The notes beneath the pieces are model-generated. The model worked only from the letters and a program-made list of their open reading frames with translations. It was not told the origin of the DNA and did not search any database. Positions 1 to 64,000 of a stretch of 64,000 nucleotides of DNA are shown in pieces; position 1 is the stretch's first letter; every line of letters starts with the position of its first letter. The position numbers were made by a program, and so were the translations under genes. The stretch lies in the IMG/VR virus record IMGVR_UViG_3300042468_000945, positions 32,001 through 96,000 of that record; one strand, written 5' to 3'. The stretch comes from a virus.

Positions 1-6
1 CGGCTA

Positions 7-600
7 TTAATCATTACTAACAAGTTCTCCGTAAATATCTGTGTGCATTATGAGGTATCTTTTTTCATTGAAACCTAATGGCTCCAAATCAACAATTAAA
101 GTATTATATGGGTTAAACACAACAGTAGAGCCTACTGATACTTGGTGCTCAATTGGATTACCTGTTGCATCAGTCCAACCATAACCTAAACTCTTTACAA
201 CACCCAAAGCAGGTGGGACAGTTTTTGAGTCTGGCATTAAAATTAAAGAGTCTTCTTCTTTTGTTTCAATCTTTTCAATTTCAATGTAGTTACCCAAAGG
301 TTTGAGGGTTAAGTTTTCTAAGTCTATTTTACACATTATATCTAATTCAGAGGCAACATAAAAAGGATCAGAATTTGGTAATTCAACAACTTCTTTTCCG
401 TGTGCCATTACATAAACTGTATCTTCTTGTTTCAGTTGAGAGGGTTGAATCTTACCATTAAAGTCAGGGAAGCCAGGACCAACATCTAAAACTTTACCCC
501 ATCTATATTCTTTCTTTGCACTGTCAATACTAACAATGTCAGGGTTTGCGTCGTCTATAAGATTAAATGTCAAATAATTATTAACAGGTTTGATTTTCAT
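7..600 (-). CDS. groES: Co-chaperonin GroES-like protein with two tandem Cpn10 domains (Cpn20-like)
   Basis: Two GroES-pattern repeats: IKPVNNYL...GKVLDVGPGFPDFNGKIQPSQLKQEDTVYV...ELDIMCKI and LKPLGNYIEIE...GVVKSLGYGWTDATGNPIEHQVSVGSTVVF...HTDIYGEL. Both match the GroES consensus (KPL.DRV, G.V.AVG.G, V..GD.V). Complete, with TAA at 7-9. Confidence 0.85.
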   Translation of the reverse strand: MKIKPVNNYLTFNLIDDANPDIVSIDSAKKEYRWGKVLDVGPGFPDFNGKIQPSQLKQEDTVYVMAHGKEVVELPNSDPFYVASELDIMCKIDLENLTLKPLGNYIEIEKIETKEEDSLILMPDSKTVPPALGVVKSLGYGWTDATGNPIEHQVSVGSTVVFNPYNTLIVDLEPLGFNEKRYLIMHTDIYGELVSND

Positions 601-606
601 ATTATT

Positions 607-1035
607 TTATTCAGAATCCATATCCTCAGATTCTTCTGGAGGAAGAGGTTTTGGTTTCTTCTTATTTGTTGGTTTCTTTTTTTCAGTTGCTTCTGCTTCT
701 TCTTTTGCAAAATCAGCTGAAATCATTTCTTGAATTTTGCTAAATTCAGCATCAACCCTTCTCTTTTCTACTGTAGTCATAATTTGAACTGTGCTATTTA
801 GAAGAGTTGCTAACATAAACAATGTATCTTTTGGTAGAGAAGTTGACAAAATAGTTTCCAACATCTTAGCATCTCTGTAAGAGTCTGCTGTTGAGATATT
901 TCCTGTAGGAGAAAACAGGACTACTTGTGGGTTGTTTCTTGTTGCGGAAACAAATACAGATTCTACGCTTACTGTAACGGGTGTGTTGTTAGGAATGGCG
1001 TCGCCATCTTCGTCGTAAAGTGCATCAAAATTCAT
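607..1035 (-). CDS. Hypothetical protein with charged Lys/Pro-rich C-terminus
   Basis: 142 aa ORF coupled to the upstream gene by a TAATG overlap at 1035. Faint DUF3467-like pattern only. Confidence 0.6.
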   Translation of the reverse strand: MNFDALYDEDGDAIPNNTPVTVSVESVFVSATRNNPQVVLFSPTGNISTADSYRDAKMLETILSTSLPKDTLFMLATLLNSTVQIMTTVEKRRVDAEFSKIQEMISADFAKEEAEATEKKKPTNKKKPKPLPPEESEDMDSE

Positions 1036-1403
1036 TAACTTAAAACCTCATAACTAAAAGCTCTATTACCTTTTACAGAAATATCTTTTACAGCTGGTCC
1101 AATACCTTTTTCAATGTATTCTCTCCAATCTTTATAACCACTAGCAACCCCGTTAGAGGTTGTCCAAACAAATGCAGTATCAAGATACTCCGTTAAGTTT
1201 AGTGTTGGGATTCTACTTGGATTTTTAATTGACCTAATTGTTTCTGAAATACCAAAAGCGGTTATACTTACTTCTGGTTTATCAGCACCATTAAATTTAA
1301 CAGCCAATTTAACTGTGTCACCCTCTTCAGTACTAATAGTTAGAAACCTAGTAAATGCTTCTTCTATTGTTGGTCTAACTAACTTTCTATGAAAATTACT
1401 CAT
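1035..1403 (-). CDS. Hypothetical protein
   Basis: 122 aa ORF whose start overlaps the upstream stop by 8 nt. No recognisable motif. Confidence 0.6.
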   Translation of the reverse strand: MSNFHRKLVRPTIEEAFTRFLTISTEEGDTVKLAVKFNGADKPEVSITAFGISETIRSIKNPSRIPTLNLTEYLDTAFVWTTSNGVASGYKDWREYIEKGIGPAVKDISVKGNRAFSYEVLS

Positions 1404-2082
1404 TTATATTATTTAAAACTTCCTTTATTTTCTCAATTGACTGTTGTAATTTTTTTGTTGACAATTTTAATTCTCTTTTAATGTCAATCCTAGTGTAACC
1501 TTCAGACAACATAATTGATACTATTCTTTCTAAACTTTCATTTTCAAATAAACCAGGATATGGTTCACTCCCATAATTCTTTAAATCTTGAACTAATGAG
1601 GAGCTTTGAGCATAATCAAATTCTTTAATTTTTAAAATTTTCTTCTTAGCATTAATTTTATTTCTAACAAGAAAACGTAAACTAATAGTAATATAGTTAT
1701 ATACTCTTTTATTTAAATCTCTTAAATTTAGTTCTTGATCTGAAAGAGAAGTTGTTGATTTTGGAATTAGTGTTGGATAAACAGAACAAAGCTCCGAACA
1801 TGGATTAGTCCTTACAGATTGAATATAATCAATTAACTCATTATAAGATAACTTCTTACAGATTATATTATAAACCATACTCTTTGCTTCTTGTACGAAA
1901 TCATCATTATCCTCTTCAGTCTGAAAATATAATTTACCTGCTTTTCTGAAGGAAAGGTTAATTAGTTTATTGACTGTTTCAATTGTCTGAAAATCGTTAT
2001 TTAAAGGGTCCAGTTTAAATTTAAGTATTTGTAGAATTAACTGTGTTTCTCTACTAATTGGCTTACTCTTTAATTTTGTCAT
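1396..2082 (-). CDS. Putative RNA polymerase sigma-factor-like / HTH transcription regulator
   Basis: DNDDFVQEA resembles the sigma region-2 D.EDLVQE motif. C-terminal LSEGYTRIDIKRELKLSTKKLQQSIEKIKEVL resembles a region-4 HTH. Confidence 0.5.
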   Translation of the reverse strand: MTKLKSKPISRETQLILQILKFKLDPLNNDFQTIETVNKLINLSFRKAGKLYFQTEEDNDDFVQEAKSMVYNIICKKLSYNELIDYIQSVRTNPCSELCSVYPTLIPKSTTSLSDQELNLRDLNKRVYNYITISLRFLVRNKINAKKKILKIKEFDYAQSSSLVQDLKNYGSEPYPGLFENESLERIVSIMLSEGYTRIDIKRELKLSTKKLQQSIEKIKEVLNNINE

Positions 2083-2186
2083 AATACTGTTGTGTTGTTA
2101 TTCTTTAGTATATATATACTATATACGTTTAAAATTACAAAAATTGCTGAAAAACAACAAAAATTGTGAAAAAACTGGTAATTATA
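2083..2186 (-). promoter_or_regulatory. AT-rich intergenic region with a 16 bp palindrome and a direct repeat (candidate promoter/operator)
   Basis: Perfect palindrome TAGTATATATATACTA at 2106-2121. ACAAAAATTG occurs at 2137-2146 and 2157-2166 (20 bp period). One of the largest gaps in the window, directly upstream of the sigma-like gene. Confidence 0.45.
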
Positions 2187-3257
2187 CTAGGCTAATTCCA
2201 TCACAATTCTAGAAATGACAGGGGTAGAGTATGTTGAAGGTGATGATAAATCAAGCCTTGCTTTTGTTGTAGTAATGACAGTTGGAATCAATGCAAGATC
2301 AAGTGGGTCCTTACCATAAATAGTTATGGTATCTAAATCCCTTGTAGCATCTTGTACAGTTAATGTTGCATTTTGATTATACGTATTACTTAAAACCCTT
2401 AAATTATAAAGTCCAGGTTTGTAACTTCCAACAGGTTCCATCTTAAACATTATTTCATTTATTGGTTCCCCGTCTAAATGAATTTTTAATGGTCCAGCAT
2501 TTTTAACTTTACTTGTACCAGAATCATAACCTGGCAGATAAGTAATATCTATATCTTCCCAGACAGCACTACCAGAAGACTTTCTAACTTTAACATCAGA
2601 AATGTGACAACCAAAAGCAGGGAAAGGATAAATTTCAAGAATATTAGGATTTAATCCTAAATACTGTAATGGGGCTTTAACCTTAATCCACACAGACTCT
2701 CCAGGCTTGTTAATGACCCACACACCTCTTCTGAGCAGCATATCTAGTCCATCAGAAGCACTTACAAACAAACCGTCAGCTGGTGTCGTTACAGAGGTTG
2801 AATAACCCAAACTAACTTCTGATGATACTTGATTAAAACCAAAGGAATCAGTTTGAACCAGTAGATCAGAAGAACTTGTAACAGGTAGAGTTACTTGTCC
2901 AAATAAATTATCTACGTTAGCAGTTGTGTTACCAGAATCAACGTAATCAGATTTAAAGAAGTCTGCCATTACATAGTTAGTATCTGTTAGTAGTGTGTCA
3001 ACTCTTGTTGTTAGGGTTGTTAATGGAGCACTTAAAGCAGCACCTTGCGATGCAGAAGCATCTGCAATCTTTGAAGACCTGTCAAGTAACTTATTTAAAT
3101 AAATAATAATTGAACCAATATCTTTAACAATACTTTGATTAAACCTATTTAAAACGGAGCTACTAGAAGATCCGCCCCCTTTAATACTAGGAGTTTCTAA
3201 GCTGTCCACAGTTAAAGAAACTGTATTAATGGTATCTGTAAATTTATTTTTATTCAT
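2187..3257 (-). CDS. Virion structural protein (baseplate/fibre-associated paralog family member 1)
   Basis: Helical N-terminus, then DFFKSDYVDSGNTTANVDNLFGQVTLP and C-terminal STPVISRIVMELA, motifs shared with the ORFs at 4104, 6350 and 8404. Confidence 0.6.
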   Translation of the reverse strand: MNKNKFTDTINTVSLTVDSLETPSIKGGGSSSSSVLNRFNQSIVKDIGSIIIYLNKLLDRSSKIADASASQGAALSAPLTTLTTRVDTLLTDTNYVMADFFKSDYVDSGNTTANVDNLFGQVTLPVTSSSDLLVQTDSFGFNQVSSEVSLGYSTSVTTPADGLFVSASDGLDMLLRRGVWVINKPGESVWIKVKAPLQYLGLNPNILEIYPFPAFGCHISDVKVRKSSGSAVWEDIDITYLPGYDSGTSKVKNAGPLKIHLDGEPINEIMFKMEPVGSYKPGLYNLRVLSNTYNQNATLTVQDATRDLDTITIYGKDPLDLALIPTVITTTKARLDLSSPSTYSTPVISRIVMELA

Positions 3258-4102
3258 TAATTAAACCACCTGGTTTTAATTTTTCTTCCTCTGACATCTT
3301 CATAGAATTTAACTTGTATTAAATTGTGTTGCATGTCTTGAATGATTGCGTCGCTAGGGTACGTTGATAAAAGATTTGTAGAAGAGTCTTCAATTCTAAA
3401 TCTAAGCAAATCTAACATTGTAAAAAATATGTATTGAAGTTTTTGCTTGAACAAAAGATATTTTGTGGATTCTCTTGCACCTCTGTATCTATGGTTTAAT
3501 TTAAAAGGAACTATAGAAACTCCAAGGCTTTTTGGTGCGCTTAAATAGTTTACTGCACCCCTGTTTCCACTACTTAAATCAGACCCAGGTATTTCAGTTG
3601 ATGTATTTGTGTTTCCTGGAGTAGTATTAGAAACTGTAGTTAATCCTCCTTGTGAGGTGTTACTAGTATTACTACTTCCTGGATTTGTAACAACTCCAGC
3701 ATTTGAAATTGGTGTTTGAGTATTATTAATTGGTGTTTGAGTATTGGATATGTTTCCAATACTAGGTGTATCAGAACCTGTTGTTGGATTTGCTACTGGT
3801 ATATTAGAACCAGTAAAATCAATCCCTGTGTGAGCACCAATAGTTTCTATTTCAATTATGGCTGGTATTTTACCATTACTATTTCCATAATTGTATTCTG
3901 GAGGTGTTGAAGGTGTAAGACCAGGAATAGTAAAAGTTACATCAACAGTACTGCCTGTATCAACACCTGATCCTGTTTCATTAGTTGGAGGTTCTGGGGG
4001 TCCTGGAGGTTGACTACCTTCAGGTAGTCCAATAATAGGAGGACCATCACCTAAATCATCACCACTGTAATATAGTTTATCGTCAAACCCGTCTCTTGGC
4101 AT
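3257..4102 (-). CDS. Pro/Thr/Ser/Asn-rich putative structural protein
   Basis: 281 aa. About 190 aa of low-complexity N-terminal sequence precede a helical C-terminal domain (NHRYRGARESTKY). Stop overlaps the next start (TAATG at 3257). Confidence 0.55.
   Translation of the reverse strand: MPRDGFDDKLYYSGDDLGDGPPIIGLPEGSQPPGPPEPPTNETGSGVDTGSTVDVTFTIPGLTPSTPPEYNYGNSNGKIPAIIEIETIGAHTGIDFTGSNIPVANPTTGSDTPSIGNISNTQTPINNTQTPISNAGVVTNPGSSNTSNTSQGGLTTVSNTTPGNTNTSTEIPGSDLSSGNRGAVNYLSAPKSLGVSIVPFKLNHRYRGARESTKYLLFKQKLQYIFFTMLDLLRFRIEDSSTNLLSTYPSDAIIQDMQHNLIQVKFYEDVRGRKIKTRWFN
3707..3745. repeat. 18 bp direct repeat with 21 bp period (encodes NTQTPI x2)
   Basis: AATTGGTGTTTGAGTATT at 3707-3724 and 3728-3745. 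Confidence 0.85.
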
Positions 4103-4103
4103 A

Positions 4104-6347
4104 TTATCTCACTGTTATTTTGTAATCTTCAAGAATAGGACCAGAAAAAGTTAATGGTTCCTTAATTAAATCAAAACGAAGTTTTACAGAACTAATAGAG
4201 TTCAAAGTTTCAGGACTACTTGTGTACTCAAGTTCATAGTTGGGGTTGCTTCCTTTAATATAACCATCAACACTAACAGTATCCCACGCATTGAACAAGA
4301 TAGCTTTTCCTTGTGTATCCCACGCCCAAAAGTTAAAATCTTGTGGTGTGTTCCACATAAGCTCAAATTCTGAGTTTGCTTTAGACTCTCCACTTGCTAC
4401 TACCTTGGTTATTCCAGCATCAAGTTGAAACTTCTTGTCAAAGAAAGATGGGAACATAGAAAACTGTAACATTGGTTTAAAACCACCTGCTCCATTATCG
4501 TTTCCGTATAAATCAGGGTCTAGTGTGTGTAGGTATGTTTCAATAAGATTCCAACCTTTTCTAAGAGTAAAGTTAAAAGATGATCCAAGATTACCAATTC
4601 CATTTACCCCACCCTCAACAAAACAACCATTTGTATCAGCTGTTGTGTAAACTGTAAAAGGTTTGTTAGATGTAATAACAGTAGACTTGTTAATGTCCAA
4701 AGTAAAACCACCATAAACCTTACTAACTTCAGTAAAGGATTTAAATGATCTATCTCTATATCCTTGTAGGAAAGAATACTTAGCTTGGTCAACAAAAAAG
4801 TCATTCTCACAGTAAACAAAGTAACTTACTTTGTATGTAAAGTTTGGTTGACATACATTCTTTGTTTTACCGCCACCTAACATTAAATAACAAAGATTTT
4901 GGTATTTATCTCCTGTTACTTGAAACTCAAACGGAAGAATTTCTGCTCCCTTAATTGCAGATGTATTTTGTGAGCTTGTAGGTGGTAAGAATAATTGAGT
5001 TGTATTTGTTCTTTCATTAAGAGTAGGTACATTAAGCCATGTTCTAAACTTCTTAATGTCCTGACTTAGAAAATCATTTTCTGCTGGTGTGTGTGGGAGT
5101 TCACCTAAAGCTGTATAATCTTTTTTGAAAGCAGTTACTTCAACTTGATTTTTACCAACTAAAAGAGATCCTTCTGTATAAGTGGTAGGTGCATTAGTTA
5201 CATCTACAACCCAGAAACTTCCTTCCTTTCTTACCTTTGATTTATCAATTTTAACAATATTGTTTTGATTTAGTTGCAGATATTTCCATGCTTGTTTTTT
5301 AATTTCAGTCCAAGTAACCCCAGAGTCGTTTGATATGTATGACTTAATGTATGTACCAGCTGGAATTTTAGATGTAAAATCTAAAAGTATTTGAGAATAG
5401 TTTATTGGTATGTTAATATCTCTACTACGAAGAGTAGCTATATCTACGGTATTCTCTGTAAACAATCTGATATTTCTGATACCAACTGTTTTAGGTAACA
5501 CAGCTGATGCTGGCTTGTATGTTATTTTTAATTTGCGTACATTACTATGTCCAACAATAAAAGTAGTTGTCTTGTAGATAATCTCAGTATTAACAAGTTC
5601 AAAACCGTTTCCTTTATTTACTTCAATTTTTACTTCACAACCAAAACCTGTTGGGTCAATTTGAATGTTAGATATATTATACTCCTTATCAAAAGAGTAC
5701 ACAGCATAGCTTTCTGCATTAGCTGTTACAAACATGGTCTTCCAACTGGTATTCTCTAAACCATCAACAGCATCAAGAGGAGATGAACCTAGAGAATCTG
5801 ATCCTTCATCATTATCAACAGAATCCACTCTAATATTTTTAGGGTCTATTGAACTTGAAACTACTGAGTTAGGTAAAAATACAATTCCTTCACTAACATC
5901 AAACCATGCTGAGGTGTTTGTTAAATCAATATTCTCGGCACTTGTAAAACTATCACCAAAAACAAACGTCCCATTATAACCAGACTTGAATCCTTCTAGG
6001 TCTGCTGTTGCTTTTAAATATTTGGCTTTGTTTTTTAAATTCTGAGATCGCACCCAAAATTCATTCTTTATATAAAGAATTTTTTGCTCAACTTCACTTG
6101 CAGCTTGGTTACCAACTTTCAAGTCTCTTCCATAACCTACAAAGTATTCTGAAATCTTCTTTATATTAATGCTTTCGTTTGATACTGCAATATACTGATT
6201 TACTAAAGGCAAACCAAAAGATTTCTTTTCAATTGATCCCAACATTCTTTTAAATGTCTCAGGAGTTGACAAAATTTCAAATCGAGTAAGACCCAATTTT
6301 GCCGCATCATCAAAAAGAACTTTCTTTTGTGTGTTATCAATTATCAT
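4104..6347 (-). CDS. Virion structural protein (paralog family member 2) with discoidin/F5-8C-like beta-sandwich
   Basis: Coiled N-terminus, GDSFTSAENIDLTNTSAWFDVSEGIVFLP, DAVDGLENTSWKT (discoidin-like A.DG...T.W), C-terminal SGPILEDYKITVR. Confidence 0.6.
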   Translation of the reverse strand: MIIDNTQKKVLFDDAAKLGLTRFEILSTPETFKRMLGSIEKKSFGLPLVNQYIAVSNESINIKKISEYFVGYGRDLKVGNQAASEVEQKILYIKNEFWVRSQNLKNKAKYLKATADLEGFKSGYNGTFVFGDSFTSAENIDLTNTSAWFDVSEGIVFLPNSVVSSSIDPKNIRVDSVDNDEGSDSLGSSPLDAVDGLENTSWKTMFVTANAESYAVYSFDKEYNISNIQIDPTGFGCEVKIEVNKGNGFELVNTEIIYKTTTFIVGHSNVRKLKITYKPASAVLPKTVGIRNIRLFTENTVDIATLRSRDINIPINYSQILLDFTSKIPAGTYIKSYISNDSGVTWTEIKKQAWKYLQLNQNNIVKIDKSKVRKEGSFWVVDVTNAPTTYTEGSLLVGKNQVEVTAFKKDYTALGELPHTPAENDFLSQDIKKFRTWLNVPTLNERTNTTQLFLPPTSSQNTSAIKGAEILPFEFQVTGDKYQNLCYLMLGGGKTKNVCQPNFTYKVSYFVYCENDFFVDQAKYSFLQGYRDRSFKSFTEVSKVYGGFTLDINKSTVITSNKPFTVYTTADTNGCFVEGGVNGIGNLGSSFNFTLRKGWNLIETYLHTLDPDLYGNDNGAGGFKPMLQFSMFPSFFDKKFQLDAGITKVVASGESKANSEFELMWNTPQDFNFWAWDTQGKAILFNAWDTVSVDGYIKGSNPNYELEYTSSPETLNSISSVKLRFDLIKEPLTFSGPILEDYKITVR

Positions 6348-6349
6348 TA

Positions 6350-8404
6350 TTACTCTGGAACCCCTTGTAGTGTGTAGTGGTTTAAGTATGGTGACCTGAA
6401 AGGATCATCAGGGTTCCCCTTTAAAACTGCTTTAAAATAAATGTCTTGAGAGGGTTTTTCTAGTTGGAAAGAGCTTTCCAATGTAGTATCTGAAAGAGGA
6501 ATAACTGGACTCCAATTTGTACCATCTGTAGATAAGTAGAAACTAATCCAATCTCCTTGACCCCACTCAGAAGGTACTGTATAATCAACAATAAGACCTA
6601 CAAGCCTTACAGGACGACTAAAAGATCTCTTCTTAGATAAGACTTCACTAACTGTACTATATACACTTCGTGTTAATGTAATATCTCGTATAGCAACATA
6701 AGATCTGAAACCACTAAAAATATCGTAACCTGTAACCTTTTCTAGTGTTTTGATCGTTTTACTTGTACCAAACGCATTTTTAATTAAATCAACAACCGCT
6801 AACCCAGCACCTATGTACGGAGTTACTTTTGATAAGAATGCACCAGCTTTTCCAAGTGCGGCACCGACTTTTGATTGTTGTAATTCTGGTAGTCCGTACC
6901 TACCCCTTCCAGCAACAATTCTTGGTGCAAGTCCAGGTAAGTTACTTAAGCTTGTTAGAATATTCCCACTGTCTCCATTTAGTATAGAGTTAGTTCCGCC
7001 ACCTAATTCATAAATACTATTAAAGAATGGTTGAGTTGAACCTAGTAAGTTTAATTGTTTACTTTCAACTGAAATTGTTGGAGTCTCTTCTGTTGTTGGT
7101 TTTCGTTCCCATGCCTTGCGTCTGTCTACTGAGGAGAATAGTCCATACTTTCTAACTGTTCTTTTCTCAACGAACTCTTCTGAAAATTGGTGAGCAAGTC
7201 CAGTTGTTACTTGATAAGGTTTACCACTGAACACCATTTTAATTTCACTAATGTCTCTGTTTGTAGGAACTGTAAAGACTGCGCCAATACTACTTGATCC
7301 AGTTCTTCTTAAAATTTCCTTTTGTAATGTTTTTGTTGATTTAGCTTGTACTGTTAAATCAACATTTCTTGCTATTGGAATAGTCTGACCATCTGTTACA
7401 ATGTATAAAGTTTCTAAAGCCATTTGACCTTGATTACTTCTTATAAAAGGAACAATCTTAACTTCTGAAACTGGTTGTGGAGTTAGCAAAGTCATTTTAA
7501 CTTCTAGCTTTGCATTATATGTTGCACTGTTTAGAGGATTTACATTATCCTCTAACCATTCCACAACATATGTCCCCGCCTTGTCTGGTCCAGCATCAAC
7601 AAAACCATCAGGGTAAACAATGGTTGCTTTCCAATCGTAATCTGAGGTTATTGCTTTTACGTTCTCTTTGTTTGCACCTAAGTTATATACCCAAGCCCTA
7701 CCTGCTCTTCTAACTGGTTGGTTTAAAGGTACTAGATTTCGTTCAATCTCAAACCAGGTTTGATTATTATTATCAGCAAGACCAGCTAAATCTTTAACCT
7801 CAGTTTTTTCTAAAGTAGGAGAAGGTTCTACATCAATATTAGATAAAGACTTAGAATCTAAAGCTAATAAATTACAACCTGGAATACCCACAAGACCATC
7901 TCTTTCTAGGTCAACTGTTACGTTAGGAATACTATAAAATTCTTGAACCCCTAAAGATGTGTTACCCATATCTGTGTCAACTAATGTAGTTGATTTGTCA
8001 AGGTCTACATAAGAGTTTGTATTAAAACTATCGCTTACCCACAAGTAATTTGAATCTTGGTCTTGTGTTAATGCAGTAATGTTTTGAACTGCATCTGTAG
8101 TTTCTAAAATAGTTTTCTCAGCACTTTCAATATCAGCCATGTAGCTGTTATTAGTATTTGACAAGTCTGAGTAAAGAGAGTCTACTTTTTGTGCTAGGCT
8201 TTCAATTTCCTGTATTGAGTATTGAATTGAATCATCAACTAACTCTCCAATATTTACTGGGTCAGCTAGTGGTGCAATCGGTGGTGGAGTAAGTTTATTT
8301 GTTTCCCTGTTAACATGTTTAGAAAGTGCTTGTATAATAGCAAGCTCACTTTCAGAAACAAAAGGAGAATTAAAATCAATATTTTTTAGTGGGTCGTTAT
8401 TCAT
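6350..8404 (-). CDS. Virion structural protein (paralog family member 3)
   Basis: Coiled N-terminus, SDSFNTNSYVDLDKSTTLVDTDMGNTSLG, GLADNNNQTWFEI, glycine-rich hydrophobic segment GAALGKAGAFLSKVTPYIGAGLAVVDLI, C-terminal RSPYLNHYTLQG. Confidence 0.6.
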   Translation of the reverse strand: MNNDPLKNIDFNSPFVSESELAIIQALSKHVNRETNKLTPPPIAPLADPVNIGELVDDSIQYSIQEIESLAQKVDSLYSDLSNTNNSYMADIESAEKTILETTDAVQNITALTQDQDSNYLWVSDSFNTNSYVDLDKSTTLVDTDMGNTSLGVQEFYSIPNVTVDLERDGLVGIPGCNLLALDSKSLSNIDVEPSPTLEKTEVKDLAGLADNNNQTWFEIERNLVPLNQPVRRAGRAWVYNLGANKENVKAITSDYDWKATIVYPDGFVDAGPDKAGTYVVEWLEDNVNPLNSATYNAKLEVKMTLLTPQPVSEVKIVPFIRSNQGQMALETLYIVTDGQTIPIARNVDLTVQAKSTKTLQKEILRRTGSSSIGAVFTVPTNRDISEIKMVFSGKPYQVTTGLAHQFSEEFVEKRTVRKYGLFSSVDRRKAWERKPTTEETPTISVESKQLNLLGSTQPFFNSIYELGGGTNSILNGDSGNILTSLSNLPGLAPRIVAGRGRYGLPELQQSKVGAALGKAGAFLSKVTPYIGAGLAVVDLIKNAFGTSKTIKTLEKVTGYDIFSGFRSYVAIRDITLTRSVYSTVSEVLSKKRSFSRPVRLVGLIVDYTVPSEWGQGDWISFYLSTDGTNWSPVIPLSDTTLESSFQLEKPSQDIYFKAVLKGNPDDPFRSPYLNHYTLQGVPE

Positions 8405-11400
8405 TATAATGTTCCCTCTCTAACAGGAGCCGCTGAACCTTCTTTTGTTCTTAGATTAAATCCAGATAACTTAGGTGTCGTGTGTGCACCTGATGATCTT
8501 ACAACACTTACTTCAACTCTTGGTGCTACACCTAAAGTCTCATACTCAACAGATATTTTTGCAGGTAAATCTCCGTATGTAAAGAAGTCTCTTGAAAATA
8601 TAATATCACCGTCTGGTGTAATGTAGTATTCAATAACAGGATAGTATTCTGTACTTAATGTATCAAAATTAGGTTTCTTCATATTAGGAACTTCACCAGT
8701 AATGTAGTTTGTCATATTTCTACATACAGGGAAATATTTAGATCCAATAATAACATCTTCTGAAGTTGACTCAGTATTAACAAGAGAAAGAATATCTGCA
8801 AACTGAGAATTTTCGTCTACTTTATTAATGTACTTGTAACTAGCAATTACCTTGTCATAGTTTTCTGGTTTTGGAATCCTAATAATTACTGTTCCATTAT
8901 TAGAGTTTAATTTATAATCGTTAGGAGAGATAATTAACTTACTACCGTCCTCAGAATTAAACCAATATAGTTTAAATAAGCTACCACTTTCTCCAGCAAC
9001 GATTGGACTAAATTCTGTCTTATACGCATTGCTTTCTTTTACAGTAGTTGTTTTTGATGTAACAACATCTCTAGTTTTAGGTAATTGCTTATTTGCTTTT
9101 AAGTTATCGTAATCTTGGTTAATAAGTCTTGTTATATTGTTAACCAAATTACTTGTATTACCAGCATTTCTAAGTTGTGTTTTGATTCTGTTTTTAAGTG
9201 TTAGTTCTTTTAAGAAGTTTGAACTGTTGAAGTTTAATTCTTCAACAAATTGATTGATGTTATTTGATTTAAGAATATCAAGAACTTCTTTGACAGACCT
9301 GGTAGCTAGTACTGTTCCAGTAAGTCTGGAAGATGTTAGGGTTAAAGACCCGATTGTTGTCGGATATTTGCTAACAAAATCACTCATCTTTAAAACAGCC
9401 ATGTACTGATCTAAAGTAACATAGTCTGCATCAGATTCAACTGATGTAGTTACAATTTCGGTTTCATTAAGAACCTCTTGATCTATGCTTCTAAGAGTTA
9501 CCGTGTCTGGTTTACCATAAATATCTTGGGAAGCTGTCCACTTTGCAGTTGACACAGTTACTTTAATAGGTAAGTAGCCATTTGAAGATGCTACATCACC
9601 CTGGGAAATTGTACTTGTCAAACTTCCGTTTCTTATGTTTTCTTTTAATACAGAACTAGTTATACCGTTAATTGTTTCAGAGTTTGGATCAAAGAAATTT
9701 GGCCAAAGAGAATACAAACCAAACCACTCATTGATTCTTCTAATTTGAACTCTTCTTGTGTGGGGTACTTTATCTAAAACTACTTTGCCTTCTCTATCGG
9801 TACCATCAAATACTTCTTTTAACTTGATAGGTTCAGTAACTATTTTCAGTCCTGTGCCTCTTGCCCAACCAGCTGCTTCTTCCTCAGCTGTAAAGATATT
9901 AAGGACAGATCCTTCACTGTAAACATTCTGTCCAGAAGAGTCTTCTTGACTTACTTTATAAGCTTTTAAAGGAACCTTAAAAGTATCATCTTTATCAAAT
10001 GGAATAACATTAAAACCGATTCCTGAACTATACAGGGGATCAACATCAGCACTAATCCATAGTGATCTAATCTCTTTTCTTGTAAGAAGAGGAATAGATG
10101 TTAATGAACCTCTAGGTACGTATTCTCTATACCTTAAGTCTAACTCTCTTAATCCAAATTTATATGCAAAAACAACATGTCCAGGACCACTATTTAGTTC
10201 CTGTTCTCTCGCAAGCTCTATTGCACTAACTAAAGTTGAGTCTATATAATCAGGAACAAAGTCTGAAAAGATATCTGTTTTTTGAGCTTGGTTTTTTAAA
10301 GTTTCTCTTCGTGGAGAAGTTTGAGTTAGAGTAAAACTAACTCTTTGACTTGTTATTACTTTTGGAAGTGGTATTGTAGTTGTGTTATCTATTCTTTGAT
10401 TACATACCCACTTTTCTTCACCAGCAAACAGTTCAACTTTATTGATAAAGGCAGTGCAACCTGATGTTAATGAGTTAATATAAAAATTAATTTTACCGCT
10501 AACTGCATTTTGTGGTGCGTAGTCTGAAAACTTAAAGCTTTGATAAAAATTAGCTAATGTCTGTTGTTGTCTTGTTGTTGAGATTTCTGCTCCAAGACTA
10601 TCTAACCATGTAAAGCCAAGTGTTAGAGGCACATCACCAATTGTCTTTGCGCTGTAATACAACTCAAAACGTTGACCAACAGTAATTGAACCAGAAGCCA
10701 CGCTTCCACTAAGGCTTGTAGAAATAGCATTGTTAATACCAAAAGTTTGAGATATAAGTCCAGTAGGGGCTAATATAACTCCAAGATTATTAACAGTATC
10801 CCTATAAGCTGTACCAGAGTATGCCCATCGTGATGACGCATTAAACAGCGGTGTGTTTAAAGCATTTTGTATTGTTTGTGGTGTCCAACTTACTCCTAGT
10901 AAAGTAAAAGATTCTGTAGTAAGGGGATCTAAATAAACCTCACCAACAATTGTTGGTCTATCCATAAAGTAGGATAACAATACAGCAGAACCTTGTGTGT
11001 ATTGTGCTGGTAACCACGGAATAGATCCACTAGACGCTTTAACTAATGAAGGCAAGTATGAGGAAGCTAACCAGTAAGATTCTCTAGACCCATCAGTAAT
11101 ATTACTAATAGTTCCAACCTGTTCTAATGGTGTTAAAGTCTTTTCAATGGCGGCATAGCCACCCATAGCGTTGTTAGACCTAATAGCACTAAACCAACCA
11201 GTATCTGGAAGCCTATAACAACCTTCCTCAGACACAAATTGAAGGGGGTCTGAGTTTGTGTAATACTTAGAATTTAAATCAACCCAACTAGTGTCACCAC
11301 CAGAAATTGAAATTGTATTGGTAGCTGAGTTTGCTAAGACAGTTCTAACAGATCGTATAGATGCTTCAAGACTACGAAGTTTCTTTTCACCTTCTTCAAT

Positions 11401-11682
11401 ACGAGCTAAAAGCTTTTGTCTAAGTGTATTAGTATAATCATCTAACTTACTGATGGATACATAAATACCAGCTATGTCAGATACTAATTGACTTGTTGTT
11501 TGGTTCCAATCTGAAGCTGAGTTAATATCTTTTACGTATACAGACAGACTATCAAGTATGTTTTTATTTAAATCAGAATCCTGAATTGATACATTAGATG
11601 AAGTATCTTCTGATAAAATACTATTAAAAGCATTTCTTGCCCATATAAATGGCATATTATAAGCTGTCAGATATTCGTTCAT
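8404..11682 (-). CDS. Large virion structural protein (paralog family member 4) with carbohydrate-binding-like beta domains
   Basis: 1092 aa. Coiled N-terminus, SWVDLNSK...EEGCYRLP, NITDGSRESYW, C-terminal TTPKLSGFNLRT. Confidence 0.6.
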   Translation of the reverse strand: MNEYLTAYNMPFIWARNAFNSILSEDTSSNVSIQDSDLNKNILDSLSVYVKDINSASDWNQTTSQLVSDIAGIYVSISKLDDYTNTLRQKLLARIEEGEKKLRSLEASIRSVRTVLANSATNTISISGGDTSWVDLNSKYYTNSDPLQFVSEEGCYRLPDTGWFSAIRSNNAMGGYAAIEKTLTPLEQVGTISNITDGSRESYWLASSYLPSLVKASSGSIPWLPAQYTQGSAVLLSYFMDRPTIVGEVYLDPLTTESFTLLGVSWTPQTIQNALNTPLFNASSRWAYSGTAYRDTVNNLGVILAPTGLISQTFGINNAISTSLSGSVASGSITVGQRFELYYSAKTIGDVPLTLGFTWLDSLGAEISTTRQQQTLANFYQSFKFSDYAPQNAVSGKINFYINSLTSGCTAFINKVELFAGEEKWVCNQRIDNTTTIPLPKVITSQRVSFTLTQTSPRRETLKNQAQKTDIFSDFVPDYIDSTLVSAIELAREQELNSGPGHVVFAYKFGLRELDLRYREYVPRGSLTSIPLLTRKEIRSLWISADVDPLYSSGIGFNVIPFDKDDTFKVPLKAYKVSQEDSSGQNVYSEGSVLNIFTAEEEAAGWARGTGLKIVTEPIKLKEVFDGTDREGKVVLDKVPHTRRVQIRRINEWFGLYSLWPNFFDPNSETINGITSSVLKENIRNGSLTSTISQGDVASSNGYLPIKVTVSTAKWTASQDIYGKPDTVTLRSIDQEVLNETEIVTTSVESDADYVTLDQYMAVLKMSDFVSKYPTTIGSLTLTSSRLTGTVLATRSVKEVLDILKSNNINQFVEELNFNSSNFLKELTLKNRIKTQLRNAGNTSNLVNNITRLINQDYDNLKANKQLPKTRDVVTSKTTTVKESNAYKTEFSPIVAGESGSLFKLYWFNSEDGSKLIISPNDYKLNSNNGTVIIRIPKPENYDKVIASYKYINKVDENSQFADILSLVNTESTSEDVIIGSKYFPVCRNMTNYITGEVPNMKKPNFDTLSTEYYPVIEYYITPDGDIIFSRDFFTYGDLPAKISVEYETLGVAPRVEVSVVRSSGAHTTPKLSGFNLRTKEGSAAPVREGTL

Positions 11683-11687
11683 TATGC

Positions 11688-14045
11688 TCAGTCTTCAGTA
11701 ATTGTGATGTCAGATATTGTATGATACTCAGAACCAAAAGTTTTAGCCTCAACATAGATAGAAAGAACATTTCTTCTATACTCCATTGGAAACTTGGTTA
11801 CAGGCAATACAACGTTAAGAACTGGGTTGTCATTAAAAATAGAGTGTCCAATAACGTGTTCTAGTGGAATTTCAACTTGACCAAATTTTGTTAAGTCAAT
11901 TGTAACTGGGTTTATGTTAAAACTAGAATCATTAGCGTTTGAAAAATCTAATTCTATGTTTTGACCTATTTGTGTTGGCCAAAGAGCAGTAGCACTTCTT
12001 TCTGGGCTAAGACCAATTTTTATTTCATTAGCATCCCAACTCTTGCCACCAGGACTAACGACTAAATCAGTAAGAGTAAATTTAAGTTTCAAGTTGTCAT
12101 TAGTCAAATCAATTGTACCTGGTAATCTAATAAACAAACTAAACCTTGCACCACCAGTACCAGTTGATGTTCTTCGTACTGTAACTCCACTAGGTGAAAA
12201 AGTAATGGGATTATTACCTATTTGCCAGTAATGTTGTTGTGGTCCTACGCTATCATAAAAACCTGGGAATGGTATAGGAGGATCATAATCTGAAACACTC
12301 CAAGTAACATCTCTACCCCTTTGAATTGTGCTTAAAGGATCATCCCATTTAATTACTGTAGTAACAGGTTGGGTAGTAGTGCCACTACTGCTGTACGTTT
12401 CTATGTTGTCTAGTGTTATTTGACTATTAAGACCAGCTTTAACAAATAACGTATTTAAAGAAATACTTATAGGAGAAAAATCTGTTCCTGATGTAAAAAC
12501 AACATCATCAAATAAAGTGAATCTATTTCCATTATGCCCCTCACCAACTATTCGTTTAGGACAAGCAAACACACCAGGAGCACCAGTTGAGATGCCAGTA
12601 ACACTATCTGTGTAACTTAATAAAGTGCTCCAAGCTCCCCCACTTACTGATTCATTCAATGAAATAACATCGCCTTCTGCTTTAAATTGATACTTATAGT
12701 CGTCGGTTAAGGTACTAAATTGAAGAAGCTGAGAATTAGTCAAAATCTCCATTGACCCTGTTTGATTTCCAGCTGGTGTCTTAGCCTCTTCCATAACTAA
12801 AGACAATCCAGGTACACCACCACCAACAGTTGTTGACAATAATACATTTGAAGTTAAGTCTACTGTATTTGGGAATGTTCCCTTTATTGCAGATAAAACA
12901 CAATTATTGAACTTGACTAGTCTTGCAGTCCTAGGAGCTTGTTCAGTCAAAGGCGTAGCTGTGGTACTGTTAGTACCATTACTATCACCTAAAAGTACAC
13001 CATAACCGTTTACCTTTAAACTTCCACTGATTGGGTCTTTGCTTTGAACATTCCTTAACAAGAAACCAACAGCACCAAACGGAGTATTATAAAACGTTGT
13101 GTTAGACCAGAATCCTGTCAATCTAAACGTAACTGATTGATCAGAATCAAAGTTATTATCAAAAAAGGTATAAGACCCATAACGTCCAGCGGCCCTAAAA
13201 GCTGACGACATTGCTAGGGATGGTTTGCCGTTAGATACACCAAAACCATAACCACCAAAAGAACTGTTTGCCGGGAACCAACCAACAAATGGCCAAGGCT
13301 GTCCAGAATTGCCACTAGTCCCATAAAACCAATCGTATTTACTATGATCAAGGAAACCAAATTTTCTGTGAAGGTCATACTCTAAAGTGTTTCCTACAAG
13401 GTATACTGTAGTAGCTGGGAAACCAGGAACATCAACTTCTCTTCTCGGCCATTTCAATGAATCATTAAGCGACCTATTACTATCGTCTTGTTTAGAAAAC
13501 GAACCAGTTTTTAAGTTCTTGTTTAAAGTAGAAATATAGGCTACGTACTGTCTACCACTAACAGGGGTGACTGTACATTGAAAACTATTTTTACCTAGAA
13601 GAGTATTCCATGCTTCCCTACTTGAAGGGGAAGATGTTGCATATATTCCCTTTACTGTTGAAGGCGATGCTGAAACTTCATCTGCTCTAATAGCTAAAGA
13701 AAATCCTCTATCAAGGAATGGCGTACTTCCAAATAATGCTGGTGTTGTAAAAGTAAAACTTTCGTTATTAGTATTTAATGTTATTCCTGTGACTACTTGA
13801 CTAATGTATATATCTGTAGGTTGTATTGTGTTTCCACTTGGGTAATAACTTATTAAATTAGATCCGCCTAACGTTGTCAGGTTATTTTGTAAAGTAATAA
13901 CAGCATCAAAATAATGATTGATATGGTCTGCCAACTCTAAACTATCAGGAGCTAATGTGATATAAGACTGTTTTATTGCGAACTCATCTAGTTCACTTTC
14001 AGTTGGGTTAAAAGTTGATAATTGTCCTGTTCTATATCCTGCCAT
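11688..14045 (-). CDS. Putative tail fibre / receptor-binding protein
   Basis: Start re-called to the ATG at 14045, which overlaps the upstream stop as TAATG (track start 14066). N-terminal anchor motif ADHINHYFDAVITLQ. Beta-rich lectin-like domain shared with the 14045-16045 protein. Confidence 0.55.
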   Translation of the reverse strand: MAGYRTGQLSTFNPTESELDEFAIKQSYITLAPDSLELADHINHYFDAVITLQNNLTTLGGSNLISYYPSGNTIQPTDIYISQVVTGITLNTNNESFTFTTPALFGSTPFLDRGFSLAIRADEVSASPSTVKGIYATSSPSSREAWNTLLGKNSFQCTVTPVSGRQYVAYISTLNKNLKTGSFSKQDDSNRSLNDSLKWPRREVDVPGFPATTVYLVGNTLEYDLHRKFGFLDHSKYDWFYGTSGNSGQPWPFVGWFPANSSFGGYGFGVSNGKPSLAMSSAFRAAGRYGSYTFFDNNFDSDQSVTFRLTGFWSNTTFYNTPFGAVGFLLRNVQSKDPISGSLKVNGYGVLLGDSNGTNSTTATPLTEQAPRTARLVKFNNCVLSAIKGTFPNTVDLTSNVLLSTTVGGGVPGLSLVMEEAKTPAGNQTGSMEILTNSQLLQFSTLTDDYKYQFKAEGDVISLNESVSGGAWSTLLSYTDSVTGISTGAPGVFACPKRIVGEGHNGNRFTLFDDVVFTSGTDFSPISISLNTLFVKAGLNSQITLDNIETYSSSGTTTQPVTTVIKWDDPLSTIQRGRDVTWSVSDYDPPIPFPGFYDSVGPQQHYWQIGNNPITFSPSGVTVRRTSTGTGGARFSLFIRLPGTIDLTNDNLKLKFTLTDLVVSPGGKSWDANEIKIGLSPERSATALWPTQIGQNIELDFSNANDSSFNINPVTIDLTKFGQVEIPLEHVIGHSIFNDNPVLNVVLPVTKFPMEYRRNVLSIYVEAKTFGSEYHTISDITITED

Positions 14046-16045
14046 TATTTCATTCTCCCCATACAAATAAATCTTGCTTCAAACACCACTTCAGGTCTTG
14101 TTTGTCCTTGCTTTAATCCAAAAACAAGATCTTCAAAGATTAGGTTTGTTGCGGTATTTACTTGGGTAGTAGGTATTGGTAAAGTTGCTCCAATGTTGAT
14201 TAGTCCAGATTTTGCTGGTACAGTTATTGGAGATGATGAGTCTGCGTAGGTTAGTAATGTTTCCCATTCACCAGTATCAGTATTAAATTCTTTTAGATTT
14301 AATGTACTAACTGCTCCACTTGTAGTTACAGAAAATTCATATGTTGGCCTATCACTTGTCCAATCATCGTCAGGATAACTAGTCAAAAGAGTTGCTGATG
14401 TTAGTGCAGTAATATTAGTAACTGAAGGGAATGTAGACCAGCTTGCAGCATTACTATAATTTGCATAAGCATAGTTAGAACTAATATTCCAACCAGAAAG
14501 CTTAACTAACCAAGCCGCAGTAGTTGTGGCTGTTTCTGTATTTGAGCCTCTTGTGAACAATACAGCATAAGCATTTAAGGTGGATGCTGTTGGTAATGAT
14601 CCATACAGGAAAAGACCTCCTCTAAAGAAGTCGCTTGTAGATGAACCTATCCCTTTAAGGATATTAAACCTTGCATACTCATAACCTATTGTCGTATTTG
14701 TTTCTCTTATGCCTTTGCTTACTGTATCATTATCAAGCACAATAGCTTTAATACCTTTTTTATAAGTTACTTCTCCATCTACATCTGTTTTTGTAAGAAG
14801 AGCTACCCTGAAAGGTGCGGCTACGCTATCACCAACATAAGCTGATATATATGTTCCAAGCAATCCAGAAATTTTAGTACTATTGTTAACGTTTTCTGGT
14901 ATAGTCATTAGCTCACTATAACCTTGAATTGCACTAGCGGCTCCGTCATTTGGTATGAATAAACCAGAATAACCATTAGCCTCAATTTCATCTGCTAAAC
15001 TTAAGCTATCGTTTGATCCAAGCCTAAAAGAAAGTCTATGTTTTGATGTTCCGTTTTTTGTATTTAAATTGTAATTGTTTAAACTACATACTAATGGTTT
15101 TTTAGTTTCAATTAAGTTTTTAGTTGCAACCCACCCGTAACCTGAAAGAAAATCAAAATCAATTTCTTTACCATCTGGAATTTTAATTAGATTTCTATTT
15201 AATGTTTTAATTCCTGTTGAAGTTATTTTTGATTCTGCCCCATTTTTAACTTCATCATATATTAAGTCTGATGAAAAGTCGCTTACTGTACCAGAAACAA
15301 ATAACGTAGTTAAAATTAAGTTCTCCCCAGACAAACCACCGACAGCCTTTAAGTTTGTACTGGTTTCGTTTTGATCTACAAAAATTCTTTGTAGGTTATA
15401 TAAACCATCACCAAGCAAGTTAACATCTGCACTTCTAACAACAGCAGAATCATCCACACCATTATTCTTTACTGGAAATATAACATCGGCTTGAGTTGCT
15501 AATACAGTTTTTGGTACAGGTGCTCGTGATCCTACAAGATGATCTTCTAGTGTGTAGTATGCTATTACTTTAATGTTTGATAAAGTAATTTGGGATGTTC
15601 CTTCTCTTCTAAAAGAAACAGCAAAACTACTGCTGTTAAAATCAAACCTAGACCAAAAAGACCTTGACCAATTATCGCTTACTGAACCAGTAACTACAGT
15701 TGAACCGCTAAGACCAGTTAAAACAATTGATTTTTCTGTCCCACCCTCTACAATTACGTTTGTATTTGAAAGTGCTCCAATATTAATTTTTAATATGTCA
15801 GAACCTGTAAATGTTCCAGATGTAGATACATCAAAACTTACAGCAACACCACTTACTTTAGCATCTAATGGCACTCCAGCAGTAAAGCTTTGAAGAAACA
15901 TAATCGCCTCTCCAGAAGTTGAGTGCCCAGAACCTAAACTCCAAGTTCCTCCTAATCCAAATCCAGGGACGCCTGTACCAGTCCAGGTATTTGGACTAGT
16001 CGGAGAAGCAGCCACTGCTTGAGGAATTAAATCTATGTTTGCCAT
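14045..16045 (-). CDS. Putative tail fibre / receptor-binding protein
   Basis: 666 aa, beta-rich and S/T/G-rich. Internal anchor motif FPVKNNGVDDSAVVRSADVNLLGDGLYNLQ. C-terminal lectin-like domain (GEWETLLTYADS). Confidence 0.55.
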   Translation of the reverse strand: MANIDLIPQAVAASPTSPNTWTGTGVPGFGLGGTWSLGSGHSTSGEAIMFLQSFTAGVPLDAKVSGVAVSFDVSTSGTFTGSDILKINIGALSNTNVIVEGGTEKSIVLTGLSGSTVVTGSVSDNWSRSFWSRFDFNSSSFAVSFRREGTSQITLSNIKVIAYYTLEDHLVGSRAPVPKTVLATQADVIFPVKNNGVDDSAVVRSADVNLLGDGLYNLQRIFVDQNETSTNLKAVGGLSGENLILTTLFVSGTVSDFSSDLIYDEVKNGAESKITSTGIKTLNRNLIKIPDGKEIDFDFLSGYGWVATKNLIETKKPLVCSLNNYNLNTKNGTSKHRLSFRLGSNDSLSLADEIEANGYSGLFIPNDGAASAIQGYSELMTIPENVNNSTKISGLLGTYISAYVGDSVAAPFRVALLTKTDVDGEVTYKKGIKAIVLDNDTVSKGIRETNTTIGYEYARFNILKGIGSSTSDFFRGGLFLYGSLPTASTLNAYAVLFTRGSNTETATTTAAWLVKLSGWNISSNYAYANYSNAASWSTFPSVTNITALTSATLLTSYPDDDWTSDRPTYEFSVTTSGAVSTLNLKEFNTDTGEWETLLTYADSSSPITVPAKSGLINIGATLPIPTTQVNTATNLIFEDLVFGLKQGQTRPEVVFEARFICMGRMK

Positions 16046-16047
16046 AA

Positions 16048-16740
16048 TTAACTTAAGCTCTGTATTGTAATTTTAAGTTCGGGTCTTTGAATAGTACTAC
16101 TTTTCCATATGTCTAAAGTGTTACCATATTCTGCATCACCTGAACTTATTTGATAGTCTATAACAACACCCCTAATTAAAATAGTATTTGTCCCTACAAA
16201 AGCAGATACTATAACTTGATTTTTGTTGGGTGCTTTTGTAGTAAGACTAAATTTTTGAGTGTCGTTTATTACTAAATTTCCACTAACAAGTGTTTTAGAA
16301 CTTATTGGGGAAACAGCACCAAAAACTTTGCTTAATTCTAGTGAACTAGATTTCTCCAATAAAAAGTCAAATTCTGTCCTATTCTTTTGAATAAAATAAG
16401 GATCACCCGAGAATGTTACTACAAATTCAAAAGGAATAACATTACCTGGAAGTCTTAAGTCTGTCCCAACAGAAGCATCATAAGCACTATAAGTTAACAC
16501 ATCTTTTAAACTAACTCTAAAAGTATATGGAAAACTTAATCTTTTAACAGAACCATCACCAACACCAGCTTGACCATCTACAAGCAAAAGATAAGCTTTA
16601 ACAACAAAGTTTCTTACTTTATTGTAATGTTCCGCATAAAACTTTTCATCTTCATCAACAACAGATGATTCATTATTAAACACTGTTGGAAAATCAATGT
16701 CTTTAGACAGGGGCCAATTTATTCTATCATTGTATGGCAT
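16048..16740 (-). CDS. Putative fibre/baseplate-associated structural protein
   Basis: N-terminal FPTVF...YAEHYNKVRNFVV motif resembling the anchor motif of the two neighbouring fibre-like genes. Confidence 0.5.
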   Translation of the reverse strand: MPYNDRINWPLSKDIDFPTVFNNESSVVDEDEKFYAEHYNKVRNFVVKAYLLLVDGQAGVGDGSVKRLSFPYTFRVSLKDVLTYSAYDASVGTDLRLPGNVIPFEFVVTFSGDPYFIQKNRTEFDFLLEKSSSLELSKVFGAVSPISSKTLVSGNLVINDTQKFSLTTKAPNKNQVIVSAFVGTNTILIRGVVIDYQISSGDAEYGNTLDIWKSSTIQRPELKITIQSLS

Positions 16741-18302
16741 TATGTTACATCCTCAAACACCAGCTCAAATTTGATGCCCGGCGGTATTCTTTGTCTTACA
16801 ATTTCATCAACTTCAGGTTCTGTAAACTCTCCGCCATTGACTACTAATACAGATGGGTCTATTTTAACCGTGATTAATCCACCCTCTTGAACAGGTTGAC
16901 CATCCCAAATACCTAAATCGTAATAACTCTTCAAAGTAGTCAGAGCATCTGGTTCTGAATTGATTTTATTGAAATCAAATTCATCAGGTACACCACCACC
17001 TCTCACACGAATATCAGCAATCTTAACAGCATTAACATTTAACGGTGCTCTTAATAAAGCTCTACCTAGGGGAAGCATAGACGGAATTTTTCTTGAAAAA
17101 ATATCTCTCTTAGGTACACTGTTCTCATCATAATAGTTTCTACCAAATAAAGCAAAACCATATGTGTTAGCTGGGCCTTCTGAGAGTTTAGGAATAATTT
17201 CTTCTACCTGAGCACCAACAGCATGCCTTACAAAATGAGTCTCCCCATAACTGTATCCGCTATAAAACTTTATTTCAAGTGTCTTTAAACCGCTAGAGTC
17301 TAGTGTATCATCAACTGAAAATGTTGCTACAGCTGAGGGTATTGCAAAGATTGTTACGTGTTCTAGTAAACAAGTAGAAGATGACCTTATAATATTAAAT
17401 CTATCATCACCAATTACATGTCCATATTCTGGATTTAAATCCAATGGGAAATAAGTGTTTTTAACATTGTCCCTATATCCCAGATACACATACTCATCAA
17501 GATAAGTTAGATACTCAATAAAAATTGAACTGTCTGAGTCTAAAGTATCTTTTACTTCAACCTTGCCAAGATCTTGATCTATGCTTTTAATATACTCAGC
17601 ACCTACTGTACTGTTATATTTAATTAAATTATTAACAGTAATGCTTAATATTTTTGAGCATTTGTTTGGTAATTCAATAGTGCTAGGACCAAGGGCAACT
17701 ACTTTACTAAGTAGTTTTTTGTACTTAACATCCGTACCAGGAAAAGTATCATCATTTGATGATTGTGTTAAACAATAGTTTGCCTCTGGAACGGAATAAA
17801 TTAAAAGACATTGTTTTCCTATTGCACCACTTCCTGCTAGTTCAGGTATGCTTCTAAACCATATATCTGATTGTTCATATTCTGGAATAGTATATGTTCT
17901 GTAAACGGTTCCTGGAGTAATACCAACTCCCCAACTCTCAGAATTTGTTCTTTGAACTCCATTAACTGAAATTGTAGAGTTCAATGCTTTTAATACGTAG
18001 TTAGATTTTACAACGGGAATTTGATTTGCCGTATCACTAATACTGAAAGCACCTAAACCTGTTGTAGTAGTTAATAAGTTAGTCCCATCATACGTTAACT
18101 TTAACTTAATTTTTGTTGAGTTAAAAGAGTTTGCTAATACGTATTCTCTTAATGCGTCAGAGTTTTCCTTTGCAAACTTAAAAGATTCTAGCAATGCAAC
18201 GCTGAAATCTGGTTGCATCATTGGTGCGGCAATAAAACCTATACCAACGGCAGACTCTTTATCACTAGGTGCGCCTCCAAACTGTAAATTTAGGTTGTTC
18301 AT
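16740..18302 (-). CDS. Putative baseplate structural protein
   Basis: C-terminal DIRVRGGG...YYDLGIWDG...GGEFTEPEVDEIVRQRIPPGI pattern, which I recognise from large-myovirus baseplate clusters. Coupled to both neighbours. Confidence 0.5.
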   Translation of the reverse strand: MNNLNLQFGGAPSDKESAVGIGFIAAPMMQPDFSVALLESFKFAKENSDALREYVLANSFNSTKIKLKLTYDGTNLLTTTTGLGAFSISDTANQIPVVKSNYVLKALNSTISVNGVQRTNSESWGVGITPGTVYRTYTIPEYEQSDIWFRSIPELAGSGAIGKQCLLIYSVPEANYCLTQSSNDDTFPGTDVKYKKLLSKVVALGPSTIELPNKCSKILSITVNNLIKYNSTVGAEYIKSIDQDLGKVEVKDTLDSDSSIFIEYLTYLDEYVYLGYRDNVKNTYFPLDLNPEYGHVIGDDRFNIIRSSSTCLLEHVTIFAIPSAVATFSVDDTLDSSGLKTLEIKFYSGYSYGETHFVRHAVGAQVEEIIPKLSEGPANTYGFALFGRNYYDENSVPKRDIFSRKIPSMLPLGRALLRAPLNVNAVKIADIRVRGGGVPDEFDFNKINSEPDALTTLKSYYDLGIWDGQPVQEGGLITVKIDPSVLVVNGGEFTEPEVDEIVRQRIPPGIKFELVFEDVT

Positions 18303-19993
18303 AGTTCTTCTAAAAATGTAATAATTGGAGATTGTCCACTATCTGAAAGAGCAATTAAATTATCAGTTTTATTTACAACCACTCCAAGTTCTTCATAAAC
18401 ACCGCCCAATGAAAACGGATTAGTAACATTAGAATTTATTTTGTGGGTAGCTTGATTTGTAGAAATAGTTTCGTTTCCGTTTGTATCTACAAATTGCAAT
18501 GTTGAACCGTTCTTAGATTTAATTTTAATTCCATTTGATGATTGTTTAGGGATACCATCAGCGTAGGTTGCTCCGACATAGAATTTAGAATAGCCTTTAC
18601 TTGTCCTAAGTTTTGATTGAACTATGTTTGCAACTCCCTGTATATACTTTGTACTGTTCAATGCACTTGAGGCTGGAAGAGCTAGGAAGTTTGCTGTTGC
18701 TGATATGTTGTTACTGGTTAAAGCTGATAAAAGAACTTGTCCAGTAACTCCAACATTTGGAGCTTGCATTAACCAATGGACTTCTCCTCTATTATCTGTT
18801 TTGGTTATAAATGACCCACTAGCTGTGGTTGTAGGTGTGGGTAGTACAAACACCGACCCAGAACCAGGAGAAAGATTAAACCCTAACCTAATCTGTGTCT
18901 GTGGTATAGGTAAACCGTCTCTATCCCATACCCTTACTGTAGCCTTTACCATTTCCTTCCAAGAACCAACAGCAGACACCTTATCAACACACAACTCAAC
19001 CTTAGTAGGCACTGCTACAGTACCTGTCAAAGAGTGGTATAAAAATCCAACCCTAAAAGCGTCTGAAAATAGTGGATTAAATTGTAATACTTGTCCAGTA
19101 ACAGGATTGGCAAGCATAACCATTGAAGGATATTCTGGAACTGATCTCTCGTAGTGTACGTTTAATGTTGCACCTGACGCTTCTGTATTGTATACATGAA
19201 TTGTAGAATGATCAATTAAACAGTAGCTTCTATCAATGTAGTATTCTAAACAAACCCAATCACCTTTACTTGTGTCTAAAGTGTGAGTAACTAATCCGTC
19301 GTTAACATCAGTGCAAGTAACAACAGTACTTCCCCTGCTTGCCTTAATATCTCTTGCTTTAAGATAACTAGCCCTAACAGTGCTATCACCCTCGTCAACA
19401 ACTACTTCCCTAATTTTTAGATTAGGAGTATAATTCATTGTGTCTAAGAAAACATTAACAGGGCTTGTTAACGAGTAAGCTGTAACCCTACCAGTATTAT
19501 GATCAAAGTGGTATGATTTGGGACTTTGTACATGTCCACTAACAGCTTCACAAGCAAGTGAAATGTTTGTAAGATCACGAGCACCTATTACAACTACACC
19601 TGTAGGTACTACGGTTGTGTAGACATAAGAACTACCTACTTGTGTCCAAGTGGCTGTTAAAGCTGGGAAGTATGAGTTTCTATGTTCAGTATATACATGC
19701 TCACTTGTATCGTCAATTACATAGTTAGGACCCCAACTAGGTCTAAATGAGCTTGAAGCATTAATAACACCACTAAGAGAGGCAACCGCAAAAGTTTCTT
19801 CTCCCTTTGATATATAAGAGTATTGTTCAATACCCTGATCATAAAAAAATCCTGGTTTGATGTATGAAATCCACTTGCCAGCATTACCGACACCTATGAC
19901 AAGTTTAAGATCATCTAAGTCTCCAATTCCATTAGAAGGATAACCTGTATTGTCTCTCCAGTTTAGGTAAGTAGTGTTACTCATATCAATCAA
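18299..19993 (-). CDS. Structural protein with invasin/Big_1-type Ig-like domain
   Basis: VKATVRVWDRDGLPIPQTQIRL...KTDNRGEVHWLMQAP matches the Big_1 pattern (ATV.D..GNP......V....TD..G.A). Confidence 0.55.
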   Translation of the reverse strand: MIDMSNTTYLNWRDNTGYPSNGIGDLDDLKLVIGVGNAGKWISYIKPGFFYDQGIEQYSYISKGEETFAVASLSGVINASSSFRPSWGPNYVIDDTSEHVYTEHRNSYFPALTATWTQVGSSYVYTTVVPTGVVVIGARDLTNISLACEAVSGHVQSPKSYHFDHNTGRVTAYSLTSPVNVFLDTMNYTPNLKIREVVVDEGDSTVRASYLKARDIKASRGSTVVTCTDVNDGLVTHTLDTSKGDWVCLEYYIDRSYCLIDHSTIHVYNTEASGATLNVHYERSVPEYPSMVMLANPVTGQVLQFNPLFSDAFRVGFLYHSLTGTVAVPTKVELCVDKVSAVGSWKEMVKATVRVWDRDGLPIPQTQIRLGFNLSPGSGSVFVLPTPTTTASGSFITKTDNRGEVHWLMQAPNVGVTGQVLLSALTSNNISATANFLALPASSALNSTKYIQGVANIVQSKLRTSKGYSKFYVGATYADGIPKQSSNGIKIKSKNGSTLQFVDTNGNETISTNQATHKINSNVTNPFSLGGVYEELGVVVNKTDNLIALSDSGQSPIITFLEEL

Positions 19994-21311
19994 ATATAGA
20001 TGTCGTTTTACTTGGGAACTTAATTGAACCCCAATTAAACTTTTCTAGTTTTACTTCCTTTTTAATTAACTCTACGGAAGTTGGTACTATACCATAAAAT
20101 AGAGTGGGTGTTAAGTTATTATTTACAATAGTTAATCCATTAACTGTTGTTTCTACTTTAAAATTTTCCGTAAGATACTCAACATTTATTTGATTTCCTA
20201 CTCCTGTAAATAATTCCGCATTTAGAGGTTGAATAAGGTTTCCTGATACTGAATAATTTATTGGGTCTAAAACAGTACCATTAATTAAAATCTTAACTCC
20301 ACCATAAGGTTTCTTTGTAAGAACAAAATTACTACCTATTAAACTAGCTTTTTCTGTGAATGTACCATATTTATTTAATGATACTAAATTAGGTTGAGAC
20401 CATCCAGTTGCGTTGATAGTTAACGAATCCGTAGACATCCAAGAAATTGGTACTGATCTTCCAAGAGCGGAACTGATGTGTTGTTCAGGTTTAATAGAAA
20501 ATGCAGATGTCTGATATCTTTTCCTAAGAGATAAATTATCCTCACCAGAAAACCTAGTAATGTTAAATAAAGAGCTAGTTGTATCAAGTATGTTTTTATT
20601 GTCAATACTTGTAACTTTTGAGATTCTATTGTTTACTGAAACTTTTGAATCGGCATTTAACAATGCACTAAAATTAATACAACTATACCGTATGCGATAG
20701 TTACCAGGGTATTTAAAAAGTATTGAGTTATTATTTAAAACAAATTTTTCTGGTGAGATAGTGAAGACTTCACCAAAAACATTTGAATAAGCTACAATAG
20801 TATCTTTAATAGGTGGGTTTTCTGTAAAGATACTAGAAAAATTAAAAGCTCCAGAACTGTTTGTAGTTATTGAGTATTCTATTAAGTCAAGATTTTTTGC
20901 TATGACTTTGTTTTCGTGGACACAAAAAACAGGTTCATGGTTTATTTTTAGTAGATCTGAGAAAGTTTTTACTTGTCTAACTTCTCCAAATACGTGTCCA
21001 CTTGTTATCTGTCCGAGATTTAAAGATAGTTGCTCATAACTAACATCAGAAGTTACAAGAAAACAATTCCTTGTAACTTCTAACGAGTGAAAAAATTTTG
21101 TTGATACATCAACTAATTTAACATCTTCTTGTGTTTTTGTAATACACGTATGGTAGATAGAAGATAAATTAGTTGGCTTATTTTGAGGGTTGCCGGGGTT
21201 GTTTGTCTCAACTGCGGAGTCCATCCATCTAGGAATCCAAGCAGATGGGGTATTTACAAATCTATATGTTTCTTCAAATTGTTCAGAAATATTACTTGTA
21301 AATTCAGACAT
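19986..21311 (-). CDS. Baseplate wedge-like protein (gpI/gp7-type), paralog A
   Basis: NILDTTSSLFNITRFSGEDNLSLRKRY resembles the LD..G....L.R..GE.D...R.R wedge motif. IPRWM N-terminal motif and C-terminal SIFD are shared with 23545-24972. Confidence 0.55.
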   Translation of the reverse strand: MSEFTSNISEQFEETYRFVNTPSAWIPRWMDSAVETNNPGNPQNKPTNLSSIYHTCITKTQEDVKLVDVSTKFFHSLEVTRNCFLVTSDVSYEQLSLNLGQITSGHVFGEVRQVKTFSDLLKINHEPVFCVHENKVIAKNLDLIEYSITTNSSGAFNFSSIFTENPPIKDTIVAYSNVFGEVFTISPEKFVLNNNSILFKYPGNYRIRYSCINFSALLNADSKVSVNNRISKVTSIDNKNILDTTSSLFNITRFSGEDNLSLRKRYQTSAFSIKPEQHISSALGRSVPISWMSTDSLTINATGWSQPNLVSLNKYGTFTEKASLIGSNFVLTKKPYGGVKILINGTVLDPINYSVSGNLIQPLNAELFTGVGNQINVEYLTENFKVETTVNGLTIVNNNLTPTLFYGIVPTSVELIKKEVKLEKFNWGSIKFPSKTTSIFD

Positions 21312-21327
21312 TCAACCCCTAACATTA

Positions 21328-21334
21328 AATAGAG
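21328..21334 (-). promoter_or_regulatory. CTCTATT motif (candidate late promoter element)
   Basis: Lies in the 27 bp gap between groEL and the wedge gene, 16 nt before the ATG at 21311. Confidence 0.5.
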
Positions 21335-21338
21335 TCGT

Positions 21339-23024
21339 TTATTCCTTTGAATCTGGTAAATTATATACCAATGCTTCTGTAGTTAGGATAGTACCAGCCA
21401 CACTTGAAGCACTTAATACAACCTGTCTACTAACAAATGCAGGGTCAATGATTCCAAAATCAAACATATCACCGTACTCTCCAGTTCTGGCATTAAAACC
21501 ATACGTAGATTGTTTAGCTAGTGCCAGATTCTTTTCCTTATTAGGTCGTCCCCTCTCCCCAGTCTTTTCATTGTGTTCCAAGACTTTTTGATATACAACA
21601 GAACCATTATAACCAGCATTAGTTGCAATAGCAAGAAGAGGTGCCTTTAGGGTATCTAAGAATAGATTATAACCTACCTCAACATCACCATCCTTGAACT
21701 TTCTTGTTTGATTTGCCTTAACAACTTGTGCCGCTCTAATAAAGGACATCCCACCACCAACAACAATACCATTCTTTAAAGCAGTCTTTACAGCAGCAAC
21801 AGCATCTTCAAATCTGTACTTCTTTTCTTTCATTTCTGCTTCAGTGTTTGCACCAATACTGATAATACAAATACCACTTGTAAGTTTTGCTATTCTAAGT
21901 TCTAAGTACTCTTTCTGGAAAGGAGGTGTTTCTGGATCATTTTGCTTTTCCTTCAACTTATTTACATGAGCAGCAACAACCTCATCAGATGCAGAGCCAA
22001 TTAAAGTTGTAGTTTCTAAATCAATAATGATTTTCTTCGCCTTCCCTAATGAACGGAAGGATACATTATTAACCCTTGTACCTGATTCTTTTCTAATAAA
22101 TTCAGCACCAGTTATAACTGCCAAGTCTTCATACCAATCCTGAACCCTAGCACCATAGCCAGGAGCCTTAACACAAGCAAACATGTAACCTCTTTCTGCC
22201 CTATTCTTTGCCAATGTCATAAAAGCATCTTGACTGGTAGGTACGTTTCCAATAATCAAAAGATTACCTTCATGTTTTCTTGGGTTTTCTTTTAAGTATA
22301 CAGTAAGGAAGTCTGCCATTTCAGGTGCTGTCTTAATATCATCTTCAAAAAGCAAGATATCAACATCTTCCATAACGCACTCTAACTTGTCACGATCTGT
22401 AATAAAGTAAGGACTGAGGAGACCACTATCAAAATTCATGCCCTTACTATGCTTTAAAACCGTTTCTAGACCTCCTGGATGGAAAGTAACAAAACCATTA
22501 CCCCCTACCGAAGTAAACGCATCAGCGACTGTTTTACCAACATGTTCATCGTTACCAGAAATAGTAGCAAGATTCTCAATTACAGCATAATCCTCAGCTG
22601 TAATTGGTTTAGCCATTGAGTCAATTACTTCAACAACATCCCTAGCAGCTTCTTCAATACCTTCTTTAATTCTAATACCGTTTCTATTTAGGCCAACTTG
22701 CTTGTTACCTTCGTGAACCACTGCTTGGGCTAACACAATACTAGAGGTTGTCCCATCACCTACAGTATCATTAGTTCTAATTGCAGCTTGTTTTAGTAAT
22801 TGTGCTCCAATAGATTCAGCTGGGTCTGCTACCTTAATTGATCTTGCAACAGTTACACCGTCTTTTGTGACAATTGGCGGAACCCAAACATTGTCAGATT
22901 CAATAACAACATTAGAACCACCAGGACCTAACGTAACTGATACTGCTTTAGCAACCTTATCTACGCCTCTAATAATAGCCTTTCTAGCGTCATCTGAGTA
23001 CATTGTCTCGTTCTTATTATTCAT
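21339..23024 (-). CDS. groEL: Chaperonin GroEL (Cpn60)
   Basis: VTLGPGGSNVVI, VTKDGVTVA, VGDGTTSS, KAPGYG, EKKYRFEDAV, IVVGGG, GIIDPA. ATPase aspartates equivalent to E. coli D52/D87/D398 are present. Confidence 0.97.
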   Translation of the reverse strand: MNNKNETMYSDDARKAIIRGVDKVAKAVSVTLGPGGSNVVIESDNVWVPPIVTKDGVTVARSIKVADPAESIGAQLLKQAAIRTNDTVGDGTTSSIVLAQAVVHEGNKQVGLNRNGIRIKEGIEEAARDVVEVIDSMAKPITAEDYAVIENLATISGNDEHVGKTVADAFTSVGGNGFVTFHPGGLETVLKHSKGMNFDSGLLSPYFITDRDKLECVMEDVDILLFEDDIKTAPEMADFLTVYLKENPRKHEGNLLIIGNVPTSQDAFMTLAKNRAERGYMFACVKAPGYGARVQDWYEDLAVITGAEFIRKESGTRVNNVSFRSLGKAKKIIIDLETTTLIGSASDEVVAAHVNKLKEKQNDPETPPFQKEYLELRIAKLTSGICIISIGANTEAEMKEKKYRFEDAVAAVKTALKNGIVVGGGMSFIRAAQVVKANQTRKFKDGDVEVGYNLFLDTLKAPLLAIATNAGYNGSVVYQKVLEHNEKTGERGRPNKEKNLALAKQSTYGFNARTGEYGDMFDFGIIDPAFVSRQVVLSASSVAGTILTTEALVYNLPDSKE

Positions 23025-23025
23025 A

Positions 23026-23532
23026 TTAATTTTTCTTAATTTCCTTTTCTAGTGCAATAAAAACTGCAACTGAATCTGATATGTTATACAAGTCTTTAAG
23101 TTTAGTTTTTTGTAGTCTGTCTCCAAACCCGTCAAATCTTAATTTAACAGCTTCTAAAATCTCTGTTTTTTCTGCTGTTCTATTATTACAAACTCTTTTT
23201 TTAACTTCTGATGCTGTGATATATTTAAATTCTATTTTTCTTGATATACACATAGATATAATACTACCCTCAACTAAAGCTAAAGCTTTAGCTGCTAGGC
23301 TGCTTTTAGATCCTAAAGGTATTTCAAAAAGAATGAGGTTAATAGAATAATCATCAATTAGTTTATTTAAGGTTGTAATTATATTTGATATTCTTTCAAT
23401 ATAATCGTCTTTTTGTTTTTTAGTTGAATCTTTTTTGGATGATATACACCCAAAGTCTTTGATTAAATCTCCAATAATAACTGACCATCCAAAGCCAGTT
23501 AGACTAGGATCTAAACATAAACAATTTCTCAT
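23026..23532 (-). CDS. ruvC: RuvC-like Holliday junction resolvase
   Basis: LCLDPSLTGFGWSV (D), LILFEIP (E), YITASEVKK, AEKTEILEAV, NISDSVAV (D): the RuvC acidic motifs in order. Confidence 0.85.
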   Translation of the reverse strand: MRNCLCLDPSLTGFGWSVIIGDLIKDFGCISSKKDSTKKQKDDYIERISNIITTLNKLIDDYSINLILFEIPLGSKSSLAAKALALVEGSIISMCISRKIEFKYITASEVKKRVCNNRTAEKTEILEAVKLRFDGFGDRLQKTKLKDLYNISDSVAVFIALEKEIKKN

Positions 23533-23544
23533 TCAGTATTAGTG

Positions 23545-24972
23545 TCATTCAAATATGCTTAAACCTTTACTATATTTTATATAATTATCTGAAAAAGTCC
23601 ATTTTGGTGCTTTTTCTTTTCTTATATTAGTAATGTGGTCTGTTAAATTGTTATTAATAATATTAATGTTTCTTGTTTTTAAAACTTCTATAGGTTTTTG
23701 AATAGTTTTTATGTGATTATTAAAAACTACTCCACTCCCATTAGATGTCCAGTTATTAAGTCTCCATTCTACAATAATATCATCGGAAGCTTTTGGAATC
23801 ACATTATTAAATGATAGGCTACCACTTGTATTTGTAACTTGACAACTTAAACCATTTATAATTGCAATACCATTATCTACATTTGTGTATCTACTAACTA
23901 CACCAGTTCCTACAAAAGTAAGATTAGTTTCTAGTATTGTTGAGTATTCAGGAACATCCCTTACAGAAAAATTAGAATACGTTGCATCGTATGTACCAGA
24001 ACTAGTAGCTGATAATGCTTGGTACTCATAACTATCTAAACAAATACCTAATGATGCTTTAACATCTTTAGTATTTTGAGTTTTTGAAAACCAACTAGAA
24101 AATAAAATCTTATTTCCCAGGTCTAAGTTATCATCGTTGTTCTTTCTTTTAAGTAAGAAGTAAAGTCCTTTTTCATCAGCACTTGACCATATAGGAACCC
24201 TAGTTGCTTGGTAGTTACTACCATTAAGAACAACATCAACTTTTTTTAATTGTTTAGCGGCAGTTCTATTTACAGACCTTACCTTTAAATCTTTACTAGA
24301 CCTAAAACCTAAAAACCCATCTTCTCTTACTTTTGAAGGGGGAAGAGGAATCCATGACTTACTGTTTGGATGAAGCCAGAAAGATAAGGTAGAGTTATTG
24401 AACTTAGAAAAATCAGAGATATAGTGCCAGTCATCACTATTCTTTATTGTATCTTGTTCTTGTAAAGAAAGATTACAAATTAAAATATCATCATTTATCT
24501 TTTTGTATGTCCAAGTGTCTGAAAAGAATAGATTTAAATACGAATCAACTTGTTTGGGGGTTGTTGTAGTGTCGTCACTTAATCTAACACCAATAGTATC
24601 TAACTTTTCATTGAAGTTAACATACCAAGCAAAGTCAGGTTCACTTACATCAAAACCCCATGACTTAGCTGAATAAACTGAGTTAATACTTGGTAACAAG
24701 TATTGGAACTCACAAAACAAAGAATTAACTATTCTTTGTATATTATAATCTGTAAAATCTGTTGTGGGGTAATTAGTAAGATTCCACGATAAAGGAATTA
24801 CTGTACCACTAGCTGAAATTAAATTGTTTGAAAGCCCTATTGTTAATACTGATGGTATTTCTTGTACTTCATTAATTTGAGGGTATGAATTAGCAGACAT
24901 CCACCTCGGGAGATTTATTAGAGGTGGTGTCCAGGTATCTTGAATATTAGAGCTATAATAGTTCCAAACCAA
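23545..24972 (-). CDS. Baseplate wedge-like protein (gpI/gp7-type), paralog B
   Basis: TTG start. LPRWM motif, SADEKGLYFLLKRKNNDDNLDLGNKI, C-terminal SIFE. Paralogous to 19986-21311 and directly downstream of baseplate J. Confidence 0.5.
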   Translation of the reverse strand: MVWNYYSSNIQDTWTPPLINLPRWMSANSYPQINEVQEIPSVLTIGLSNNLISASGTVIPLSWNLTNYPTTDFTDYNIQRIVNSLFCEFQYLLPSINSVYSAKSWGFDVSEPDFAWYVNFNEKLDTIGVRLSDDTTTTPKQVDSYLNLFFSDTWTYKKINDDILICNLSLQEQDTIKNSDDWHYISDFSKFNNSTLSFWLHPNSKSWIPLPPSKVREDGFLGFRSSKDLKVRSVNRTAAKQLKKVDVVLNGSNYQATRVPIWSSADEKGLYFLLKRKNNDDNLDLGNKILFSSWFSKTQNTKDVKASLGICLDSYEYQALSATSSGTYDATYSNFSVRDVPEYSTILETNLTFVGTGVVSRYTNVDNGIAIINGLSCQVTNTSGSLSFNNVIPKASDDIIVEWRLNNWTSNGSGVVFNNHIKTIQKPIEVLKTRNINIINNNLTDHITNIRKEKAPKWTFSDNYIKYSKGLSIFE

Positions 24973-24983
24973 TAATTAATCCC

Positions 24984-26096
24984 TTATTGTACTAACAATG
25001 TTCTTAGAATAATTTGTTCTCCAACACCCACATTAACTTCCCTATCAGGAGAAAGTTGAATACCATCAAGACTTGCTGTAATTGATGCATCAATTACAGC
25101 ACTATCAGAAGAAGCTGCAATAGTTCTAAGTTGAGATATAAATAAGGAACTACTGCCTCCACCTGTTTCTATTGGTAGGGCATTAATTAATGAAGATATT
25201 TGAGTTCTAACAGATGCTCTAATATTTTCTTGGTTAGTTGCAGTAGGTTTAAACCTTAAAGAAATTTTAACATCAAGGTTTCTTGCTGTTGGGACTCTAA
25301 CTACTGCGTTAATTCCTACATTAACTGCATCATCTAGTACAGCCTGGCATTTTTCAACAATATCGTTTGCCTGGTTCTGGTGGTAAGGTGTTACAATAAT
25401 GTCAAAAGTACCACCACCACGATTTAGATTTAAAAGAACAGCATCCTTAACACCAACAACACCCCTTACAAGTGCAATAACATTATCAGTATTTAATACG
25501 TTTCTTCTTCTAAACCCTTGTAGAATTCTTTCACGATAACTATCGTCAGACTCTTGTAAACTACCATTTGTAATTGGTAGAATATTACTTACTCGTACAT
25601 TGGGGTTAGGCACATTATGGGAGTCAATTTCTCCTGCACCTACATTATATGCTGGACCTGTTTGTGCCGCTGATACGTGAACATCAACTGATTGACCAGC
25701 ACCAACAGAAGCACCTTCAACAGTGAAGAAAGCATTATTTATATTACTAGAAACCCAAACCCGAGTACTAAAAGGTATTGAAACAGAAGAACCACTTAAG
25801 TTAGTAAATCTGATTGACTTTGTTTGACCTAGTGTAGTGGCTTTACTTTCTTCTTTCCTAGCCACCCCTACAATTAAACCTATTTGATCTAGGGATGGAC
25901 CTGTCGCAGTTGTTAAGTTAGATTGATTATTTAAATCTTCTAGGTATTCCCAAATACCATCTAACTCCTCAGCGACTAACCTTAAAAGAGTTCCAATTAC
26001 TGTGCCATTTAAGCTGGCAGTGATACTTGTTTCAGAGACAATTCTGCTGTATAAACTATTTAAAATTTCCTCTTTAGACGGTCTTGCTATGTTCAT
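24984..26096 (-). CDS. Baseplate J-like wedge protein
   Basis: TATGPSLDQIGLIVGVARK, V.A...G..YNV.AGEI, ITNGSLQESDDSYRERI, GVKDAV...GGGTFDIIV: classic Baseplate_J motifs. Confidence 0.88.
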   Translation of the reverse strand: MNIARPSKEEILNSLYSRIVSETSITASLNGTVIGTLLRLVAEELDGIWEYLEDLNNQSNLTTATGPSLDQIGLIVGVARKEESKATTLGQTKSIRFTNLSGSSVSIPFSTRVWVSSNINNAFFTVEGASVGAGQSVDVHVSAAQTGPAYNVGAGEIDSHNVPNPNVRVSNILPITNGSLQESDDSYRERILQGFRRRNVLNTDNVIALVRGVVGVKDAVLLNLNRGGGTFDIIVTPYHQNQANDIVEKCQAVLDDAVNVGINAVVRVPTARNLDVKISLRFKPTATNQENIRASVRTQISSLINALPIETGGGSSSLFISQLRTIAASSDSAVIDASITASLDGIQLSPDREVNVGVGEQIILRTLLVQ

Positions 26097-26098
26097 AA

Positions 26099-26437
26099 TT
26101 AAGTTCCAAAAATAATGCTGTCTCTAAACTTAAATAGAGGATTAATTTTTAGGTTAATAATTGCTTTAGTTAATTCTTCGTTATAATCAATTTCATAACT
26201 AATTAAACCAAAGTAAGCATACTTCTTGTCTTTAGATGTTTCAGATTCCAAAATTAAAGTTTCATTTAATTTTAAATGCGTTAAGTCTACTTTATCAATG
26301 TCTAATGTTAAAATTAATGTGTTTTTCTTTGTTAGTTCCACATTATTAACACTAAAACAAAGTTTCCTATCAAGATAACCTTCCTCACCAGGGTTTCCTT
26401 TCTTTAACAAATATAAATAATACTTTAAATTATCCAT
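26099..26437 (-). CDS. Hypothetical protein
   Basis: 112 aa ORF whose start overlaps the glycosyltransferase stop by 8 nt. Confidence 0.55.
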   Translation of the reverse strand: MDNLKYYLYLLKKGNPGEEGYLDRKLCFSVNNVELTKKNTLILTLDIDKVDLTHLKLNETLILESETSKDKKYAYFGLISYEIDYNEELTKAIINLKINPLFKFRDSIIFGT

Positions 26438-27722
26438 GACTTTCTCTACAACACTTCTTATATTTTAATCCAGAACCACAAGGGCAAAGTGCATTTCTAT
26501 CTACTTGACCCCAAACTCTACCACTTATTTTTTTATTAGGTCCTAGTTTTCCTTTTTGTGCTCTATCAATAATATCTTTCCAAGCATAAGGCCACTTATG
26601 AAAATTATTTTCTAGTGAGTATTCATTAATTGCAAGTTCTCGATTTTCCTTTTGCATCTTCTCTCTTCTTACAGTATTGGTTACAAGTTCTTCTAAAGCA
26701 GAAAACCATGTACTATAGTTACCCTCACCACTACCCACAATTAAAACACTTTCAGGGTGCTTTCTTTGGAGCTTAGAATATGGAGCAACATTACTTGCAA
26801 TCATGGCTTGACCAGCTGCAAAACCTTCAAGAAGTTTTAAAGGGGATTTTGAAATATTAAATTCACAAGGGTGAACAGGAGCTAAACCAATATCTGCACC
26901 AAACAATCCTGTTGGGTGATCCATAAAGTGTCTTGGTTCCACCAATTCATATCTACCTTCTGGAATGATATTATCTTTATTAAGGTGATTAAAGATGTCT
27001 GGCGCACCATAGTAAGCAAAAATAGTTTCTGGATATTTCTGTAAGATTCTAGAAATAGGAACCATTATCTGCTCTAAATCAGTAAGGTGCGAACTACCTC
27101 CACTCCATTGGATCACAACTTTATCTTTCCATCTATCTGGTTTTTTAATTTTTATAGGTTCAAAGAATGGTTCTCCGTCTTGCCAAGAAACATTAACCTT
27201 CCAATCTCTAAAACTAAAATCAATATAGTTAGGCAGGATTGCGTAGTTTGTGTTAAACTCAGAATAAGCACCAGCTAACTCCTCAGTGGTTACAGTCAAA
27301 CCGTGACAGTTTTCCATAAACTTCTCTAGCCACTTTAAAGTATCTGAACCAGGATAATATGCAGTATAGGCTGGACTTGTTTTTAAAACTTTATGCAGGT
27401 CGTCATCAACCTCAAAAACAATTATCTTTCCATCCCATTGAAGTGTTCTAAACATTTCATAGGCTTCTGGGCTATTTTGTCTTGGTGCAATAATAACATC
27501 TGCATGTATGAATTGATTCAAATTTTGAGATGTTCCATATACAACATCTGCTCCATGCATTTTTAACATGTGGAGCGGATTAATTACCCTATAATGCCCA
27601 CAAGCACCATTATCAGCAACTAAACCAACAACTTTAAGTCCAGCATACTTGTCGCTTACTTTGTAGTCTGGAAGTTTCCTAGATGTTGTGGATACTTTCT
27701 CAATTAAACTGTTTGTTTCCAT
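26430..27722 (-). CDS. GT-B (GT4-like) glycosyltransferase with C-terminal SEC-C Zn-binding motif
   Basis: CGHYRVINP, VFEVDDDL, ILPNYID, QWSGGSSH, DIGLAP...NISKSPLKLLEGFAAG...IASNVAPY are GT4-like. The protein ends VDRNALCPCGSGLKYKKCC (SEC-C consensus RN.PCPCGSGKKYKKCC). Confidence 0.85.
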   Translation of the reverse strand: METNSLIEKVSTTSRKLPDYKVSDKYAGLKVVGLVADNGACGHYRVINPLHMLKMHGADVVYGTSQNLNQFIHADVIIAPRQNSPEAYEMFRTLQWDGKIIVFEVDDDLHKVLKTSPAYTAYYPGSDTLKWLEKFMENCHGLTVTTEELAGAYSEFNTNYAILPNYIDFSFRDWKVNVSWQDGEPFFEPIKIKKPDRWKDKVVIQWSGGSSHLTDLEQIMVPISRILQKYPETIFAYYGAPDIFNHLNKDNIIPEGRYELVEPRHFMDHPTGLFGADIGLAPVHPCEFNISKSPLKLLEGFAAGQAMIASNVAPYSKLQRKHPESVLIVGSGEGNYSTWFSALEELVTNTVRREKMQKENRELAINEYSLENNFHKWPYAWKDIIDRAQKGKLGPNKKISGRVWGQVDRNALCPCGSGLKYKKCCRESHG

Positions 27723-27742
27723 AAACTACAGATAGTGTAACG

Positions 27743-28153
27743 TTATATAGTATAATTTACCCTATCAAAAACTAAACCTTTCTGTAAGTCTAATTGACTG
27801 CTAACTTGAATTACTTTATCTGGATCATCTTTTGATGGTAATTCAATAAGTATAAATACCTCATCTTTATCTAAAGGGATACACGTAACTTCAACACTAG
27901 ATAATGATAAGTCAAACAAGAGAGCACTTCTTACCCTGTTTTCAATTCTTAGCCTTGTTGCTGTAGAGTTCTCTTCACCTATAAAATCTTCTAAGCTTAC
28001 ACCAATTTCAGGTTCAAGTAAGTTATCACCTGCTGTTGTTTTTAGTAAAAATACAATTTGTTGTGCTAACTGCTCATCACCTGAAACAACAGCTAAGTCT
28101 CCGTTTGCTCCAATAATAAGATCTCCGTTATCTGTTATTTTTAAATCTGTCAT
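27743..28153 (-). CDS. Baseplate wedge / sheath initiator (gp25/XkdS-like)
   Basis: DLKITDNGDL..GDLAVVSGDEQLAQQI..LLKT..G.....PEIGVSLEDFIG is the gp25/DUF2634 pattern. Confidence 0.8.
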   Translation of the reverse strand: MTDLKITDNGDLIIGANGDLAVVSGDEQLAQQIVFLLKTTAGDNLLEPEIGVSLEDFIGEENSTATRLRIENRVRSALLFDLSLSSVEVTCIPLDKDEVFILIELPSKDDPDKVIQVSSQLDLQKGLVFDRVNYTI

Positions 28154-28692
28154 TTTAAGTTCTCCATGTAATAAGTTAAGTGATCCATTTCTGGTGAGTC
28201 TACTAAATCATAATCAACAAATAAAGTATCATTATTGCAGTAATTAGATAGGGGCTTTTTATTTATAATTTCCCCTGTTTCTGGAATAACTCTTGTTGTA
28301 TCATCCATAACATATATTTTACTAATATCAACATCTTTTTTAATTAGTAAAACATTATAGTCTTCATTTATTTTGGGATTAAAAACTTTATTACCTACAG
28401 GTAATGAAAACCAATCAGTATTTGGAAATGAAATAAACTTAGAGGTTACAATAGTTGAATTAGAAAGAAGGTATAATCCACCACTCATGTCCCCAAGCAT
28501 TCTTACCTGTCCAGCATAGATATCAAACTGACCTTGATCTCTAAATATAGCACCTACAGGAAGATCAGGGTGTCTTAATCCAATATCACTATCTGAATAA
28601 GTTAATTGATTTGATCGTATAGTATCATTCGTAACTTCTTCACTATACCTATCAATAGCTATCCTTGTTTGATCAAACATACTTAAACTCAT
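28150..28692 (-). CDS. Putative central spike-associated protein (beta-strand repeats)
   Basis: IGLRHPD...IFRDQGQFDIYAG..MLGDMSGGLYL resembles gpV/gp5 beta-prism strands. Located directly upstream of the gp25-like gene. Confidence 0.45.
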   Translation of the reverse strand: MSLSMFDQTRIAIDRYSEEVTNDTIRSNQLTYSDSDIGLRHPDLPVGAIFRDQGQFDIYAGQVRMLGDMSGGLYLLSNSTIVTSKFISFPNTDWFSLPVGNKVFNPKINEDYNVLLIKKDVDISKIYVMDDTTRVIPETGEIINKKPLSNYCNNDTLFVDYDLVDSPEMDHLTYYMENLK

Positions 28693-29390
28693 TTTATTGT
28701 TGTCCCTGGCCCAAACGGATTCATTGGCTTAACAATGTTTCCTGTATTTGGTTTATTTATTTTATCTAATACTGATGGTAAGAATAAAGAAGTACCAGTT
28801 GCATTATTAGTCCCCTGAGAGGTTTTTGTTAAACCAGGTGTTTGTGGTTTTTCTTTATTACTTTTCCAGTTTTCAGGTACTTGTTGTGCTCCAAGTTTAC
28901 TGCCTTCAGGTGTTGGTCCTATGTCCCCAACCATAGGTGCAGGTGTACCAACATCGTTTGTTAAAGTACCACCTCTAGGTTGCTTCTTGGTCCTACCAGC
29001 AATAATAGTAGGCATTTGTATTCTACCAGCTGCAAAGTTAATTTCTGCCTCAATAAAATTATCACGAAGAAGCTCAGAATTAAAGTCACCGGTTTTTCCA
29101 GTATTGCCAGCTAGACCAGCCCAAGAAACTTTAGGGTTGAATATGGTACGATAATCCACCCCTTCAGAACTTCTACAAACAACTGCAAAACCTATTTTAG
29201 ATGCTTTAGCTTTCTGTGCCCAACTCTCCTCACTATAAAGATTAATACTAGTCGTAGACCTCATCCAAGGACTCTTGGCAAACTCTGCAACGACATCACC
29301 AGCATTTACCAAAATACCGCTAGTATATGTTAAGTTCTCTCTAATATTCTTTATATTATTCTTATCTAATTGATCTTTATAGTCGCTCAT
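28689..29390 (-). CDS. Putative baseplate spike/OB-fold protein with Pro/Thr-rich tail
   Basis: Start re-called to the ATG at 29390 (MSDYKDQ), 5 nt after the upstream stop. The track start at 29468 overlaps the peptidase gene. Function inferred from position. Confidence 0.45.
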   Translation of the reverse strand: MSDYKDQLDKNNIKNIRENLTYTSGILVNAGDVVAEFAKSPWMRSTTSINLYSEESWAQKAKASKIGFAVVCRSSEGVDYRTIFNPKVSWAGLAGNTGKTGDFNSELLRDNFIEAEINFAAGRIQMPTIIAGRTKKQPRGGTLTNDVGTPAPMVGDIGPTPEGSKLGAQQVPENWKSNKEKPQTPGLTKTSQGTNNATGTSLFLPSVLDKINKPNTGNIVKPMNPFGPGTTIK

Positions 29391-29395
29391 AATAA

Positions 29396-30100
29396 TTAAC
29401 CAACAAATTCCCAGTGCCAGCTCTCGTCTAGCGAACGCCCATCTCTCAAAAGAGGTGGGTTTTCCCAACCATACTGTCTACCAACTCTATCCATCCACTT
29501 GTATGTAGGTGTTTGGCGCATTCTTGCTGAACCTGCTACTGATTGTGCTCTTGAACCACTAAAATATAGTTCAGCAATATCTACTGCCAATGCCCAACCA
29601 TGCGGTGACCTTCCTGGTTTAGCTGCTCTTCCACCACCTATTGATGCTTGGTGATTATAGGTTCTATATGCTGATGTAACAGTTAAACGAACACCATCTT
29701 TTCTTGCATGCTCCATTAGTTTTAACCATGCGTCAGCGGCATCAGGTCTTAACCAATGAAAACCTTTATATTCTGCTGTTCTCGTACTTCTTTTACCTAT
29801 GGCTTTTAGTGCAGATAATGGCAACCTACCATTACTATAACCACCCCAAGCAGAGGGTCTTTTACCTGTAGGGTAGTTTGTACTTGATTGAATTGTATTT
29901 TCTTGTGGTACTTCAGCAAACTCTTCTGGGTCATCAAAAGACAATCCAAGCATATCAGATATGCCCTGGGAATCTCTCAATGATTGGTAGCTTAATTCCT
30001 TACCAAAACCCATATTTGATCGCTGCTCATACAAATACCTTGTAAAAGTAGCTTCTAATTCATCCATGTCTGGAGGGATATTTGATGAAAATTGTTCCAT
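29396..30100 (-). CDS. M15B (VanY-like) Zn peptidoglycan peptidase with N-terminal tag
   Basis: LRPDAADAW..L...A..DGV.L.VTSAYRTY..Q, AAKPGRSPHGWALAVDI (SxH..D) and ESWHWEF (ExWH). Confidence 0.9.
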   Translation of the reverse strand: MEQFSSNIPPDMDELEATFTRYLYEQRSNMGFGKELSYQSLRDSQGISDMLGLSFDDPEEFAEVPQENTIQSSTNYPTGKRPSAWGGYSNGRLPLSALKAIGKRSTRTAEYKGFHWLRPDAADAWLKLMEHARKDGVRLTVTSAYRTYNHQASIGGGRAAKPGRSPHGWALAVDIAELYFSGSRAQSVAGSARMRQTPTYKWMDRVGRQYGWENPPLLRDGRSLDESWHWEFVG

Positions 30101-30101
30101 A

Positions 30102-30779
30102 TTAATATTGATACAGATTATTAGTTCTCATTAAATTAATTAATTTAGATGCGTATTCTGTATTTGTACCAGCATATCCAGCTGCCTGTAAAGCTCTAGC
30201 TACGTCATCTGCATTTTGTAATTTACCAATGCCTTGTTTCTTATACCTTGGTCCTGTAAGAAATCTTCCATGATCCATAATACTTTCTTCCCAGTTATGG
30301 TAAACCCTAAAGTTTGCTGTAGTAACAAACTGATTACTACCCGATCCTTCTCTTGTTCTTAAAGCAATTGTACCAGCAGGTCCAGAACCTTTAATACCAA
30401 ACAAGTTATTATATTTAGAAGCTAAATCACTTTTACCCCAACCGCTTTCTTCACACGCTTGTGCAAGTATAACAGCTACAGGAATATTGTATAGTTCAAA
30501 AGTTTTTTTAGCTCCTGGAAGTATTTTATCAATAAAGTCTTTCTTTGTTTTAGGTATGGGATTAGTATTTACAGGAGTGTTGTTATTTGTTGGCCCATTT
30601 GCAGCATTGATTATTTGTTGAAAAGCATTACCTACAGCCTGGAAGTAATTATTTGTTGGACCATATGGGAGTTTACTTTCAAACCCCATATTTGCACGTT
30701 GTTCAAATAAATACCTTTCAAGGAGCTTTTCAAGGTGTGAAGGGTCTTCTGGAATTATACTACTAAAATTTTCATTCAT
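30102..30779 (-). CDS. GH73 glucosaminidase/muramidase (FlgJ-like) with N-terminal tag
   Basis: FIDKILPGA, VILAQACEESGWGKS (catalytic E), NNLFGIKG, FRVYHNWEESIMDH, LQAAGYA...YASKLI. Confidence 0.92.
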   Translation of the reverse strand: MNENFSSIIPEDPSHLEKLLERYLFEQRANMGFESKLPYGPTNNYFQAVGNAFQQIINAANGPTNNNTPVNTNPIPKTKKDFIDKILPGAKKTFELYNIPVAVILAQACEESGWGKSDLASKYNNLFGIKGSGPAGTIALRTREGSGSNQFVTTANFRVYHNWEESIMDHGRFLTGPRYKKQGIGKLQNADDVARALQAAGYAGTNTEYASKLINLMRTNNLYQY

Positions 30780-33700
30780 TTTTAGCTCCTATATTTTTAA
30801 TCCTCTTTAAGTATTCAGTGTCAGATTGTGTGTGGCCATAATCTGGAACTTCTATACCAACTAGAGCCGCTAAGATAGTTGTACCTTTAGCCGCTAGACC
30901 ATCATGTTGTCCACCTAACCAACCACCCAAGAAATTATCAAAAATAGATAGATCATCTCCTACAACACAACCTTGGTGTCCTCTAATACCAGCAACATAA
31001 GGAAGGGATGTACCATTACTATCTCTTGTTCTCAGAGGAATAATTGTTACAGCTTGTCTAGCTCTTAGTGTAGAGTTAGCATAGTCTATAATAGAAGCAC
31101 CAACTGTAAACCTAATAACCTCAACAGCAGCCCTTAAAACAATAGCAGGAGATAGCCATGATACTGCTTTAATAGACGGAGCAATTACTTTCTTCATTCT
31201 ACTTGCAGCTATGGCGACTTTTTCATTTTTGAAAACAACTCCCAACTCCTTAGCAGCTAGAAAATCATCAACTTTTTGTCCTGTTGCTTTAAGCGCATTC
31301 TCAGCAATTTTAATTCTTTCAACTAATCTAACAGGATTAGAGGCTTCCCTTACAACAGCTTTCAGTTCATCATCGGCAGTTGCAATACCAGCTGCCTGAG
31401 CAGCAGTAAATTGTTGTGCTGTTAAACCTTTTCGATCAGTAAGTAACTCAACAGTATCTAGTTCCTTAATAAAGTCATTCAACCTACCCGCATCATTAGG
31501 TAAGTCTGTTTCAATCATATAGTTTAAACTTTCAACGTCTTTTAAAAGATCATTCAGTCTCTTTTCAAGAACTATTTTTCCTTCAACTGTAGTAGCTGCA
31601 TTATAAGCAGTTTCAGCTTCTTTAATTTGTTCTGCCCTCTTAGCAATTAATTCATAGGCATTTTTTATCTCTTCTTTAATTTCTGGTTCTATTAATTTAA
31701 GCTGGTCCTTGAGTCTTTTTGCCACAATACTATCAGCAATCTCAATAACTTTATCTCTATCTAATGTGTCTTCAAACTTAGCTCCTAACTCTTTTAGAAG
31801 ATCAACATAATAAAGTTGACTTTCTACAGCGATGTTTAAAACCTTTTTCTGTAGGCCAGATGCTAGTCTTAAAGCTGGTAACTCAAGGTCTAAGTCTCTT
31901 GATCGTCTTAAAATATCAAATAAGTTATTACTTGATTTGTCATTAAGAATTCTTTTTAGTTCGTTTAATTGTTTTCTTCTTTTTGCCCCATAAAATGGTC
32001 TGAGTAAAATAGGCTTCTTCAATTCCAAATCAATCTCAGAAAGAAGTTTTTCTCTGATTTCTGACAGAGAATTAGCATAGAACTTAGTATTTAATTCACT
32101 AGAACCTAAAACTTCTAGGGCTTGGTTAAGTTCCGCAACCCTCATGTTGAAAGGCATATATAGTTTCTTAGTTAAGTATGCTGCTACAACTGTTGTTACT
32201 GCCCTTCCAACCATGTATTGACCTACTTTATTTACAGGTCCAACTGATAAAGCAGTAACTAGTTTTGTTCCTTGTACGCTAGTAAATGGAAGTGCAACAC
32301 AATCTGGAGTTATCATAGTGACAAACCCCCTTTCTGAGTTTAAAATGTGTGTAACGTTTCTTACAAACAAAGGACCTTCAAGACTATTAATAGTATCATT
32401 CAATAAGACAATATCATTTGGTTTAATACATGCTTGTCCTTGAATAGAGAACACCCCAGAATACATAGTTTTAACTGTATCACACAAACCAGTTAGAACA
32501 GAGTTTTCCACTGCTGGAGTATCTGGTACTCCTTGTAATGAGTCACCCACAACAGGTACAAACTTACCAACAGCATCTTTAAAAGATTCGTAATAACCTT
32601 TTTGAGCGGCTGTTACATATAATCCAGTATCAACAAGTAAAGTTTTTCTTTCTGCTGGTTGGATATCACTATCAACACTATAGGTTAATGTTCTAGACAT
32701 GTGATCTGTTGAAGCCACACCATTAAAAGTATTAACACCTGTTGCGTCAGTAAAGACTGTTGAAGCATCACTAGATATTGAATTTGACAGCAAGTTTAAA
32801 CCAGTAATTGCTGGCCATACTTGGGTGTAACATTTCCATTTAAGGTGTTTTGTGTAGTTATTAACATCTTTTAATAGTTCAGCTTGTTTATCAGAAGTGT
32901 TTTCAATGTTTTTAAAATCGGTTACATAAGATACTGTTACCAATCTCGGATTCTGATTTATTTGATCAGGACCAAACTTTGGTGATACGGAGAATCTGGC
33001 TCTCACAATATCTCCGTCTGCTCGTTTTAATGTAACATACTGTACAAGATCTCCAAGAACTGACCCCTGAACAAATCCTGGTTCAACTTCATTCCTCTCT
33101 AATACTTTCAGGACAATATCTTTTGAATTAGTAGCCTTTAAATATGCAGCAACCTGGGGCAAAAGTGGTTTAGTATTTGTAGTTTCTTCGTTTTCCAACA
33201 AAGGGGGTCTTTGGTATTTTAGAATAGATGGGTCATAAGCATAATTAAATGGATACCACCAACCACCAAAGAAGAGGGTTGATCTTGTATGGAATGGTTC
33301 TACTGCTGTAACAAAATCCATTACTGCCATTCTACATACGTTAGCAGTCTTCCAAACAGAAGGTTCTTTAACACTAACAGAAATTAGAGTAGTACCAGCC
33401 CAATTATAAATTGCATTCTTGCTGGCAATTTCACTCAACCAATTAAATTGTTGGTACATCAATCCTTTTCCTGCACCATACATATTCATAAATAATTCAG
33501 GAGTGTGGTATGTAAGTCCAGAATAATACACGTCACCAAAGTGTGGCGTTACACACCTCTTACCATACCTACCACCAGTGACTACACCAGCTATATTACC
33601 AGCTATGTCATTAGGAACCATAGTTTGGGCAATAATGTAAGCAGGTTCAGTTCCTGTTCCTGCAAAACCTGTAGGACTTTGATAACCTAAACCACCATCG

Positions 33701-36700
33701 TGAGTTTTTTGTAATCCATCAACAATAGGTTGTTGGAGTTCCCAACCATCACCATCACACTCAACATTAACAAACCCATTACCTACAGGTACATTCAAAA
33801 TCCTACCATTAAATACAACTGGTAATTCAGCTGCATTTGAGTTATAGCCCATCCTTATTTGAATTCTTGCCCCTGGATTTAGAGCAAGCATTTCAAGATG
33901 GTTTTTCTGCCACAATCTAAGAAGATCTTTGTTAGGTGTCTTGGTAATGATATTATCCCAAACCCTTCCAGCAACCACACCTGCACCAACTATTGGGTTA
34001 ATACTTCTCTGGTTTGCGTTAACACTATCAACAGCAATTTTCTGTCTCAAAGCCTCTACCTGAGAGTACCTTGTTAAAGCTGTAAACATATTAGAGAAAG
34101 TTACAAAAGCTTTATGAGACGGGTCTGTTTTAGTTTTAAAGACTTCAATTGAAGATATACCACCTCTTGTGTAGAACTGATCCCATAACTTTAAGTTACC
34201 TTCTGCAAAGTAAAACCCTTCATTAATAATTAGAACTTTAAATGTAGGGTATGCTTGAGCTAATCTTCCCCACAACCCAAATCTACGAACATCAACCATA
34301 GATGAGTATATAGCATTTTCACTGTGGGGGATTATACCAAAATCAACTTTAAGTCTAATAAGTGTAGCTTCTTCGGCAGTTAGATTTACCTGTTCAGCTA
34401 GTCTTGCACCAACAGTTAACCTAGTTACTACTTGTCTTTGATCAGAAATTCTGACTCTTTCTCCGCTTGGGGTTTGATTTGTAGCTATGTTTACTGTGTT
34501 ATTAGCATTATCAACTAAGATGTATGCGTTAAACGGATTAAACATAAGGTCATATTGATCTGTAAATGATGGGTGGATTGCAGAACCAAGAACTCTTGAA
34601 ACTTCAATATACCCAATCCAATAATCATCAATAATAGCTGAGTTGGGTTGTCCAACAGCTTGCATTAATTTCTTAATAGTATTTCTTGCTTGAGTACCAT
34701 ATCTTTCTACTGAAAGATTAGCTGCTGCCCTATTAAGTTCAGCTTCAAACTCTTTATTGAATCCAGTACCTACCCAAAACTTAGATCTACCAATAGAGGT
34801 TAATCTTAGGTGAGTTGCTATTAATGCAATGGTTGCATTATTCTGGTACTTCTTTAAGTAACCAGAATATACAGAACATATAAGTTCAACCTGTGCATTA
34901 AAATCTGGGTTTGCTTTGATTTCTTCTAAGGATAGATTAAAATACCCACCATCACCAACTGCGGCAATTCTATTTAAACCAAACCCTGATCTTCTTAGTA
35001 CAAAACCTCTAATAACGTTTGGATCAATCTTATATTTACTTGCATAATAATCAAATACATATGCTGATTCTAACATTGCTATTGTTGGATCAACACCTGA
35101 TGGACTATAAACATCTGGTTTTTTGTTTTGATTAGCTAAGTAGTAAGCATAATTAGAAGATTGAATTGCTGTTTTCTGATATGTTGATCTCCAATTAAAC
35201 TTGTCATCAAAAGTTGTTTTCTTTATCAGGTCAATTAATGGTTCCCATGTAGGTTCTTTACCTTCTCTTTCTCTTTTCCTAAAGTAACTTAATAAGATTG
35301 GGAATTCTTCTGGAAGAGATTTAAGAGTATCAGAGTTAAGATCATTATAAACAGGTTCGCCAAACAAAATATTGCTTGCCATATCTCTTACTACTTCACC
35401 TGCTTTTTTATACTCTTCACCAAATAGTCCACTTATTCCAGATAATACTGCATTAAAAGCATCAAACACACCATCTAAATAGTCAACACCAGCCGTGGCT
35501 CTAGGCGGAATTGGGACCAGGAAGTGAGACACAAGTGATTCACCTTTTAACTTATAAAGAGATCTTCTCTGTAGACCAAAATCTGCGGCTTCTTTTAATT
35601 TTCTAATTCTCCATGCAAAACTAAAGTAGTCTTTAGCCAGCATTGTATTTTCTAATCTAGCACCAGTAAGCTCATCTTTATTTGTATTTTGGTTAATTAC
35701 ATTCGTAATAAAAGCATTATTACCTGGACCATTTAGGTACTCTTCATTTTCTAATGTGTAGCCTTGTCTGTCATCAGTACCAACAGTTGTAACATTCCAC
35801 CAAGCACCCTCAGTAGAGTTGTACCCTTCATTAGTTTTTTTAAGTAATTGAGTAGCATATTGAACGTTTTCTTTTGGTTCAGAATTATCTATAGCCTTGT
35901 TAATCTGTTTTTCATAATCTTCAACACCACTAGATAAATAATCTTTACTATAGTTTGTATAGATATTAAAGATAGGGTCATACTCTCTATAAGCAATACC
36001 TCTCTTAAAATCGTTGTCGGCAATCGCTTTTGGTCTTAAATCTTTATCAATACCACCAAACTGGGCATCTGCCGCCCTGTCTAATAATGCACCCCACAGA
36101 GAATCAGGGTTGTAACAAATATAAAAATCTGAGTCAGCCCACAGCCCATTATTATATTCACTATAAGAAATCTCTGCTTCTGTACTAGAAATAAATTTTG
36201 CTATTTGCTCTCTTCTTTGTCTAATAGAAAGGAAATCTTCACAGATATCAATAATAGATAGTTCGTACTCAGTAAGGTCTTGAGCAGGTCTACCACTATT
36301 TCTTCTAATAGCTTCTTCTCTAAGAATATCAATCCATGAGTTTAGTTCTCCCTTTGTAGGAAGCCGCATATCTGGAAGTAATTCTTCTCTTGCCAATGAG
36401 TATTGTAGAGAGAAGTATTCGACTGCTTTCTCTACTAAAGGATCAGGTTCGTTTGGTCCAGGTCTTTGGAAGTTAAGTACTCTTCCTTGTTCCTGTAAAG
36501 TTGTTGGTAAGAATTTAATCTTTTCAGCTGCTTGAGCTTTTGGATCAAACTCAGTAAACAATATTTCAAATTCCCAAACATCTGGGAAGCCTTGCATATT
36601 GTTGAAACTAAGGGTTACAGGCATAACAAAATCAACTCCCATTAGTTGGAAGATGTTGTTATTTACCTGTAGGAATGGGATGCTGTCATAGCTTTCTGTG

Positions 36701-38676
36701 ACTCCACCACCATAAGGGGAGTTAGTAACATTAACGCATCTTTGGTCAAAATCTGATTTTATCTTTTCAAGTTGTTTCTTAGCAGAAATACCAATAACTT
36801 TTCCTCTAACAACAAATTCTGAACTACCCGAACCTAGGACTTGGTGAACAGGTAAAGAAGAACCTTCCACATGCGTAGGAACACCACCAAAAGTTCTACT
36901 ACCAGCAATTGATTCAACAATGATATTCTCATCATCAGAGAATCCTGATCTTAGTACCGTCTTACTTGCTTTTTGTGCTTTTTCTATAACATCTAAGTAT
37001 TCAGTTCTTTCAATATTTATAACTTGTTTTCTTTTAACACTCTCAATCTTGAAAATATTATTAACAACAGCCAAAAAACTTGCGTCTACATTATTAACTA
37101 CTTCAATAGCAACAGCAAAGTATTCTTGTGGTGACCTTACGGCATTTCTTTTATCGGTAGCCGTAACAGGGTTATTTGTCTTTTTTGTCGTTTCAATAAG
37201 ATTATCGTAATACTTACCAATAGCAACATCAGGTAGTCCAGCAGATTTAGCAATTGTTAAGAATGGGTATGTTTTTTGGTCTGGGAGTTTATCTGTGTAA
37301 CCTAATACAGTATTAGCCCTGGATGCAATCTTTGAAGCATCTATATTTCCACTATCTGGAAGGTACTTACCTGTATCGTCAACAAAGTTATGTGTCTTAT
37401 ATAAATTCCAATCAGCTAAACCAGCATAACTACTTAACTGTAAAAGTTTACTAAAGTAGTTTCTGTTACTGGTTTTAACCAAGAAGATAGTCTTATTACC
37501 AAGTTCTTTTGATGATATTCGTTTAATATTTGGAGTTGTAATATCATCTCCAAGATTTCCTTCGCCAATACTATTAGATAAGATTCTTCGTAGTGCGTTA
37601 AATGTATTGTACTCACTTAAAAATTCTTCTGGTTTTGAGTTTTTAATATTGTTTTCTATTTGATTTATAGTTAAAGTATCAGGAGTACTAAGAATAAACT
37701 TACCGTTTAAAGCTCTTGAAGACAGTGAATCATAGACTGATCTTCCTCTTGTTTTACCCCACAACTTAACTAATGGCCAACAAGCACCATCATCTAAAGT
37801 TATTTGAAACCCTGTTGATGTGTCTTTATTTTCTGAACTTGGACAGTACCAACTGAACATAAACGGAGACATGTTTATATCAACTGCAATAGAAGAAGGA
37901 AGTTCTGGTACAGTAGAAATTGTTATGTTATTGATAATATGTTCGTGATAAGGAATATCTCCATCACCTGGACGTTCTCCAAATGGACCACCTTGACAAG
38001 AAACAATAGGGTTTAACAGTACTTGTTCAAGAACTTCTTGAACAGAACTACGTATCTCCTCTGTGCCTGTGGAGATATACGAAATATTATATGTTTGGTG
38101 GGAGTAACCAGAACCTCTTTTAATGGTACCTGATTCTCTAAGTGTTTGCTGTTGTTCTAGGTATGTGGTTCTTTGTTCAGACGTATTCTGAATTGGAACA
38201 TCAAAAACAGCATAACCTATTCTTGTTGATGAAGACCCTTGTTTCCTTACACTACCTACAGGTTTAAATCTAACATCTAATGTTGTATCAGGCCAGTCAC
38301 CACCAGAAGATGCTTCAACCTTTTCCTCAACATCAATTGGTTTAGGTTCTTCATGTATAAAAATGTTTGTGTTGGGTTCTCCAACATCAATTTGGTGTAA
38401 TTGTCTACCACTAGGTCTAACCCTTAAGATTACTTTTTGTTTATTAGTCTTAAGCTGTTTACCTATCTCATCAAAAGAAAGTTTAGCAATTCTAGGATTA
38501 TTAACATAAAGAATTCCTATTAAATATCGAAACTCATTATGTTTAAAAGATACGGTCTGATTTCCCTTCTTTGTTGCTAAAACAACTTGAATGTTCTCAT
38601 CACTAATCTTTTTAATTTCAAAGGGAATACCCTCTAAAGATTCCTTATTACTAAGCATTATAGTTTGTTGAAACAT
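30772..38676 (-). CDS. Giant baseplate hub / tail-associated protein (gp27/gpD-like hub domains, degenerate SLT domain, helical C-terminal extension)
   Basis: RIQIRMGY...VVFNGRI..V......VECDGDGWEL and IQGQACIKPNDIVLLND...FVRNVTHIL..ERGFVTMITP are hub-fold motifs. SLT-like segment YASKYKIDPNVIRGFVLRRSGF. 2634 aa. Confidence 0.65.
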   Translation of the reverse strand: MFQQTIMLSNKESLEGIPFEIKKISDENIQVVLATKKGNQTVSFKHNEFRYLIGILYVNNPRIAKLSFDEIGKQLKTNKQKVILRVRPSGRQLHQIDVGEPNTNIFIHEEPKPIDVEEKVEASSGGDWPDTTLDVRFKPVGSVRKQGSSSTRIGYAVFDVPIQNTSEQRTTYLEQQQTLRESGTIKRGSGYSHQTYNISYISTGTEEIRSSVQEVLEQVLLNPIVSCQGGPFGERPGDGDIPYHEHIINNITISTVPELPSSIAVDINMSPFMFSWYCPSSENKDTSTGFQITLDDGACWPLVKLWGKTRGRSVYDSLSSRALNGKFILSTPDTLTINQIENNIKNSKPEEFLSEYNTFNALRRILSNSIGEGNLGDDITTPNIKRISSKELGNKTIFLVKTSNRNYFSKLLQLSSYAGLADWNLYKTHNFVDDTGKYLPDSGNIDASKIASRANTVLGYTDKLPDQKTYPFLTIAKSAGLPDVAIGKYYDNLIETTKKTNNPVTATDKRNAVRSPQEYFAVAIEVVNNVDASFLAVVNNIFKIESVKRKQVINIERTEYLDVIEKAQKASKTVLRSGFSDDENIIVESIAGSRTFGGVPTHVEGSSLPVHQVLGSGSSEFVVRGKVIGISAKKQLEKIKSDFDQRCVNVTNSPYGGGVTESYDSIPFLQVNNNIFQLMGVDFVMPVTLSFNNMQGFPDVWEFEILFTEFDPKAQAAEKIKFLPTTLQEQGRVLNFQRPGPNEPDPLVEKAVEYFSLQYSLAREELLPDMRLPTKGELNSWIDILREEAIRRNSGRPAQDLTEYELSIIDICEDFLSIRQRREQIAKFISSTEAEISYSEYNNGLWADSDFYICYNPDSLWGALLDRAADAQFGGIDKDLRPKAIADNDFKRGIAYREYDPIFNIYTNYSKDYLSSGVEDYEKQINKAIDNSEPKENVQYATQLLKKTNEGYNSTEGAWWNVTTVGTDDRQGYTLENEEYLNGPGNNAFITNVINQNTNKDELTGARLENTMLAKDYFSFAWRIRKLKEAADFGLQRRSLYKLKGESLVSHFLVPIPPRATAGVDYLDGVFDAFNAVLSGISGLFGEEYKKAGEVVRDMASNILFGEPVYNDLNSDTLKSLPEEFPILLSYFRKREREGKEPTWEPLIDLIKKTTFDDKFNWRSTYQKTAIQSSNYAYYLANQNKKPDVYSPSGVDPTIAMLESAYVFDYYASKYKIDPNVIRGFVLRRSGFGLNRIAAVGDGGYFNLSLEEIKANPDFNAQVELICSVYSGYLKKYQNNATIALIATHLRLTSIGRSKFWVGTGFNKEFEAELNRAAANLSVERYGTQARNTIKKLMQAVGQPNSAIIDDYWIGYIEVSRVLGSAIHPSFTDQYDLMFNPFNAYILVDNANNTVNIATNQTPSGERVRISDQRQVVTRLTVGARLAEQVNLTAEEATLIRLKVDFGIIPHSENAIYSSMVDVRRFGLWGRLAQAYPTFKVLIINEGFYFAEGNLKLWDQFYTRGGISSIEVFKTKTDPSHKAFVTFSNMFTALTRYSQVEALRQKIAVDSVNANQRSINPIVGAGVVAGRVWDNIITKTPNKDLLRLWQKNHLEMLALNPGARIQIRMGYNSNAAELPVVFNGRILNVPVGNGFVNVECDGDGWELQQPIVDGLQKTHDGGLGYQSPTGFAGTGTEPAYIIAQTMVPNDIAGNIAGVVTGGRYGKRCVTPHFGDVYYSGLTYHTPELFMNMYGAGKGLMYQQFNWLSEIASKNAIYNWAGTTLISVSVKEPSVWKTANVCRMAVMDFVTAVEPFHTRSTLFFGGWWYPFNYAYDPSILKYQRPPLLENEETTNTKPLLPQVAAYLKATNSKDIVLKVLERNEVEPGFVQGSVLGDLVQYVTLKRADGDIVRARFSVSPKFGPDQINQNPRLVTVSYVTDFKNIENTSDKQAELLKDVNNYTKHLKWKCYTQVWPAITGLNLLSNSISSDASTVFTDATGVNTFNGVASTDHMSRTLTYSVDSDIQPAERKTLLVDTGLYVTAAQKGYYESFKDAVGKFVPVVGDSLQGVPDTPAVENSVLTGLCDTVKTMYSGVFSIQGQACIKPNDIVLLNDTINSLEGPLFVRNVTHILNSERGFVTMITPDCVALPFTSVQGTKLVTALSVGPVNKVGQYMVGRAVTTVVAAYLTKKLYMPFNMRVAELNQALEVLGSSELNTKFYANSLSEIREKLLSEIDLELKKPILLRPFYGAKRRKQLNELKRILNDKSSNNLFDILRRSRDLDLELPALRLASGLQKKVLNIAVESQLYYVDLLKELGAKFEDTLDRDKVIEIADSIVAKRLKDQLKLIEPEIKEEIKNAYELIAKRAEQIKEAETAYNAATTVEGKIVLEKRLNDLLKDVESLNYMIETDLPNDAGRLNDFIKELDTVELLTDRKGLTAQQFTAAQAAGIATADDELKAVVREASNPVRLVERIKIAENALKATGQKVDDFLAAKELGVVFKNEKVAIAASRMKKVIAPSIKAVSWLSPAIVLRAAVEVIRFTVGASIIDYANSTLRARQAVTIIPLRTRDSNGTSLPYVAGIRGHQGCVVGDDLSIFDNFLGGWLGGQHDGLAAKGTTILAALVGIEVPDYGHTQSDTEYLKRIKNIGAKNE

Positions 38677-38678
38677 GG

Positions 38679-39413
38679 CTATCTTTCTATTGTGTGCGTT
38701 CTAAGTCTTACACCAGTATGTACTTGTCTTGGATCGTTTTCTGGATATGATCCTGGGCTATCTTTTCTTTCCGTCTTCTCTCCAGCTGAGTTATCAACAA
38801 CATTTTGTATGAGTGTCCTAGTTGAAGCATCTGCTTTTCTTAAACCAACTGTTGCTCTAAGTGTTGCACTATGAGCAAAAGGGACTACACCTACTTCTAA
38901 CAACCTAGGAATGGTTTCTTCAGAAAGGAAGTTTTTCAAGTATGGTGCTTTCTTGAGAACGGTTTCATAGGTAGAGTCAATTGAGTTTACAAATTCACTT
39001 TTACCCTTACTAACTAATAGAGTACGAAGTTTGTTAAATAAATCTTTCTGAGTGCTTTTAGCATACTTATATGATGCAAATCCAGCTAAAACAGTTAAAC
39101 CTTGAATACCAACTGCTGTGATTGGATCATAACCTTTCTTCCTATCAGCAACAACACCAGCACTCATCTGGGCACCCATAAAAAACATGGACCTAAACCC
39201 TTCTGAGTTTATTTTTCTGTTAGTAGCTGAAAAAGCATATGCCGCAACACCAGAGAATATTCCAATTTTCCTGGTTCGATCTACGTCTTCTTGGTCAGAC
39301 TCGGGCAACCCAAAACTTCTTGCTATAGACTTATCGTTAGATAACGATACGGCTGAAAGCAAAGCCATACCTACAATACCAGTAGCTGTAGATATTTTAT
39401 TGTTAATTGACAT
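38679..39413 (-). CDS. Predicted membrane protein (3-4 hydrophobic helices)
   Basis: Hydrophobic segments ATGIVGMALLSAVSL, IGIFSGVAAYAF, MFFMGAQMSAGVVA and ITAVGIQGLTVLAGFASY. Confidence 0.6.
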   Translation of the reverse strand: MSINNKISTATGIVGMALLSAVSLSNDKSIARSFGLPESDQEDVDRTRKIGIFSGVAAYAFSATNRKINSEGFRSMFFMGAQMSAGVVADRKKGYDPITAVGIQGLTVLAGFASYKYAKSTQKDLFNKLRTLLVSKGKSEFVNSIDSTYETVLKKAPYLKNFLSEETIPRLLEVGVVPFAHSATLRATVGLRKADASTRTLIQNVVDNSAGEKTERKDSPGSYPENDPRQVHTGVRLRTHTIER

Positions 39414-42400
39414 TATCTTATGTCTGCCATCATTTGCTCATAAGCAGCTAGACGTACAGGTAGTCCTTGAGTCGTATTTTCATCTTTAGTCATGTTTCCA
39501 TTAGAATACTTATTAACAATATGACTAACCTTTTCTTCTAATGCTCTTTGTTGGTATTTATTATTAACAAAAGTTTTCATATCAAGATTTAATTGGAAAG
39601 GTTGTGTCCCACCTGTAAATACTCTTGCTGGTGTAGGGTCACCTGGAATTTCTGATTGAGCACCAATAACTCCAGGAGAATTTTTAGACGCATTACCACC
39701 AGAATACTTTTCTTCTGGATTCTTATTTGCCATAAGTAGTGTGGTCAATCCACCAACTAACAGTAACGCACCTACAATCTTTTTATTCTTACCAACATCA
39801 AACATGTCAGTACCAAGAATACCTTCGTGTTGTGCCTTAATTGCCTCTCTAAAAACAGTATCTGAATGTTCATTTGCAGTTGCAGCTGTTGTTGCAACTT
39901 TTTGTGCGGCTTCATTCATGGTTACAGTAGTTTTTTCAGCGGCAGATTGTCTAACTGTAAACCTTGCAGCAACTTCATTCAAGTTTCGCATAAGATTACC
40001 AGGTTCGGAGCTTCTTATTGTTTCTGCCTGTTGCTTAATATACTCAGTAGCTATTCGTTGTTGGGTATGTTTGTTAGCCCCCTCTTTATGTAGTTGATGC
40101 ATTAGTTGCTCTGCTTCAGAAAATACATTATCTAATAAAGGGGTTCTTTCGCCTAATCCAGAAATAGTTTCACCAGCTTCCCTTTCCATATCAGCAACAG
40201 CTTGTTGACTTATTTTAGGTATAAGATCTCCAAGACCTTCGTTGTACTTCCTTTGGAACATCCTTACAGTCATGTTCTTATCTACAGCATAAGCTCCTGT
40301 TATAAAATCTTTTAATGCTAGGTCAGCCCTCTCCGCCCCCATAAAAGATTTTTCTAGTGCTTCAGTAAGATTTTTTTGAATTTGTTTAACTGTATCTAAT
40401 TCATGCTCATCAGCTAACGTATGTAGTTCATTTATTCTCGTTGCAATAACCCCTTGTACACGTTTTTTGTAAGATGAGCTTTTTAGTTTATTAACTACTG
40501 ATGGGGTGGTAATTTCATCTATAGGAGTATCAAGAGCCATGTCACGAGCTTGTAGATTATTTCTTGCACCTACGTCGTTAAATAATTTAGTGATTTCATT
40601 TTTATTTCCAGTTCTTCCTGAATCCATAAAAGTATCATGTACTGCTGATCTTCTTACATATGCTTCAAAATCTTCTGGAGTTGTGTTATCAGTAATTGAT
40701 AGTTTAGGTCCACTAAAACCTCCACTAGTGTCACGACTATGTATATTTAAATATGGTTGACTTAAAATTTCTCCTGGCCTTTCCAAAGACATGACATCCT
40801 TTACCATTAGCATTGCTTGTCTTAGCTTATCAGTATCCCCATCCATACCATCCCTTATTAGCCTACCTATTGTTTGTCCAAAGTCTGACTCCATAGCAGG
40901 TGTTAATTCTTGTGTGTACATTTCTCTGTAGGACTGGTCTGTGAGTGCTTCACGTAATCGTAATCTTAAAGAACTTGTAAATGAAGCAGCATTATCTGGG
41001 TTTCCAGGTATGTAAGCCCTATCAACAAGAGTATCAATAGCTTTTGTTAAACTTAAACCTTTTCCAATTCTTGCATCAAAATCGTCAAGAACTTCAGGAG
41101 TTAACAGTTTATTAACTTCTTGTGAGACCACAAATTCATGGAAACCAAACAACTGATCTGTCATTTGGGATGTTACATTACTTTTTTGGTATTTTGTTTT
41201 ATTGAAGAAGTTTAAATCATTTATAATTCTATGTGCATCACTATGTGCTACAGTCTTTGTGGACACATTGATATCCTTAACAGCCTCAGCAGATAATCTA
41301 TCATCTTCTACGGTGTAAGATTTAAACTTCCTAAACCTCAACCCTAAAGAGTTTGCACCAGTACCAGTTAGATTTGAATACTCTCCTGTTTCAACAAATG
41401 TACCATCAGGTTGGATGATAAGGTTTTCCATAACAGCCACCATACCTTTACCACCAACTTCATCAGTTTCAAATGCTTTTAGTTTATAGGCTCCTCTTAA
41501 TGATGTCCCACCATCACTAGGGTTATAATAAATGGTAGAATTATTTGTATCAGCCATACCTTTAAAGCTAATATTTTCTAACCCTAATTCATCTCTAATT
41601 CTAAACTTCTGGTCAACTGCATCCATGCCACCTCTTATTTCTTTTTCATTTAAAAGTCTTCTGGATGCTTCCCTAACGCTTGCATTACCTATATCAAATT
41701 TTCCACTTGCTTGAGTTAATACAAGTAGATCATAGTTCTTCTTTGCCCTGGTTGCTTCAAAAATTCTCTCAATTTTTTGTATTGCCAGATCACCACTTAT
41801 ACTTTCGCCTTGAAACTCCACAATTTCTTTTGCTAGGTTAGGTCTTTTAGCTATAACTCTAATTCTGTCTAAAATCTCTTCAAAGTGGTAACTCCATTGC
41901 GTACCCACAAATTGAGCTTTTTCAAAACTTTCAGCAACTCTAAGAAGTGCATTAAGCTCATCGCCACCATTAAAATCAACTATGCTCTTTACTCCATCAA
42001 TATCTTTATAACCAAGCCCCATTCTTTCAATAACTGTTCTAGTACCAGCTTTCCCATTTTTTGGATCATGAGCAACTTGTTTCATAGATACATCAAATAT
42101 AAGACTACCTTCTCCAAGCATCTGACTAGCTTCTAATCCTCTTCGTAGGTGCTCTTGCACAGGTCCCAAAGAGTCTGTACCAAGTAACCTAATTGGTTTA
42201 TTACCAGTTGATTCTTCTAACATAGCAAAACCAAGCCTACTCTGATTTCTAACTCTCATGTAGTCAGCATTTGTTTCTACTGGTTTAGCATCAATATATT
42301 GAGGTGTTGCTTGCTTTGCTTGTAGTTGTAAAGGTTTAAACTTTATGGTTTCAATGTCAAAGTCACTAATAGATGCTCCTTCTGGTAATTCACCAAAAGT

Positions 42401-44131
42401 AAGCTTATTTAGCTTTCCTCTTTTTTGAAGTTCTTTTACCTCATCTAATTGTGTATAATCATAAAACTTTCTAGTTCTATTTTCTTCGTCATATCCCATA
42501 ATAACGCTTTTTTCTGTAAGATATGATTCGGGGCTCATTTCTGGGTGCATATTTAAAGAGAATTCTACTACTGGATTATCAACATATTGTCCAGCTTGAG
42601 TAAGAGTTTCTTTGTTGTTTTTTCTTAGTATGTTGTGTTTAAGTTTTAAAGTTGATACCTCATCTAAAGTTAATTTAGCTTCAATTTCTTTGTGTTCTTT
42701 AAGTAAATCCTCTAACTCAACTTCAGTTGAATCAGATAGTTTTCTTAGTGTTAATGCTGATATGTTTATAGAACTACTATTAGGTAGTTGAGAATTTAAA
42801 ATTTTTCCTAAAGCCTTGTCTTGTAAAGTTATTGTACTTTTGTTATATTTTAAAGTCTTGCCTTCTAAGATATCTGTAAACAATGTCTTCTTATCAATGG
42901 AGAACATTCTTTGCTCTCCATTAGGAAACACTTCAGCTGGGTTTGCAAGTACATAGTTTGCTTTAAGTTGATCTAAGGAATATCTTTTAGTGCTCTTATT
43001 TCTGTGTCTTGCTTGTGCCGCAGTTCTTCTGTTACGAAGTTTTTTAAATCTTAGTTTATCAACGTTCTTAGCTCTGTAATCTAAATAAGCACTTTCAAAC
43101 AACTCATTTGCGCCTGATGATGTCATTCTACCCTTTTCTGCATCTTTAAGTGCATCATCAAAATTATATTTACCTGTTGAGCTTGCTCTGTCTAACATTG
43201 AACCTAATAATGGTTTGTACCCATTCTTAGAATTATTAAATAACCCAGCTGTTACTTTTTGACCAGGAATCCCACCCCACGCTATTGTAGCTAAATATTG
43301 AGCCCTTTTTGATATAGCAGTACCCTTGCCAGGTTCCTGTCCAATCTTTTTTAAAAATTCTGGAATATATTTGTCGTTATCACCTAACCATTTGAACCTT
43401 ATTTCATTTAGAAAATCATTATCTCTTGACATTGCAAATTTAGGTGTTTCTAGTCCCTTCTTTCTACCAAAAGAGGATGGACCCCTATTTTTTACCCTGC
43501 TTTTAAATTCATCTTGACTAAGTATACCTTCAAATTTTGGAGGAATAAACTTCTTTGGCCTAAGATAATTCATTTTAGAAGATGATTTCATCTTCTCAGT
43601 TAAATCTCTTGCAACATCTTCCAAGTACTCCTCAGAATAAAATTCTTGATTTTCGCCTAAAGAACTGCGAATAATTTCAAGAACTTCTTGTTCTGACATA
43701 TTGTGCTTAGAACTCTCTACAAGATTAGTAGCTATGCCTAAGAGCTTTTCTTGTAGGGTCTTATCATCAGTATCGTTGATGATAGAAAGCATAGCCCGAA
43801 AGACTGCTCCTTCTTCTGTTTCAATTTTAGATAAAATCTCTTGGTTGCCTTTTAAGACTCTTGAATGTAGATCAGCCCTATCTTTTAACACCTCCTCTGG
43901 TGTAAGCTCCTCTATGTTCTTTCTAACGGCTTGCATACCAATATCTTCAAGGTCTTTGCCTTTGTATTGGTCTAGGTAACCATCACTAGCTCTTAAAAGG
44001 TAATATAACAATCCTCCACCAGCTGATAAGGTAACAATATTTTGTACCACATAATCAGTTTTTGTCTTTTTATCCCTAACCGTATCACCTGGACTAGTTG
44101 GGGAATTCTGGAGTTTGTCTGTTCTACTCAC
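39413..44131 (-). CDS. Large helical virion/ejection-type protein with possible degenerate DEDD exonuclease domain and C-terminal TM segment
   Basis: 1572 aa, GTG start. LIFDVSM / FVGTQWSYHFEEIL / YDLLVL resemble Exo I/II motifs. IVGALLLVGGLTTLLMA near the C-terminus. Confidence 0.55.
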   Translation of the reverse strand: MSRTDKLQNSPTSPGDTVRDKKTKTDYVVQNIVTLSAGGGLLYYLLRASDGYLDQYKGKDLEDIGMQAVRKNIEELTPEEVLKDRADLHSRVLKGNQEILSKIETEEGAVFRAMLSIINDTDDKTLQEKLLGIATNLVESSKHNMSEQEVLEIIRSSLGENQEFYSEEYLEDVARDLTEKMKSSSKMNYLRPKKFIPPKFEGILSQDEFKSRVKNRGPSSFGRKKGLETPKFAMSRDNDFLNEIRFKWLGDNDKYIPEFLKKIGQEPGKGTAISKRAQYLATIAWGGIPGQKVTAGLFNNSKNGYKPLLGSMLDRASSTGKYNFDDALKDAEKGRMTSSGANELFESAYLDYRAKNVDKLRFKKLRNRRTAAQARHRNKSTKRYSLDQLKANYVLANPAEVFPNGEQRMFSIDKKTLFTDILEGKTLKYNKSTITLQDKALGKILNSQLPNSSSINISALTLRKLSDSTEVELEDLLKEHKEIEAKLTLDEVSTLKLKHNILRKNNKETLTQAGQYVDNPVVEFSLNMHPEMSPESYLTEKSVIMGYDEENRTRKFYDYTQLDEVKELQKRGKLNKLTFGELPEGASISDFDIETIKFKPLQLQAKQATPQYIDAKPVETNADYMRVRNQSRLGFAMLEESTGNKPIRLLGTDSLGPVQEHLRRGLEASQMLGEGSLIFDVSMKQVAHDPKNGKAGTRTVIERMGLGYKDIDGVKSIVDFNGGDELNALLRVAESFEKAQFVGTQWSYHFEEILDRIRVIAKRPNLAKEIVEFQGESISGDLAIQKIERIFEATRAKKNYDLLVLTQASGKFDIGNASVREASRRLLNEKEIRGGMDAVDQKFRIRDELGLENISFKGMADTNNSTIYYNPSDGGTSLRGAYKLKAFETDEVGGKGMVAVMENLIIQPDGTFVETGEYSNLTGTGANSLGLRFRKFKSYTVEDDRLSAEAVKDINVSTKTVAHSDAHRIINDLNFFNKTKYQKSNVTSQMTDQLFGFHEFVVSQEVNKLLTPEVLDDFDARIGKGLSLTKAIDTLVDRAYIPGNPDNAASFTSSLRLRLREALTDQSYREMYTQELTPAMESDFGQTIGRLIRDGMDGDTDKLRQAMLMVKDVMSLERPGEILSQPYLNIHSRDTSGGFSGPKLSITDNTTPEDFEAYVRRSAVHDTFMDSGRTGNKNEITKLFNDVGARNNLQARDMALDTPIDEITTPSVVNKLKSSSYKKRVQGVIATRINELHTLADEHELDTVKQIQKNLTEALEKSFMGAERADLALKDFITGAYAVDKNMTVRMFQRKYNEGLGDLIPKISQQAVADMEREAGETISGLGERTPLLDNVFSEAEQLMHQLHKEGANKHTQQRIATEYIKQQAETIRSSEPGNLMRNLNEVAARFTVRQSAAEKTTVTMNEAAQKVATTAATANEHSDTVFREAIKAQHEGILGTDMFDVGKNKKIVGALLLVGGLTTLLMANKNPEEKYSGGNASKNSPGVIGAQSEIPGDPTPARVFTGGTQPFQLNLDMKTFVNNKYQQRALEEKVSHIVNKYSNGNMTKDENTTQGLPVRLAAYEQMMADIR

Positions 44132-44135
44132 TAGT

Positions 44136-44171
44136 AAACAAAATAGAGCACCATTGCTGGCACTCTATTTT
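44136..44171 (-). terminator. Intrinsic terminator-like hairpin with GCAA tetraloop, containing the CTCTATT motif
   Basis: Minus-strand RNA AAAAUAGAG-UGCCA-GCAA-UGGUG-CUCUAUUUU-GUUU: a 14 bp stem with two G.U pairs that form only on the minus strand, and a GNRA loop. Confidence 0.7.
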
Positions 44172-44191
44172 TAGATTTGACTACAATAATT

Positions 44192-44437
44192 TTAGTTAAG
44201 TATTTTGAATGATTTTAGAATTGCATCGCTATTTCTTGCATAGCTCTTGATCTTTTTCGCTGTTGACTCTACCATCTTGTTTGTGTAAATAATGTACATC
44301 ATCTTAGAGAACTTAAGTTCATCTAATTGTGCTTTAAATTGTTTGTCATCTAAGTTTCCTTTTTCTTTGTTTTGAAGCAATGCTTCATACTCAGTATCAA
44401 ACTTAGGCATCTTGTAATAAGCTTTTCCGTATTTCAT
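44192..44437 (-). CDS. Small basic hypothetical protein
   Basis: 81 aa ORF starting 6 nt after the phosphoesterase stop and followed by the terminator-like hairpin. Confidence 0.55.
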   Translation of the reverse strand: MKYGKAYYKMPKFDTEYEALLQNKEKGNLDDKQFKAQLDELKFSKMMYIIYTNKMVESTAKKIKSYARNSDAILKSFKILN

Positions 44438-44443
44438 ATCCTA

Positions 44444-45598
44444 TCAATTACCAGTGTAAATCAATTGTGTCTTTTCAAAGTCATATCCTGTCTTTTCTTT
44501 ATTAAGAAATAGCTTAACATAACCTAGAACTGGAGGCGAATATTTTCCGTGACCATCAATTTGATAAGCTTGAGGCATACACATACAACCAGTAGTAAAC
44601 AAATATCTTCCTGTAGGGAGAATTTCCATATTTAATCTGTGAGTGTGTGCTTGGAAAACTGCTTTTGGTTGTTTGATTTTTAAAACGTGTATCCATTGGC
44701 TAATCCAGACATCTAATCTCTTAACAGCTTCACTACCACAGAAACCTTCAAAGTGTCCATAAAGACAATCTGCATCAAGACCCATATAGTTAATATCAAC
44801 ATCCTCAGAGAAGTTAAGAGTAGACTTTGTATTTGGAACCTTAAAGTTCATTAACTTAACATTATTCAAACCTACAGACAACCACACGAGAGGGTGAATA
44901 ACTAAAGGCATAAGACCTGATACCTGTTCTTGGAATCTCTTAGTTGGACGATTATCATGGTTACCAGCCAAGATTTGAACTTCTTCATACTTAGATGCAA
45001 GCTTTTCTAAGATTGACCTAGTAATGGCAAGCTCTTCTTGAAGAGTTACAGCGTCACCTCTCTTTCTGTGAGAAGTTGCTGAGAGACAATCCATCAAGTC
45101 ACCTACAATAATAAGCTTCTTAGATTTTGAAGTCATCAACTTCTTAAGACTGTTTTCATCGTGGAAAGGGATGTGTAGGTCACTAACAACATCTACCGTG
45201 TCTTCCAACCCTGTTCTACTTAGAGGAGCCTCTATGTCCTTCACAGGCCCAATAAGCTTCTCTAATCCTTCCCTAGCATCGTCTAGGAATGAACTTGTTT
45301 TAACAAACTGTCTTCTTGTGTTAGTAATGTGTGCTGGTTCAGTTGCAACAACAGCTTTCTTATTTTGTAATGTTGTGTTGTTATAAGTAAAGCTCTTCCA
45401 ATTATTCCACAATCGCATCAACGCCCTAGAAGCGGTGAGCTTGTTATTATCAAAATCAGCTTGAAGAATTAACGACAAGTCATAAAAAGATTGACCCTCA
45501 ATTCTTCTAAAATAATAGTCAGTAGCTATCTCAGCTCGGATGCCTTCTAATTGTGCCAACTCTAAGAACTTGGTTGGGATGTTATTTCTATTCTGCAT
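44444..45598 (-). CDS. Calcineurin-like metallophosphoesterase with helical N-terminal extension
   Basis: VSDLHIP (DxH), VGDLMD (GDxxD), AGNHD (GNH[D/E]), YGH and AHTH motifs in order. Confidence 0.88.
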   Translation of the reverse strand: MQNRNNIPTKFLELAQLEGIRAEIATDYYFRRIEGQSFYDLSLILQADFDNNKLTASRALMRLWNNWKSFTYNNTTLQNKKAVVATEPAHITNTRRQFVKTSSFLDDAREGLEKLIGPVKDIEAPLSRTGLEDTVDVVSDLHIPFHDENSLKKLMTSKSKKLIIVGDLMDCLSATSHRKRGDAVTLQEELAITRSILEKLASKYEEVQILAGNHDNRPTKRFQEQVSGLMPLVIHPLVWLSVGLNNVKLMNFKVPNTKSTLNFSEDVDINYMGLDADCLYGHFEGFCGSEAVKRLDVWISQWIHVLKIKQPKAVFQAHTHRLNMEILPTGRYLFTTGCMCMPQAYQIDGHGKYSPPVLGYVKLFLNKEKTGYDFEKTQLIYTGN

Positions 45599-45607
45599 GT
45601 TTAACCT

Positions 45608-48600
45608 TTATTGTTGTAGTCGAGACCTAGTACGCTCTTTTTCTGCTTCTATCTCTGAAGATATATCAGAAAAAACGTTTAGGTTAATATTTATTACGTT
45701 TTTTTCGGTGGGAAATTGACTATAATTTACAATTATTTTACCAAATTCGCCAGATGAGGCTAATTTTCCGATTTCTCTCTCTATATTATTCCTTGATCTT
45801 CGGTTCATTCTTGGTACTTCTATATCTCTAGTGTACGCCTTTGCCTTTTCAAGCTTCTTTCTGCTCGGCCTTGCAATCTTAATTCCTTCCAATTCGCTTG
45901 CCCTTGTCTTAATATCCTCAAGGTCAACGTCTCTCTTCCAGCCTTGCCAATCTGCCCCAGGCAAAGCATGGTCTCTAAAGTATTCTTTTAGTGTTGGCTT
46001 ATCAGGAACATCATCAACATCTTTACCTAAGAACTTACCTAGAACCCTTTTTTGCGCTCTTGGAAGCAACCTATAAAATTCTTCTTTCTCCCTATCAGTT
46101 CCAGTAGTGACAATTGATTCAGCTATCTGTCTCTGTCTTTTAGGAATGGCATCTAAAGCTTCTTGTAAGGTACCTGACACAACATCAAACCCATACATAG
46201 TTCTCCGAGCTTTAAACTCAGCATCAGTAGCCAAAGAATTAAACTGAGACTCTTGCATGGTAGCAGATAGTTCGTCTACACCCTCTTTCTTCCTTGCCGC
46301 ATTAGATATGGATGCTTCTTTTATAAAGGTCAGAGTATCATAATACTCATCAAACTCAGCACGATCTTTATATCGTTTAGGTGTCCAAGTATCTCCACTT
46401 ACAGCCTCACCTATGTTCCTAATAATGGAAAGACTAGCCCCAACAACAGCAGCAACCTTTGCTACTTTCAACCTAGATTGTCTTGTTCGTGCAAAAATAG
46501 ACGCAGCAAGTGCTGACTGAATACCTGCTGTAATAGGGTCTTTACTTATGATTGAGTTAATTGTTGGTGTGACATAGTTATCTTTAATGTCTCTCAAAGA
46601 GTAGTCATCAGTACCATAAACTTCTCCTCTCTTAAACTGTTCAAGTCCTGTCCTCACGCGCAGATATTTATTTGACACCATATTATCGCTGTGTGTTATG
46701 TATTCTGTAATGGATGACATAAAACCAGTTCTACCTATGACCCGATTTGCTAGTGGGTTTCTAGATTTGTAATCACTATCAGCATAATCGGACTTAATTA
46801 ATTCTCTATTAACATCCTCAATGATTGCGTCTAATACAGTATGCTTCATTAATTCAGGATTGAATTGACCTTGAATTAATGTGAGGTTTGCCTTTTTACC
46901 AACACTCAGACCATACTTCTTATAAACATCTTCAGGATTTTGGTAAGTAAACGCTTGAGGGTCAAAATCAACTCCAGCCAGTTTGACAATACCTCGGTCT
47001 GTAATAATATTACCAGTATCTGTAAACCCTTCAATAGTTACTGCTTGAGTCTCTAATCTAACATTTCTCTTAGGGTACAAGTTATACATTTCTGATTTTC
47101 TTCTTGCAATTTCTTTTGCAATTTCAAATCTTCTTGCTTCCATACCACCAAACGCACCAGAATCTTCTGCTCTTTGTAAATATCTTCGATACTCACTTGA
47201 TTCTGGAGCCACTTTTGCTAAGACTTCAATTCTTTCAAGCAACCCATAAGTTTCATAGGGACTTACAACACCCTCTTCAATAAGATTTTTAACTCTGTTT
47301 CTTGCTCTTTCAACCTTCTCAAAAATCTCTTGCATACGATGTGGGTCGTATTCATAGCTTTTAATTCTGACTTCAGATGGGTTATCCCTATTAACGTGAG
47401 CAATATGTCCTACCTTTGTTTTTGTAAGGTACATGTAGTACATAAGTTGGTCTTCATATTTTGAGACATCCTCATTAATATTTTCAGTACCCCTAGTCTT
47501 AATTTCAACTACTTCTAACCCACTTTTACCTCTAACCAATGTTTCAATTGTTGCACTACCATTCACAGACTCATCATATGCGGCAATTTCTGCACCAACA
47601 AGAATACCTTGTTGATTCATTTGTTGCATGATAATTTTATGGGCGGCACTTCCGAACTCCATAATATTCTGGAGTTGTTCTGCTTGTTCTACACCAACAG
47701 GGTCAAGGAAAGACTTAACCATCTCATCCTCAGACAAACCAATAGAAGAACCTCTTATTTTTAATGGTCGTACAAATGGGTTTGCTCTTTCATAAGCATC
47801 ACCAGGCATTACAAGTTCTCCGTCTGAGACTCTGGCATATGGGTCCCCAGTCCGGAACTTGGAAGGCATCCATCCTGGCATTGAGTTAGGTAAGGGGTTA
47901 AATGCGTCTGGGTCTTGTCTTGGCTCGTCAATAAATCGTCTAAAGAATTCACCAAACATCCCAGTCCCTTTTTCACCAAACTTAGCTGAGTAAAGAAGTC
48001 TATTAGTAGAAAAAGCTTTATCAGGGTCTTGAATCTGGAAGGCATGCTCTTCTGGATAGAAAGGAAGTTGTCTTGCCACCCCACTATAAATACCCATAGG
48101 TGTAATAGTGTGGTGAACCATCTTTTCATACACTTCACTTAAAGCATTGTGGTGGTAATTTTCCTCTTCATAGTGTTTATTGTAACCATACTTGTAGACC
48201 CTATTATCACCATAAGACCCACCTTCTCCACCGCCGCCCCCGCCTGAACCGTGTCCACCACCTGAACCACCTCCGCCAGAGCCTTTACCTATTCCGAAAC
48301 CTCTAAAAATTCCACCTTCATCAGTAGAACCACCCACTCCTGCATTATCTAAAAAGTCTTCCACAGGTTCCTGACCTTTATAACTAGATAAAACTGCTTG
48401 TAGATAGTTACCCGAATTTTTTGATGCGTAACCTTCTTGACTCTTTTCTAAGTAGTCAAACATTTCTTCTTTGGAAGCGTATGGTCTGTCTTTAGCTGTT
48501 AAGTCTTGTTGCCAGTCTCTGTTAAACAACCTGAAAAGAGGTGCAAAAGGATTAGTAAGAGTTGGTAGGTAACTATAGTTCGGATTTGATAGTTGAACGT

Positions 48601-51600
48601 TATCTGCTTCAGTCCAGTGAGATTTCCATCTTCGATAAGCATTTGGTCTTGCAGATTCAACAGCACCACCGTATAATGGGTTTCTGTTACCAACACTAAA
48701 TAACCTACCTGTTCTTACAAACTCGTTACCATAAAGAATATCTTCTCTTGTCTCTTCTTCAGATAATGGATTTAGATAATTATCTAATCCAGGAACACCA
48801 TATACTAAATTTTTAAGTGGATCTGTTAGACCAAAATTATCTCTAAGTCTTGCACTATTTATTCTTGTATTCGCATATATGTTTGCACTGTAATCATCAA
48901 TACCTTCAAGATCTTTTTCGTGCATATCTGCATTAAAGTTTCTATAAAGCTCACCTGCAACTATAACAGGTAAAATCCTTTTTGCGTATAAAGCAGCGTG
49001 TGTTTTTGCAAAGGTAGTCGTGTCTCTTGAGGCAAGTCCTAAACCAGCATCTTCTAAAACCTTAACCGCACCATGAGATAAAGCAGTAAAAGCTGTACCA
49101 AAATAGCCCTGAGCTTCACTATTATATACCAAGCCTTTTCCAGCACTCAACATACCAAAACCTCTTTTAGCTTGTTCTGCCATCATCTGAAGCATGCTTT
49201 CTTTACTTCCAGTTAACATGGAACCAAGAGAAGGAAAATTAGATGGTAATACAGTATACCTGGAGAATACCTCTTCAGGGACTGTTGGTGGTTCTACTCC
49301 ACGTTGAAAAATATTTTTATCGTAATAATCAAAAACCCCTAGGTTATTTGCTAGTTGTTGAGTTGCATTAACAGCCCTATCCTCAGTTTGGGTATAAGCT
49401 GAGAGTAGTAGTGAATCACTCCTATGTTTTTCTAAGCTAATTAACCTAGCTATGGGGTCTTCAATTAAACTATCTATACCTTGTTTTGATGCTAAACCAC
49501 TTGCAATTGACCTTCCAACAGATGGAATATATTCCTCTGCCGCAGTATTAGAAAAAGCTGTGTCAGCAAGATTAGCAAGATTTTGTACTCCAGCACCCAA
49601 ATAACTTTCAAAAAACTTAACAGACTCTGGATTTGCTGAGAGGGGGTCTCTAATGTCTCTTAAAAGTCCTTCTAATGTAGTAAAACCAGTCTTGGAACCT
49701 GCAAGTGCATCTTCAATTTCTTTTACACCTATGTTAACGCTTGCTTCTTCAACTAGTCCTCTTTGTATGTTCTTTTGTAGATATGATAAACTATTTTCAC
49801 CTAATAAAGTATCCTCAACCTTTTCTTTGAAACCACCTTTTGTGGCTTTTGAAACGTCTCCAAGTCTCTCACTATCAGAAACATAGTCTGCCAGAGCTTT
49901 AGATAGTGTGGCACCATACTGGGAGTTAGTCCTTGATTCTAAATCTGACCCCCTTAAAAAAGCACCAAGCTTATCAGTATCACCTGCAACTTCAGCTAAT
50001 TGAACTAAGAAGTCGTCACCATCAAATACTTTTGCTTTGCTTATTGCAGCAATTGCAGTATTAAGATCATTGTAAGAATCTGGCGTAACAGTAGCACCTA
50101 ATCTTCTTTGCAAGTCTTGAGCAATAGCCGTAGGGATTTTACCCTCATTTTCTTTTAAGAAACCTGCAACAAGTTTTGGGTGAAGTTGATCAGAAGTGAC
50201 ATTACTAGGATCACCACCAAAAAACCTAGTTATTATGTCTGACCCTACACCACCTAAGTTTCTAGGTTTGGCTTTTAGTTTTCCATCTTCTACAAGTAAA
50301 GTAAAGAGTTCAGGTTGAGCATTATAAGCTGCTCTCTCTACTTTAGTCATATTCTTAGACTCTCTTTGGAAGAAGAAATTAGCTGCACCTTTTATGTTGC
50401 CTTTTTCATCCATGTCTGAAAGAAGGTCTTTAAATAAATTATCATCAACAATGTCTGATCTTGCCCTAGACATGTTTTGCAGAATCTCGCTTCTTTCATT
50501 GTCTAAGTAAGTGAATCTTCTTGCATCGCCTAGATTAAGTTTTTCTAAAACAAATGAATCAGTTTCTTTTAAGTGGTTAACTTTAATAATATCGCTACCA
50601 ATGCCAATACCAAAATCATTTTCACCAAAAGAACCACCCATTCTTTTTAGTTCACCAAGTTTGTTTAAGAATCCAAGATTCTTAATAGGTGTATTATCTG
50701 GCTCTAAAAACTTACCAATGGTTGTAGGAATATTAAAAGTAAAAGGCAGTAATGGAATTTGTCCACCTTTTCTAACAGAACTTGCAACCTTTCTTCTCAT
50801 ATTTCTTGCATGAGATAGTGAGACTACTTGACCATCTCCACTCATTGCAAGACCAGTAAAAGTATTATCTACTAATGTGTTTACATCATTTATAATATTA
50901 GCTGGGACGTTAGGTATTAACGTATCATCTTTACCTTTAGAGTATAAAAGCTCCTCTAAACCTTTTCTTGCTCTGGCTGATACAATATCAACGGTATCGT
51001 CGCTACCTACATTTTTAAGGTACGTTTCAACTGCTGCTTTGTGAGTACCTTCTACATCTTTTAAGGTTAGAAGTTTGTGTGATTTCGTTAAACCTAAAAG
51101 GTCTAGGGTTTTAGTCTCAACAGATTGAGTTTCGTTTAGGTGTCGTTTAATTGAATCAAATAACACATCAGCATTTTTTGCTCCATTAACTCCCTGAAAT
51201 ATTGTACTGGTTCTAATGTCTGGAGTCTCTTTGATAGCCTTCTTCATAGACTCTTGAACCATTTTTCTTTGTTTTTCTAGTATTTCTTCCTGTCCAGTAA
51301 CGCCCCTAACTGTCTTAAATTGAATTCCAGGAGTGGCTTCTTGGAATCTTTTCATGTGGGTATCTTGTAAAAGACCGTCAGCAATCTTAGAATAATTACC
51401 ATCCATAAAGGAATCAAAAACTTCAGCTACTGCATGTTTCTGAGTATCAAAAGCTTCACGACTTGAATCCTCTACGTTTTCCCTCATAGCATTAAGGAAG
51501 GTAGTTCTCCTCTCAGCTTTTAAAGCACTACTTAAAAAAGACCTTCTAATTCTTGGTACACTATCAGCCATGAAGTTAAAAGAGTCTGAGAAGAGTATTT

Positions 51601-51796
51601 TACTGTCTTGAACACCAGCTATTGCCCCAATATATTTTCTTAGAGTGGTTCCTTGACCAGCTAATTGAGACGCAACACTTTTACTAATATAAGGAACAGA
51701 ACCAAGAGCGACAGCAGCCACACCTGCAAACTTTGCAAATGCTGAAACTTTATCAATAAAAGTTTCTTTCTCTTTGTGAAAATCTGATCCTATCAT
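45608..51796 (-). CDS. Tape-measure-like giant tail protein with PD-(D/E)XK nuclease-like and SNase-like domains
   Basis: 2062 aa, largely helical with hydrophobic patches, directly after the tube and chaperone genes. FGSAAH..E..TIET..VEIKT..QLMYY at about 47290-47662. IVKLAGVD...VNRELIKSDYA at about 46770-47050. Confidence 0.65.
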   Translation of the reverse strand: MIGSDFHKEKETFIDKVSAFAKFAGVAAVALGSVPYISKSVASQLAGQGTTLRKYIGAIAGVQDSKILFSDSFNFMADSVPRIRRSFLSSALKAERRTTFLNAMRENVEDSSREAFDTQKHAVAEVFDSFMDGNYSKIADGLLQDTHMKRFQEATPGIQFKTVRGVTGQEEILEKQRKMVQESMKKAIKETPDIRTSTIFQGVNGAKNADVLFDSIKRHLNETQSVETKTLDLLGLTKSHKLLTLKDVEGTHKAAVETYLKNVGSDDTVDIVSARARKGLEELLYSKGKDDTLIPNVPANIINDVNTLVDNTFTGLAMSGDGQVVSLSHARNMRRKVASSVRKGGQIPLLPFTFNIPTTIGKFLEPDNTPIKNLGFLNKLGELKRMGGSFGENDFGIGIGSDIIKVNHLKETDSFVLEKLNLGDARRFTYLDNERSEILQNMSRARSDIVDDNLFKDLLSDMDEKGNIKGAANFFFQRESKNMTKVERAAYNAQPELFTLLVEDGKLKAKPRNLGGVGSDIITRFFGGDPSNVTSDQLHPKLVAGFLKENEGKIPTAIAQDLQRRLGATVTPDSYNDLNTAIAAISKAKVFDGDDFLVQLAEVAGDTDKLGAFLRGSDLESRTNSQYGATLSKALADYVSDSERLGDVSKATKGGFKEKVEDTLLGENSLSYLQKNIQRGLVEEASVNIGVKEIEDALAGSKTGFTTLEGLLRDIRDPLSANPESVKFFESYLGAGVQNLANLADTAFSNTAAEEYIPSVGRSIASGLASKQGIDSLIEDPIARLISLEKHRSDSLLLSAYTQTEDRAVNATQQLANNLGVFDYYDKNIFQRGVEPPTVPEEVFSRYTVLPSNFPSLGSMLTGSKESMLQMMAEQAKRGFGMLSAGKGLVYNSEAQGYFGTAFTALSHGAVKVLEDAGLGLASRDTTTFAKTHAALYAKRILPVIVAGELYRNFNADMHEKDLEGIDDYSANIYANTRINSARLRDNFGLTDPLKNLVYGVPGLDNYLNPLSEEETREDILYGNEFVRTGRLFSVGNRNPLYGGAVESARPNAYRRWKSHWTEADNVQLSNPNYSYLPTLTNPFAPLFRLFNRDWQQDLTAKDRPYASKEEMFDYLEKSQEGYASKNSGNYLQAVLSSYKGQEPVEDFLDNAGVGGSTDEGGIFRGFGIGKGSGGGGSGGGHGSGGGGGGEGGSYGDNRVYKYGYNKHYEEENYHHNALSEVYEKMVHHTITPMGIYSGVARQLPFYPEEHAFQIQDPDKAFSTNRLLYSAKFGEKGTGMFGEFFRRFIDEPRQDPDAFNPLPNSMPGWMPSKFRTGDPYARVSDGELVMPGDAYERANPFVRPLKIRGSSIGLSEDEMVKSFLDPVGVEQAEQLQNIMEFGSAAHKIIMQQMNQQGILVGAEIAAYDESVNGSATIETLVRGKSGLEVVEIKTRGTENINEDVSKYEDQLMYYMYLTKTKVGHIAHVNRDNPSEVRIKSYEYDPHRMQEIFEKVERARNRVKNLIEEGVVSPYETYGLLERIEVLAKVAPESSEYRRYLQRAEDSGAFGGMEARRFEIAKEIARRKSEMYNLYPKRNVRLETQAVTIEGFTDTGNIITDRGIVKLAGVDFDPQAFTYQNPEDVYKKYGLSVGKKANLTLIQGQFNPELMKHTVLDAIIEDVNRELIKSDYADSDYKSRNPLANRVIGRTGFMSSITEYITHSDNMVSNKYLRVRTGLEQFKRGEVYGTDDYSLRDIKDNYVTPTINSIISKDPITAGIQSALAASIFARTRQSRLKVAKVAAVVGASLSIIRNIGEAVSGDTWTPKRYKDRAEFDEYYDTLTFIKEASISNAARKKEGVDELSATMQESQFNSLATDAEFKARRTMYGFDVVSGTLQEALDAIPKRQRQIAESIVTTGTDREKEEFYRLLPRAQKRVLGKFLGKDVDDVPDKPTLKEYFRDHALPGADWQGWKRDVDLEDIKTRASELEGIKIARPSRKKLEKAKAYTRDIEVPRMNRRSRNNIEREIGKLASSGEFGKIIVNYSQFPTEKNVININLNVFSDISSEIEAEKERTRSRLQQ

Positions 51797-52482
51797 TATT
51801 TCTTATACTGGAAACTCCCACCATGCTTCATAAATGCTTCTGGGTGGGCTTCATTTTTTATTTTATTTTCTGTGTTTTGAACAGCCGCACTTAATTCAGT
51901 ATTCTCTTCTACCCTAATAAAACTTTCTTCCACAGTCTTACCAGTCATGTTTTCAAACACAATCTTACCTAATAGAAGGCACTTCATTCTATCAGTTGGG
52001 TCACAATTTCTTAAATATGTTGGTGTTATACCTGACAAAACTGAAATTGCAGCTGCTTCGTATAATCCGTCTTCATGTGTTAACCAGTTAGATGTCTCTG
52101 TTATTATGTATCTTTCTGGGTCGCTACCTGATCTTAAATGAATTAATTCTAGTAATCTAAGACACGTACCTTGTAATTCATTTGAACTGTAATCTGCAAC
52201 ACAACTTGAAAGAATATATTCTTCTGCTTCGTATTGTGTTGCTTTACTGGCTACAGCTAATTGCTCCCCCTGTGTTAATCCCCTAAAAACGTATTTTTTA
52301 GGTTGCATGTCTGGTCCTTTCAAGGTAACATCAAACCACCTAAAATTCCTATCTAGTTCGGATGTTTGCTTATTTAAACATAATTGTAGTAATGTCTTAA
52401 TACTTTCTAACAGTTTCAATAGTGCTTTCAATTTAATATCCAAATATGGTTTTATAATAAAAAGGGTTGCAGTAATTTGCAA
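51796..52482 (-). CDS. Tail assembly chaperone-like protein (gpT/GT-like); true start uncertain, downstream of 52459
   Basis: YVFRGLT...ILSSCV...GTC.RL..LI..RSG matches the repeat unit of the upstream chaperone. The track TTG start lies inside a terminator hairpin. First in-frame ATG is at 52308. Confidence 0.55.
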   Translation of the reverse strand: MQITATLFIIKPYLDIKLKALLKLLESIKTLLQLCLNKQTSELDRNFRWFDVTLKGPDMQPKKYVFRGLTQGEQLAVASKATQYEAEEYILSSCVADYSSNELQGTCLRLLELIHLRSGSDPERYIITETSNWLTHEDGLYEAAAISVLSGITPTYLRNCDPTDRMKCLLLGKIVFENMTGKTVEESFIRVEENTELSAAVQNTENKIKNEAHPEAFMKHGGSFQYKK

Positions 52483-52485
52483 CCC
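52459..52485 (-). terminator. Intrinsic terminator
   Basis: Minus strand GGGTTGCA-AATTAC-TGCAACCC followed by TTTTT, 26 nt after the stop at 52512. Confidence 0.75.
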
Positions 52486-52511
52486 ACATTACTTACTGTA
52501 AGTTGTAAGAA

Positions 52512-53198
52512 TTAAAGTTCTGTGCAGATACCTTCAGCATCCCAACCTGAAATATCAGATACACAAGAGTGGAGAGTTTGAATCCATCCAGCAGGAAGGT
52601 CAGCCCAAGGTACTTCATCAGGCCACATAGTCACCGCTTTTGTAATTGCCAATTGGTCGTCAATAGCTTGTGCAGATACTTGAACGTCTGTTCTTGTCAT
52701 TGGTCTAACAACAAATACACATGTTTCTACAATAATCTTGAAGAGTGGGAATGACGTTGTTTTTCTTAACTCAGTTATCTGTTCATCAGTGATATCACCC
52801 CAATAATGGTATGGTTGAATCATTTGGGTTCTGGTTGATGGAGCTAGGATTCTATCATTAATATCAACGTCAAGGAAACCTGATTTTTCTTGAATGACTT
52901 TAGTACAAGAAGGAATAACCCCAATAGGTAAACCAAACTTTTCTTCAATGGTTAATTTTGGCCACAATACACACCTATCAAAGAGTGCTTGGTTAATCTC
53001 ATCTACAAATGTAGTAATACGATTCTTCTTACAATTCTCCAACAATTCAAGAATAAAGTGATAGGTTTCCCTGTCAACAACCTTGAAAATCATCTCGTCA
53101 CCAGTACCTGCCCACGCCCATTTAAGTAGTGGAACACCAGGATTTGAAAGTTTCAATTCTTTTATTGTTTGTTCGTCTGCTTTACCTTTACCTAACAT
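52512..53198 (-). CDS. Tail assembly chaperone-like protein (gpG-like) with internal tandem duplication
   Basis: Repeat 1 IFKVVDR...CVLWP...LPIGVI...IQEKSGF. Repeat 2 VVRPMTR...VTMWP...LPAGWI...VSDISGW. Located between the tube and tape-measure genes. Confidence 0.6.
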   Translation of the reverse strand: MLGKGKADEQTIKELKLSNPGVPLLKWAWAGTGDEMIFKVVDRETYHFILELLENCKKNRITTFVDEINQALFDRCVLWPKLTIEEKFGLPIGVIPSCTKVIQEKSGFLDVDINDRILAPSTRTQMIQPYHYWGDITDEQITELRKTTSFPLFKIIVETCVFVVRPMTRTDVQVSAQAIDDQLAITKAVTMWPDEVPWADLPAGWIQTLHSCVSDISGWDAEGICTEL

Positions 53199-53201
53199 AT
53201 T

Positions 53202-54035
53202 TTATCCTATAAATAAATCTTCTAATTTAATAATCTGAATGTTTTTAGCTTGGAAAGTATAAGTTTCCATCAATGCTCTACCATCATCTGAAATTACTTT
53301 ACTAATTCCACCAAGACTAACACCTACAAGTTTTAATCCGCTTGCAATTTTAGTGTCTGCTTTTGGGTCGTTAGTTGTAGTTGCATCACTTACTAGTGTA
53401 TCACTACCTGTAAATCTTAATACTTGTTCACTTTTTATTTGTGAACCATAAATAATATTTAAATCAAAACCACCTAAAGTTGTCTCTAACATACCTGAAT
53501 TGTTGGATATGTTTGCTTGACTGTTAGGGGTAGATGTTTGTAATTCCCTATCATTAACTGTTTTAATAATGTCTGAGAGGAGTTTGCCTTTATATTTACC
53601 TGCTTTAATGTCTGCTTTAATTGTATCATCATAATTAAAAGCACCATATTCAGTCAATACAGCAGGAATGGGGGAATTAACCTCACTATCTCTTGATGCA
53701 GGTAACCAATTATCCTCTTTCTTTAAGGCATCAAGTAAAGAAAAAAGATAACCATCTCTCTTAAAGTTAAGGGTTAACTCACCAGCAACTATTCTTTGTC
53801 CGTGAATAATTCTATTTGCTACATGACTTGCATAATTATACAGTGGTCTTATTGGTTCTAGAATTTGATATGAGACTTGTACAGCTTCTTCTAGCCTAAT
53901 ATTATTAGCATAAACGTTTACATCTAAACCAGACCAGTAAGTAGAATTATAACTATCAACGACTCTCCACCTTTCTTCACTGTTGTAAGATAATCCACCC
54001 CTCACATTCAATGAGTCTCTATTGGTTTCTTCCAT
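53202..54035 (-). CDS. Tail-tube paralog (baseplate-proximal tube initiator, gp48/gp54-like)
   Basis: YWSGLDVNVYAN...VSYQILEPIRPLYNY...HGQRIVAGELTLNF...FDLNIIYG...ETYTFQAKNI is collinear with the tube protein at 55751. Confidence 0.65.
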   Translation of the reverse strand: MEETNRDSLNVRGGLSYNSEERWRVVDSYNSTYWSGLDVNVYANNIRLEEAVQVSYQILEPIRPLYNYASHVANRIIHGQRIVAGELTLNFKRDGYLFSLLDALKKEDNWLPASRDSEVNSPIPAVLTEYGAFNYDDTIKADIKAGKYKGKLLSDIIKTVNDRELQTSTPNSQANISNNSGMLETTLGGFDLNIIYGSQIKSEQVLRFTGSDTLVSDATTTNDPKADTKIASGLKLVGVSLGGISKVISDDGRALMETYTFQAKNIQIIKLEDLFIG

Positions 54036-54037
54036 GT

Positions 54038-55696
54038 TTACGCCTCTCCTGTATTAGTATTTGATATGGTACTTATAATATCCTCATTGTACAAGAAAAT
54101 GCTCTCAGCATCTTGAGCTAAGAAATCAAACCCAGCAGAACTTGTGTTTACGGAGTTTTTATTCTGTTTCTTTATATAAGTACCAGACCTTGCACCATTG
54201 TCTTCATATTTAAGTCCGCTATTGCTTATTAAAAGGTAAGGATTAGGAATAAATTCAGTTGAACCGTCAAGGTCACCTCTTGTTGACTGGGTAGTGCCAG
54301 ATCCTCCGCTACTCCTTGCACCTAGTCTGTCGTCTGGTACTACTATAATACCCCCACCGCCGCCACCGCCTCCTCCACCTCCACCACCGCTTGGTGGTGG
54401 TGTGTTTGGTTGTGGTGTTACTGGTGCGTTAGGTACAAGAGCATCACAATCAGTCACAACTCCATCTATAATAGCAAACTTATTGTGGTTCCATATATCA
54501 CCACTAAGATAAGCATGGCTTGGACCTTTTAATGTTATATTTACAACACTACCATACCCATCATCAACAATATCAAGAATTTGAATTGGATTAAAGTCTT
54601 TATCCAACAGAAAGTCCCCAATATGTAGTTCACTTAATAGCTTGTATTTGTCACAATCATCTTTACTAACACAAAATCTGTGGGTTTTGGTGCATTTAAT
54701 TATGCCATTGTTTGTGTAAACTCTGTATACTTTTTGGTTTGCAGCATGTTTAATGTGGGTGATTTCTTCTTCACCAAACCATGAATCAACAAACTCACCA
54801 ACAACTAAATCTTCTACTTTCTTACGTCCATTTTTTGTAGGTACTTCAGATCCATATCTTAAACAATTAATACAAGTTAGACCTAAATCTCCTGAGTCTG
54901 GAACCTCTTCTGGAGGTATGATAGGTGGGGTGTTTGGACTAGTTCCACCTCCACTTAAACCAGAATCAACCCCAGTTAAGTCACCACTAACAGCACCAAC
55001 TAAAGCCGCAATAATGGTGTTGGTTAAAATAATAGAAGGAAGTGTACCCACCACTTTATCAGCAGTAGCTTGTACTTTGCTTGTCGTTGTTTTACTATAA
55101 ACATCAAACCCAGACAAGTCTTGTATTTCAGATATGGCTTCTGCCATAAAGCTAAAAGTTTCATTAAGCACAATATTATCTGTACTTACACTCTTAGCAG
55201 AGTCCAGGATGTGTATCCCTCTAATATGGAAATAAGCGTTATCTCCTTTTATTTGGCTACTTTCAAATAAAACCAATAGATCAAAAGGAGGCAATTCATC
55301 AGGCAGAATTGTGTAGGATTGGAAAGCATTCCCCATCCATGCAGCGTATTCTCTTATGAGTGGTGCAAATGGGTTTTCATTAATAAACGAAAATGCAATG
55401 GAACCAGCAACCATTCTATGCCCTTTAGTTGTGGCTCTAATACCTCTTCTACCAAGACTAACTACAGGGTATTTATCTCTGTGAGTAGATATAGAAAGAA
55501 GAGATACGTTATGTAAATCTATTTGGGCTAATTTTGAATTTTGTGCTTGCTTTGAATAAGGAATCAAAGCAGTAATCTTCATATTGGCAAAAGAGTAATT
55601 CTTTGCTCGTTGCCAGGATACGGGTGGGTTAGAACCTTTAGTCCATACAAATCCACCACCGGTGTTGTCACCAACATTTAGAAGATTACCTGTCAT
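54038..55696 (-). CDS. Tail-tube paralog fused to a Hint (bacterial intein-like) domain and Gly/Pro-rich C-terminal region
   Basis: N-terminal YSFANM...LSISTHRDKYPVVSLG...KGHRMVAGSIAF...LPDELPPFDL...ETFSFMA is tube-like. Hint domain at aa 278-405. Confidence 0.7.
   Translation of the reverse strand: MTGNLLNVGDNTGGGFVWTKGSNPPVSWQRAKNYSFANMKITALIPYSKQAQNSKLAQIDLHNVSLLSISTHRDKYPVVSLGRRGIRATTKGHRMVAGSIAFSFINENPFAPLIREYAAWMGNAFQSYTILPDELPPFDLLVLFESSQIKGDNAYFHIRGIHILDSAKSVSTDNIVLNETFSFMAEAISEIQDLSGFDVYSKTTTSKVQATADKVVGTLPSIILTNTIIAALVGAVSGDLTGVDSGLSGGGTSPNTPPIIPPEEVPDSGDLGLTCINCLRYGSEVPTKNGRKKVEDLVVGEFVDSWFGEEEITHIKHAANQKVYRVYTNNGIIKCTKTHRFCVSKDDCDKYKLLSELHIGDFLLDKDFNPIQILDIVDDGYGSVVNITLKGPSHAYLSGDIWNHNKFAIIDGVVTDCDALVPNAPVTPQPNTPPPSGGGGGGGGGGGGGIIVVPDDRLGARSSGGSGTTQSTRGDLDGSTEFIPNPYLLISNSGLKYEDNGARSGTYIKKQNKNSVNTSSAGFDFLAQDAESIFLYNEDIISTISNTNTGEA
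54482..54865 (-). other. Hint domain (128 aa, no endonuclease), C1...HN followed by Lys
   Basis: CLRYGSEVPTKNG.KKVEDL.VGE.V (block A), IKCTKTHRF (block B TxxH), L.IGD.L, VVNITL...HAY..GDIWNHN (blocks F/G). The +1 residue is K, not C/S/T. Confidence 0.88.
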
Positions 55697-55712
55697 ACAA
55701 ATTCAAATAGTA

Positions 55713-55736
55713 CCTGGGTGGAGATTTCCACCCAGG
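55713..55736 (-). terminator. GC-rich hairpin after the major tail tube gene (terminator or mRNA stabiliser)
   Basis: Perfect 10 bp stem CCTGGGTGGA / TCCACCCAGG with a 4 nt loop. Only a weak U-tract follows (TACTATTT). Confidence 0.6.
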
Positions 55737-55750
55737 ATTTTGTTTAACTA

Positions 55751-56554
55751 TTATCTATTAATAGTTTCAATAGCTGTCCAAGGAGTGACAGCAAGAGCTA
55801 CAAAAGCCATACCGACAGAGTTACCCATGTCGTTTTGGCTGTAACCGCCAGTTTCTTGAGTAATTTGAATACCGTGAAGCAGACAACGAGCAGCAGCACC
55901 AGACTTGTTCACACCAACTAACGCAATGTCAAATGGAGGAATTTGGTCAGAATACATAACCTTCGTATCTCGTACAAACCTAGCAGCATCAATAATTTGA
56001 TCTCTAAGTTGGTCTTGTTGATCTTGAGCACTTAGACCTCTGAAGTTAGACAAGTTACCAAGGTTGTTTGCATCAGTATTGCTGAAGCTTGATGTAACAC
56101 CCAAAGGATTTGATCCCCTTGTATTTGCTGTGTTTACATTTCCATTAGCAAGATTGACTCCATTAGTAGGTGCTCCCGATGAGAGGTTCCACAAGTCGCC
56201 AATTGTACCGATGTCTAAACCATTCACTTTATTGTGAAGTTTAAATACTTGTTGAAGCAATGCGTGTCTTGCAAATTGTTGCAAAACCATAGAACCAACT
56301 ACAACACGCTTACCTTGAGTAAAGGCAACTGGGTCTCTTCGACCCATGACGTGGTTACTAACTGTTTCTGTTTGAATTGTCCAAGATACTGCTTCAACGT
56401 TACCAACCTTGATTTCGTTGAAGTATACTTGTAGGTCATGACCTGAGAAAGTTGAATCAGCAAAATCCGCAACGCTGAATGCATCTCTAACAGGCTTATA
56501 GTTCGCACTCTGCGGACTGTATGCGGTTCTTTGAAAAGGGTTTGTTCTAGCCAT
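55751..56554 (-). CDS. Major tail tube protein
   Basis: TFSGHDLQVYF..KVGNVEAVSWTIQTE....HVMGRRDPVAFTQGKRVVVGSMVL...DQIPPFDI. Directly downstream of the sheath gene and followed by a hairpin. Confidence 0.75.
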   Translation of the reverse strand: MARTNPFQRTAYSPQSANYKPVRDAFSVADFADSTFSGHDLQVYFNEIKVGNVEAVSWTIQTETVSNHVMGRRDPVAFTQGKRVVVGSMVLQQFARHALLQQVFKLHNKVNGLDIGTIGDLWNLSSGAPTNGVNLANGNVNTANTRGSNPLGVTSSFSNTDANNLGNLSNFRGLSAQDQQDQLRDQIIDAARFVRDTKVMYSDQIPPFDIALVGVNKSGAAARCLLHGIQITQETGGYSQNDMGNSVGMAFVALAVTPWTAIETINR

Positions 56555-56576
56555 TTTTATATTTTCCTATTATAGA

Positions 56577-58331
56577 TTAGTCAACTTGTCTCACTGAAAC
56601 ATTCAACTTAATTTGTCTAATCGCACTAGAAAGAGCAAGTTCTAACAACACAGTTACGATACCTAATGCTGCTTCGGTTCCAGCCATTTCAATGCTGAAG
56701 TCGTATCCTTCTCCTCTACTACCTCTAAGACCACCAGACAATGCGTATCCAGCCAAGACGTTTTCCACCTTAGCTTCCATAGCTGCCTGAGTTCCATAAC
56801 CCAAAGTCTGTCCAATGAACGGTCTAAGAGCAACTTGAATGTCCTTTTGAATAGATGCACACATATTCATTTGCTGATAATTTCTGAAGAAATCATCTCT
56901 AGCAGATGCAGTAACATCATCATTGATAACCAAAGGTCCAAGAGGACTGATTTGGTCTCTGACGAGTACAACGTATGCTCCACCACCGCTGACATTGTTA
57001 TTAAGGTCAGCACCTACTCCATTACCTAACAACACAGCAGTGCTTTGTGGGAATGGTCTAGTATAACCTTTAATACCTGGCAGGGTTCTTTGAGTTGTTG
57101 ATTGCTCAGGTGGAATAGTAGTCAAGAATGCAGCGTAAGATACGTGTGGTTGGTAGTTGTAATCTCCGCCCATGTCTGGGTGATTGTAGATTACGTCTGG
57201 ACCAGCAACAACAGATACGTTACTGAAGACATCTTTAAGAGTGCCATTAGTACCAGATCGAGTTCTTCCAGTAGCAAGAATAGGACCAGCTTTAATCCAC
57301 TTAGATGCTTGTCGGTAATATCCGTATGATGTTGCTAACAACGAATCATTAGCGTAAGTAATGATATCAGCATTATCTCTAAGAGGATTGCTTCTAGTAG
57401 CCATAACTCCATGACATTGTGTTTGCTCTGAGCTTACAGCATCAATGAAGTCAGCAAAGTCATTAAGCAGGGATGTTGAAGTTGCGTTTCCACCAGCAGT
57501 TACCTGGTCATCAACGTGAACACCTGTCAATACAGCTACATCAAATGGGTATCTACTATCTCTAATTGATTGGAATGTTCCAGTCGTTGCGTTAACAAGT
57601 CCGAGAGCATAATCAAACAGACCACTTCCAGATGTTGTAAAGTGTTCAGGACCATAAGTTTCGCCTCTTGCAAAGCAACCATTAGTACCACCTGTAAAGT
57701 TAGCTGTACCAGAAGTTGCAGCATAGATTGAGGACAATGTAGAAGCAAGATATGGATTTACAGTAGCAGAAGTATCATTAAAATCAATACTCTTATTTGC
57801 AAAGTTTGTATTGACTCGAATAATAAATTCGCCTAATGTAGTACCACTTGCGCTACCTGTAAGGACTAGGTTACCACCCTTTGTTAAAGGTTGGGTCAAG
57901 GTAAAGGTATAAAGGTCACCTACAATACCTAGAGATACAGATTGGGTATTGTAGATTCGTCCTGGGTTTCTAGCAACACCTGTTAAGTATCCACCACCAC
58001 CCAAAGTTACAGTTGCTTTGGTTCCTGATGCTCTAACAGCAACAATGTCCCGCGCACCAGCAGCAATTGCTTGTGCAATAGCTAATGGCAGAGTACTTCC
58101 AGCATACTTGTTAGATTCAGTGCCTGTAGTCGGGTCTAGGTAGCCCTTACTATAATTTGCAGGTCCGAATACTCGTTCTGCTTGTGTTCCGTCAGTGATA
58201 CGAACAGGACTATTTAAAGGACCATCCTGTGCTGTACCGATAATAAGTAAAGTGTTTGTTGAAGGACCTTCAACAATTTGCTTTATCTTCCCTCCAAAAA
58301 GTGAAGAGGTAAATCCAGTTCTTATTGCCAT
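56577..58331 (-). CDS. Major tail sheath protein
   Basis: LLIIGTAQDGPLNSPVRI...AERVFG, AIAAGARDIVAVRA, TGGTNG, C-terminal sheath domain (VALRPFIGQ...LELALSSAIRQIKLNV). AGGAG Shine-Dalgarno 7 nt before the ATG. Confidence 0.88.
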   Translation of the reverse strand: MAIRTGFTSSLFGGKIKQIVEGPSTNTLLIIGTAQDGPLNSPVRITDGTQAERVFGPANYSKGYLDPTTGTESNKYAGSTLPLAIAQAIAAGARDIVAVRASGTKATVTLGGGGYLTGVARNPGRIYNTQSVSLGIVGDLYTFTLTQPLTKGGNLVLTGSASGTTLGEFIIRVNTNFANKSIDFNDTSATVNPYLASTLSSIYAATSGTANFTGGTNGCFARGETYGPEHFTTSGSGLFDYALGLVNATTGTFQSIRDSRYPFDVAVLTGVHVDDQVTAGGNATSTSLLNDFADFIDAVSSEQTQCHGVMATRSNPLRDNADIITYANDSLLATSYGYYRQASKWIKAGPILATGRTRSGTNGTLKDVFSNVSVVAGPDVIYNHPDMGGDYNYQPHVSYAAFLTTIPPEQSTTQRTLPGIKGYTRPFPQSTAVLLGNGVGADLNNNVSGGGAYVVLVRDQISPLGPLVINDDVTASARDDFFRNYQQMNMCASIQKDIQVALRPFIGQTLGYGTQAAMEAKVENVLAGYALSGGLRGSRGEGYDFSIEMAGTEAALGIVTVLLELALSSAIRQIKLNVSVRQVD

Positions 58332-58350
58332 TTGTTATCTCCTAATTATT

Positions 58351-58357
58351 AATAGAG
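58351..58357 (-). promoter_or_regulatory. CTCTATT motif (candidate late promoter element)
   Basis: Lies in the 39 bp gap, 19 nt before the sheath ATG. Confidence 0.5.
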
Positions 58358-58370
58358 TGCTTTTTATTCC

Positions 58371-59288
58371 TTAAGTTTCTTCTTTTTTTATGGTTGTAGG
58401 ATAATTTAAGTAACCATCCCTAATTGTTTGTGTTGTAGTTCCTGAGTAATAAGCATACTCAACAATGAAGCTTTCGTTTTCTTTGGGTGGTGCCCCATAT
58501 TCTCTAAGCCATTTAAGACTTTTGATTGTGTTATCAGTTTCTAATACTTTTTGATAGTCTGCACCTTCGTATAGCTCAATAAGTACGGTAGAATTGGGTT
58601 TTCTCTTCCTTACGGAAAGTACTTCTGAGATTCTTTGGTTTGAGTTTCTTGTTGGTATTGTAAATAATGTGCTATTGCTATCTGGTTGAACTATAATGTC
58701 AGTAATGTCTTTCATTAATCCTAACCTTTTTTCTACTCTAATTTCTCGTAGTTCTGGAAGGATTACTTTGCGTCTAACAGGGAAGAGTAACTGAAATCTG
58801 CAAGTTCTAACTAGTAAATCATCAACTCTCTGCCAAGCATAGTGTGTGTCTTCGTATTGTTGTTCAAATGATAGTGATAAACCTTCAACTAGTCTTTGTA
58901 ACTCACCTTCACAATCAATTACTGCATTTTCAAGGTCCCAGGCAATGTCATCAGCTTCATCACTAGAACTAGAGAAAACAGAAAACTCTAAGTGTATGGT
59001 GTGTTGTTGTTTGTGTTGTTCTACAACTTGTCCAAACTCATCAGAATGTAATTGTCTCTCAAAATTAGCTCCTCTTGCTTGGGCGGTCTTATTCTTACCA
59101 CCACCAGGAACTCTTTTAATTGTCTTATAAACTATGGTTGATTTATTTACGCTTTCTTTGGGATACGCATTAGAAAACCCAACATCGTATGTGTTTTTAA
59201 AATAATCCCCTATAAGCTCATAAATGTAACTACCAACTTTATAAGGATTAAAGTCGCTCCTATTGTCTGAATTACTATTTAAAAGCAT
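58371..59288 (-). CDS. Tail completion / terminator-like protein
   Basis: IVYKTIKRVP...LEFSVFSSSSDEADDIAWDLE pattern. Located between the neck and sheath genes. Confidence 0.55.
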   Translation of the reverse strand: MLLNSNSDNRSDFNPYKVGSYIYELIGDYFKNTYDVGFSNAYPKESVNKSTIVYKTIKRVPGGGKNKTAQARGANFERQLHSDEFGQVVEQHKQQHTIHLEFSVFSSSSDEADDIAWDLENAVIDCEGELQRLVEGLSLSFEQQYEDTHYAWQRVDDLLVRTCRFQLLFPVRRKVILPELREIRVEKRLGLMKDITDIIVQPDSNSTLFTIPTRNSNQRISEVLSVRKRKPNSTVLIELYEGADYQKVLETDNTIKSLKWLREYGAPPKENESFIVEYAYYSGTTTQTIRDGYLNYPTTIKKEET

Positions 59289-59306
59289 ATTTAAACATCT
59301 TTAACA

Positions 59307-59313
59307 AATAGAG
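59307..59313 (-). promoter_or_regulatory. CTCTATT motif (candidate late promoter element)
   Basis: Lies in the 26 bp gap, 18 nt before the ATG at 59288. Confidence 0.5.
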
Positions 59314-59314
59314 A

Positions 59315-61243
59315 CTAAGAAACCATAACATTAAATGATATTTTTAGTATCTGAGAAAAAATAAGTCCCTGAATAAATACAGTTAACACACCGTCATTCA
59401 AATAAATAGTGACATCTTCAATAGTTATATTCTTAATTTGGTCTAAGATTCCTTTTAAGGTGTTTGATAAGTTTGATTGGTAGCCTTGTTGTAAATTGTT
59501 TCCAAGGAATTTTCTAAGATATTGTACTGCGTGTTTTTGTATTTCACAAACTTTTGAATTATAATTATAACTGAAAGTAGAATCAGAGCAGACTGAACTA
59601 TCCACAGCCACACTATTATTACCTATCCATCGTCTGAATACATTTATACCATTAAGGTATGCAAATTCAATTTCTGGTTCAGCATAGTTAGGTGTTGTTC
59701 TTAATATTTTACTAGGTTTATTAGTTAACAGACCATCATTTTCTAGTAAAATTAAACTCACAGCATTTACTGAATTCTGTACCCATGTCTGTCCGTTAAT
59801 ACTTAAATCACAAGTTCCAGCAAATAATGTTACAAATGGGTGTCGTATTTGTAGTTGTCTTAGGTAAGACATGATATCGTCAACATTGTTTTCATTACCA
59901 GCAGAAGCCACCACACCCACCGTTACATCGTCAATTGTAGTATTTAAGTGGTCGTCGGTATCTATTAACAATAATTCTATTCGTGTTGCGGGTTTATTAA
60001 ATTGACAACCAAAAAAGTATTTTGCTTCGGCTACGACACCAGTTAGTGATGTTGTTTCGTAAATAATATTGTTCTGATCAAAAGCTGTCAATCTGTAGCT
60101 TTCTGATCCTTTACAACTCCAAAAACCAAAAGAACTTATTTTTTTGTTTGCTGGAGGAGTGAATGTCAATGCTCCTGAACTTACTGGGAAAAGCCTAAGT
60201 GACTTTGTTCCAGAGTACGCAACATACCCTGAAGTAGTAGGGTTTAAATTGTCAACTACAATAGCTCCTGTTGGCGAGATTGAACAACCTTCTATTGTGC
60301 TCAAAACAGTTCCACTTAATGTAGCCTCAAAAGTGTTTATTGGTGCAAACGGGTTTTGCAAGCCAAAAGTAGTTGATGCAACCAATCCCCCACTATAGTT
60401 AACACCACCAACAAGTCTTGGAACTTGGAAGCAAAATTGTCTTAATTGATTAAAATTATCGTTGTAGAAGTCTGATATTCTTCCCATTATATTGTTATCA
60501 ATGTGTCCAAGAACAACAACATGAGTAACATTATATGGAATCTCATTAATATCTAAAAACTCATTAATACTATTAAAATCAACAGCACCATCTGAACCAT
60601 TAGATAATGTATAAGTGTCGTCAGGTGGGAAAGCTTCTATATTATATTTACTAATATAAAAAGGCAATAACCCACTATCACAGTCTCTGTTTATCTTACT
60701 AACAACAGTGTCAACATCACCAAAATAAGTTTTTTCAGGGTAGTTTTCAAATGCTTCAAAGATAATTCCTGATGTGCTTATATCTAAGCTAATATTATTG
60801 TATTTTATTCCACGATATTTGGATGTAAAAACCCAATCATCTAGATCACAATTTGCAGATACTCCACCTAACCTACCACAATAGAAATTAGTTTGACCGT
60901 TTTCAAGTAAGTAAGTGGCATTACTAATAATGTCAGATGATTCTGTATAGGGACAATAATGTAAATTAAGTAACTTACCTGTACCTCCAATTGACCCAAA
61001 ATAAAGTGTTTTATCTTGTACTGTTGGAGAATATAGAATACCAGTCAACAAGGTATCTGAATTCTTTACAGTTGTTTGTGGTGTATAATCCAGTATTGCT
61101 GATGTAGCTGTCGCTGTAAGGGATACGTTTTGTATGTACTCTCCACCAAATGTCTGTTTAAGTGTTGTTAAGTTATTAACTTGAACACAAGTATTTGATG
61201 GTCCATCAGTAGCTGTACCTAATATTAAAACGTTTGTCGCCAT
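59315..61243 (-). CDS. Second, divergent tail sheath-like protein with inserted beta-sandwich domain
   Basis: N-terminus VLILGTATDGPSNTCVQV..LKQTFG aligns with the major sheath LIIGTAQDGPLNSPVRI..AERVFG. FTSKYRGIKYNNISL, LSNGSDG, and a C-terminal sheath-like domain (LRKFLGN). Confidence 0.7.
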   Translation of the reverse strand: MATNVLILGTATDGPSNTCVQVNNLTTLKQTFGGEYIQNVSLTATATSAILDYTPQTTVKNSDTLLTGILYSPTVQDKTLYFGSIGGTGKLLNLHYCPYTESSDIISNATYLLENGQTNFYCGRLGGVSANCDLDDWVFTSKYRGIKYNNISLDISTSGIIFEAFENYPEKTYFGDVDTVVSKINRDCDSGLLPFYISKYNIEAFPPDDTYTLSNGSDGAVDFNSINEFLDINEIPYNVTHVVVLGHIDNNIMGRISDFYNDNFNQLRQFCFQVPRLVGGVNYSGGLVASTTFGLQNPFAPINTFEATLSGTVLSTIEGCSISPTGAIVVDNLNPTTSGYVAYSGTKSLRLFPVSSGALTFTPPANKKISSFGFWSCKGSESYRLTAFDQNNIIYETTSLTGVVAEAKYFFGCQFNKPATRIELLLIDTDDHLNTTIDDVTVGVVASAGNENNVDDIMSYLRQLQIRHPFVTLFAGTCDLSINGQTWVQNSVNAVSLILLENDGLLTNKPSKILRTTPNYAEPEIEFAYLNGINVFRRWIGNNSVAVDSSVCSDSTFSYNYNSKVCEIQKHAVQYLRKFLGNNLQQGYQSNLSNTLKGILDQIKNITIEDVTIYLNDGVLTVFIQGLIFSQILKISFNVMVS

Positions 61244-61248
61244 ATAAA

Positions 61249-61860
61249 TTACCAGTAAGTTGTTCTAGACCACTCTTCTTCTTTGAAAATCGGAGTGTCT
61301 ATTGTTAGTGGAATATTTTTATCAAGCAGATTTTTATCAATATTTGTATTTTTTAGGTTTATGCCAATGTATGCAACTTCTCTTTCAAACCTATCAACAA
61401 CTGATTTAATAGTTAGTGCATCAGTAAAACGAAGAACTTTTCTTTTAGGGTTAACAGGAACTTGTTCAATAGGAATGTTCCACTCACAAATTAAAATAAT
61501 ATCTTCAAGTTCTGGTTTAATAACTCTTGGAATATATCCAGTATAACTCCAAACTTCAAGATAACCAGCTTCGCTTCTTACTTCACCTTGTGTGCTTGCT
61601 AGTCCTTGTGCAAGCCTTATAGGGATGATCTTAGGGGTAACCAGTCTCCCAGTACCCCAACACTTACTGCAAGCCTCTTCGGTCACCCTAGCTATGGTAG
61701 TGGACGCATCTGAATCGCTCCAATGCTTTGCACACTTATCCTCATCGCGCAACCTTAAATAAATTGCGTAATCTGGGTTTTCAAAGATGAACTTTTCCGC
61801 ACTGTTGCCAATAGGATAAGCTTTCTTCCAGTTAGATCTAGATTGACCCCACTCTGACAT
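61249..61860 (-). CDS. Head-closure / neck protein with putative Zn ribbon
   Basis: CAKH...CSKCWGTG Zn-finger-like pair. Located after the head-tail adaptor. Confidence 0.5.
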   Translation of the reverse strand: MSEWGQSRSNWKKAYPIGNSAEKFIFENPDYAIYLRLRDEDKCAKHWSDSDASTTIARVTEEACSKCWGTGRLVTPKIIPIRLAQGLASTQGEVRSEAGYLEVWSYTGYIPRVIKPELEDIILICEWNIPIEQVPVNPKRKVLRFTDALTIKSVVDRFEREVAYIGINLKNTNIDKNLLDKNIPLTIDTPIFKEEEWSRTTYW

Positions 61861-63482
61861 TAGAATATATCTCCCCTATCATATTCTGGTCTATCTAATG
61901 ATAAGTCCATATAGTGGTCATAAGGTAGATATGTGTCTGTCATTCTTCCACCAACACCTATATCCATAGCTGGAATCAAGAAGGACTCCCAATGATCAAG
62001 AGCAGCTTTAACATCTTTCTTTGCAGCATCAATTGCATCTATGAAATGATCTGATAGTGATTCTTCGTAATCAGCTAATCTTCTTCTTCTACCAACATTT
62101 CTAATTTCATCTACAAGAATAGAAGAATAGATGTTATAAAGAGTGTAATTTTCAACCCACTTTAATACACCAAAACCAGTTAAGTTATTACTTGGACTCC
62201 TAACATAACTTTCTCTTAAAGGGTCAGAGAAGCTAGATATGCTTGGTAAGTTTAGTAACCATGCCTGATACTTAGCATTTGCCTCTAGTGATGCCATATA
62301 AATATAGAAATTAATTAAATCGTCTGGCATTGTTGCAGCCTCTGATCTTAACCTTGATTTAATTAATCTAATATCAACGTAGTATGGGTTGTATCTACTT
62401 GAAAACCAGAAAACTTCTTCTTGAGTTGTGGTTCTTAAACCATTCAAACTTGGTAAACCTTTTTTAACTGTTATAGTATATTTAAGGTTACTAAGTATAG
62501 TCTCTGAAGGTGTAAAGGTTGCTGTTAGTCCAGACACTACCCACGACCCACTAACTGGAAGATCTAAATAACTAGCTTCAATATCGTTTCTTGGTAGTTG
62601 ATCTTTTCTAGTAAATGATATATAATCATTAATAGCTCCAGTAGCTACGGGTTGGGAAAATGTAACGCTTATAGTTCCAAAACTGTTTACCATTGAGGTC
62701 ATATGTTTTGGACTTACTTCTTCTACGTATAAGGGCTTAGTTACAGTATAGTCTGCATAATCATAAGTCCTATTTGATGTAGGGTCAGTAGCTTCTAGTT
62801 GTGTTCTCTGAAATAAAACAGTTCGTCTTTCAGAAGGTACGGTGTAGAAAGGTGTTCCTGTAACACCCACATGAGTTCTAGGTGTTACGTCCCAATTTAA
62901 TGACCTCCCAACAACAGAACCAATGACAGACTCAAAACTACCTGTACTTAAAGATAGGGAGGTGCTTGCTGTTGTGAAGGTGCCAATATTAATACCATTT
63001 TCATAGAAATTAACATCATAACCAAGATTAACAACACCCGTAGTTGCAGTACTAGCTGTCCAGCTAAATACATAAGGTAAATCAATTAGTACTGAACTGT
63101 CTGGAGGGGTTACTAGCGTTGTAGTAGATATGCCAATACTATTTGTGGTAAAGTAAATAGTATAGTCTTGTCTAGTCTTTCTTCCAACAGAATCCGCAAA
63201 CCCACTTCTAACAACCAACCTATAAGATGTTGATGCTGTTAAAGTTGTACTAGGTCTTAGGGTAACTCTCTTATTACTTGCGTTATAGCTAATATATGTA
63301 AGAGGAGTAGTTGTGTTAGTTGACTCATTTATTAAGATGAATCTTTTTGATAATTCACCTGAGTCTGTTAACTGAGAGAGGTCAATATCTTTAGACCAAT
63401 CCAAGTAGATGTCAGAATCCACTAAAAAGTCTTTTTGACCGTTTTCTGGATAATTATTAACTAATTCTGGGAATCCAACCAT
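61860..63482 (-). CDS. Head-tail adaptor/neck protein with N-terminal Big_5 (SbsA-type) Ig-like domains
   Basis: LVNNYPENGQ...IYLDWSKDID...VTLRPSTTL...TSYRLVV..G..DSVG and VEEVSP...ISVTFSQPV...ATFTPS..L...KYTITV are Big_5-like. C-terminal helical connector (YNPYY...DDLINFYI). Confidence 0.65.
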   Translation of the reverse strand: MVGFPELVNNYPENGQKDFLVDSDIYLDWSKDIDLSQLTDSGELSKRFILINESTNTTTPLTYISYNASNKRVTLRPSTTLTASTSYRLVVRSGFADSVGRKTRQDYTIYFTTNSIGISTTTLVTPPDSSVLIDLPYVFSWTASTATTGVVNLGYDVNFYENGINIGTFTTASTSLSLSTGSFESVIGSVVGRSLNWDVTPRTHVGVTGTPFYTVPSERRTVLFQRTQLEATDPTSNRTYDYADYTVTKPLYVEEVSPKHMTSMVNSFGTISVTFSQPVATGAINDYISFTRKDQLPRNDIEASYLDLPVSGSWVVSGLTATFTPSETILSNLKYTITVKKGLPSLNGLRTTTQEEVFWFSSRYNPYYVDIRLIKSRLRSEAATMPDDLINFYIYMASLEANAKYQAWLLNLPSISSFSDPLRESYVRSPSNNLTGFGVLKWVENYTLYNIYSSILVDEIRNVGRRRRLADYEESLSDHFIDAIDAAKKDVKAALDHWESFLIPAMDIGVGGRMTDTYLPYDHYMDLSLDRPEYDRGDIF

Positions 63483-63496
63483 CTTATTATAAATAG

Positions 63497-63522
63497 AGGC
63501 TTATCTATCACTAGATAAGCCT
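63497..63522 (-). promoter_or_regulatory. 11 bp hairpin overlapping the CTCTATT motif (63492-63498) upstream of the neck gene
   Basis: AGGCTTATCTA-[4 nt]-TAGATAAGCCT, immediately followed on the minus strand by CTATT. 9 nt separate the motif from the ATG at 63482. Confidence 0.5.
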
Positions 63523-63523
63523 T

Positions 63524-63558
63524 AAAAGGAGAAAATGAGTGGGGGTTTTCACCCCCAC
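63524..63558 (-). terminator. Intrinsic terminator after the capsid gene
   Basis: Minus strand GTGGGGGT-GAAA-ACCCCCAC then TCATTTTCTCCTTTT, starting 3 nt after the stop at 63562. Confidence 0.8.
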
Positions 63559-63561
63559 AAC

Positions 63562-63999
63562 TTAGACCGTATTTCTTACCGTCATAATCGGGGTAAAGTT
63601 TTCAACCACTCGAACGTTTCGAGCAACTGTCATACCCTTACCACCATCCATACCAGCAACAGCCATGTACTTACGTGCCTTAAGAGTTGTAGCATCCTTG
63701 AACCAGTCATCCATGCTGTCAATTTCAATATCGCCTCTGCTCAACATTGTCATTGAGTTTGCACTGTCAATAACATAGATGTCGGTCAAGAGGGCAGATG
63801 CGAAACCTGAACCTGGGTGACTTGCCATAACTCCAGACTCCTGATAAGGAAGAGCGTAGTAAGGAACATAACTCAAACCAAATGGCATATTTGCACCTTG
63901 GTCAAACTTAGGCAGTTGTCGGTGAATACCGCTACCAATTTGTCCTTGGTGGAAGAATGTTGATCGGATAAGTGGATCTTGGAAGATAACGTGGTATGC
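63562..63999 (-). CDS. Probable major capsid protein, C-terminal part (5'-truncated by the window edge)
   Basis: The frame stays open from 63888 to the window end (AYHVIFQDPLIRSTFFHQGQIG...). DIYVIDS...IEIDSMDDWFKDATTLKARKY..VAGMDGGKGMTVARNV resembles HK97-fold P-domain strands. Strong terminator downstream and neck gene next. Confidence 0.7.
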   Translation of the reverse strand, partial: AYHVIFQDPLIRSTFFHQGQIGSGIHRQLPKFDQGANMPFGLSYVPYYALPYQESGVMASHPGSGFASALLTDIYVIDSANSMTMLSRGDIEIDSMDDWFKDATTLKARKYMAVAGMDGGKGMTVARNVRVVENFTPIMTVRNTV

Positions 64000-64000
64000 C

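Follow-up and report, generated by a model that had tools for sequence, protein, structure and literature searches.

The closest described counterparts of the protein reported here are the tandem co-chaperonins of plastids and apicoplasts, Cpn20 (Cpn21) and the Chlamydomonas proteins CPN20 and CPN23, in which two Cpn10 domains share a chain of about 200 residues. Tandem GroES has hitherto been treated as a plastid speciality, and plastids also encode single-domain Cpn10 partners. The presence of multiple Cpn60 and Cpn10/20 paralogues makes these systems hard to study. A seven-fold ring cannot be tiled by an even number of domains, and a tetramer with one domain excluded has reportedly been proposed for plant Cpn20. 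In a review of the plastid proteins the tandem type is termed "chloroplast-specific", and how an even domain number can fit a seven-fold ring has been a matter of debate ever since the tetrameric state of Cpn20 was discovered (PMC5780408).

In virioplankton, GroES genes occur in operons of both orders, GroES>GroEL and GroEL>GroES, and are carried by 40% of GroEL-bearing contigs; the main survey of viral chaperonins makes no mention of a fused form (PMC5649160). Two reports describe the chaperonins of phages EL (gp146), OBP and AR9 as working without a co-chaperonin (PMC7185714, PMC9598537). A first-pass annotation of the locus described below took the studied phage GroELs to work without GroES, which stands for the EL, OBP and AR9 type and fails as a general statement, phage pairs of GroEL and GroES being well documented (PMC5649160).

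Here we describe a GroES-type gene from a stretch of 64,000 nucleotides (the window) of a 118-kb IMG/VR virus record with 35% G+C and an estimated completeness of 66%; the same DNA is present in several lake-water metagenomes. Its 197-residue product is a genuine tandem co-chaperonin with two complete GroES beta-barrel domains, arranged head-to-tail and joined by a linker of about four residues.

Results and Discussion

Gene Neighborhood

The window contains a Baseplate_J gene, giant ORFs and a RuvC gene in addition to the features collected in Table 1. The co-chaperonin gene belongs to a tight minus-strand array, in which it starts just after the upstream ORF (spacing in Table 1) and shares 17 nt with the downstream ORF. 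Both flanking genes recur at corresponding positions in G001, a related record of 235 kb, where the counterpart of the upstream neighbor is 34% identical; this neighbor matches no Pfam family. A scan for promoters and terminators around the co-chaperonin gene yielded nothing above shuffled expectation, and no tRNA genes were found in the window. Motifs resembling Shine-Dalgarno sequences precede 43% of the long ORFs against a background of 10%, with no clear host signal.

Table 1. Features of the tandem co-chaperonin locus and the presumed partner gene, in window positions
Feature	Position	Strand	Product or residues	Evidence and remarks
Tandem Cpn10-Cpn10 co-chaperonin gene	7..600	-	197 aa + stop; ATG start	Pfam Cpn10; AF2 model
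N-terminal GroES domain	316..600	-	aa 1-95, short D-L-E-N linker at end included	PF00166; phrog_3188
C-terminal GroES domain	10..315	-	aa 96-197	PF00166
N-domain mobile-loop region	502..558	-	aa 15-33; tripeptide I22-V23-S24	family alignment columns
C-domain mobile-loop region	208..270	-	aa 111-131; I120-L121-M122-P-D	family alignment columns
Upstream neighbor, function unassigned	607..1035	-	142 aa; acidic/lysine-rich tail	ends 6 nt before co-chaperonin start
Phage GroEL, presumed partner	21339..23024	-	561 aa	Pfam Cpn60_TCP1, E 1e-57; phrog_5725, E 3.5e-127

Several other genes of the region could be assigned. A RuvC-type Holliday-junction resolvase gene (23026-23532, minus strand; Pfam E 3e-10) stops 1 nt short of the GroEL gene, and the two lie amid unannotated ORFs near the Baseplate_J gene (24984-26096). 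The 430-residue protein encoded at 26430-27722 (minus strand) carries a SEC-C zinc-binding motif at its end (Pfam E 8e-9) and matches no other family. Three giant minus-strand ORFs follow in the same array: 30772-38676 (2634 aa), 39413-44131 (1572 aa) and 45608-51796 (2062 aa). Downstream of the co-chaperonin gene, just beyond the left end of the window, is a block of sugar- or lipid-modifying genes (G000:C1:24962-29930, corresponding to L023:12962-17930) that encodes a short-chain dehydrogenase, a PhyH-family dioxygenase, a hexapeptide transferase-glycosyltransferase fusion, and GT9- and GT2-like proteins.

Two GroES Domains in One Chain

The whole protein matches the Pfam Cpn10 profile (PF00166) in two stretches with 73.2 bits. 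Each half was also scanned separately against this profile, whose curated cut-off is 21.1 bits. Residues 1-97 alone scored 31.2 bits (E 2.3e-7, profile positions 24-93) and residues 98-197 alone scored 46.3 bits (E 4.4e-12, profile positions 2-86), both above the cut-off. The first-pass reading of the ORF as two GroES-pattern domains, with two Cpn10 matches expected, is thereby borne out, and the case of a single scoring half was not seen. The PHROG GroES model phrog_3188 likewise matches both halves, the N-terminal one at profile positions 1-94 and the C-terminal one at 3-88. Among PDB sequences the best match of the protein is the Chlamydomonas Cpn23 tandem (7ekq_Q, E 1.9e-6), with bacterial GroES and Cpn20 next in rank; the C-terminal domain aligns best with H. 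thermophilus GroES over residues 99-188. We also considered that two adjacent GroES genes had been joined by an assembly or frameshift error, and rejected this explanation because about 50 diverged relatives share the uninterrupted two-domain length.

An AlphaFold2 model of the single chain, built on a 38-sequence family alignment, consists of two all-beta domains (mean pLDDT 92.9, pTM 0.86), and the predicted fold is that of the GroES beta-barrel. When the model was compared with the PDB using Foldseek, the tandem Chlamydomonas chains 7ekq_Q (Cpn23) and 7ekq_R (Cpn20) ranked first, with TM scores of 0.65-0.70 over about 205 columns at 18-19% identity. That the best full-length structural matches are Cpn23 and Cpn20 agrees with the Cpn20-like form proposed at first pass. 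The next matches are single GroES chains of GroEL-GroES complexes (TM 0.71-0.90, normalised by target). A protein of the T4 gp31 type would have one domain and match gp31 closely; the window protein has two, and gp31 (1g31_A) appears at rank 33 (E 6.8e-3, TM 0.33 by query). A structure search of the ESM Atlas returned a diatom cluster named "chloroplastic 20 kDa chaperonin" (TM 0.76).

Mobile Loops in Both Domains

The 38 aligned sequences share the invariant residues W34, G41, G43, D87, P101, G139 and G141, and their mean column identity is 0.33 in one half and 0.34 in the other, which amounts to about equal conservation. Across the family, both halves retain a loop motif, G-[ILV]-x-[LI]-P-[DE]; in the C domain its consensus is G-[ILV]-x-[LI]-P-[DE]-S. 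The N-loop tripeptide is hydrophobic at all three positions in 23 of the 38 members and at two or more in 31, and P-D commonly follows; the corresponding counts for the C loop are 23 and 33. Judged from these alignment columns, both domains appear to possess a mobile loop with the hydrophobic tripeptide that contacts GroEL. In the window protein the third position of the N-loop tripeptide is a polar Ser, and some distant members have lost the N-loop patch (P0018, P0020, P0044, P0047, P0048, P0059 and P0061). We note that among single GroES proteins from virioplankton, 23% are likewise polar at tripeptide position 2 or 3 (PMC5649160). Of the two hydrophobic patches named in the first-pass annotation, IVS in the N domain was placed correctly, while LIL in the C domain is one residue off the register set by the family alignment and by the "I-V-L-P-D" motif of GroES, which gives I120-L121-M122 followed by P-D.

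A Canonical GroEL Encoded by the Same Phage

The GroEL gene noticed at first pass is real, and its product is canonical, as its matches to Cpn60_TCP1, phrog_5725 and bacterial GroEL attest. By sequence, the protein belongs to the GroES-dependent type: it matches H. thermophilus GroEL with an E value of 8e-116 and E. coli GroEL with 1e-96, compared with 4e-29 for the phage EL chaperonin (6tmt). Its C-terminus reads NLPDSKE and lacks a GGM tail. In the part aligned with apical helices H/I, small insertions and LAKN in place of LVVN set the protein apart from bacterial GroEL; by mapping from E. coli GroEL, we take this region to be the GroES-binding groove.

Relatives of the tandem protein, 37-54% identical to it, are encoded in four further viral records (G001, 235 kb and an estimated 95% complete; G002, 194 kb; G003, 150 kb; G004, 95 kb). 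In all five phage records a GroEL gene lies 19-25 kb upstream of the tandem gene on the same strand (21 kb in the window). Because the five records are related phages, this co-occurrence is conserved synteny and counts roughly as one evolutionary observation. The tandem co-chaperonin is a core gene of a freshwater lineage of large tailed phages whose records span 95-235 kb. Searches with PF00166 and phrog_3188 (E<=0.1) found no Cpn10 domain in the five records other than the two halves of the fused protein; these records are 66-95% complete, so that a single-domain partner could lie in a missing part, above all in the window's own record (66%), and a gp31-like partner too divergent for the two profiles could escape detection.

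Two of the related records contain longer GroEL ORFs of 866-870 aa (L007:1474-4074(-), equivalent to G002:C1 ~128320-130920, and G003:C1:57012-59501). Here the matches to Pfam Cpn60 positions 1-62 and 63-486 are split by about 330 aa that match Hom_end and LAGLIDADG_3, and because of these matches between the two Cpn60 parts the insert is probably an intein with a homing endonuclease. It is absent from the GroEL of the window and from that of G001.

Distribution of the Family

HMMER, run exhaustively over 1.84 billion cluster representatives, recovered 95 homologous clusters at E<=1e-3, 52 of them at E<=1e-10, nearly all of about 190-230 aa and spanning both domains. The nearest single-domain GroES proteins appeared only at E ~1e-5 and plant Cpn20 at ~3e-5. 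Every family member that we looked up derives from a metagenome assembly (JGI, ENA, Logan), with contigs reaching 245 kb; NCBI and UniRef accessions are lacking throughout, and no name other than "GroES" is given to any. Three relatives are longer, P0075 (416 aa, on a 2.3 kb JGI contig), P0064 (368 aa) and P0095 (327 aa); with up to five Cpn10 stretches, they are possibly three- or four-domain GroES concatemers.

The four related viral records emerged from alignment-based searches of viral contigs. Viral-contig searches with the window protein alone, P0017 or P0058 as query returned no related loci, and alignment-based scans of genome contigs and of metagenome contigs returned no relatives. 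Against 50,697 phage records, tblastn with the window protein and with member P0020 gave no match, and the divergent member P0058 retrieved only single-domain GroES, mostly on records resembling host contamination; a megablast of window positions 1-8000 against the phage collection was likewise without a match. Degenerate DNA patterns for the motif RW..V..VGPG.PD found either nothing or G001 only, and for this reason IMG/VR appears to hold few members of the family. Since no cellular or prophage copy turned up in the genome-contig scan, the distribution offers no clue to the host.

Of 30 feature matches in the ESM Atlas, the three listed are viral (97-100%) Cpn10 clusters whose representatives measure 190-236 aa; several double-length viral proteins in BFVD also match the model. 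Double-length Cpn10 proteins are thus common, not rare, among the protein clusters of uncultured phages and metagenomic viruses. Full-text searches for tandem or double GroES or Cpn10 retrieved only papers on plastids and apicoplasts, and the phage form seems to be undescribed in the literature. The first-pass annotation knew of no described phage example; this holds insofar as no describing paper was found, and the architecture itself is not rare, as the ESM Atlas, BFVD and 200-aa proteins of Cellulophaga phages attest. Proteins of this family now labelled merely "GroES", or left nameless, can be reannotated as tandem co-chaperonins.

Origin of the Fusion

For 67 separated domains we computed a maximum-likelihood tree (LG+G4, quick search, 103 columns). 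In this tree the 24 N-domains group together without exception (SH-aLRT 86), as do the 24 C-domains in a clade of their own (SH-aLRT 94), and the four plastid Cpn20 domains are placed with cellular and phage single GroES (support 90). Because the N and C clades are separate and the plastid domains group with cellular GroES, the fusion looks to have arisen once, before the phage family diversified, and on the simplest reading it is independent of plastid Cpn20; support for the tree is moderate. Common descent with the plastid fusion would require a different domain tree from the one obtained, again at moderate support. The protein has no plastid transit peptide and begins directly at strand 1 of domain 1, whereas plant homologues are about 250 aa long and their domains start at residues 44-63. 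If this reading is right, the tandem architecture of phages and plastids is a case of convergent evolution.

A Working Model and Its Alternatives

We consider it likely that the tandem protein is the cognate lid of the phage GroEL and that both of its loops engage the apical domains. The architecture, the fold, the loops kept family-wide in both domains, the co-inheritance of GroEL and the lack of a further detectable Cpn10 domain all argue for this assignment. Genes for GroES and GroEL are typically adjacent in an operon, and the 21 kb between the two genes here counts against it, as do the Ser in the protein's own N loop and the degenerate N loops of several distant members. By homology, several tandem chains would assemble into a dome to which each chain contributes two neighboring "subunits". 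With the phage GroEL in its ATP state, the mobile loops of both domains would dock on the apical domains, and the dome would shut the folding chamber over phage proteins made late in infection. The binding of the two proteins, the oligomeric state and the clients are thus predicted ones. The stoichiometry might be solved by adding one host GroES to three tandem chains, by leaving out one domain of a tetramer, or by a phage GroEL ring that is not heptameric. The first-pass suggestion that the fusion may suit the cage to large virion substrates is speculation.

How the lid is composed bears on two of the less likely readings. Three tandem chains (six domains) and one host GroES would give seven domains, as in the Chlamydomonas Cpn11/Cpn20/Cpn23 hetero-oligomer. 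Such a mixed lid would settle the arithmetic of seven against an even number, and it has a parallel in 7ekq, where the tandem chains Q (chaperonin 23) and R (Cpn20) are accompanied by a 95-residue chain P that matches a single domain of Cpn10 size. With no single Cpn10 domain detected in the phage records, the host would have to supply it. The tandem domains are divergent, however, and their best single-domain matches reach only E>=1e-5, so co-assembly with host GroES is putative, and we regard the mixed lid as rather unlikely. A minimal two-gene chaperonin, in which a tandem GroES serves one GroEL and single-domain subunits are absent, would dispense with the host protein and imply a ring-lid symmetry other than 7:7. 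Possible forms are an eight-fold ring with a tetramer, a six-fold ring with a trimer, or an eight-domain tetramer on a seven-fold ring with one domain left out. We hold this for improbable; if true, it would be a new solution to the symmetry mismatch of Cpn20, and one simple enough for cryo-EM.

Other readings concern the partner or the working parts of the protein. Like T4 gp31, it might cap the host GroEL, instead of or besides the phage GroEL, which would then act alone or with host GroES. The distance of 21 kb between the tandem gene and groEL, which do not form one operon, would suit this, as would the abundance of GroES-only phages in virioplankton (PMC5649160) and phage phi18:3, in which a Cpn10-type protein of 200 aa and a single GroES occur without a GroEL. 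We nevertheless doubt it, because all five records with the tandem gene also carry GroEL, this GroEL is of the GroES-dependent type by sequence, and its differences at helices H/I suggest a co-adapted partner. Alternatively, the C-terminal domain alone might work as GroES, with the N domain a degenerate scaffold or spacer, so that the lid would touch the ring at half its positions. The N half does score lower (31 vs 46 bits), its Pfam match omits profile positions 1-23, its tripeptide I-V-S has a polar third residue, and seven listed distant members have lost the patch. Yet all-hydrophobic tripeptides are equally frequent in the two loops, P-D often follows in the N loop as well, the halves are equally conserved, phrog_3188 matches the N half from its first position, and polar residues at tripeptide position 2 or 3 are also found in virioplankton single GroES (PMC5649160); a lid with only one working domain per chain is accordingly a reading to which we give little credence. 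Very improbable, in our judgment, is a role other than capping a chaperonin, such as scaffolding head assembly or regulating some other ring complex. The best structural match does come from a ClpP-co-chaperonin complex (7ekq), plastid co-chaperonins being able to bind ClpP, and the gene lies amid structural genes and genes of unassigned function, but both domains conserve the motif of the GroEL-binding loop and GroEL is co-inherited.

Comparison with Known Systems

The chaperonins of phages EL (gp146), OBP and AR9 resemble the window GroEL in belonging to large phages, but the latter is far closer to bacterial GroEL (E ~1e-116) than to EL gp146 (4e-29). T4 gp31 and RB49 CocO are, like the tandem protein, phage-encoded proteins of the lid type with a GroES-like fold; gp31 has a single domain and acts on host GroEL, whereas the window protein has two domains and matches gp31 only weakly in structure. 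Nearer in gene content are the GroEL-carrying isolates Bacteroides DAC16, Vibrio Va1 and Flavobacterium immuto, which have single-domain GroES in open frames of 96-108 aa. These phages and the virioplankton operons, like the window phage, pair a phage Cpn10 with a canonical phage GroEL. Their GroES gene adjoins groEL in DAC16 and immuto and is 7.4 kb away in Va1, compared with 21 kb in the window. DAC16 also has a 206-aa ORF (L022:1108-1728, record positions 66629-67249) with a weak Cpn10 match of 16 bits, below the cut-off, which may be a very divergent double-length Cpn10-like protein or a chance match.

Double-length proteins of a second kind occur in four near-identical Cellulophaga isolates (phi18:3, phi13:2, phi19:3 and phi46:3), each with a 200-aa "co-chaperonin GroES"; in phi18:3 this is gp096 (L024:41458-42060), encoded just upstream of the terminase. 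As a Cpn10-type protein of double length, gp096 is like the window protein (BFVD match over ~224 columns, TM 0.57), but the two share no detectable sequence similarity (BLASTP E 0.75). Only the C half of gp096 scores as Cpn10 (34 bits); its N half has no Pfam match and is Cpn10-like by predicted structure only. Phage phi18:3 further differs in that no GroEL was found in it and in having a separate, ordinary 84-aa GroES (gp080, 31108-31362).

The closest counterparts remain plastid Cpn20 and the Chlamydomonas proteins, which share with the phage protein a short linker and one mobile loop per domain; the phage protein differs in its low identity to them (18-19%), in being phage-encoded and in lacking a transit peptide. 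Single-domain Cpn10 partners are present in plastids, whereas none was detected in the five phage records (66-95% complete), for which host GroES is a possible partner. As this lineage has a single GroEL and a single tandem lid, and no single-domain subunit was detected, the phage pair would make a clean recombinant model for the symmetry mismatch, and it may show what the fusion gains, for example asymmetric loops, or stable assembly while concentrations are still low early in infection.

Follow-up and report, generated by a model that had tools for sequence, protein, structure and literature searches.

Gene content of the locus

The window, a stretch of 64,000 nucleotides taken from a 118-kb viral record, contains a baseplate module in which two small peptidoglycan hydrolase genes follow the gene for a giant baseplate hub protein (Table 1). 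The tag-pair set used below consists of five genomes, all of them uncultured metagenomic contigs, namely the window, L003, L034 (the same as L032), L033 and L134; the extra orthologues P0005, P0007, P0008, P0010, P0013 and P0014 were left out of the tag pairing.

Table 1. Features of the hub and enzyme locus, by position in the window.
Feature	Position	Strand	Evidence
Giant baseplate hub protein, 2634 aa	30772..38676	-	tblastn and BLASTP to gp147; phrog_20474
Slot-1 enzyme, tagged GH73 glucosaminidase, 225 aa	30102..30779	-	Pfam PF01832
Tag of GH73 protein, residues 5-39	30663..30767	-	20/35 identity to M15B tag
GH73 catalytic domain, residues 90-222	30114..30512	-	Pfam
Slot-2 enzyme, tagged M15B/VanY-type peptidase, 234 aa	29396..30100	-	Pfam PF02557
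Tag of M15B protein, residues 4-38	29987..30091	-	BLASTP and identity to GH73 tag
M15B catalytic domain, residues 115-234	29399..29758	-	Pfam and orthologue alignment
Next gene, 233 aa	28689..29390	-	ATG at 29390, 5 nt past M15B stop; in all five genomes
Conserved baseplate-module protein, 180 aa	28150..28692	-	Synteny; position of 0305phi8-36 gp149
gp25-like sheath initiator or wedge protein	27743..28153	-	Pfam Sheath_initiator E=3.2e-9, GPW_gp25; phrog_120

Residues 152-2127 of the largest protein are collinear with residues 263-1410 of gp147 from phage 0305phi8-36 in tblastn and BLASTP comparisons (best E=6e-23), the two genes occupy the same place in the tail module, and phrog_20474 matches the protein with E=4e-74. 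On this evidence, the 2634-residue protein is a homologue of gp147 and a hub of the gp27/gpD type. Within the hub, the gp27-like core takes up residues about 1450-2130, and a candidate tape-measure protein of 1572 residues is encoded at 39413-44131. Hub residues about 2061-2123 weakly match the Photorhabdus chain 9qgm_8A, and the C-terminal motif PL..G..AGI.GH.G.VVGD is common to this hub and that of phage KLEB27-3. The window's hub matches no Pfam family at all at E<=0.01 and thus shows no fused wall-degrading domain; an SLT-like match was sub-threshold at 12.6 bits.

The stop codon of the hub gene overlaps the start of the GH73 gene (ATGAATGA), an AGGAG motif stands 7 nt upstream of the GH73 ATG, and the M15B gene starts 1 nt past the GH73 stop codon. 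From the hub through both enzymes to the next baseplate gene, neighbouring genes overlap or lie 1-5 nt apart, and the enzyme genes are, as judged from the sequence, tightly translationally coupled to the hub gene. A programmed frameshift joining the hub to the first enzyme was also considered but rejected, since overlaps range between -2 and 35 nt and the frame offset is unreachable by a -1 slip.

The original prediction, made from the letters of the DNA before any search, had placed the enzymes between the hub and spike genes. The hub is borne out by the homology with gp147, whereas the spike is not confirmed: the product of the 233-codon gene may be the spike, but hhalign against gpV-like spike proteins was not significant, and the AlphaFold2 model of the protein has a pLDDT of 33. 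The TTG start of this gene at 29468 is probably an over-extension. Further downstream, the gp25-like gene marks the baseplate module; the enzyme genes have the hub gene upstream and the gp25-like and J-like genes downstream. In the window and its four relatives, peptidoglycan hydrolase domains are thus encoded inside the tail/baseplate morphogenesis module.

Two different hydrolases share an N-terminal tag

The first enzyme matches the Pfam Glucosaminidase family with 115.2 bits (curated cut-off 30.2, E=3.9e-33) over profile positions 4-123 of 123. Its translation contains AQACEESGWG, a motif of the AQAxxESGWG type with the conserved Glu of the family, which we take to be the catalytic Glu. 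The second enzyme matches the VanY family with 60.9 bits (curated cut-off 25, E=1.4e-16) over profile positions 2-131 of 132. Here the zinc-ligand pattern of His-x6-Asp plus a distal His (SxHxxGxAxD ... WH) is present as SPHGWALAVD and ESWHWE, and H167, D174 and H229 show no variation in 8 orthologues.

As the original prediction had noticed, the two proteins begin with the same peptide, hereafter the tag, which is identical at 20 of 35 positions without a gap. BLASTP of the whole proteins aligns only the N-termini (E=1e-10). Behind the tag stand differing linkers that are predicted to be disordered, and past the tag the GH73 and M15B proteins have no similarity. When the first 45 residues were searched against all six frames of the complete 118-kb record, the only matches at a cut-off of E<=10 were the protein itself and its neighbour (E=4.7e-9). 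The view that the tag is not a known wall-binding or secretion domain also stands, given zero Pfam matches at E<=10 and no hydrophobic segment; the 15-residue hydropathy peak across all tags is 0.94. The modelled layout of the tag is a short motif, one helix and a small hydrophobic motif, with a linker of about 55 residues behind it that is predicted to be disordered. In the M15B protein, the predicted helix covers residues 12-29 (30014-30067; AlphaFold2 pLDDT about 60-68), and residues 30-89 form a low-confidence stretch of the same model.

Neither enzyme contains a wall-binding domain, signal peptide, SAR or transmembrane segment as judged by Pfam and hydropathy. This bears on the possibility that both proteins are endolysins acting from within, in which case the tag would have a regulatory or export role, such as binding a holin-like protein or chaperone or keeping the enzymes inactive until release. 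Proteins whose catalytic part is closest to the GH73 domain carry endolysin annotation, the spike and gp25-like genes of Moorella phage MTATph1 enclose holin-like genes and an Amidase_3-SLH endolysin, phage BtI1 has endolysin-like genes after its hub (PMC2147016), and the genomes of L034 and L033 have no second endolysin candidate among the five families searched. However, an endolysin reading has to contend with the lack of wall-binding domains, signal peptides and SAR segments noted above, with the coupling of the enzyme genes to the hub gene and with five of five loci in which no holin-like or small membrane-protein ORF lies between the hub and gp25-like genes. Furthermore, M15B domains of related sequence in other phages are typically fused to large tail proteins, and the genomes of the window and L003 each encode elsewhere, in a non-structural region, a separate Amidase_2 protein with a C-terminal extension that is plausibly the endolysin. 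We consider it unlikely that the tagged enzymes are endolysins.

Tags are matched within genomes while the enzymes are exchanged

The gene order of giant hub, glycan cutter and peptide cutter is kept in all five genomes, and every enzyme has an N-terminal tag. The enzymes themselves differ: slot 1 is occupied by GH73, SLT or GH108 and slot 2 by M15B or CHAP, in the pairs GH73 with M15B (two genomes), SLT with M15B (two genomes) and GH108 with CHAP (one genome). Within its whole genome, the tag of each of the five matches only itself and the adjoining enzyme. Core-tag identity is 0.51 within genomes, compared to 0.21-0.23 between genomes for the same slot, and the true pairing of tags ranks best among all 120 permutations. 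Between the window and L034, the M15B catalytic domains are about 58% identical (residues 73-234), yet the tags agree at only 2 of 22 core positions. The idea that the tag is a portable module on interchangeable wall-degrading enzymes, a glycan cutter plus a peptide cutter, is strongly supported across five enzyme families and five genomes, with the tags matched per genome. As there are exactly two tagged proteins per genome, the plug-in lytic cargo system of the original prediction would not be a general one.

An anomalous-divergence scan revealed segments that change together with the tag type in L034, at hub residues about 2020-2040 and 2243-2262 and at residues 25-45 of the 233-residue protein. 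As many other segments co-change with the tag type too, we treat these as unranked leads only.

The genes are adjacent, the tags are short and recombination between neighbours is common in phages, so one might regard the tag as having no function of its own and as a remnant of duplication or repeated recombination between neighbouring genes. However, identical tag residues use the same codon at 27 of 56 positions, against 25.7 expected from codon usage, which rules out recent gene conversion as the source of the likeness. With codon identity close to expectation and synonymous sites saturated, the similarity of the tags is maintained at the protein level by selection. In addition, the pairing is kept in five genomes despite tags at about 20% identity, and the tag has outlasted at least three catalytic-domain exchanges in slot 1 and one in slot 2. 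A remnant of this kind is, in our opinion, very unlikely.

A functional alternative is that the tags bind each other, each acting as a homotypic oligomerisation helix that joins glycan and peptide cutter in a mixed complex, which may or may not attach to the tail afterwards. Self-recognition would yield within-genome matching without a third partner. It would also suit the number of two tags per genome, the fact that the two tags of one genome are always each other's closest relatives, and the tag core, a predicted helix in which a hydrophobic pattern is repeated and the amphipathicity is significant in part. Nevertheless, a helix of 18 residues is short for a stable coiled coil, among less closely related phages, KLEB27-3 (gp036) and contig L135 have a single, free-standing post-hub enzyme with an N-terminal helix-like segment and no partner enzyme, and the strict position behind the hub would be left unexplained. 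Mutual binding of the tags therefore seems improbable to us. Given that the same peptide stands on both enzymes of a genome while the enzyme parts swap among five families, the likeliest role of the peptide is that of a handle by which exchangeable enzymes would be mounted on the tail tip.

Distribution of the tag

A profile search of the tag, which the original prediction had put forward as a check, was run with HMMER over 1.84 billion representative proteins and returned this phage clade alone. The sole match from outside the clade, the repeat protein P0133, was taken as an artefact because its score sums seven weak repeats. In IMG/VR, the tag profile found only the contig of L003, and it had no match in 0305phi8-36, MTATph1, KLEB27-3 or L135. 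A word-based search with the tag alone gave nothing beyond the protein itself, a search of the ESM Atlas gave generic helices only, and blastn of the locus against cultured phages gave no match. A metagenome scan with the M15B alignment yielded no new clade member among the matches listed, and a single-protein scan with the 180-residue neighbour yielded zero matches. Held-out tags reach only about 25 bits against the tag profiles, and hence remote tags cannot be found by sequence. As far as these searches reach, the clade is a small group of uncultured giant phages and the tag is phage-specific.

A proposed model for docking of the enzymes at the tail tip

Phages bring wall-cutting enzymes on the tail tip. 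We judge it somewhat probable, from the sequence comparisons above, that the tag is a non-covalent docking handle for virion-borne lysins at this site. In its favour are the place of the enzyme genes directly behind the hub gene and the wall hydrolases that homologous hubs of cultured phages bear covalently; against it is the occurrence of lysis genes in this module within the same lineage, as in MTATph1. We infer binding, partner and virion location alike; as putative partner, the giant hub of the gp27 type, whose gene lies immediately upstream, is the most likely, or else a core protein next to it. In the model that we propose, the tag would fasten both free-standing peptidoglycan hydrolases non-covalently to a single protein of the phage at the tail tip. 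The virion would then bear both cutters, one for glycan and one for peptide, on flexible linkers of about 55 residues, and the tethered enzymes would open the cell wall at infection. Since attachment would depend on the handle alone, the catalytic part could be exchanged, with replacement occurring by recombination in the linker. The handle type would drift between phages, while both handles of one phage would stay alike because both enzymes must fit the same partner.

A different destination, the head, has also to be weighed. If the tag were a head-targeting or processing signal of the T4 capsid-targeting type, the capsid would take up the enzymes, the prohead protease would remove the tag and the enzymes would be ejected with the DNA. 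Otherwise unrelated internal proteins of T4 do have a common short N-terminal peptide, and jumbo phages package numerous proteins into the head. However, the genes lie inside the hub and baseplate block, away from the head genes, the tag is on only two proteins per genome, the disordered linker would have no role in such a scheme, and the ten tags do not have a conserved protease-site motif in common. We regard targeting to the head as highly improbable.

A bolder form of the docking model is that the tag is a self-sufficient, transferable address that loads any fused protein onto or into the contractile tail via a rapidly co-evolving site on the hub, and that it is the phage counterpart of the leaders of payloads of extracellular contractile injection systems (eCIS). 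This we think possible but doubtful. If docking by the tag is real, a short, portable and phage-specific handle would explain the free exchange of entry enzymes seen in five families and five genomes, and nature would have supplied a clean case of co-evolution between a peptide and the site that it binds. In laboratory strains, the handle could moreover be used as a small tag to load proteins of choice onto phage tails.

Comparison with known systems

A close comparison is with gp147 of 0305phi8-36, a 'hyperplastic' baseplate hub of the T4 gp27 type with fused wall-degrading domains (Hardies et al., 2007, PMC2147016). This protein ends in NlpC/P60 and M23 domains, and it also bears an N-terminal transglycosylase (PMC2147016). 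An association of wall-degrading enzymes with the hub gene is common to both phages. However, the hydrolases of gp147 are covalent parts of the hub, whereas the window's hub lacks such C-terminal domains and each enzyme is a small protein of its own that begins with a short, matched peptide. In BtI1, free-standing lysin genes stand just after the hub homologue, but the encoded proteins possess wall-binding domains at the C-terminus and lack a common tag; the same work describes how a paralogous domain is reused as the virion anchor of several proteins (PMC2147016). The hub of MTATph1 ends in a weak M15-like domain. In Bacillus phage KLEB27-3, gp036 is encoded directly after the hub and annotated as 'structural protein'; it comprises an N-terminal helix-like segment, a Gly/Ser linker and an SLT domain, which is the same build as that of the tagged enzymes.

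The hub of Staphylococcus phage 812 carries a CHAP 'cleaver' domain (PMC13433997). Together with the lysozyme domain of T4 gp5, this is a case in which the hub-spike complex holds a wall hydrolase at the tail tip for entry, as we propose here. In T4 and phage 812, however, the structural protein itself includes the enzyme as one of its domains, while the attachment proposed here would be a non-covalent one, made by a peptide of about 35 residues on a long flexible linker, with two enzymes per handle type.

Phage tailspikes and fibres, such as those with a P22-type head-binding domain and those of multi-tailspike phages, likewise combine an N-terminal anchor with an exchangeable C-terminal enzyme, and several proteins of the same virion can have one anchor type. 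The likeness lies in the anchor before a swappable enzymatic part. However, tailspike anchors are folded, measure about 100 residues or more and belong to trimeric polysaccharide depolymerases at the baseplate periphery, whereas the tag is a single short predicted helix on peptidoglycan hydrolases of monomer size encoded beside the hub. The capsid targeting sequence of the T4 internal proteins targets the head scaffold and is cleaved off. It resembles the tag as a short common N-terminal peptide that serves as an address label on unrelated proteins, but the tag is found on just two proteins, whose gene position speaks for the tail.

Finally, the payloads of eCIS such as the Photorhabdus PVC and the Serratia Afp have a short N-terminal leader that can be moved to other proteins (PMC11495950; PMC10097599; bioRxiv 10.1101/2023.11.13.566157). 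As would be the case for the tag, a short leader on unrelated cargo directs it to a contractile injection particle. In contrast, the leaders have no sequence similarity to the tag (Pfam at E<=10; tag profile in 1.84 billion proteins), loading in PVC needs the AAA ATPase Pvc15 and places the cargo in the tube lumen, and the putative cargo considered here consists in every genome of two wall hydrolases, neither more nor fewer, whose genes lie in the baseplate module of a true phage. The proposed manner of attachment would differ from that of the tail-tip lysins compared above, all of which are domains of structural proteins.

Two unrelated wall hydrolases share an N-terminal peptide

The GH73 and M15B genes adjoin on the minus strand, and their products, exactly where the original prediction had placed the likeness, share 20 of 35 N-terminal residues without a gap (see table). 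When the whole proteins are compared, the alignment is confined to this N-terminal part (BLASTP, E=1e-10). Six-frame searching of the whole 118-kb IMG/VR virus record containing the window (estimated completeness 66%) with the first 45 residues returned just the query protein and its neighbour (E=4.7e-9), even with hits up to E<=10 admitted. The shared N-terminus is real and not the product of chance.

Pfam searches as loose as E<=10 find no family in the tag and linker regions of eight proteins, and no tag contains a hydrophobic stretch, the highest hydropathy over 15 residues being 0.94; amphipathicity is moderate. Judged on these sequence properties, the tag is not a SAR segment, nor is it a signal peptide or known wall-binding repeat, both of which the original prediction had also discounted. 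In an AlphaFold2 model of the M15B protein, based on eight orthologues, a single helix of moderate confidence spans residues 12-29 and is followed by low-confidence residues 30-89, which are probably disordered, and then by the catalytic domain.

The enzymes differ between related phages

Searches of IMG/VR with the two enzymes, an alignment of M15B orthologues and the conserved C-terminus of the hub, the 2634-aa protein encoded upstream, identified four further independent genomes with this locus (L032, having the same sequence as L034, was counted once). All keep the order hub, enzyme 1, enzyme 2, 233-aa-like, 180-aa-like, gp25-like, glycosyltransferase and J. Five catalytic families follow the tag across the five genomes, with a glycan-strand cutter always in slot 1 and a peptide cutter always in slot 2. 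The predicted plug-in system is strongly supported as far as interchangeable glycan and peptide cutters are concerned. It does not stand as a broad cargo label: when each complete genome was searched in six frames for its own tag, exactly two sites came up, so that this is a two-member system.

Features of the tagged-enzyme locus and genomes that carry it
Feature	Length	Position	Strand	Domains or enzymes
Slot-1 enzyme	225 aa	30102-30779	minus	GH73 glucosaminidase, residues 90-222 (Pfam, E=3.9e-33)
Slot-2 enzyme	234 aa	29396-30100	minus	VanY/M15B peptidase, residues 115-234 (Pfam, E=1.4e-16)
Amidase_2 protein	287 aa	G000:C1:20983-21846 = L129:1984-2847, ~10 kb before window start	minus	Amidase_2
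SLT-like stretch in hub gene		35812-35910		sub-threshold (12.6 bits, E=0.007)
Hub C-terminal motif		30775-31100		
MTATph1 cassette		L127:10630-12031		two small membrane proteins, Amidase_3-SLH endolysin
L003 inserted ORF	212 aa	L003:7486-8124		GIY-YIG-like N-terminus
L134 glycosyltransferase/SEC-C gene		L134:9457-11913 (window 26430-27722)		split by intein
Window genome				slot 1 GH73, slot 2 M15B
L003 genome	235 kb			slot 1 GH73, slot 2 M15B
L034 genome	194 kb			slot 1 SLT, slot 2 M15B
L033 genome	240 kb			slot 1 SLT, slot 2 M15B
L134 genome	150 kb			slot 1 GH108, slot 2 CHAP

Among 1.84 billion representative proteins, a profile built from the ten tags matched only those of the clade, plus a single repeat protein, which we regard as an artefact. 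Since held-out tags score only ~25 bits against such profiles, the search is blind to remote versions, and absence outside the clade limits the tag family at close range only.

Two insertions were seen in the relatives. L003 alone carries an inserted ORF with a GIY-YIG-like N-terminus (…KVYIGSAVYLKRRL…), probably a homing endonuclease, between M15B and the next baseplate gene. In L134 the baseplate-module glycosyltransferase, whose SEC-C motif is C-terminal, is split by an intein that contains a homing endonuclease of LAGLIDADG type (Pfam LAGLIDADG_3, Hom_end and Intein_splicing).

The two tags of one genome resemble each other

In every one of the five genomes both enzymes start with similar peptides. 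Alignment of the ten tags, with six further orthologues of diverged tag left out, gave 9-13 residues in common between the two tags of one genome over a 22-column core (mean identity 0.51), as against 0.21-0.23 for same-slot tags of different genomes, and the true slot-1/slot-2 pairing scored highest of 120 possible pairings. The contrast is sharpest in L034: its M15B catalytic domain is 58% identical to that of the window (residues 73-234), whereas its tag has 2 of 22 core residues in common with the window tag and 13 of 22 with that of its own SLT neighbour. Recent gene conversion as the source of this likeness was rejected, because codons at identical tag residues are the same in 27 of 56 cases, compared with 25.7 expected from codon usage, and third-position identity between the tags of one genome is 36-55%. 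Likeness is preserved in the protein sequence as the type of tag drifts.

The enzymes are encoded within the baseplate module

The stop codon of the hub gene (30772-38676, minus strand) and the start of the GH73 gene overlap (ATGAATGA); an AGGAG motif lies 7 nt upstream of that start, and 1 nt separates the GH73 stop from the M15B start. The next gene encodes p233 (233 aa), a candidate spike; its listed TTG start at 29468 (259-aa ORF, overlapping the M15B gene by 73 nt) is probably too long, since an ATG at 29390 lies 5 nt past the M15B stop, consistent with orthologues of 231-270 aa. Downstream follow genes for a gp25-like sheath initiator, a SEC-C-motif glycosyltransferase and Baseplate_J. 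Both enzymes are co-transcribed and translationally coupled with the hub and baseplate genes, which counts in favour of tail docking.

The predicted position between hub and spike genes was upheld for the hub, by homology to gp147, and p233 was not confirmed as a spike. The hub matches phrog_20474, and its residues 152-2127 are collinear with gp147 of Bacillus phage 0305phi8-36 and relatives (tblastn, BLASTP). Hardies et al. (PMC2147016) interpreted gp147, with its wall-degrading domains, as a 'hyperplastic' homologue of T4 hub protein gp27, and our analysis confirmed that it ends in NlpC/P60 and M23 domains. The core of the window hub weakly matches Photorhabdus chain 9qgm_8A, in keeping with a hub of gp27/VgrG type. 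The window hub has no recognisable hydrolase domain apart from one sub-threshold SLT-like stretch, which may be a degenerate remnant of the N-terminal transglycosylase reported for gp147. Its C-terminal motif, PL…G…P[YF].AGI.GH.G.VVGD…D..L, is strongly conserved, preceded by hydrophobic helices and common to the window clade, Bacillus phage KLEB27-3, Moorella phage MTATph1 and a contig binned in a Kiritimatiellae MAG.

Tail docking and lysis as possible roles for the tagged enzymes

Docking to the tail is the best reading of the putative function of the tag. Two enzymes would fit one rapidly changing site, for which matching handles are expected, as seen; the rival reading, in which the tags bind one another, keeps some weight. 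Cultured relatives count for tail docking by analogy, the homologous hub bearing such enzymes covalently: this is so for gp147, that of MTATph1 ends in a weak M15-like domain just past the conserved motif, and a CHAP 'cleaver' is part of the phage 812 hub (PMC13433997). Directly after the KLEB27-3 hub, a protein annotated 'structural protein' has a helix-like N-terminal segment joined by a Gly/Ser linker to SLT, and the Kiritimatiellae-binned phage contig encodes one M15-like protein of the same build. A scan for segments conserved between the window and L003 and changed in L034 gave candidate partner stretches at hub ~2020-2040 and 2243-2262 and p233 25-45, a scan that carries no statistical weight.

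Tail docking is also favoured by other phage groups, in which M15B domains akin to that of the window mostly form the C-terminal end of large tail proteins. In L036, L038, L040, L052, L064, L096 and L098 the M15B-type domain is C-terminal on either of two adjacent tail proteins, by genome a 'MSWETFKQNILR…' protein or the following 'M.AI.PTKNH…' protein; elsewhere it ends hub-like proteins of 1150-2250 aa, after a gpX-like gene of ~100 aa. The pattern resembles domain hopping among tail lysins.

That the two tagged enzymes are endolysins keeps some weight, since lysis genes can occupy this module in the lineage, as for BtI1 (PMC2147016) and MTATph1, and the L034 and L033 genomes have no other lysin among five families searched. 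The MTATph1 genes sit between gp149-like and gp25-like genes, and thus form a lysis cassette inside the baseplate module. Against the endolysin reading, the genomes of the window and L003 encode, in a non-structural region, a separate Amidase_2 protein with a C-terminal extension, a plausible candidate endolysin. The two are orthologues; in that of the window's genome the Amidase_2 domain is N-terminal and the extension has ~110 residues without assigned type.

We found no description in the open-access literature of free-standing tail lysins with short, matched peptides at their N-termini. The closest relatives of the docking arrangement that we favour are hub-fused lysins, namely gp147, T4 gp5 and the phage 812 cleaver. 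The closest functional analogues of the tag are the shared N-terminal anchors found on tailspikes and the N-terminal leaders of extracellular contractile injection system payloads (PMC11495950, PMC10097599).

Follow-up and report, generated by a model that had tools for sequence, protein, structure and literature searches.

To our knowledge, the enzymes known on tape-measure and other tail-lumen proteins of phages attack the cell wall. Tape measures with enzymatic domains include pb2 of T5, mycobacteriophage proteins with Rpf or peptidase motifs and the phiIPLA35 protein with its muramidase (PMC8570332, PMC4870245). The giant protein described here resembles them in its great length, in the position of its gene beside the tail chaperones, in having a hydrophobic segment and in embedding an enzyme domain that would act on cell entry, but the domains embedded in those tape measures act on the cell wall and not on nucleic acid. 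A second point of comparison is offered by the polyvalent proteins (Iyer et al., 2017; PMC5512222), which likewise are giant and multidomain, are encoded among virion genes, are predicted to enter the cell along with the DNA and carry swappable enzymatic modules; the proteins described in that survey, however, are packaged in the head and tied to MuF or portal contexts, and its text contains none of the terms 'tape measure', 'Cas4', 'SNase' or '0305phi8-36'.

The closest described system is the Bacillus thuringiensis jumbo myophage 0305phi8-36, in which the tape-measure role was tentatively assigned to gp146 on the basis of tail length, and whose lineage already offers one tail component with a nuclease-fold domain, namely the SNase domain on the hub of prophage BtI1 (Hardies et al., 2007; PMC2147016). 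Apart from that hub, the literature that we searched yielded no account of a tape measure or other tail protein that carries a nuclease domain, nor any annotation or discussion of the two domains treated below for gp145, the 0305phi8-36 protein encoded next to gp146.

A gp145 homologue in the tail module of an uncultured phage

The window analysed here is the whole stretch of 64,000 nucleotides, positions 32,001 to 96,000 of IMG/VR record IMGVR_UViG_3300042468_000945; the record is a linear fragment, 66% complete, and the phage of origin is an uncultured jumbo myophage related to 0305phi8-36. The open reading frame at 45608..51796 (minus strand, as are all features given below) encodes a giant, predicted virion protein of 2,062 aa, here called P0001, which does not contain a single cysteine. 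By tblastn, P0001 is a true homologue of gp145, with a match over residues 913-1972 (26.6% identity, E 3e-32) and collinear pieces that span residues 913-2050 (best E 9e-44). At E<=1e-3 its family comprises 284 clusters. Almost all of these proteins measure about 2,000 aa and their length, with inteins left out, is nearly constant (1,939-2,090 aa), in contrast to the second giant protein of the same loci, which varies from 1,473 to 2,349 aa.

The P0001 gene lies directly downstream of two genes (51796-52482 and 52512-53198) that occupy the tail-chaperone position of gp143 and gp144. On its other side, a second giant gene (39413..44131; 1,572 aa) stands by synteny in the position of gp146, and beyond it is the gene for a giant baseplate hub (30772..38676; 2,634 aa), a gp147 homologue by tblastn to the gp147 region (E 3e-22); in 0305phi8-36 the gene for gp145 likewise follows a two-gene tail chaperone and precedes those for a second giant protein and a gp27-like hub. 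The 1,572-aa neighbour had no family match in Pfam or PHROGs and no usable match in the ESM Atlas. Gene context was taken from IMG/VR loci, and the order of sheath, three tube paralogues, two chaperones, P0001 homologue, second giant protein and hub was the same in 24 of 24 viral loci; a second locus scan, which used the same peptide pattern from the nuclease region as the first, gained only four contigs. Some members of the clade that bears the nuclease cassette have, as an adjoining gene, one for a metallophosphoesterase that weakly matches DNA-repair exonucleases.

An earlier note on this DNA had described the protein as tape-measure-like. The label holds for gene position only: the gene does follow the two chaperones, but neither Pfam nor PHROGs returned a tape-measure family match to P0001, and in 0305phi8-36 the role is given to the neighbouring gene. 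Assignment to the virion, which was also part of that description, is supported by homology to gp145 together with the strict synteny. The GenBank record of gp145 (YP_001429636; product 'virion structural protein') states 'identified as virion protein by mass spectrometry', and it is from this 26%-identical homologue that we transfer a virion location to P0001.

Some 1,600 residues of P0001 outside the two domains discussed below contain no domain recognised by Pfam or the ESM Atlas, and the protein yielded no metallopeptidase processing domain. A hydrophobic segment lies at the N-terminus (residues 13-37, 51686..51760; Kyte-Doolittle peak 1.53). The most conserved block of the family, marked by dense invariant columns, covers residues 900-1110 (48467..49099) and had no Pfam match and, for residues 880-1130, no usable match in the ESM Atlas; a weak lead from the latter to LPD38 (0.87) fell below the level of trust. 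A Gly-rich hinge at about residues 1160-1200 (48197..48319), seen as Gly-rich columns in the family consensus, is real, as had been claimed, while the placement first given for it was approximate and out of frame. Toward the C-terminus, a pair of Gly/Ala-rich, moderately hydrophobic segments (residues ~1755-1800, 46397..46534; Kyte-Doolittle peak 1.44) forms a putative membrane-inserting hairpin, whose hydrophobicity is modest (1.4-1.5) and whose equivalent in gp145 is more hydrophobic. Globular structure was modelled for residues 1340-1705.

A PD-(D/E)XK domain with a conserved catalytic set

The segment singled out in the earlier note, 46770-47662, corresponds to residues 1379-1676 of P0001, starting MEFGSAAHKII, and the strings quoted there are in frame. 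It had been read as a RecB/AddB/Cas4-type PD-(D/E)XK domain followed by an SNase-like one, and the first of these assignments is borne out. Residues 1363-1513 match PHROG 1706 (Cas4-like, E 5.9e-10) and PHROG 434 (RecE-like recombination exonuclease, E 6.6e-10), and a profile built from 30 homologues aligns with Cas4 SSO0001 (4ic1) across motifs II-IV (E 4.4e-7). The AlphaFold2 model of the domain (pLDDT 83.5) retrieved lambda exonuclease, MGME1 and Cas4 in Foldseek at E ~1e-6 (1.4e-6), and VIA-align superposed model residues 4-162 on 4ic1 with Z 14.4 (151 aligned, rmsd 3.0), with further Z values of 13.6 for lambda exonuclease, 9.9 for RecE and 13.9 for the phage-related exonuclease 3k93. Pfam PDDEXK_1 (PF12705) scored 19.9 bits on P0001 (E 7.8e-4), just under its 22-bit cut-off, and phmmer with residues 1340-1700 as a single sequence gave only chance matches among PDB sequences (enterotoxin B chain, E 0.12). 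In the predicted model, residues 1340-1510 (47267..47779) adopt the alpha-beta-beta-beta-alpha-beta core fold of the PD-(D/E)XK enzymes and belong to the Cas4/lambda-exonuclease/RecB clade.

With Cas4, lambda exonuclease, RecE, MGME1 and AddB-type nucleases the domain shares the core fold (Z 10-14.4), the His of motif I, the acid of motif II, the (D/E)xK of motif III and a QhxxY. In alignments, the catalytic block (47435..47653) consists of G1382..H1386 (motif I), E1403, E1418 (II), E1431-I-K1433 (III) and Q1450..Y1454 (IV). Two departures from the canonical pattern had been pointed out beforehand, and both are confirmed. Motif II has Glu in place of Asp, a trait of the clade of P0001 that distinguishes it from other PD-(D/E)XK nucleases: the acid is Asp in 140 and Glu in 10 of 150 homologues that cover the domain. 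Secondly, P0001 has no Fe-S cluster, because it has no cysteine, in which it differs from Cas4. The lack of cysteines also led us to dismiss a Cas4 in the strict sense, which would need a four-cysteine Fe-S cluster and a CRISPR-cas context, whereas this gene belongs to the tail module of a phage. Unlike free-standing PD-(D/E)XK enzymes, the domain is embedded as a cassette in a virion protein of 2,062 aa. Among those enzymes, lambda exonuclease forms a toroidal trimer. The same cassette is found at the same site in gp145, again followed by an SNase-like domain, but there motif II has the canonical Asp and is separated from motif III by an insertion of about 70 aa.

Conservation of catalytic residues had been suggested as a check. 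Among the 150 homologues, the counts per position are 146 for His, 144 for the following Glu, 150 for Asp or Glu at both the motif II and motif III acids, and 146 each for Lys, Gln and Tyr; the motif III acid is Glu in 86 and Asp in 64. The complete set (H, E, E/D, ExK, QxxxY) is intact in 144 of 150 homologue clusters (96%), down to about 25% identity. In the remaining six the catalytic Lys and other residues are lost, which means that the fold can persist without catalysis. In four clusters an intein-like insertion of about 340 aa sits exactly between the G and the S of motif I; inteins favour functionally critical sites. Judged by this pattern of residues, P0001 probably carries an active PD-(D/E)XK DNA nuclease.

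An SNase-like OB domain without SNase catalytic residues

In the structural model, residues 1581-1690 (46727..47056) fold as a staphylococcal-nuclease-like OB domain (pLDDT 84.8). Foldseek, which had been proposed as a test of both domains, returned this fold too: among the matches listed were staphylococcal nuclease chains and one SND1 (Tudor-SN) chain, the best SNase match having E 6.8e-3, prob 1.0 and TM 0.53. In a VIA search, which is independent of Foldseek, the best 15 matches were all SN-like domains, with Z 9.5 for Tudor-SN (3bdl) and Z 7.6 for SNase (1sta; 112 aligned, 19% identity), and the sequence pattern of SNase (PF00565), V..V.D..T / RLAGV / N..L...G.A, can be recognised in the P0001 domain. 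Pfam SNase, with a cut-off of 21 bits, matched the distant homologue P0129 (21.8 bits, E 2.8e-4) and approached the threshold in P0142 (20.7 bits, E 6e-4) and, further below it, in P0070 (15.1 bits). It had no match in the segment of P0001 itself or in a six-frame search of the record, and a family profile searched against the PDB by sequence did not reach an SNase chain. The fold is thus shown through structure prediction and distant homologues, because Pfam gave nothing on the P0001 segment.

The catalytic residues of this domain had been described as eroded, and the family alignment agrees. We take the relevant SNase residues to be D21, D40, E43, R35 and R87, with their equivalents among the family columns set by hand; counts for this part refer to 117 homologues, and the HMM alignment ends before the SNase-like part in about 41 of 158 (for example L011). 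By this hand alignment, the D21 equivalent is absent across the family, the D40 position holds K, R, E, D, N and others, the E43 position is variable and the R87 position has no Arg, so that, unlike SNase, the family has neither the Ca2+ ligands nor the catalytic residues. The R35-equivalent position, also placed by hand, is basic in 98 of the 117. As far as the aligned residues allow one to judge, the domain is clearly a pseudo-enzyme, catalytically dead across the family, and by analogy with the domains of Tudor-SN it is probably a binding module. P0001 would accordingly combine one probably active enzyme domain, as predicted, with one pseudo-enzyme.

An alternative is that both domains form a non-catalytic DNA grip or a purely structural module, binding DNA or some other component of the virion and not cutting; as a pilot they might hold the DNA by its leading end, or they might plug the tube. 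Such a role would suit the SNase-like domain, which in structure comes closest to SN domains that lack catalysis, those of Tudor-SN and extended Tudor proteins, and which keeps the basic residue at the R35-equivalent position, and the six clusters in which the PD-(D/E)XK fold has outlived its catalytic residues would also be in keeping with it. We nevertheless find this explanation improbable, as 96% of clusters keep every catalytic residue of the nuclease, even at about 25% identity, and the acidic positions vary only by exchange of Asp and Glu, a pattern of selection for catalysis and not for the fold alone.

The nuclease is a discrete and dispensable cassette

The C-terminal third of the family has a fixed scaffold order: a GDPY/LPGxAYE element, the ILADVAP linker, the SNase-like OB domain, the hairpin and a C-terminal domain. 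It is between the GDPY/LPGxAYE element and the linker that the nuclease cassette, some 170-190 aa long, is inserted. The helical linker (SPYETYGLLERIEVLAKVAPES..., residues 1511-1580, 47057..47266; helices from DSSP of the model) is part of the scaffold and does not depend on the cassette, its ILADVAP element being kept in cassette-less relatives. The cassette itself is found in at least 144 clusters at the 50% identity level and is precisely absent from vB_BceM_WH1 gp096, KLEB27-3 and Moorella MTATph1, all of them cultured phages, and from about 16 viral contigs. Its clean absence from these relatives marks the nuclease as a discrete cassette and a dispensable payload that stands apart from the delivery machine; this discrete and optional nature is new here. 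A tree requires at least two changes in cassette presence and the cassette-bearing rows are paraphyletic, which suggests that the cassette is old, ancestral and has been lost at least twice.

The junction of the cassette also attracts other insertions. In two loci (L023 and L024) a LAGLIDADG ORF splits the gene for the P0001 homologue at this point, and in KLEB27-3 a 211-aa ORF splits it nearby. Such a hot spot for mobile insertions, together with the intein-like insertions inside the nuclease and the patchy presence of the cassette, could be taken to mean that the nuclease is itself selfish, a homing-type element kept in frame that spreads in co-infected cells by cutting alleles without the cassette and brings the phage no benefit. 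We regard this as very improbable: the cassette has diverged along with its scaffold over deep branches, in a pattern of ancestry and loss and not of recent spread, enzymes of the Cas4/lambda-exonuclease type are end-dependent and not site-specific, and the cassette is not spliced out but stays in the mature protein.

Discussion

Phages of this family probably introduce a DNA-cutting enzyme into the cell, carried within the virion. The explanation that we prefer, and to which we give about even chances, is that the gp145-family tail protein delivers an active nuclease cassette as an accessory injected effector, accessory because relatives infect without the cassette; injected multidomain effectors as a concept (PMC5512222) lend this some support. 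According to such a model, the giant protein would wait in the tail lumen, or next to it, until sheath contraction expels it, after which the hairpin would anchor it at the membrane, where it could present a Mg2+/Mn2+-dependent DNA-end nuclease before any phage gene is expressed. The enzyme might act as a 5'->3' exonuclease or as a ssDNA endonuclease, with the dead SNase/OB domain helping in nucleic-acid binding, and its most likely target would be the DNA of the host, of plasmids or of competitors, or else DNA intermediates that arise in host defence. It should be noted that an active nuclease carried in the virion must be prevented from attacking the DNA of its own phage, and no means of doing so is visible. 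Enzymes of the Cas4/lambda-exonuclease type, moreover, work at DNA ends, a property that suits the processing of the phage's own linear genome no less than an attack on the host.

Phages of the 0305phi8-36 type have a linear genome with long terminal repeats, and an injected nuclease could resect the incoming 5' ends and so lead to annealing, circularisation or concatemers; in a variant of this idea it would occupy the ends and shield them from host RecBCD/AddAB while the OB domain holds the single strand. The nearest structures of the nuclease are end-resecting recombination exonucleases (lambda exonuclease, RecE and 3k93), PHROG 434 points in the same direction, no protein would be closer to the DNA end that leads than one in the tail lumen, and the metallophosphoesterase gene that adjoins in part of the cassette-bearing clade could be added to these points. 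All the same, we hold own-end handling to be unlikely. Relatives with the same virion module and no cassette show that there is no general requirement for it, and their lack of the cassette argues against any indispensable pilot or genome-end role and in favour of an accessory payload. Known tape measures are oriented so that the C-terminal part is the first out of the tail; if P0001 is oriented likewise, the nuclease, being in the C-terminal third, would leave first, far from the DNA end.

For the accessory effector that we favour, as for end handling, the cultured phages offer a ready comparison, the cassette being present in 0305phi8-36 and absent in vB_BceM_WH1, KLEB27-3 and MTATph1. More broadly, and as a tentative proposal to which we give somewhat less than even chances, a tail-lumen protein in the tape-measure position may serve as the vehicle by which an active nuclease enters ahead of the genome, whether as a pre-expression DNA weapon or as an end-processing tool, and this arrangement may be ancient in the 0305phi8-36 lineage. 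An active DNA nuclease in such a place, if true, would add the attack on or processing of nucleic acid to what contractile tails deliver before phage gene expression. It would be relevant to the survival of jumbo phages in the opening seconds of infection, when they face restriction, RecBCD/AddAB and injection-time nucleases, and to the ways in which they seize control of a host or compete for it.

Results

The giant protein is the product of a single long ORF (45608-51796, minus strand; 2,062 aa) in a linear IMG/VR virus record of 118,098 bp with about 35% G+C, whose completeness CheckV places at about 66%. An earlier note had described a tape-measure-like protein with tandem nuclease folds at 46770-47662, and every string it quoted is present in the in-frame translation of that interval (residues 1379-1676). 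Among cultured phages, tblastn matched only jumbo myophages of the 0305phi8-36 group, most strongly ORF145 of Bacillus phage 0305phi8-36. The record of that phage lists gp145 as a virion protein by mass spectrometry. There it follows the sheath, the tube paralogues and a pair of genes labelled "tail chaperonin" (gp143 and gp144); further downstream come gp146, labelled "hypothetical tape measure protein", and gp147, the giant hub. The window shares this gene order; its tube paralogues and sheath also match, its hub (30772-38676, 2,634 aa) matches gp147 by sequence, and a second giant protein (39413-44131, minus strand; 1,572 aa) sits at the gp146 position. Neither of the two giants between chaperones and hub contains a cysteine. 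The succession of sheath, three tube paralogues, two chaperones, giant protein, second giant and hub recurred in 24 of 24 related viral contigs fetched.

Synteny with 0305phi8-36 supports "tape-measure-like" as a description of gene position, but identity as the tape measure is unproven. Across related loci the gp145 family is of near-constant length, about 2,000 aa (1,939-2,090 aa without inteins), whereas the second giant spans 1,473-2,349 aa and falls into two classes (loci L002-L025): the window's clade has proteins of 1,473-1,716 aa, the 0305phi8-36-like clade proteins of 2,174-2,349 aa, and that of 0305phi8-36 itself has 2,537 aa. These length classes, set against the steady gp145 family, are relevant to deciding which giant protein sets tail length. 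The three tail-tube paralogues lie in tandem (53202-56554, minus strand, in the window; 7958-11989 in the related locus L001). They are named 'major head protein' by PHROG 9206 and the RefSeq product line and tail tube by the record's own notes; the former is a labelling error and would spread through automatic annotation.

When residues 1340-1700 were searched exhaustively with HMMER, they gave 284 homologue clusters (50% identity, E<=1e-3), nearly all of about 2,000 aa and matching at residues ~1,300-1,700. The PD-(D/E)XK fold claimed for the first domain was borne out by both profile and structure comparison. Residues 1363-1513 matched Cas4-like (E 5.9e-10) and RecE-like (E 6.6e-10) PHROG families, and a profile built from 30 homologues matched Cas4 SSO0001 (4ic1) at E 4.4e-7, aligning E..G.iDa..(E/D)IKT..QL..Y; Pfam PDDEXK_1 reached 19.9 bits on the window protein, under its 22-bit cut-off. 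Foldseek matched an AlphaFold2 model (27-row alignment, mean pLDDT 83.5) to lambda exonuclease, MGME1, Cas4, RecE, Exo5 and AdnAB (best E 1.4e-6), and VIA-align of its residues 1-171 gave Z scores of 14.4 for 4ic1, 13.9 for 3k93 (a phage-related exonuclease) and 13.6 for lambda exonuclease. This structural affinity to recombination exonucleases keeps alive the alternative that the nuclease processes the phage's own genome ends. True Cas4 carries an Fe-S cluster, whereas the giant protein has no cysteine at all and so lacks one; the note had already remarked on the missing Fe-S cysteines.

Of the 150 homologues covering the domain, 144 retained every catalytic element: the motif I His, the beta-1 Glu, the motif II acid, (D/E)xK, and the Gln and Tyr. 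The reported replacement of the motif II Asp by Glu is a feature of the window's clade (10 homologues), the other 140 having Asp. In six clusters (P0044, P0053, P0133, P0137, P0138 and P0143) the PD-(D/E)XK domain persists, but the catalytic Lys is gone together with several further motif residues; they look like natural pseudo-nuclease versions, and they leave room for a non-catalytic role.

Beyond a helical linker (residues 1511-1580), the second domain was modelled separately (residues 1572-1705; pLDDT 84.8, pTM 0.75). The Foldseek matches listed were staphylococcal nuclease chains plus one SND1 chain (best E 6.8e-3, prob 1.0, TM ~0.53). A Foldseek-independent search returned SN-like domains for all of its top 15, with Z scores of 9.5 (Tudor-SN 3bdl), 8.9 (2wac), 7.7 (4qmg) and 7.6 (SNase 1sta; 19% identity, 112 residues aligned), generic OB folds appearing only at Z <4. 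Pfam SNase gave no match on the window's own segment; it did match distant family members (P0129, E 2.8e-4, 21.8 bits with the cut-off at 21; P0142, E 6e-4; P0070, E 0.03). The SNase-like fold is thus upheld, and so is the erosion of its catalytic residues: at the positions that we take, by hand alignment, to be D40, E43 and R87 in SNase numbering there is no conservation, and the R35 equivalent is the sole position staying basic (98 of 117 homologues). The domain is therefore a pseudo-enzyme of SNase fold, and its closest resemblance is to the binding-type SN domains of Tudor-SN. Of the two domains, the first has a catalytic set that is under purifying selection; the second has no such set. 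In about 41 of 158 homologues, e.g. at L011 3728-12022, nuclease and helical linker are present and the profile alignment ends ahead of the SNase-like segment; this second module may be replaceable too.

Many homologues at further loci match the domain profile only from position ~176 on. Alignment of their upstream sequence showed that the ...GDPY...RLPGEAYE.L..LHPDETGR element runs straight into ...YGAFDKFKILADVAP..., the entire nuclease domain being gone and both flanks retained. The same junction, without the domain, is found in the cultured phages vB_BceM_WH1 (gp096), KLEB27-3 and Moorella MTATph1. In contrast, gp145 of 0305phi8-36 has the domain (residues ~1055-1290), enlarged by ~70 aa inserted after motif II and before motif III. 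From these genomes, the nuclease cassette is evidently dispensable. A maximum-likelihood phylogeny (LG+C20, 30 rows) was built from the C-terminal scaffold that both forms share. In it, cassette-bearing proteins occupied several deep branches and cassette-less ones formed two derived groups; at least two changes were needed, and 0 of 500 shuffles were as low. Under the midpoint root, which is a drawing convention only, the tree suggests an old cassette with a minimum of two losses.

A calcineurin-like metallophosphoesterase gene (44444-45598, minus strand; Pfam E 3e-7, PHROG 221 E 1.4e-12) lies between the two giant tail genes and also weakly matches the DNA-repair exonuclease PHROG 7339. Its homologues are found at this position in L002-L006 and L010, every one cassette-bearing; among the related loci compared, the gene is absent from L007-L009 and all cassette-less loci.

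In four clusters (P0021, P0028, P0029 and P0033, from loci L006 and L007/L008), an insertion of ~340 aa splits nuclease motif I precisely between its G and S (...FG/CVD.ETEILT ... VFYTGN/S..H...; slashes mark the borders). The insertion starts with Cys at position 1, ends in Asn and is followed by Ser at +1, and is in this respect intein-like; its penultimate residue is Gly, that of inteins usually His, and Pfam recognised no intein at the site. P0021 has additional LAGLIDADG and intein domains at other places along its length. The gp145-type gene is broken into two ORFs at the cassette junction or close to it in L023/L024 (4610-11842), by an ORF for a 300-aa LAGLIDADG endonuclease (Pfam E 1.5e-6), and in Bacillus phage KLEB27-3 (L051, 951-8104), by a 211-aa ORF with no family match. 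The two resemble insertions of an intron or of a free-standing homing endonuclease, which makes the junction a mobile-DNA hot spot.

Discussion

The giant protein combines tandem nuclease folds with a place in the tail module and a virion homologue. We propose that it would be located in or at the tail lumen and exit upon contraction, perhaps anchored via a Gly/Ala-rich hydrophobic pair (residues ~1755-1800), and that a metal-dependent nuclease acting on DNA ends, next to an OB-type binding domain, would then be exposed before phage gene expression. In the same lineage, Hardies et al. (PMC2147016) had found that the hub of prophage BtI1 bears an SNase domain. The giant protein is a variant of kinds already known, namely multidomain proteins delivered by the virion and tail proteins in which an enzyme is embedded; in the literature we found no account of gp145-type or tape-measure-position proteins that contain a nuclease domain.

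What is new here are the cassette-less cultured examples and the scaffold tree. Relatives infect without the nuclease cassette, and for this reason we read it as an injected effector of accessory nature, of the type that Iyer et al. (PMC5512222) describe as polyvalent proteins; its target would somewhat more likely be host or competitor DNA than the phage's own ends.

Follow-up and report, generated by a model that had tools for sequence, protein, structure and literature searches.

The window analysed here, a 64-kb stretch of DNA, belongs to a 118-kb IMG/VR virus record with an estimated completeness of 66%; the source phage is uncultured, freshwater and of the jumbo type. On the minus strand, the open reading frame P0001 encodes a tail-tube paralog in which a Hint domain and the lysine directly after it are embedded (Table 1). 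The gene stands third in a row of sheath (P0004), major tube (P0002), P0001 and P0003, the start codon of P0003 lying 2 bases past the P0001 stop; P0003 is also the conserved next gene in loci L002 and L004. The same order, continuing from sheath, tube and paralog into the next virion protein and two chaperone-like genes, is found in Bacillus phage 0305phi8-36, where gp141 occupies the position of P0001 and is annotated in GenBank as 'tail tube paralog; identified as virion protein by mass spectrometry'. The two proteins are 28% identical over the tube domain, but the extension of gp141, about 300 aa long, carries no Hint.

Table 1. Position and character of P0001, its parts and the adjoining tail genes in the window.
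Feature	Coordinates	Strand	Remarks
P0001, whole ORF	54038..55696	minus	552 aa and stop; tail-tube paralog with embedded Hint-Lys module
Tail-tube fold, aa 30-195	55112..55609	minus	AF2, Foldseek, phrog_9206
Linker 1, aa 196-277	54866..55111	minus	Gly/Pro-rich part ends ...PPEEVPDSGDLGLTCIN; low pLDDT
Hint domain, aa 278-405, 128 aa	54482..54865	minus	C278, T336/H339, N386, H394, H404, N405
C-terminal junction H404-N405-K406, +1 Lys	54479..54487	minus	H, N and K invariant in 12-row alignment
Pro-rich stretch, aa 422-436, and 13 consecutive Gly, aa 437-449	54350..54433	minus	mixed GGN codons
Orphan C-terminal 103 aa, aa 450-552	54041..54349	minus	no family, relative or confident fold found
P0002, major tail-tube protein, 267 aa	55751..56554	minus	phrog_9206, E 1e-31; synteny with 0305phi8-36 gp140
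P0004, tail sheath, 584 aa	56577..58331	minus	phrog_16991 tail sheath; Pfam Gp18_domIII_N
P0003, third, more distant tube-like paralog, 277 aa	53202..54035	minus	weak phrog_9206 match

Residues 30-195 were modelled by AF2 with pLDDT above 90, and in Foldseek this region resembled, at a TM by target of about 0.7, the tail tubes of phage 812, lambda (gpV) and PVC/AFP; diffocin and Hcp were matched as well. The domain also matches phrog_9206, and its family comprises 1278 representative relatives at E<=0.001, whose C-terminal extensions are hypervariable, being S/T-rich, Ig-like or PG-binding-like. The modelled beta-sandwich fold and a gene adjoining those for sheath and tube place P0001 in the tail-tube fold family of phage and CIS tubes and Hcp; by this model P0001 is a tail-tube paralog, in agreement with the preliminary description of the locus, and a minor tube protein.

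Behind the tube domain, linker 1 contains a hydrophobic stretch (aa 215-237, mean hydropathy 1.96) and then its Gly/Pro-rich part. On the far side of the Hint, 15 mixed residues separate K406 from the Pro-rich stretch, and from K406 to A552 the protein counts 147 aa, that is, 146 residues after the lysine. This length and the run of exactly 13 glycines had both been read correctly in the preliminary description; the C-terminal sequence that it placed after the glycines is indeed present, though its length is 103 aa rather than the approximately 95 aa given there. This tail (aa 450-552) is rich in S, G, T, N, I and D, is acidic (pI 4.3) and contains no Met and no usable internal start; it has no alignment depth, and AF2 modelled it with a pLDDT of about 30. 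Searches with it gave no match in Pfam, no usable match in the ESM Atlas and no sequence relatives. Candidate identities that were tried and rejected are the 69-aa ORF behind the orthologue in L002 (7191-7400), to which the tail has no similarity and only a positional analogy; the end of the tube homologue P0006 (E 0.28, z 2.1-2.5), the same segment of which aligns better to linker 1; and a degenerate second Hint (score -1.3).

The stretch encoding P0001 recurs, identical letter for letter, in Logan contigs from several lake or freshwater metagenomes, with independent contigs over P0001 in X6 record 2 (54235-55800), X8 record 18 and X9 record 25. In these three independent lake or freshwater runs, none flagged as the source, the sequence continues without a single difference or gap from the end of the Hint through the poly-Gly run into the first part of the tail. 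Because independent contigs bridge the GGN run in this way, the long ORF is not an assembly artefact of that run. Among the listed sequencing runs that carry the stretch, there was no RNA run.

Fold and catalytic residues of the Hint domain

A model of the Hint was obtained with AF2 from a 12-row Hint alignment (pLDDT 81, pTM 0.73); the full-length model, built with a tube-only alignment, represents the Hint poorly. The PDB entry that Foldseek ranked first, with TMt 0.92 and rmsd 1.5 Å, was the gp41-1 intein; Tetrahymena BIL2, the C. thermocellum BIL, DnaB mini-inteins and Hedgehog came after it, both BILs falling within the top five distinct PDB entries. There were 64 matches at E<=0.001, and among the matches listed all were inteins, BILs or Hedgehog. 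The ESM Atlas's own model of the domain resembled PT-HINT/Hint clusters (TM 0.81-0.88), among them phage gpJ-FN3+PT-HINT clusters, and P0001 thus shows the beta-fold of the Hint (Hedgehog/intein) superfamily. At the sequence level, phmmer linked the domain to gp41-1 with E 0.002, and Pfam gave 21.8 bits for Intein_splicing and 15.9 bits for Hint_2, both below the cut-offs. P0001 gave no match above cut-off to PT-HINT (PF07591), including in a genome-wide PF07591 search, and a word-indexed search with aa 270-415 returned nothing at E<=0.01, which reflects a limit of sensitivity and not absence.

The N-terminal junction lies at N277/C278. Block B reads T336-K-T-H339, in keeping with the T336-x-x-H339 pattern, and is followed by N386, H394, H404-N405 and K406. 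A complete Hint of 128 aa running from C278 to H404-N405 and followed by K406 had been described previously, and these residues and their numbering are confirmed here, with the fold model in agreement. At block F position 4, Asn386 stands in place of the usual Asp. The orthologue of P0001, P0005, which was found on contigs of 235 kb and 22.7 kb and lies at 5965-7179 in L002, reads S-T-S-H in block B and lacks the block-F His, and the Hints of the L009/P0163 subgroup lack the block-B His. Because of this Asn and these His losses in relatives, the activity of P0001-type Hints may be weakened or different.

Taken together, an N-terminal Cys, a block-B Thr-x-x-His and a C-terminal His-Asn without Cys, Ser or Thr at +1 are the features of type-A BIL and PT-HINT domains (PF07591; C. 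thermocellum BIL, PDB 2LWY, itself among the top structural matches). P0001 also shares with these domains a length of about 130 aa without an endonuclease and a placement in variable regions of non-enzyme proteins. The preliminary description had named them as the nearest functional analogues, and this assignment stands, with relatives of the P0001 Hint passing the Pfam PT-HINT threshold (L013 at 54 bits, L015 at 39 and L016 at 36). In PT-HINT proteins, however, the host is a secreted bacterial toxin and, in RHS/PT-HINT toxins, the +1 residue is variable, whereas P0001 belongs to the virion proteins of a phage, has a conserved Lys as its +1 residue and carries no toxin domain behind the Hint.

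Other known systems resemble P0001 in part. The gp41-1 and class-1 mini-inteins (PDB 6QAZ/6RIZ) share with it the C1...HN frame and a length of 128 aa, at TMt 0.90-0.92, rmsd 1.5-1.6 Å and 24-25% identity; gp41-1, however, is split, splices in trans, has Ser at +1 and sits in a replication-type gene, whereas P0001 is one chain with Lys at +1, Asn at block F position 4 and no conserved exteins. BIL2 of the Tetrahymena BUBL protein (PDB 6Y75/6TMM) has the same Hint/BIL fold (TM 0.71-0.74), but it is eukaryotic, Zn-activated and flanked by ubiquitin-like domains, and at 15-16% identity the likeness is one of fold and does not imply the same chemistry. Hedgehog/Hog autoprocessing domains (PDB 1AT0) likewise place a Hint after a functional N-terminal domain and, in Hedgehog, self-cleave via a Cys thioester; the P0001 orthologue and many relatives are Hedgehog-like in having the Hint at their C-terminus or very close to it. 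Unlike the P0001 Hint, with its conserved HN-K and the 147 aa behind it, Hedgehog Hints have no terminal His-Asn and possess a sterol-recognition region. The S74 intramolecular-chaperone autopeptidase of fibres and spikes is comparable in being a C-terminal part of phage tail proteins that removes itself (PMC7824862), but it has an unrelated fold and Ser-Lys chemistry and acts on trimeric fibres rather than a tube-fold protein.

The lysine after the terminal asparagine

In a first scan, made with patterns from the N-terminal half of the two tube Hints, we found locus L009, where two adjacent FN3 proteins, one of them an FN3-Hint-K-stop protein at 1658-2554, each have a Hint preceded by a PPFF-repeat linker and finish in HNK-stop. 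A second scan yielded large fibre-like Hint proteins (L012, L015, the latter in a 434-kb phage, and L016) and, at L013, a tape-measure-like coiled-coil protein whose Hint is preceded by a poly-Pro/12-Gly linker, in all of which HNK is followed by 7-113 residues. One of the search patterns required HNK, and these four loci were therefore left out as evidence of Lys conservation.

For an unbiased view of the +1 position, eight Hints were trimmed before HNK and used in a profile search, the domain ends of the matches being located by an HMM that excluded the Lys. The closest matches (P0158-P0167), which include tandem Hint arrays joined as HN/KGGG/C and FN3-Hint-K-stop proteins, have Lys at +1 almost throughout; true inteins in the same search (DnaE, RNR, helicase, terminase) have Ser, Cys or Thr, and in RHS/PT-HINT toxins the residue varies (A, C, N, T, V, K). 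Overall, Lys was found at +1 in 28 of the 44 complete Hints, comprising nearly all of the closest ones, which often stop at this Lys and otherwise continue for 7-33 unrelated residues; they are placed behind low-complexity linkers on phage proteins of the fibre, tape-measure and FN3 types. In the 12-row Hint alignment no column is invariant except C1, one Gly, and the H, N and K of the C-terminal junction. A tree of the 44 complete Hints pairs P0001 with its orthologue (100/99) and leaves the deep branches unresolved, and we therefore do not claim that Hints ending in Lys form one clade.

P0001 falls within what we informally call the Hint-Lys group, namely a Hint behind a low-complexity linker at or near the C-terminal end of a virion protein, ending in His-Asn-Lys, and it differs from the other members in the 146 residues that extend past the Lys. 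A circularly permuted case was seen at L014, with the layout (blocks F-G)-K-146 aa-(N part), on a single contig of which no second copy was found. When one fibre-type member was compared by tblastn with 50,697 phage records, only helicase inteins in Vibrio phages were retrieved, and no cultured model phage.

Judged from these alignments, the +1 Lys is a family trait of the Hint-Lys domains of phage virions, and the conserved unit is [virion domain]-[low-complexity linker]-[Hint]-Lys and not a released cargo. A unit that ends at the Lys points to the N-terminal junction plus the Lys as the functional core, and proteins that end exactly one residue past the terminal Asn suggest that the catalytic module includes the Lys or its bond to the Asn. 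The module recurs on many phage virion proteins and probably cuts itself out of them. Phage inteins and BILs are known from replication and packaging enzymes; within the scope of our literature search, we found no paper on a Hint that forms an integral component of a tail-tube paralog, a fibre, a tape-measure-like protein or an FN3 tail protein.

Candidate outcomes of self-processing

Type-A BILs possess the His-Asn but no +1 nucleophile; they mostly cleave and can ligate by aminolysis (PMC4031507), and Tetrahymena BIL2 forms a Lys epsilon-isopeptide from the BIL thioester (PMC8616854). Neither of these reactions figured in the preliminary description.

From the residues and the fold model together, we regard it as reasonably probable that the P0001 Hint is an active, type-A-BIL/PT-HINT-like self-processing module that at least detaches itself, an outcome with ligation being counted in this estimate. 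The 59-kDa precursor would fold, and C278, aided by T336 and H339, would turn the N277-C278 peptide bond into a thioester; N405, aided by H404 and H394, would cyclise and break the N405-K406 bond. Canonical splicing had previously been held to be excluded by the +1 Lys, and K406 and its conservation uphold this; since the Lys would make the canonical trans-esterification impossible, the thioester would be resolved by water or by an amine. The water route would release a 29.7-kDa tube paralog with its linker, a 14.6-kDa Hint and a 14.9-kDa tail, and in the amine route K406 would attack through its alpha- or its epsilon-amine, leaving a ligated product of 44.5 kDa that lacks the Hint. Because its Hint is internal, P0001 is the most useful member of the group for telling these outcomes apart (29.7 + 14.6 + 14.9 kDa versus 44.5 kDa). 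By either route a tail subunit would lose its bulky Hint once translated or assembled, and delivery of a conserved cargo would not be the conserved outcome. If the domain is active, this would constitute a new, protease-free maturation step in tail assembly.

One alternative to this scheme is a Lys-directed ligation, with the module as a ligase-like splicing element, in which the epsilon-amine of K406, or its alpha-amine once Asn has cyclised, would attack the thioester and re-join the tube paralog to the tail without the Hint, by an isopeptide or a peptide bond, or in which the thioester would be cross-linked to a Lys of a neighbouring subunit. The invariance of the +1 Lys in the 12-row alignment, and the many proteins that stop right there, are hard to explain by the N-terminal junction alone and argue for such a role, as do the aminolysis known from type-A BILs (PMC4031507) and the Lys isopeptide made by BIL2 (PMC8616854), the second distinct structural match of the P0001 Hint. 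The permuted layout of L014, moreover, would make sense only with joined ends. However, L014 is known from one contig only, perhaps that of a decayed remnant, the reacting Lys of BIL2 is not stated to be at +1, and cleavage products dominate in the type-A BILs that have been assayed (PMC4031507), and we consider ligation unlikely to be the main outcome. Its most specific form, an ATP-independent 'isopeptide splice' in which the invariant +1 Lys serves as the nucleophile and the N277 C-terminus moves onto a Lys epsilon-amine, of K406 or of a neighbouring tail subunit, seems to us a rather doubtful proposition. If true, it would be a new self-contained protein-ligation chemistry that staples phage tails and, in the permuted L014, perhaps cyclises a protein. 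The strict retention of a Lys past the terminal Asn hints, if the domain is active, at chemistry beyond hydrolysis, which might in turn be developed into a compact protein-ligation tool.

The Hint might also be inactive and domesticated, kept in the tube paralog's extension as a folded spacer or as decoration. Such a role would fit Asn386 at block F position 4, where Asp is usual, the loss of the block-F His in the orthologue, the sub-threshold Pfam scores of P0001 and the Ig-like or PG-binding-like decorative domains that extensions in the tube family often bear. A decoration, however, needs no nucleophile, no terminal Asn and no Lys placed exactly one residue further on, and C1, TxxH, HN and K are all kept between two lineages whose Hints have diverged to 40% identity, as well as across the wider group; we therefore hold inactivity to be quite unlikely.

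In the preliminary description, the purpose of the domain was the release of the 147-aa peptide during assembly or infection, as is thought for PT-HINT toxins, and the layout of Hint, HN-x, linker and tail does resemble that of such toxins, which have tails of 60-170 aa. The tail of P0001 is, in addition, acidic and in frame in independent contigs. As stated, this view of the domain's main function is not supported by the comparison with its relatives. The orthologue has only 21-22 residues after the Asn, other members of the group end in HNK-stop or continue for 7-33 unrelated residues, and the tails of long-tailed members are unrelated to one another and to that of P0001, for which no relative, Pfam family or confident fold was found. 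Cargo release as the main function is accordingly improbable.

Descent of the Hint domain

Among the best 150 of the 1278 tube relatives, only P0005 carries a Hint besides P0001, and a metagenome scan with the tube alignment retrieved distant, Hint-less tube paralogs only and no more orthologues; the tube-Hint fusion is known from two lineages only. Whether homologues vary at their C-termini or lack the Hint was a question raised at the outset, and both are the case, the extensions being hypervariable and the Hint restricted as described. Between P0001 and P0005 identity is 40% in the Hint and 49% in the tube domain, which fits one old acquisition of the Hint followed by co-divergence with the host protein. 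The P0001 Hint has the average GC content of its genome, and its 128 aa contain no homing endonuclease.

The site of acquisition was approached through the Hint-less homologue P0006, to the C-terminal extension of which residues 232-272 of linker 1 align (z 3.8; 1 of 200 shuffles). The alignment ends with a shared motif, SGDLG, which in P0001 precedes C278 by 5 residues and in P0006 leaves about 25 residues to the end. The Hint was therefore gained close to the terminus of an extension already present, and not between the halves of a conserved extein. It had been recognised from the start that a homologue alignment might reveal the precise insertion of a mobile intein; what is seen is an alignment on the upstream side only. 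On this comparison, the variable C-terminal extension of P0001 would have gained its Hint by vertical, non-mobile descent.

Judged by its sequence, the P0001 Hint is not a mobile splicing intein. Class 1 inteins have Cys, Ser or Thr at +1, are inserted precisely in conserved sites and show signs of mobility such as an endonuclease, a sporadic distribution or a foreign composition, and none of these was found here. A canonical intein with normal splicing, although the gp41-1 mini-intein is the best structural and sequence match, is so improbable as to be negligible, given the conserved Lys at +1, the missing endonuclease, a location outside any conserved site with no homologue found for the downstream 'extein', and the co-divergence of the Hint with its host protein. 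Real inteins are present in the same genome: the large terminase, encoded outside the window, contains two, one of them with a LAGLIDADG endonuclease, and these end in HN/C and HN/S.

Hint-K domains in other architectures

By layout, the nearest analogue of the internal Hint-K (a Hint domain with terminal His-Asn, then Lys at +1) of P0001, the tail-tube paralog of the window, is a tape-measure-like coiled-coil protein on another virus contig, which has a poly-Pro/12-Gly linker as well as a PT-HINT domain scoring 54 bits; its HNK is followed by a tail of 113 aa. Tandem Hint domains, 3–4 in an N-terminal array with junctions HN/K-G(1–5)/C, were observed in P0158–P0160 and P0162 (880–1007 aa), proteins retrieved in our searches; the array is followed by a Gly/Ser-rich stretch and then a TIM44-like region, and one of these proteins, from a Micrarchaeia MAG, bears the name TIM44-like domain protein.

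At a further related locus, L014, an ORF was found that resembles a Hint in circularly permuted or split form: Hint blocks F-G stand alone at its N-terminus (MNYEVVNISTDVKTYIANGVLTHN, then K), a domain of ~146 aa follows, and the N-terminal Hint part (~96 aa, C/LTPNTQ...NSIDYI-stop) forms the C-terminus, with the break coinciding exactly with the usual split-intein site. In engineered systems, such a permuted layout leads to cyclisation of the middle part. Alternatively, the ORF could be what remains of a tandem array after decay; a second copy of it was looked for and none was found. The fibre-like ORF upstream ends in ...GGIIGGA, followed by two TAA stops.

Features at the Hint-related loci
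Feature	Location	Strand	Remarks
Candidate permuted/split Hint ORF, 258 aa	L014 (IMGVR_UViG_3300046804_004993) 1898-2671		sequence layout
TM-like hydrophobic stretch VVGTLPSIILTNTIIAALVGAVS, P0001 aa 215-237	window 54986-55054	(-)	Kyte-Doolittle mean 1.96
P0007, 69-aa ORF	L002 7191-7400		tightly packed between orthologous Hint gene and next paralog
Large terminase (Terminase_6N) with two inteins	G000:C1:105961-109128 (L031)		outside window
Tape-measure-like coiled-coil protein with Hint-K	L013 (IMGVR_UViG_3300050505_000042) 2-2284

Terminase inteins of the same phage

The large terminase of the phage encoding P0001 is interrupted by two canonical inteins, lying side by side and ending in ...THN/C and ...VHN/S, one of which contains a LAGLIDADG homing endonuclease.

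Variation around the tube genes

The hydrophobic stretch of P0001, situated within the linker preceding the Hint, is also present in the Hint-less homologue P0006 (Kyte-Doolittle 1.67) and absent from the Hint-bearing orthologue P0005. Beside the P0005 gene, P0007 occupies the place that the 103-aa P0001 tail has in the window; similarity between the two was not detectable on comparison.

In a distant relative, the tube gene and the tube paralog are separated by an inserted 398-aa ORF (L004 4703-5899), which by eye resembles a TnpB of the IS200/IS605 type. Additionally, the tube-domain relatives P0122, P0140, P0146 and P0148 (439–585 aa) carry C-terminal extensions, in which we judged by eye the repeats (...NG.YD..T..AV..FQ...) to be peptidoglycan-binding-like.
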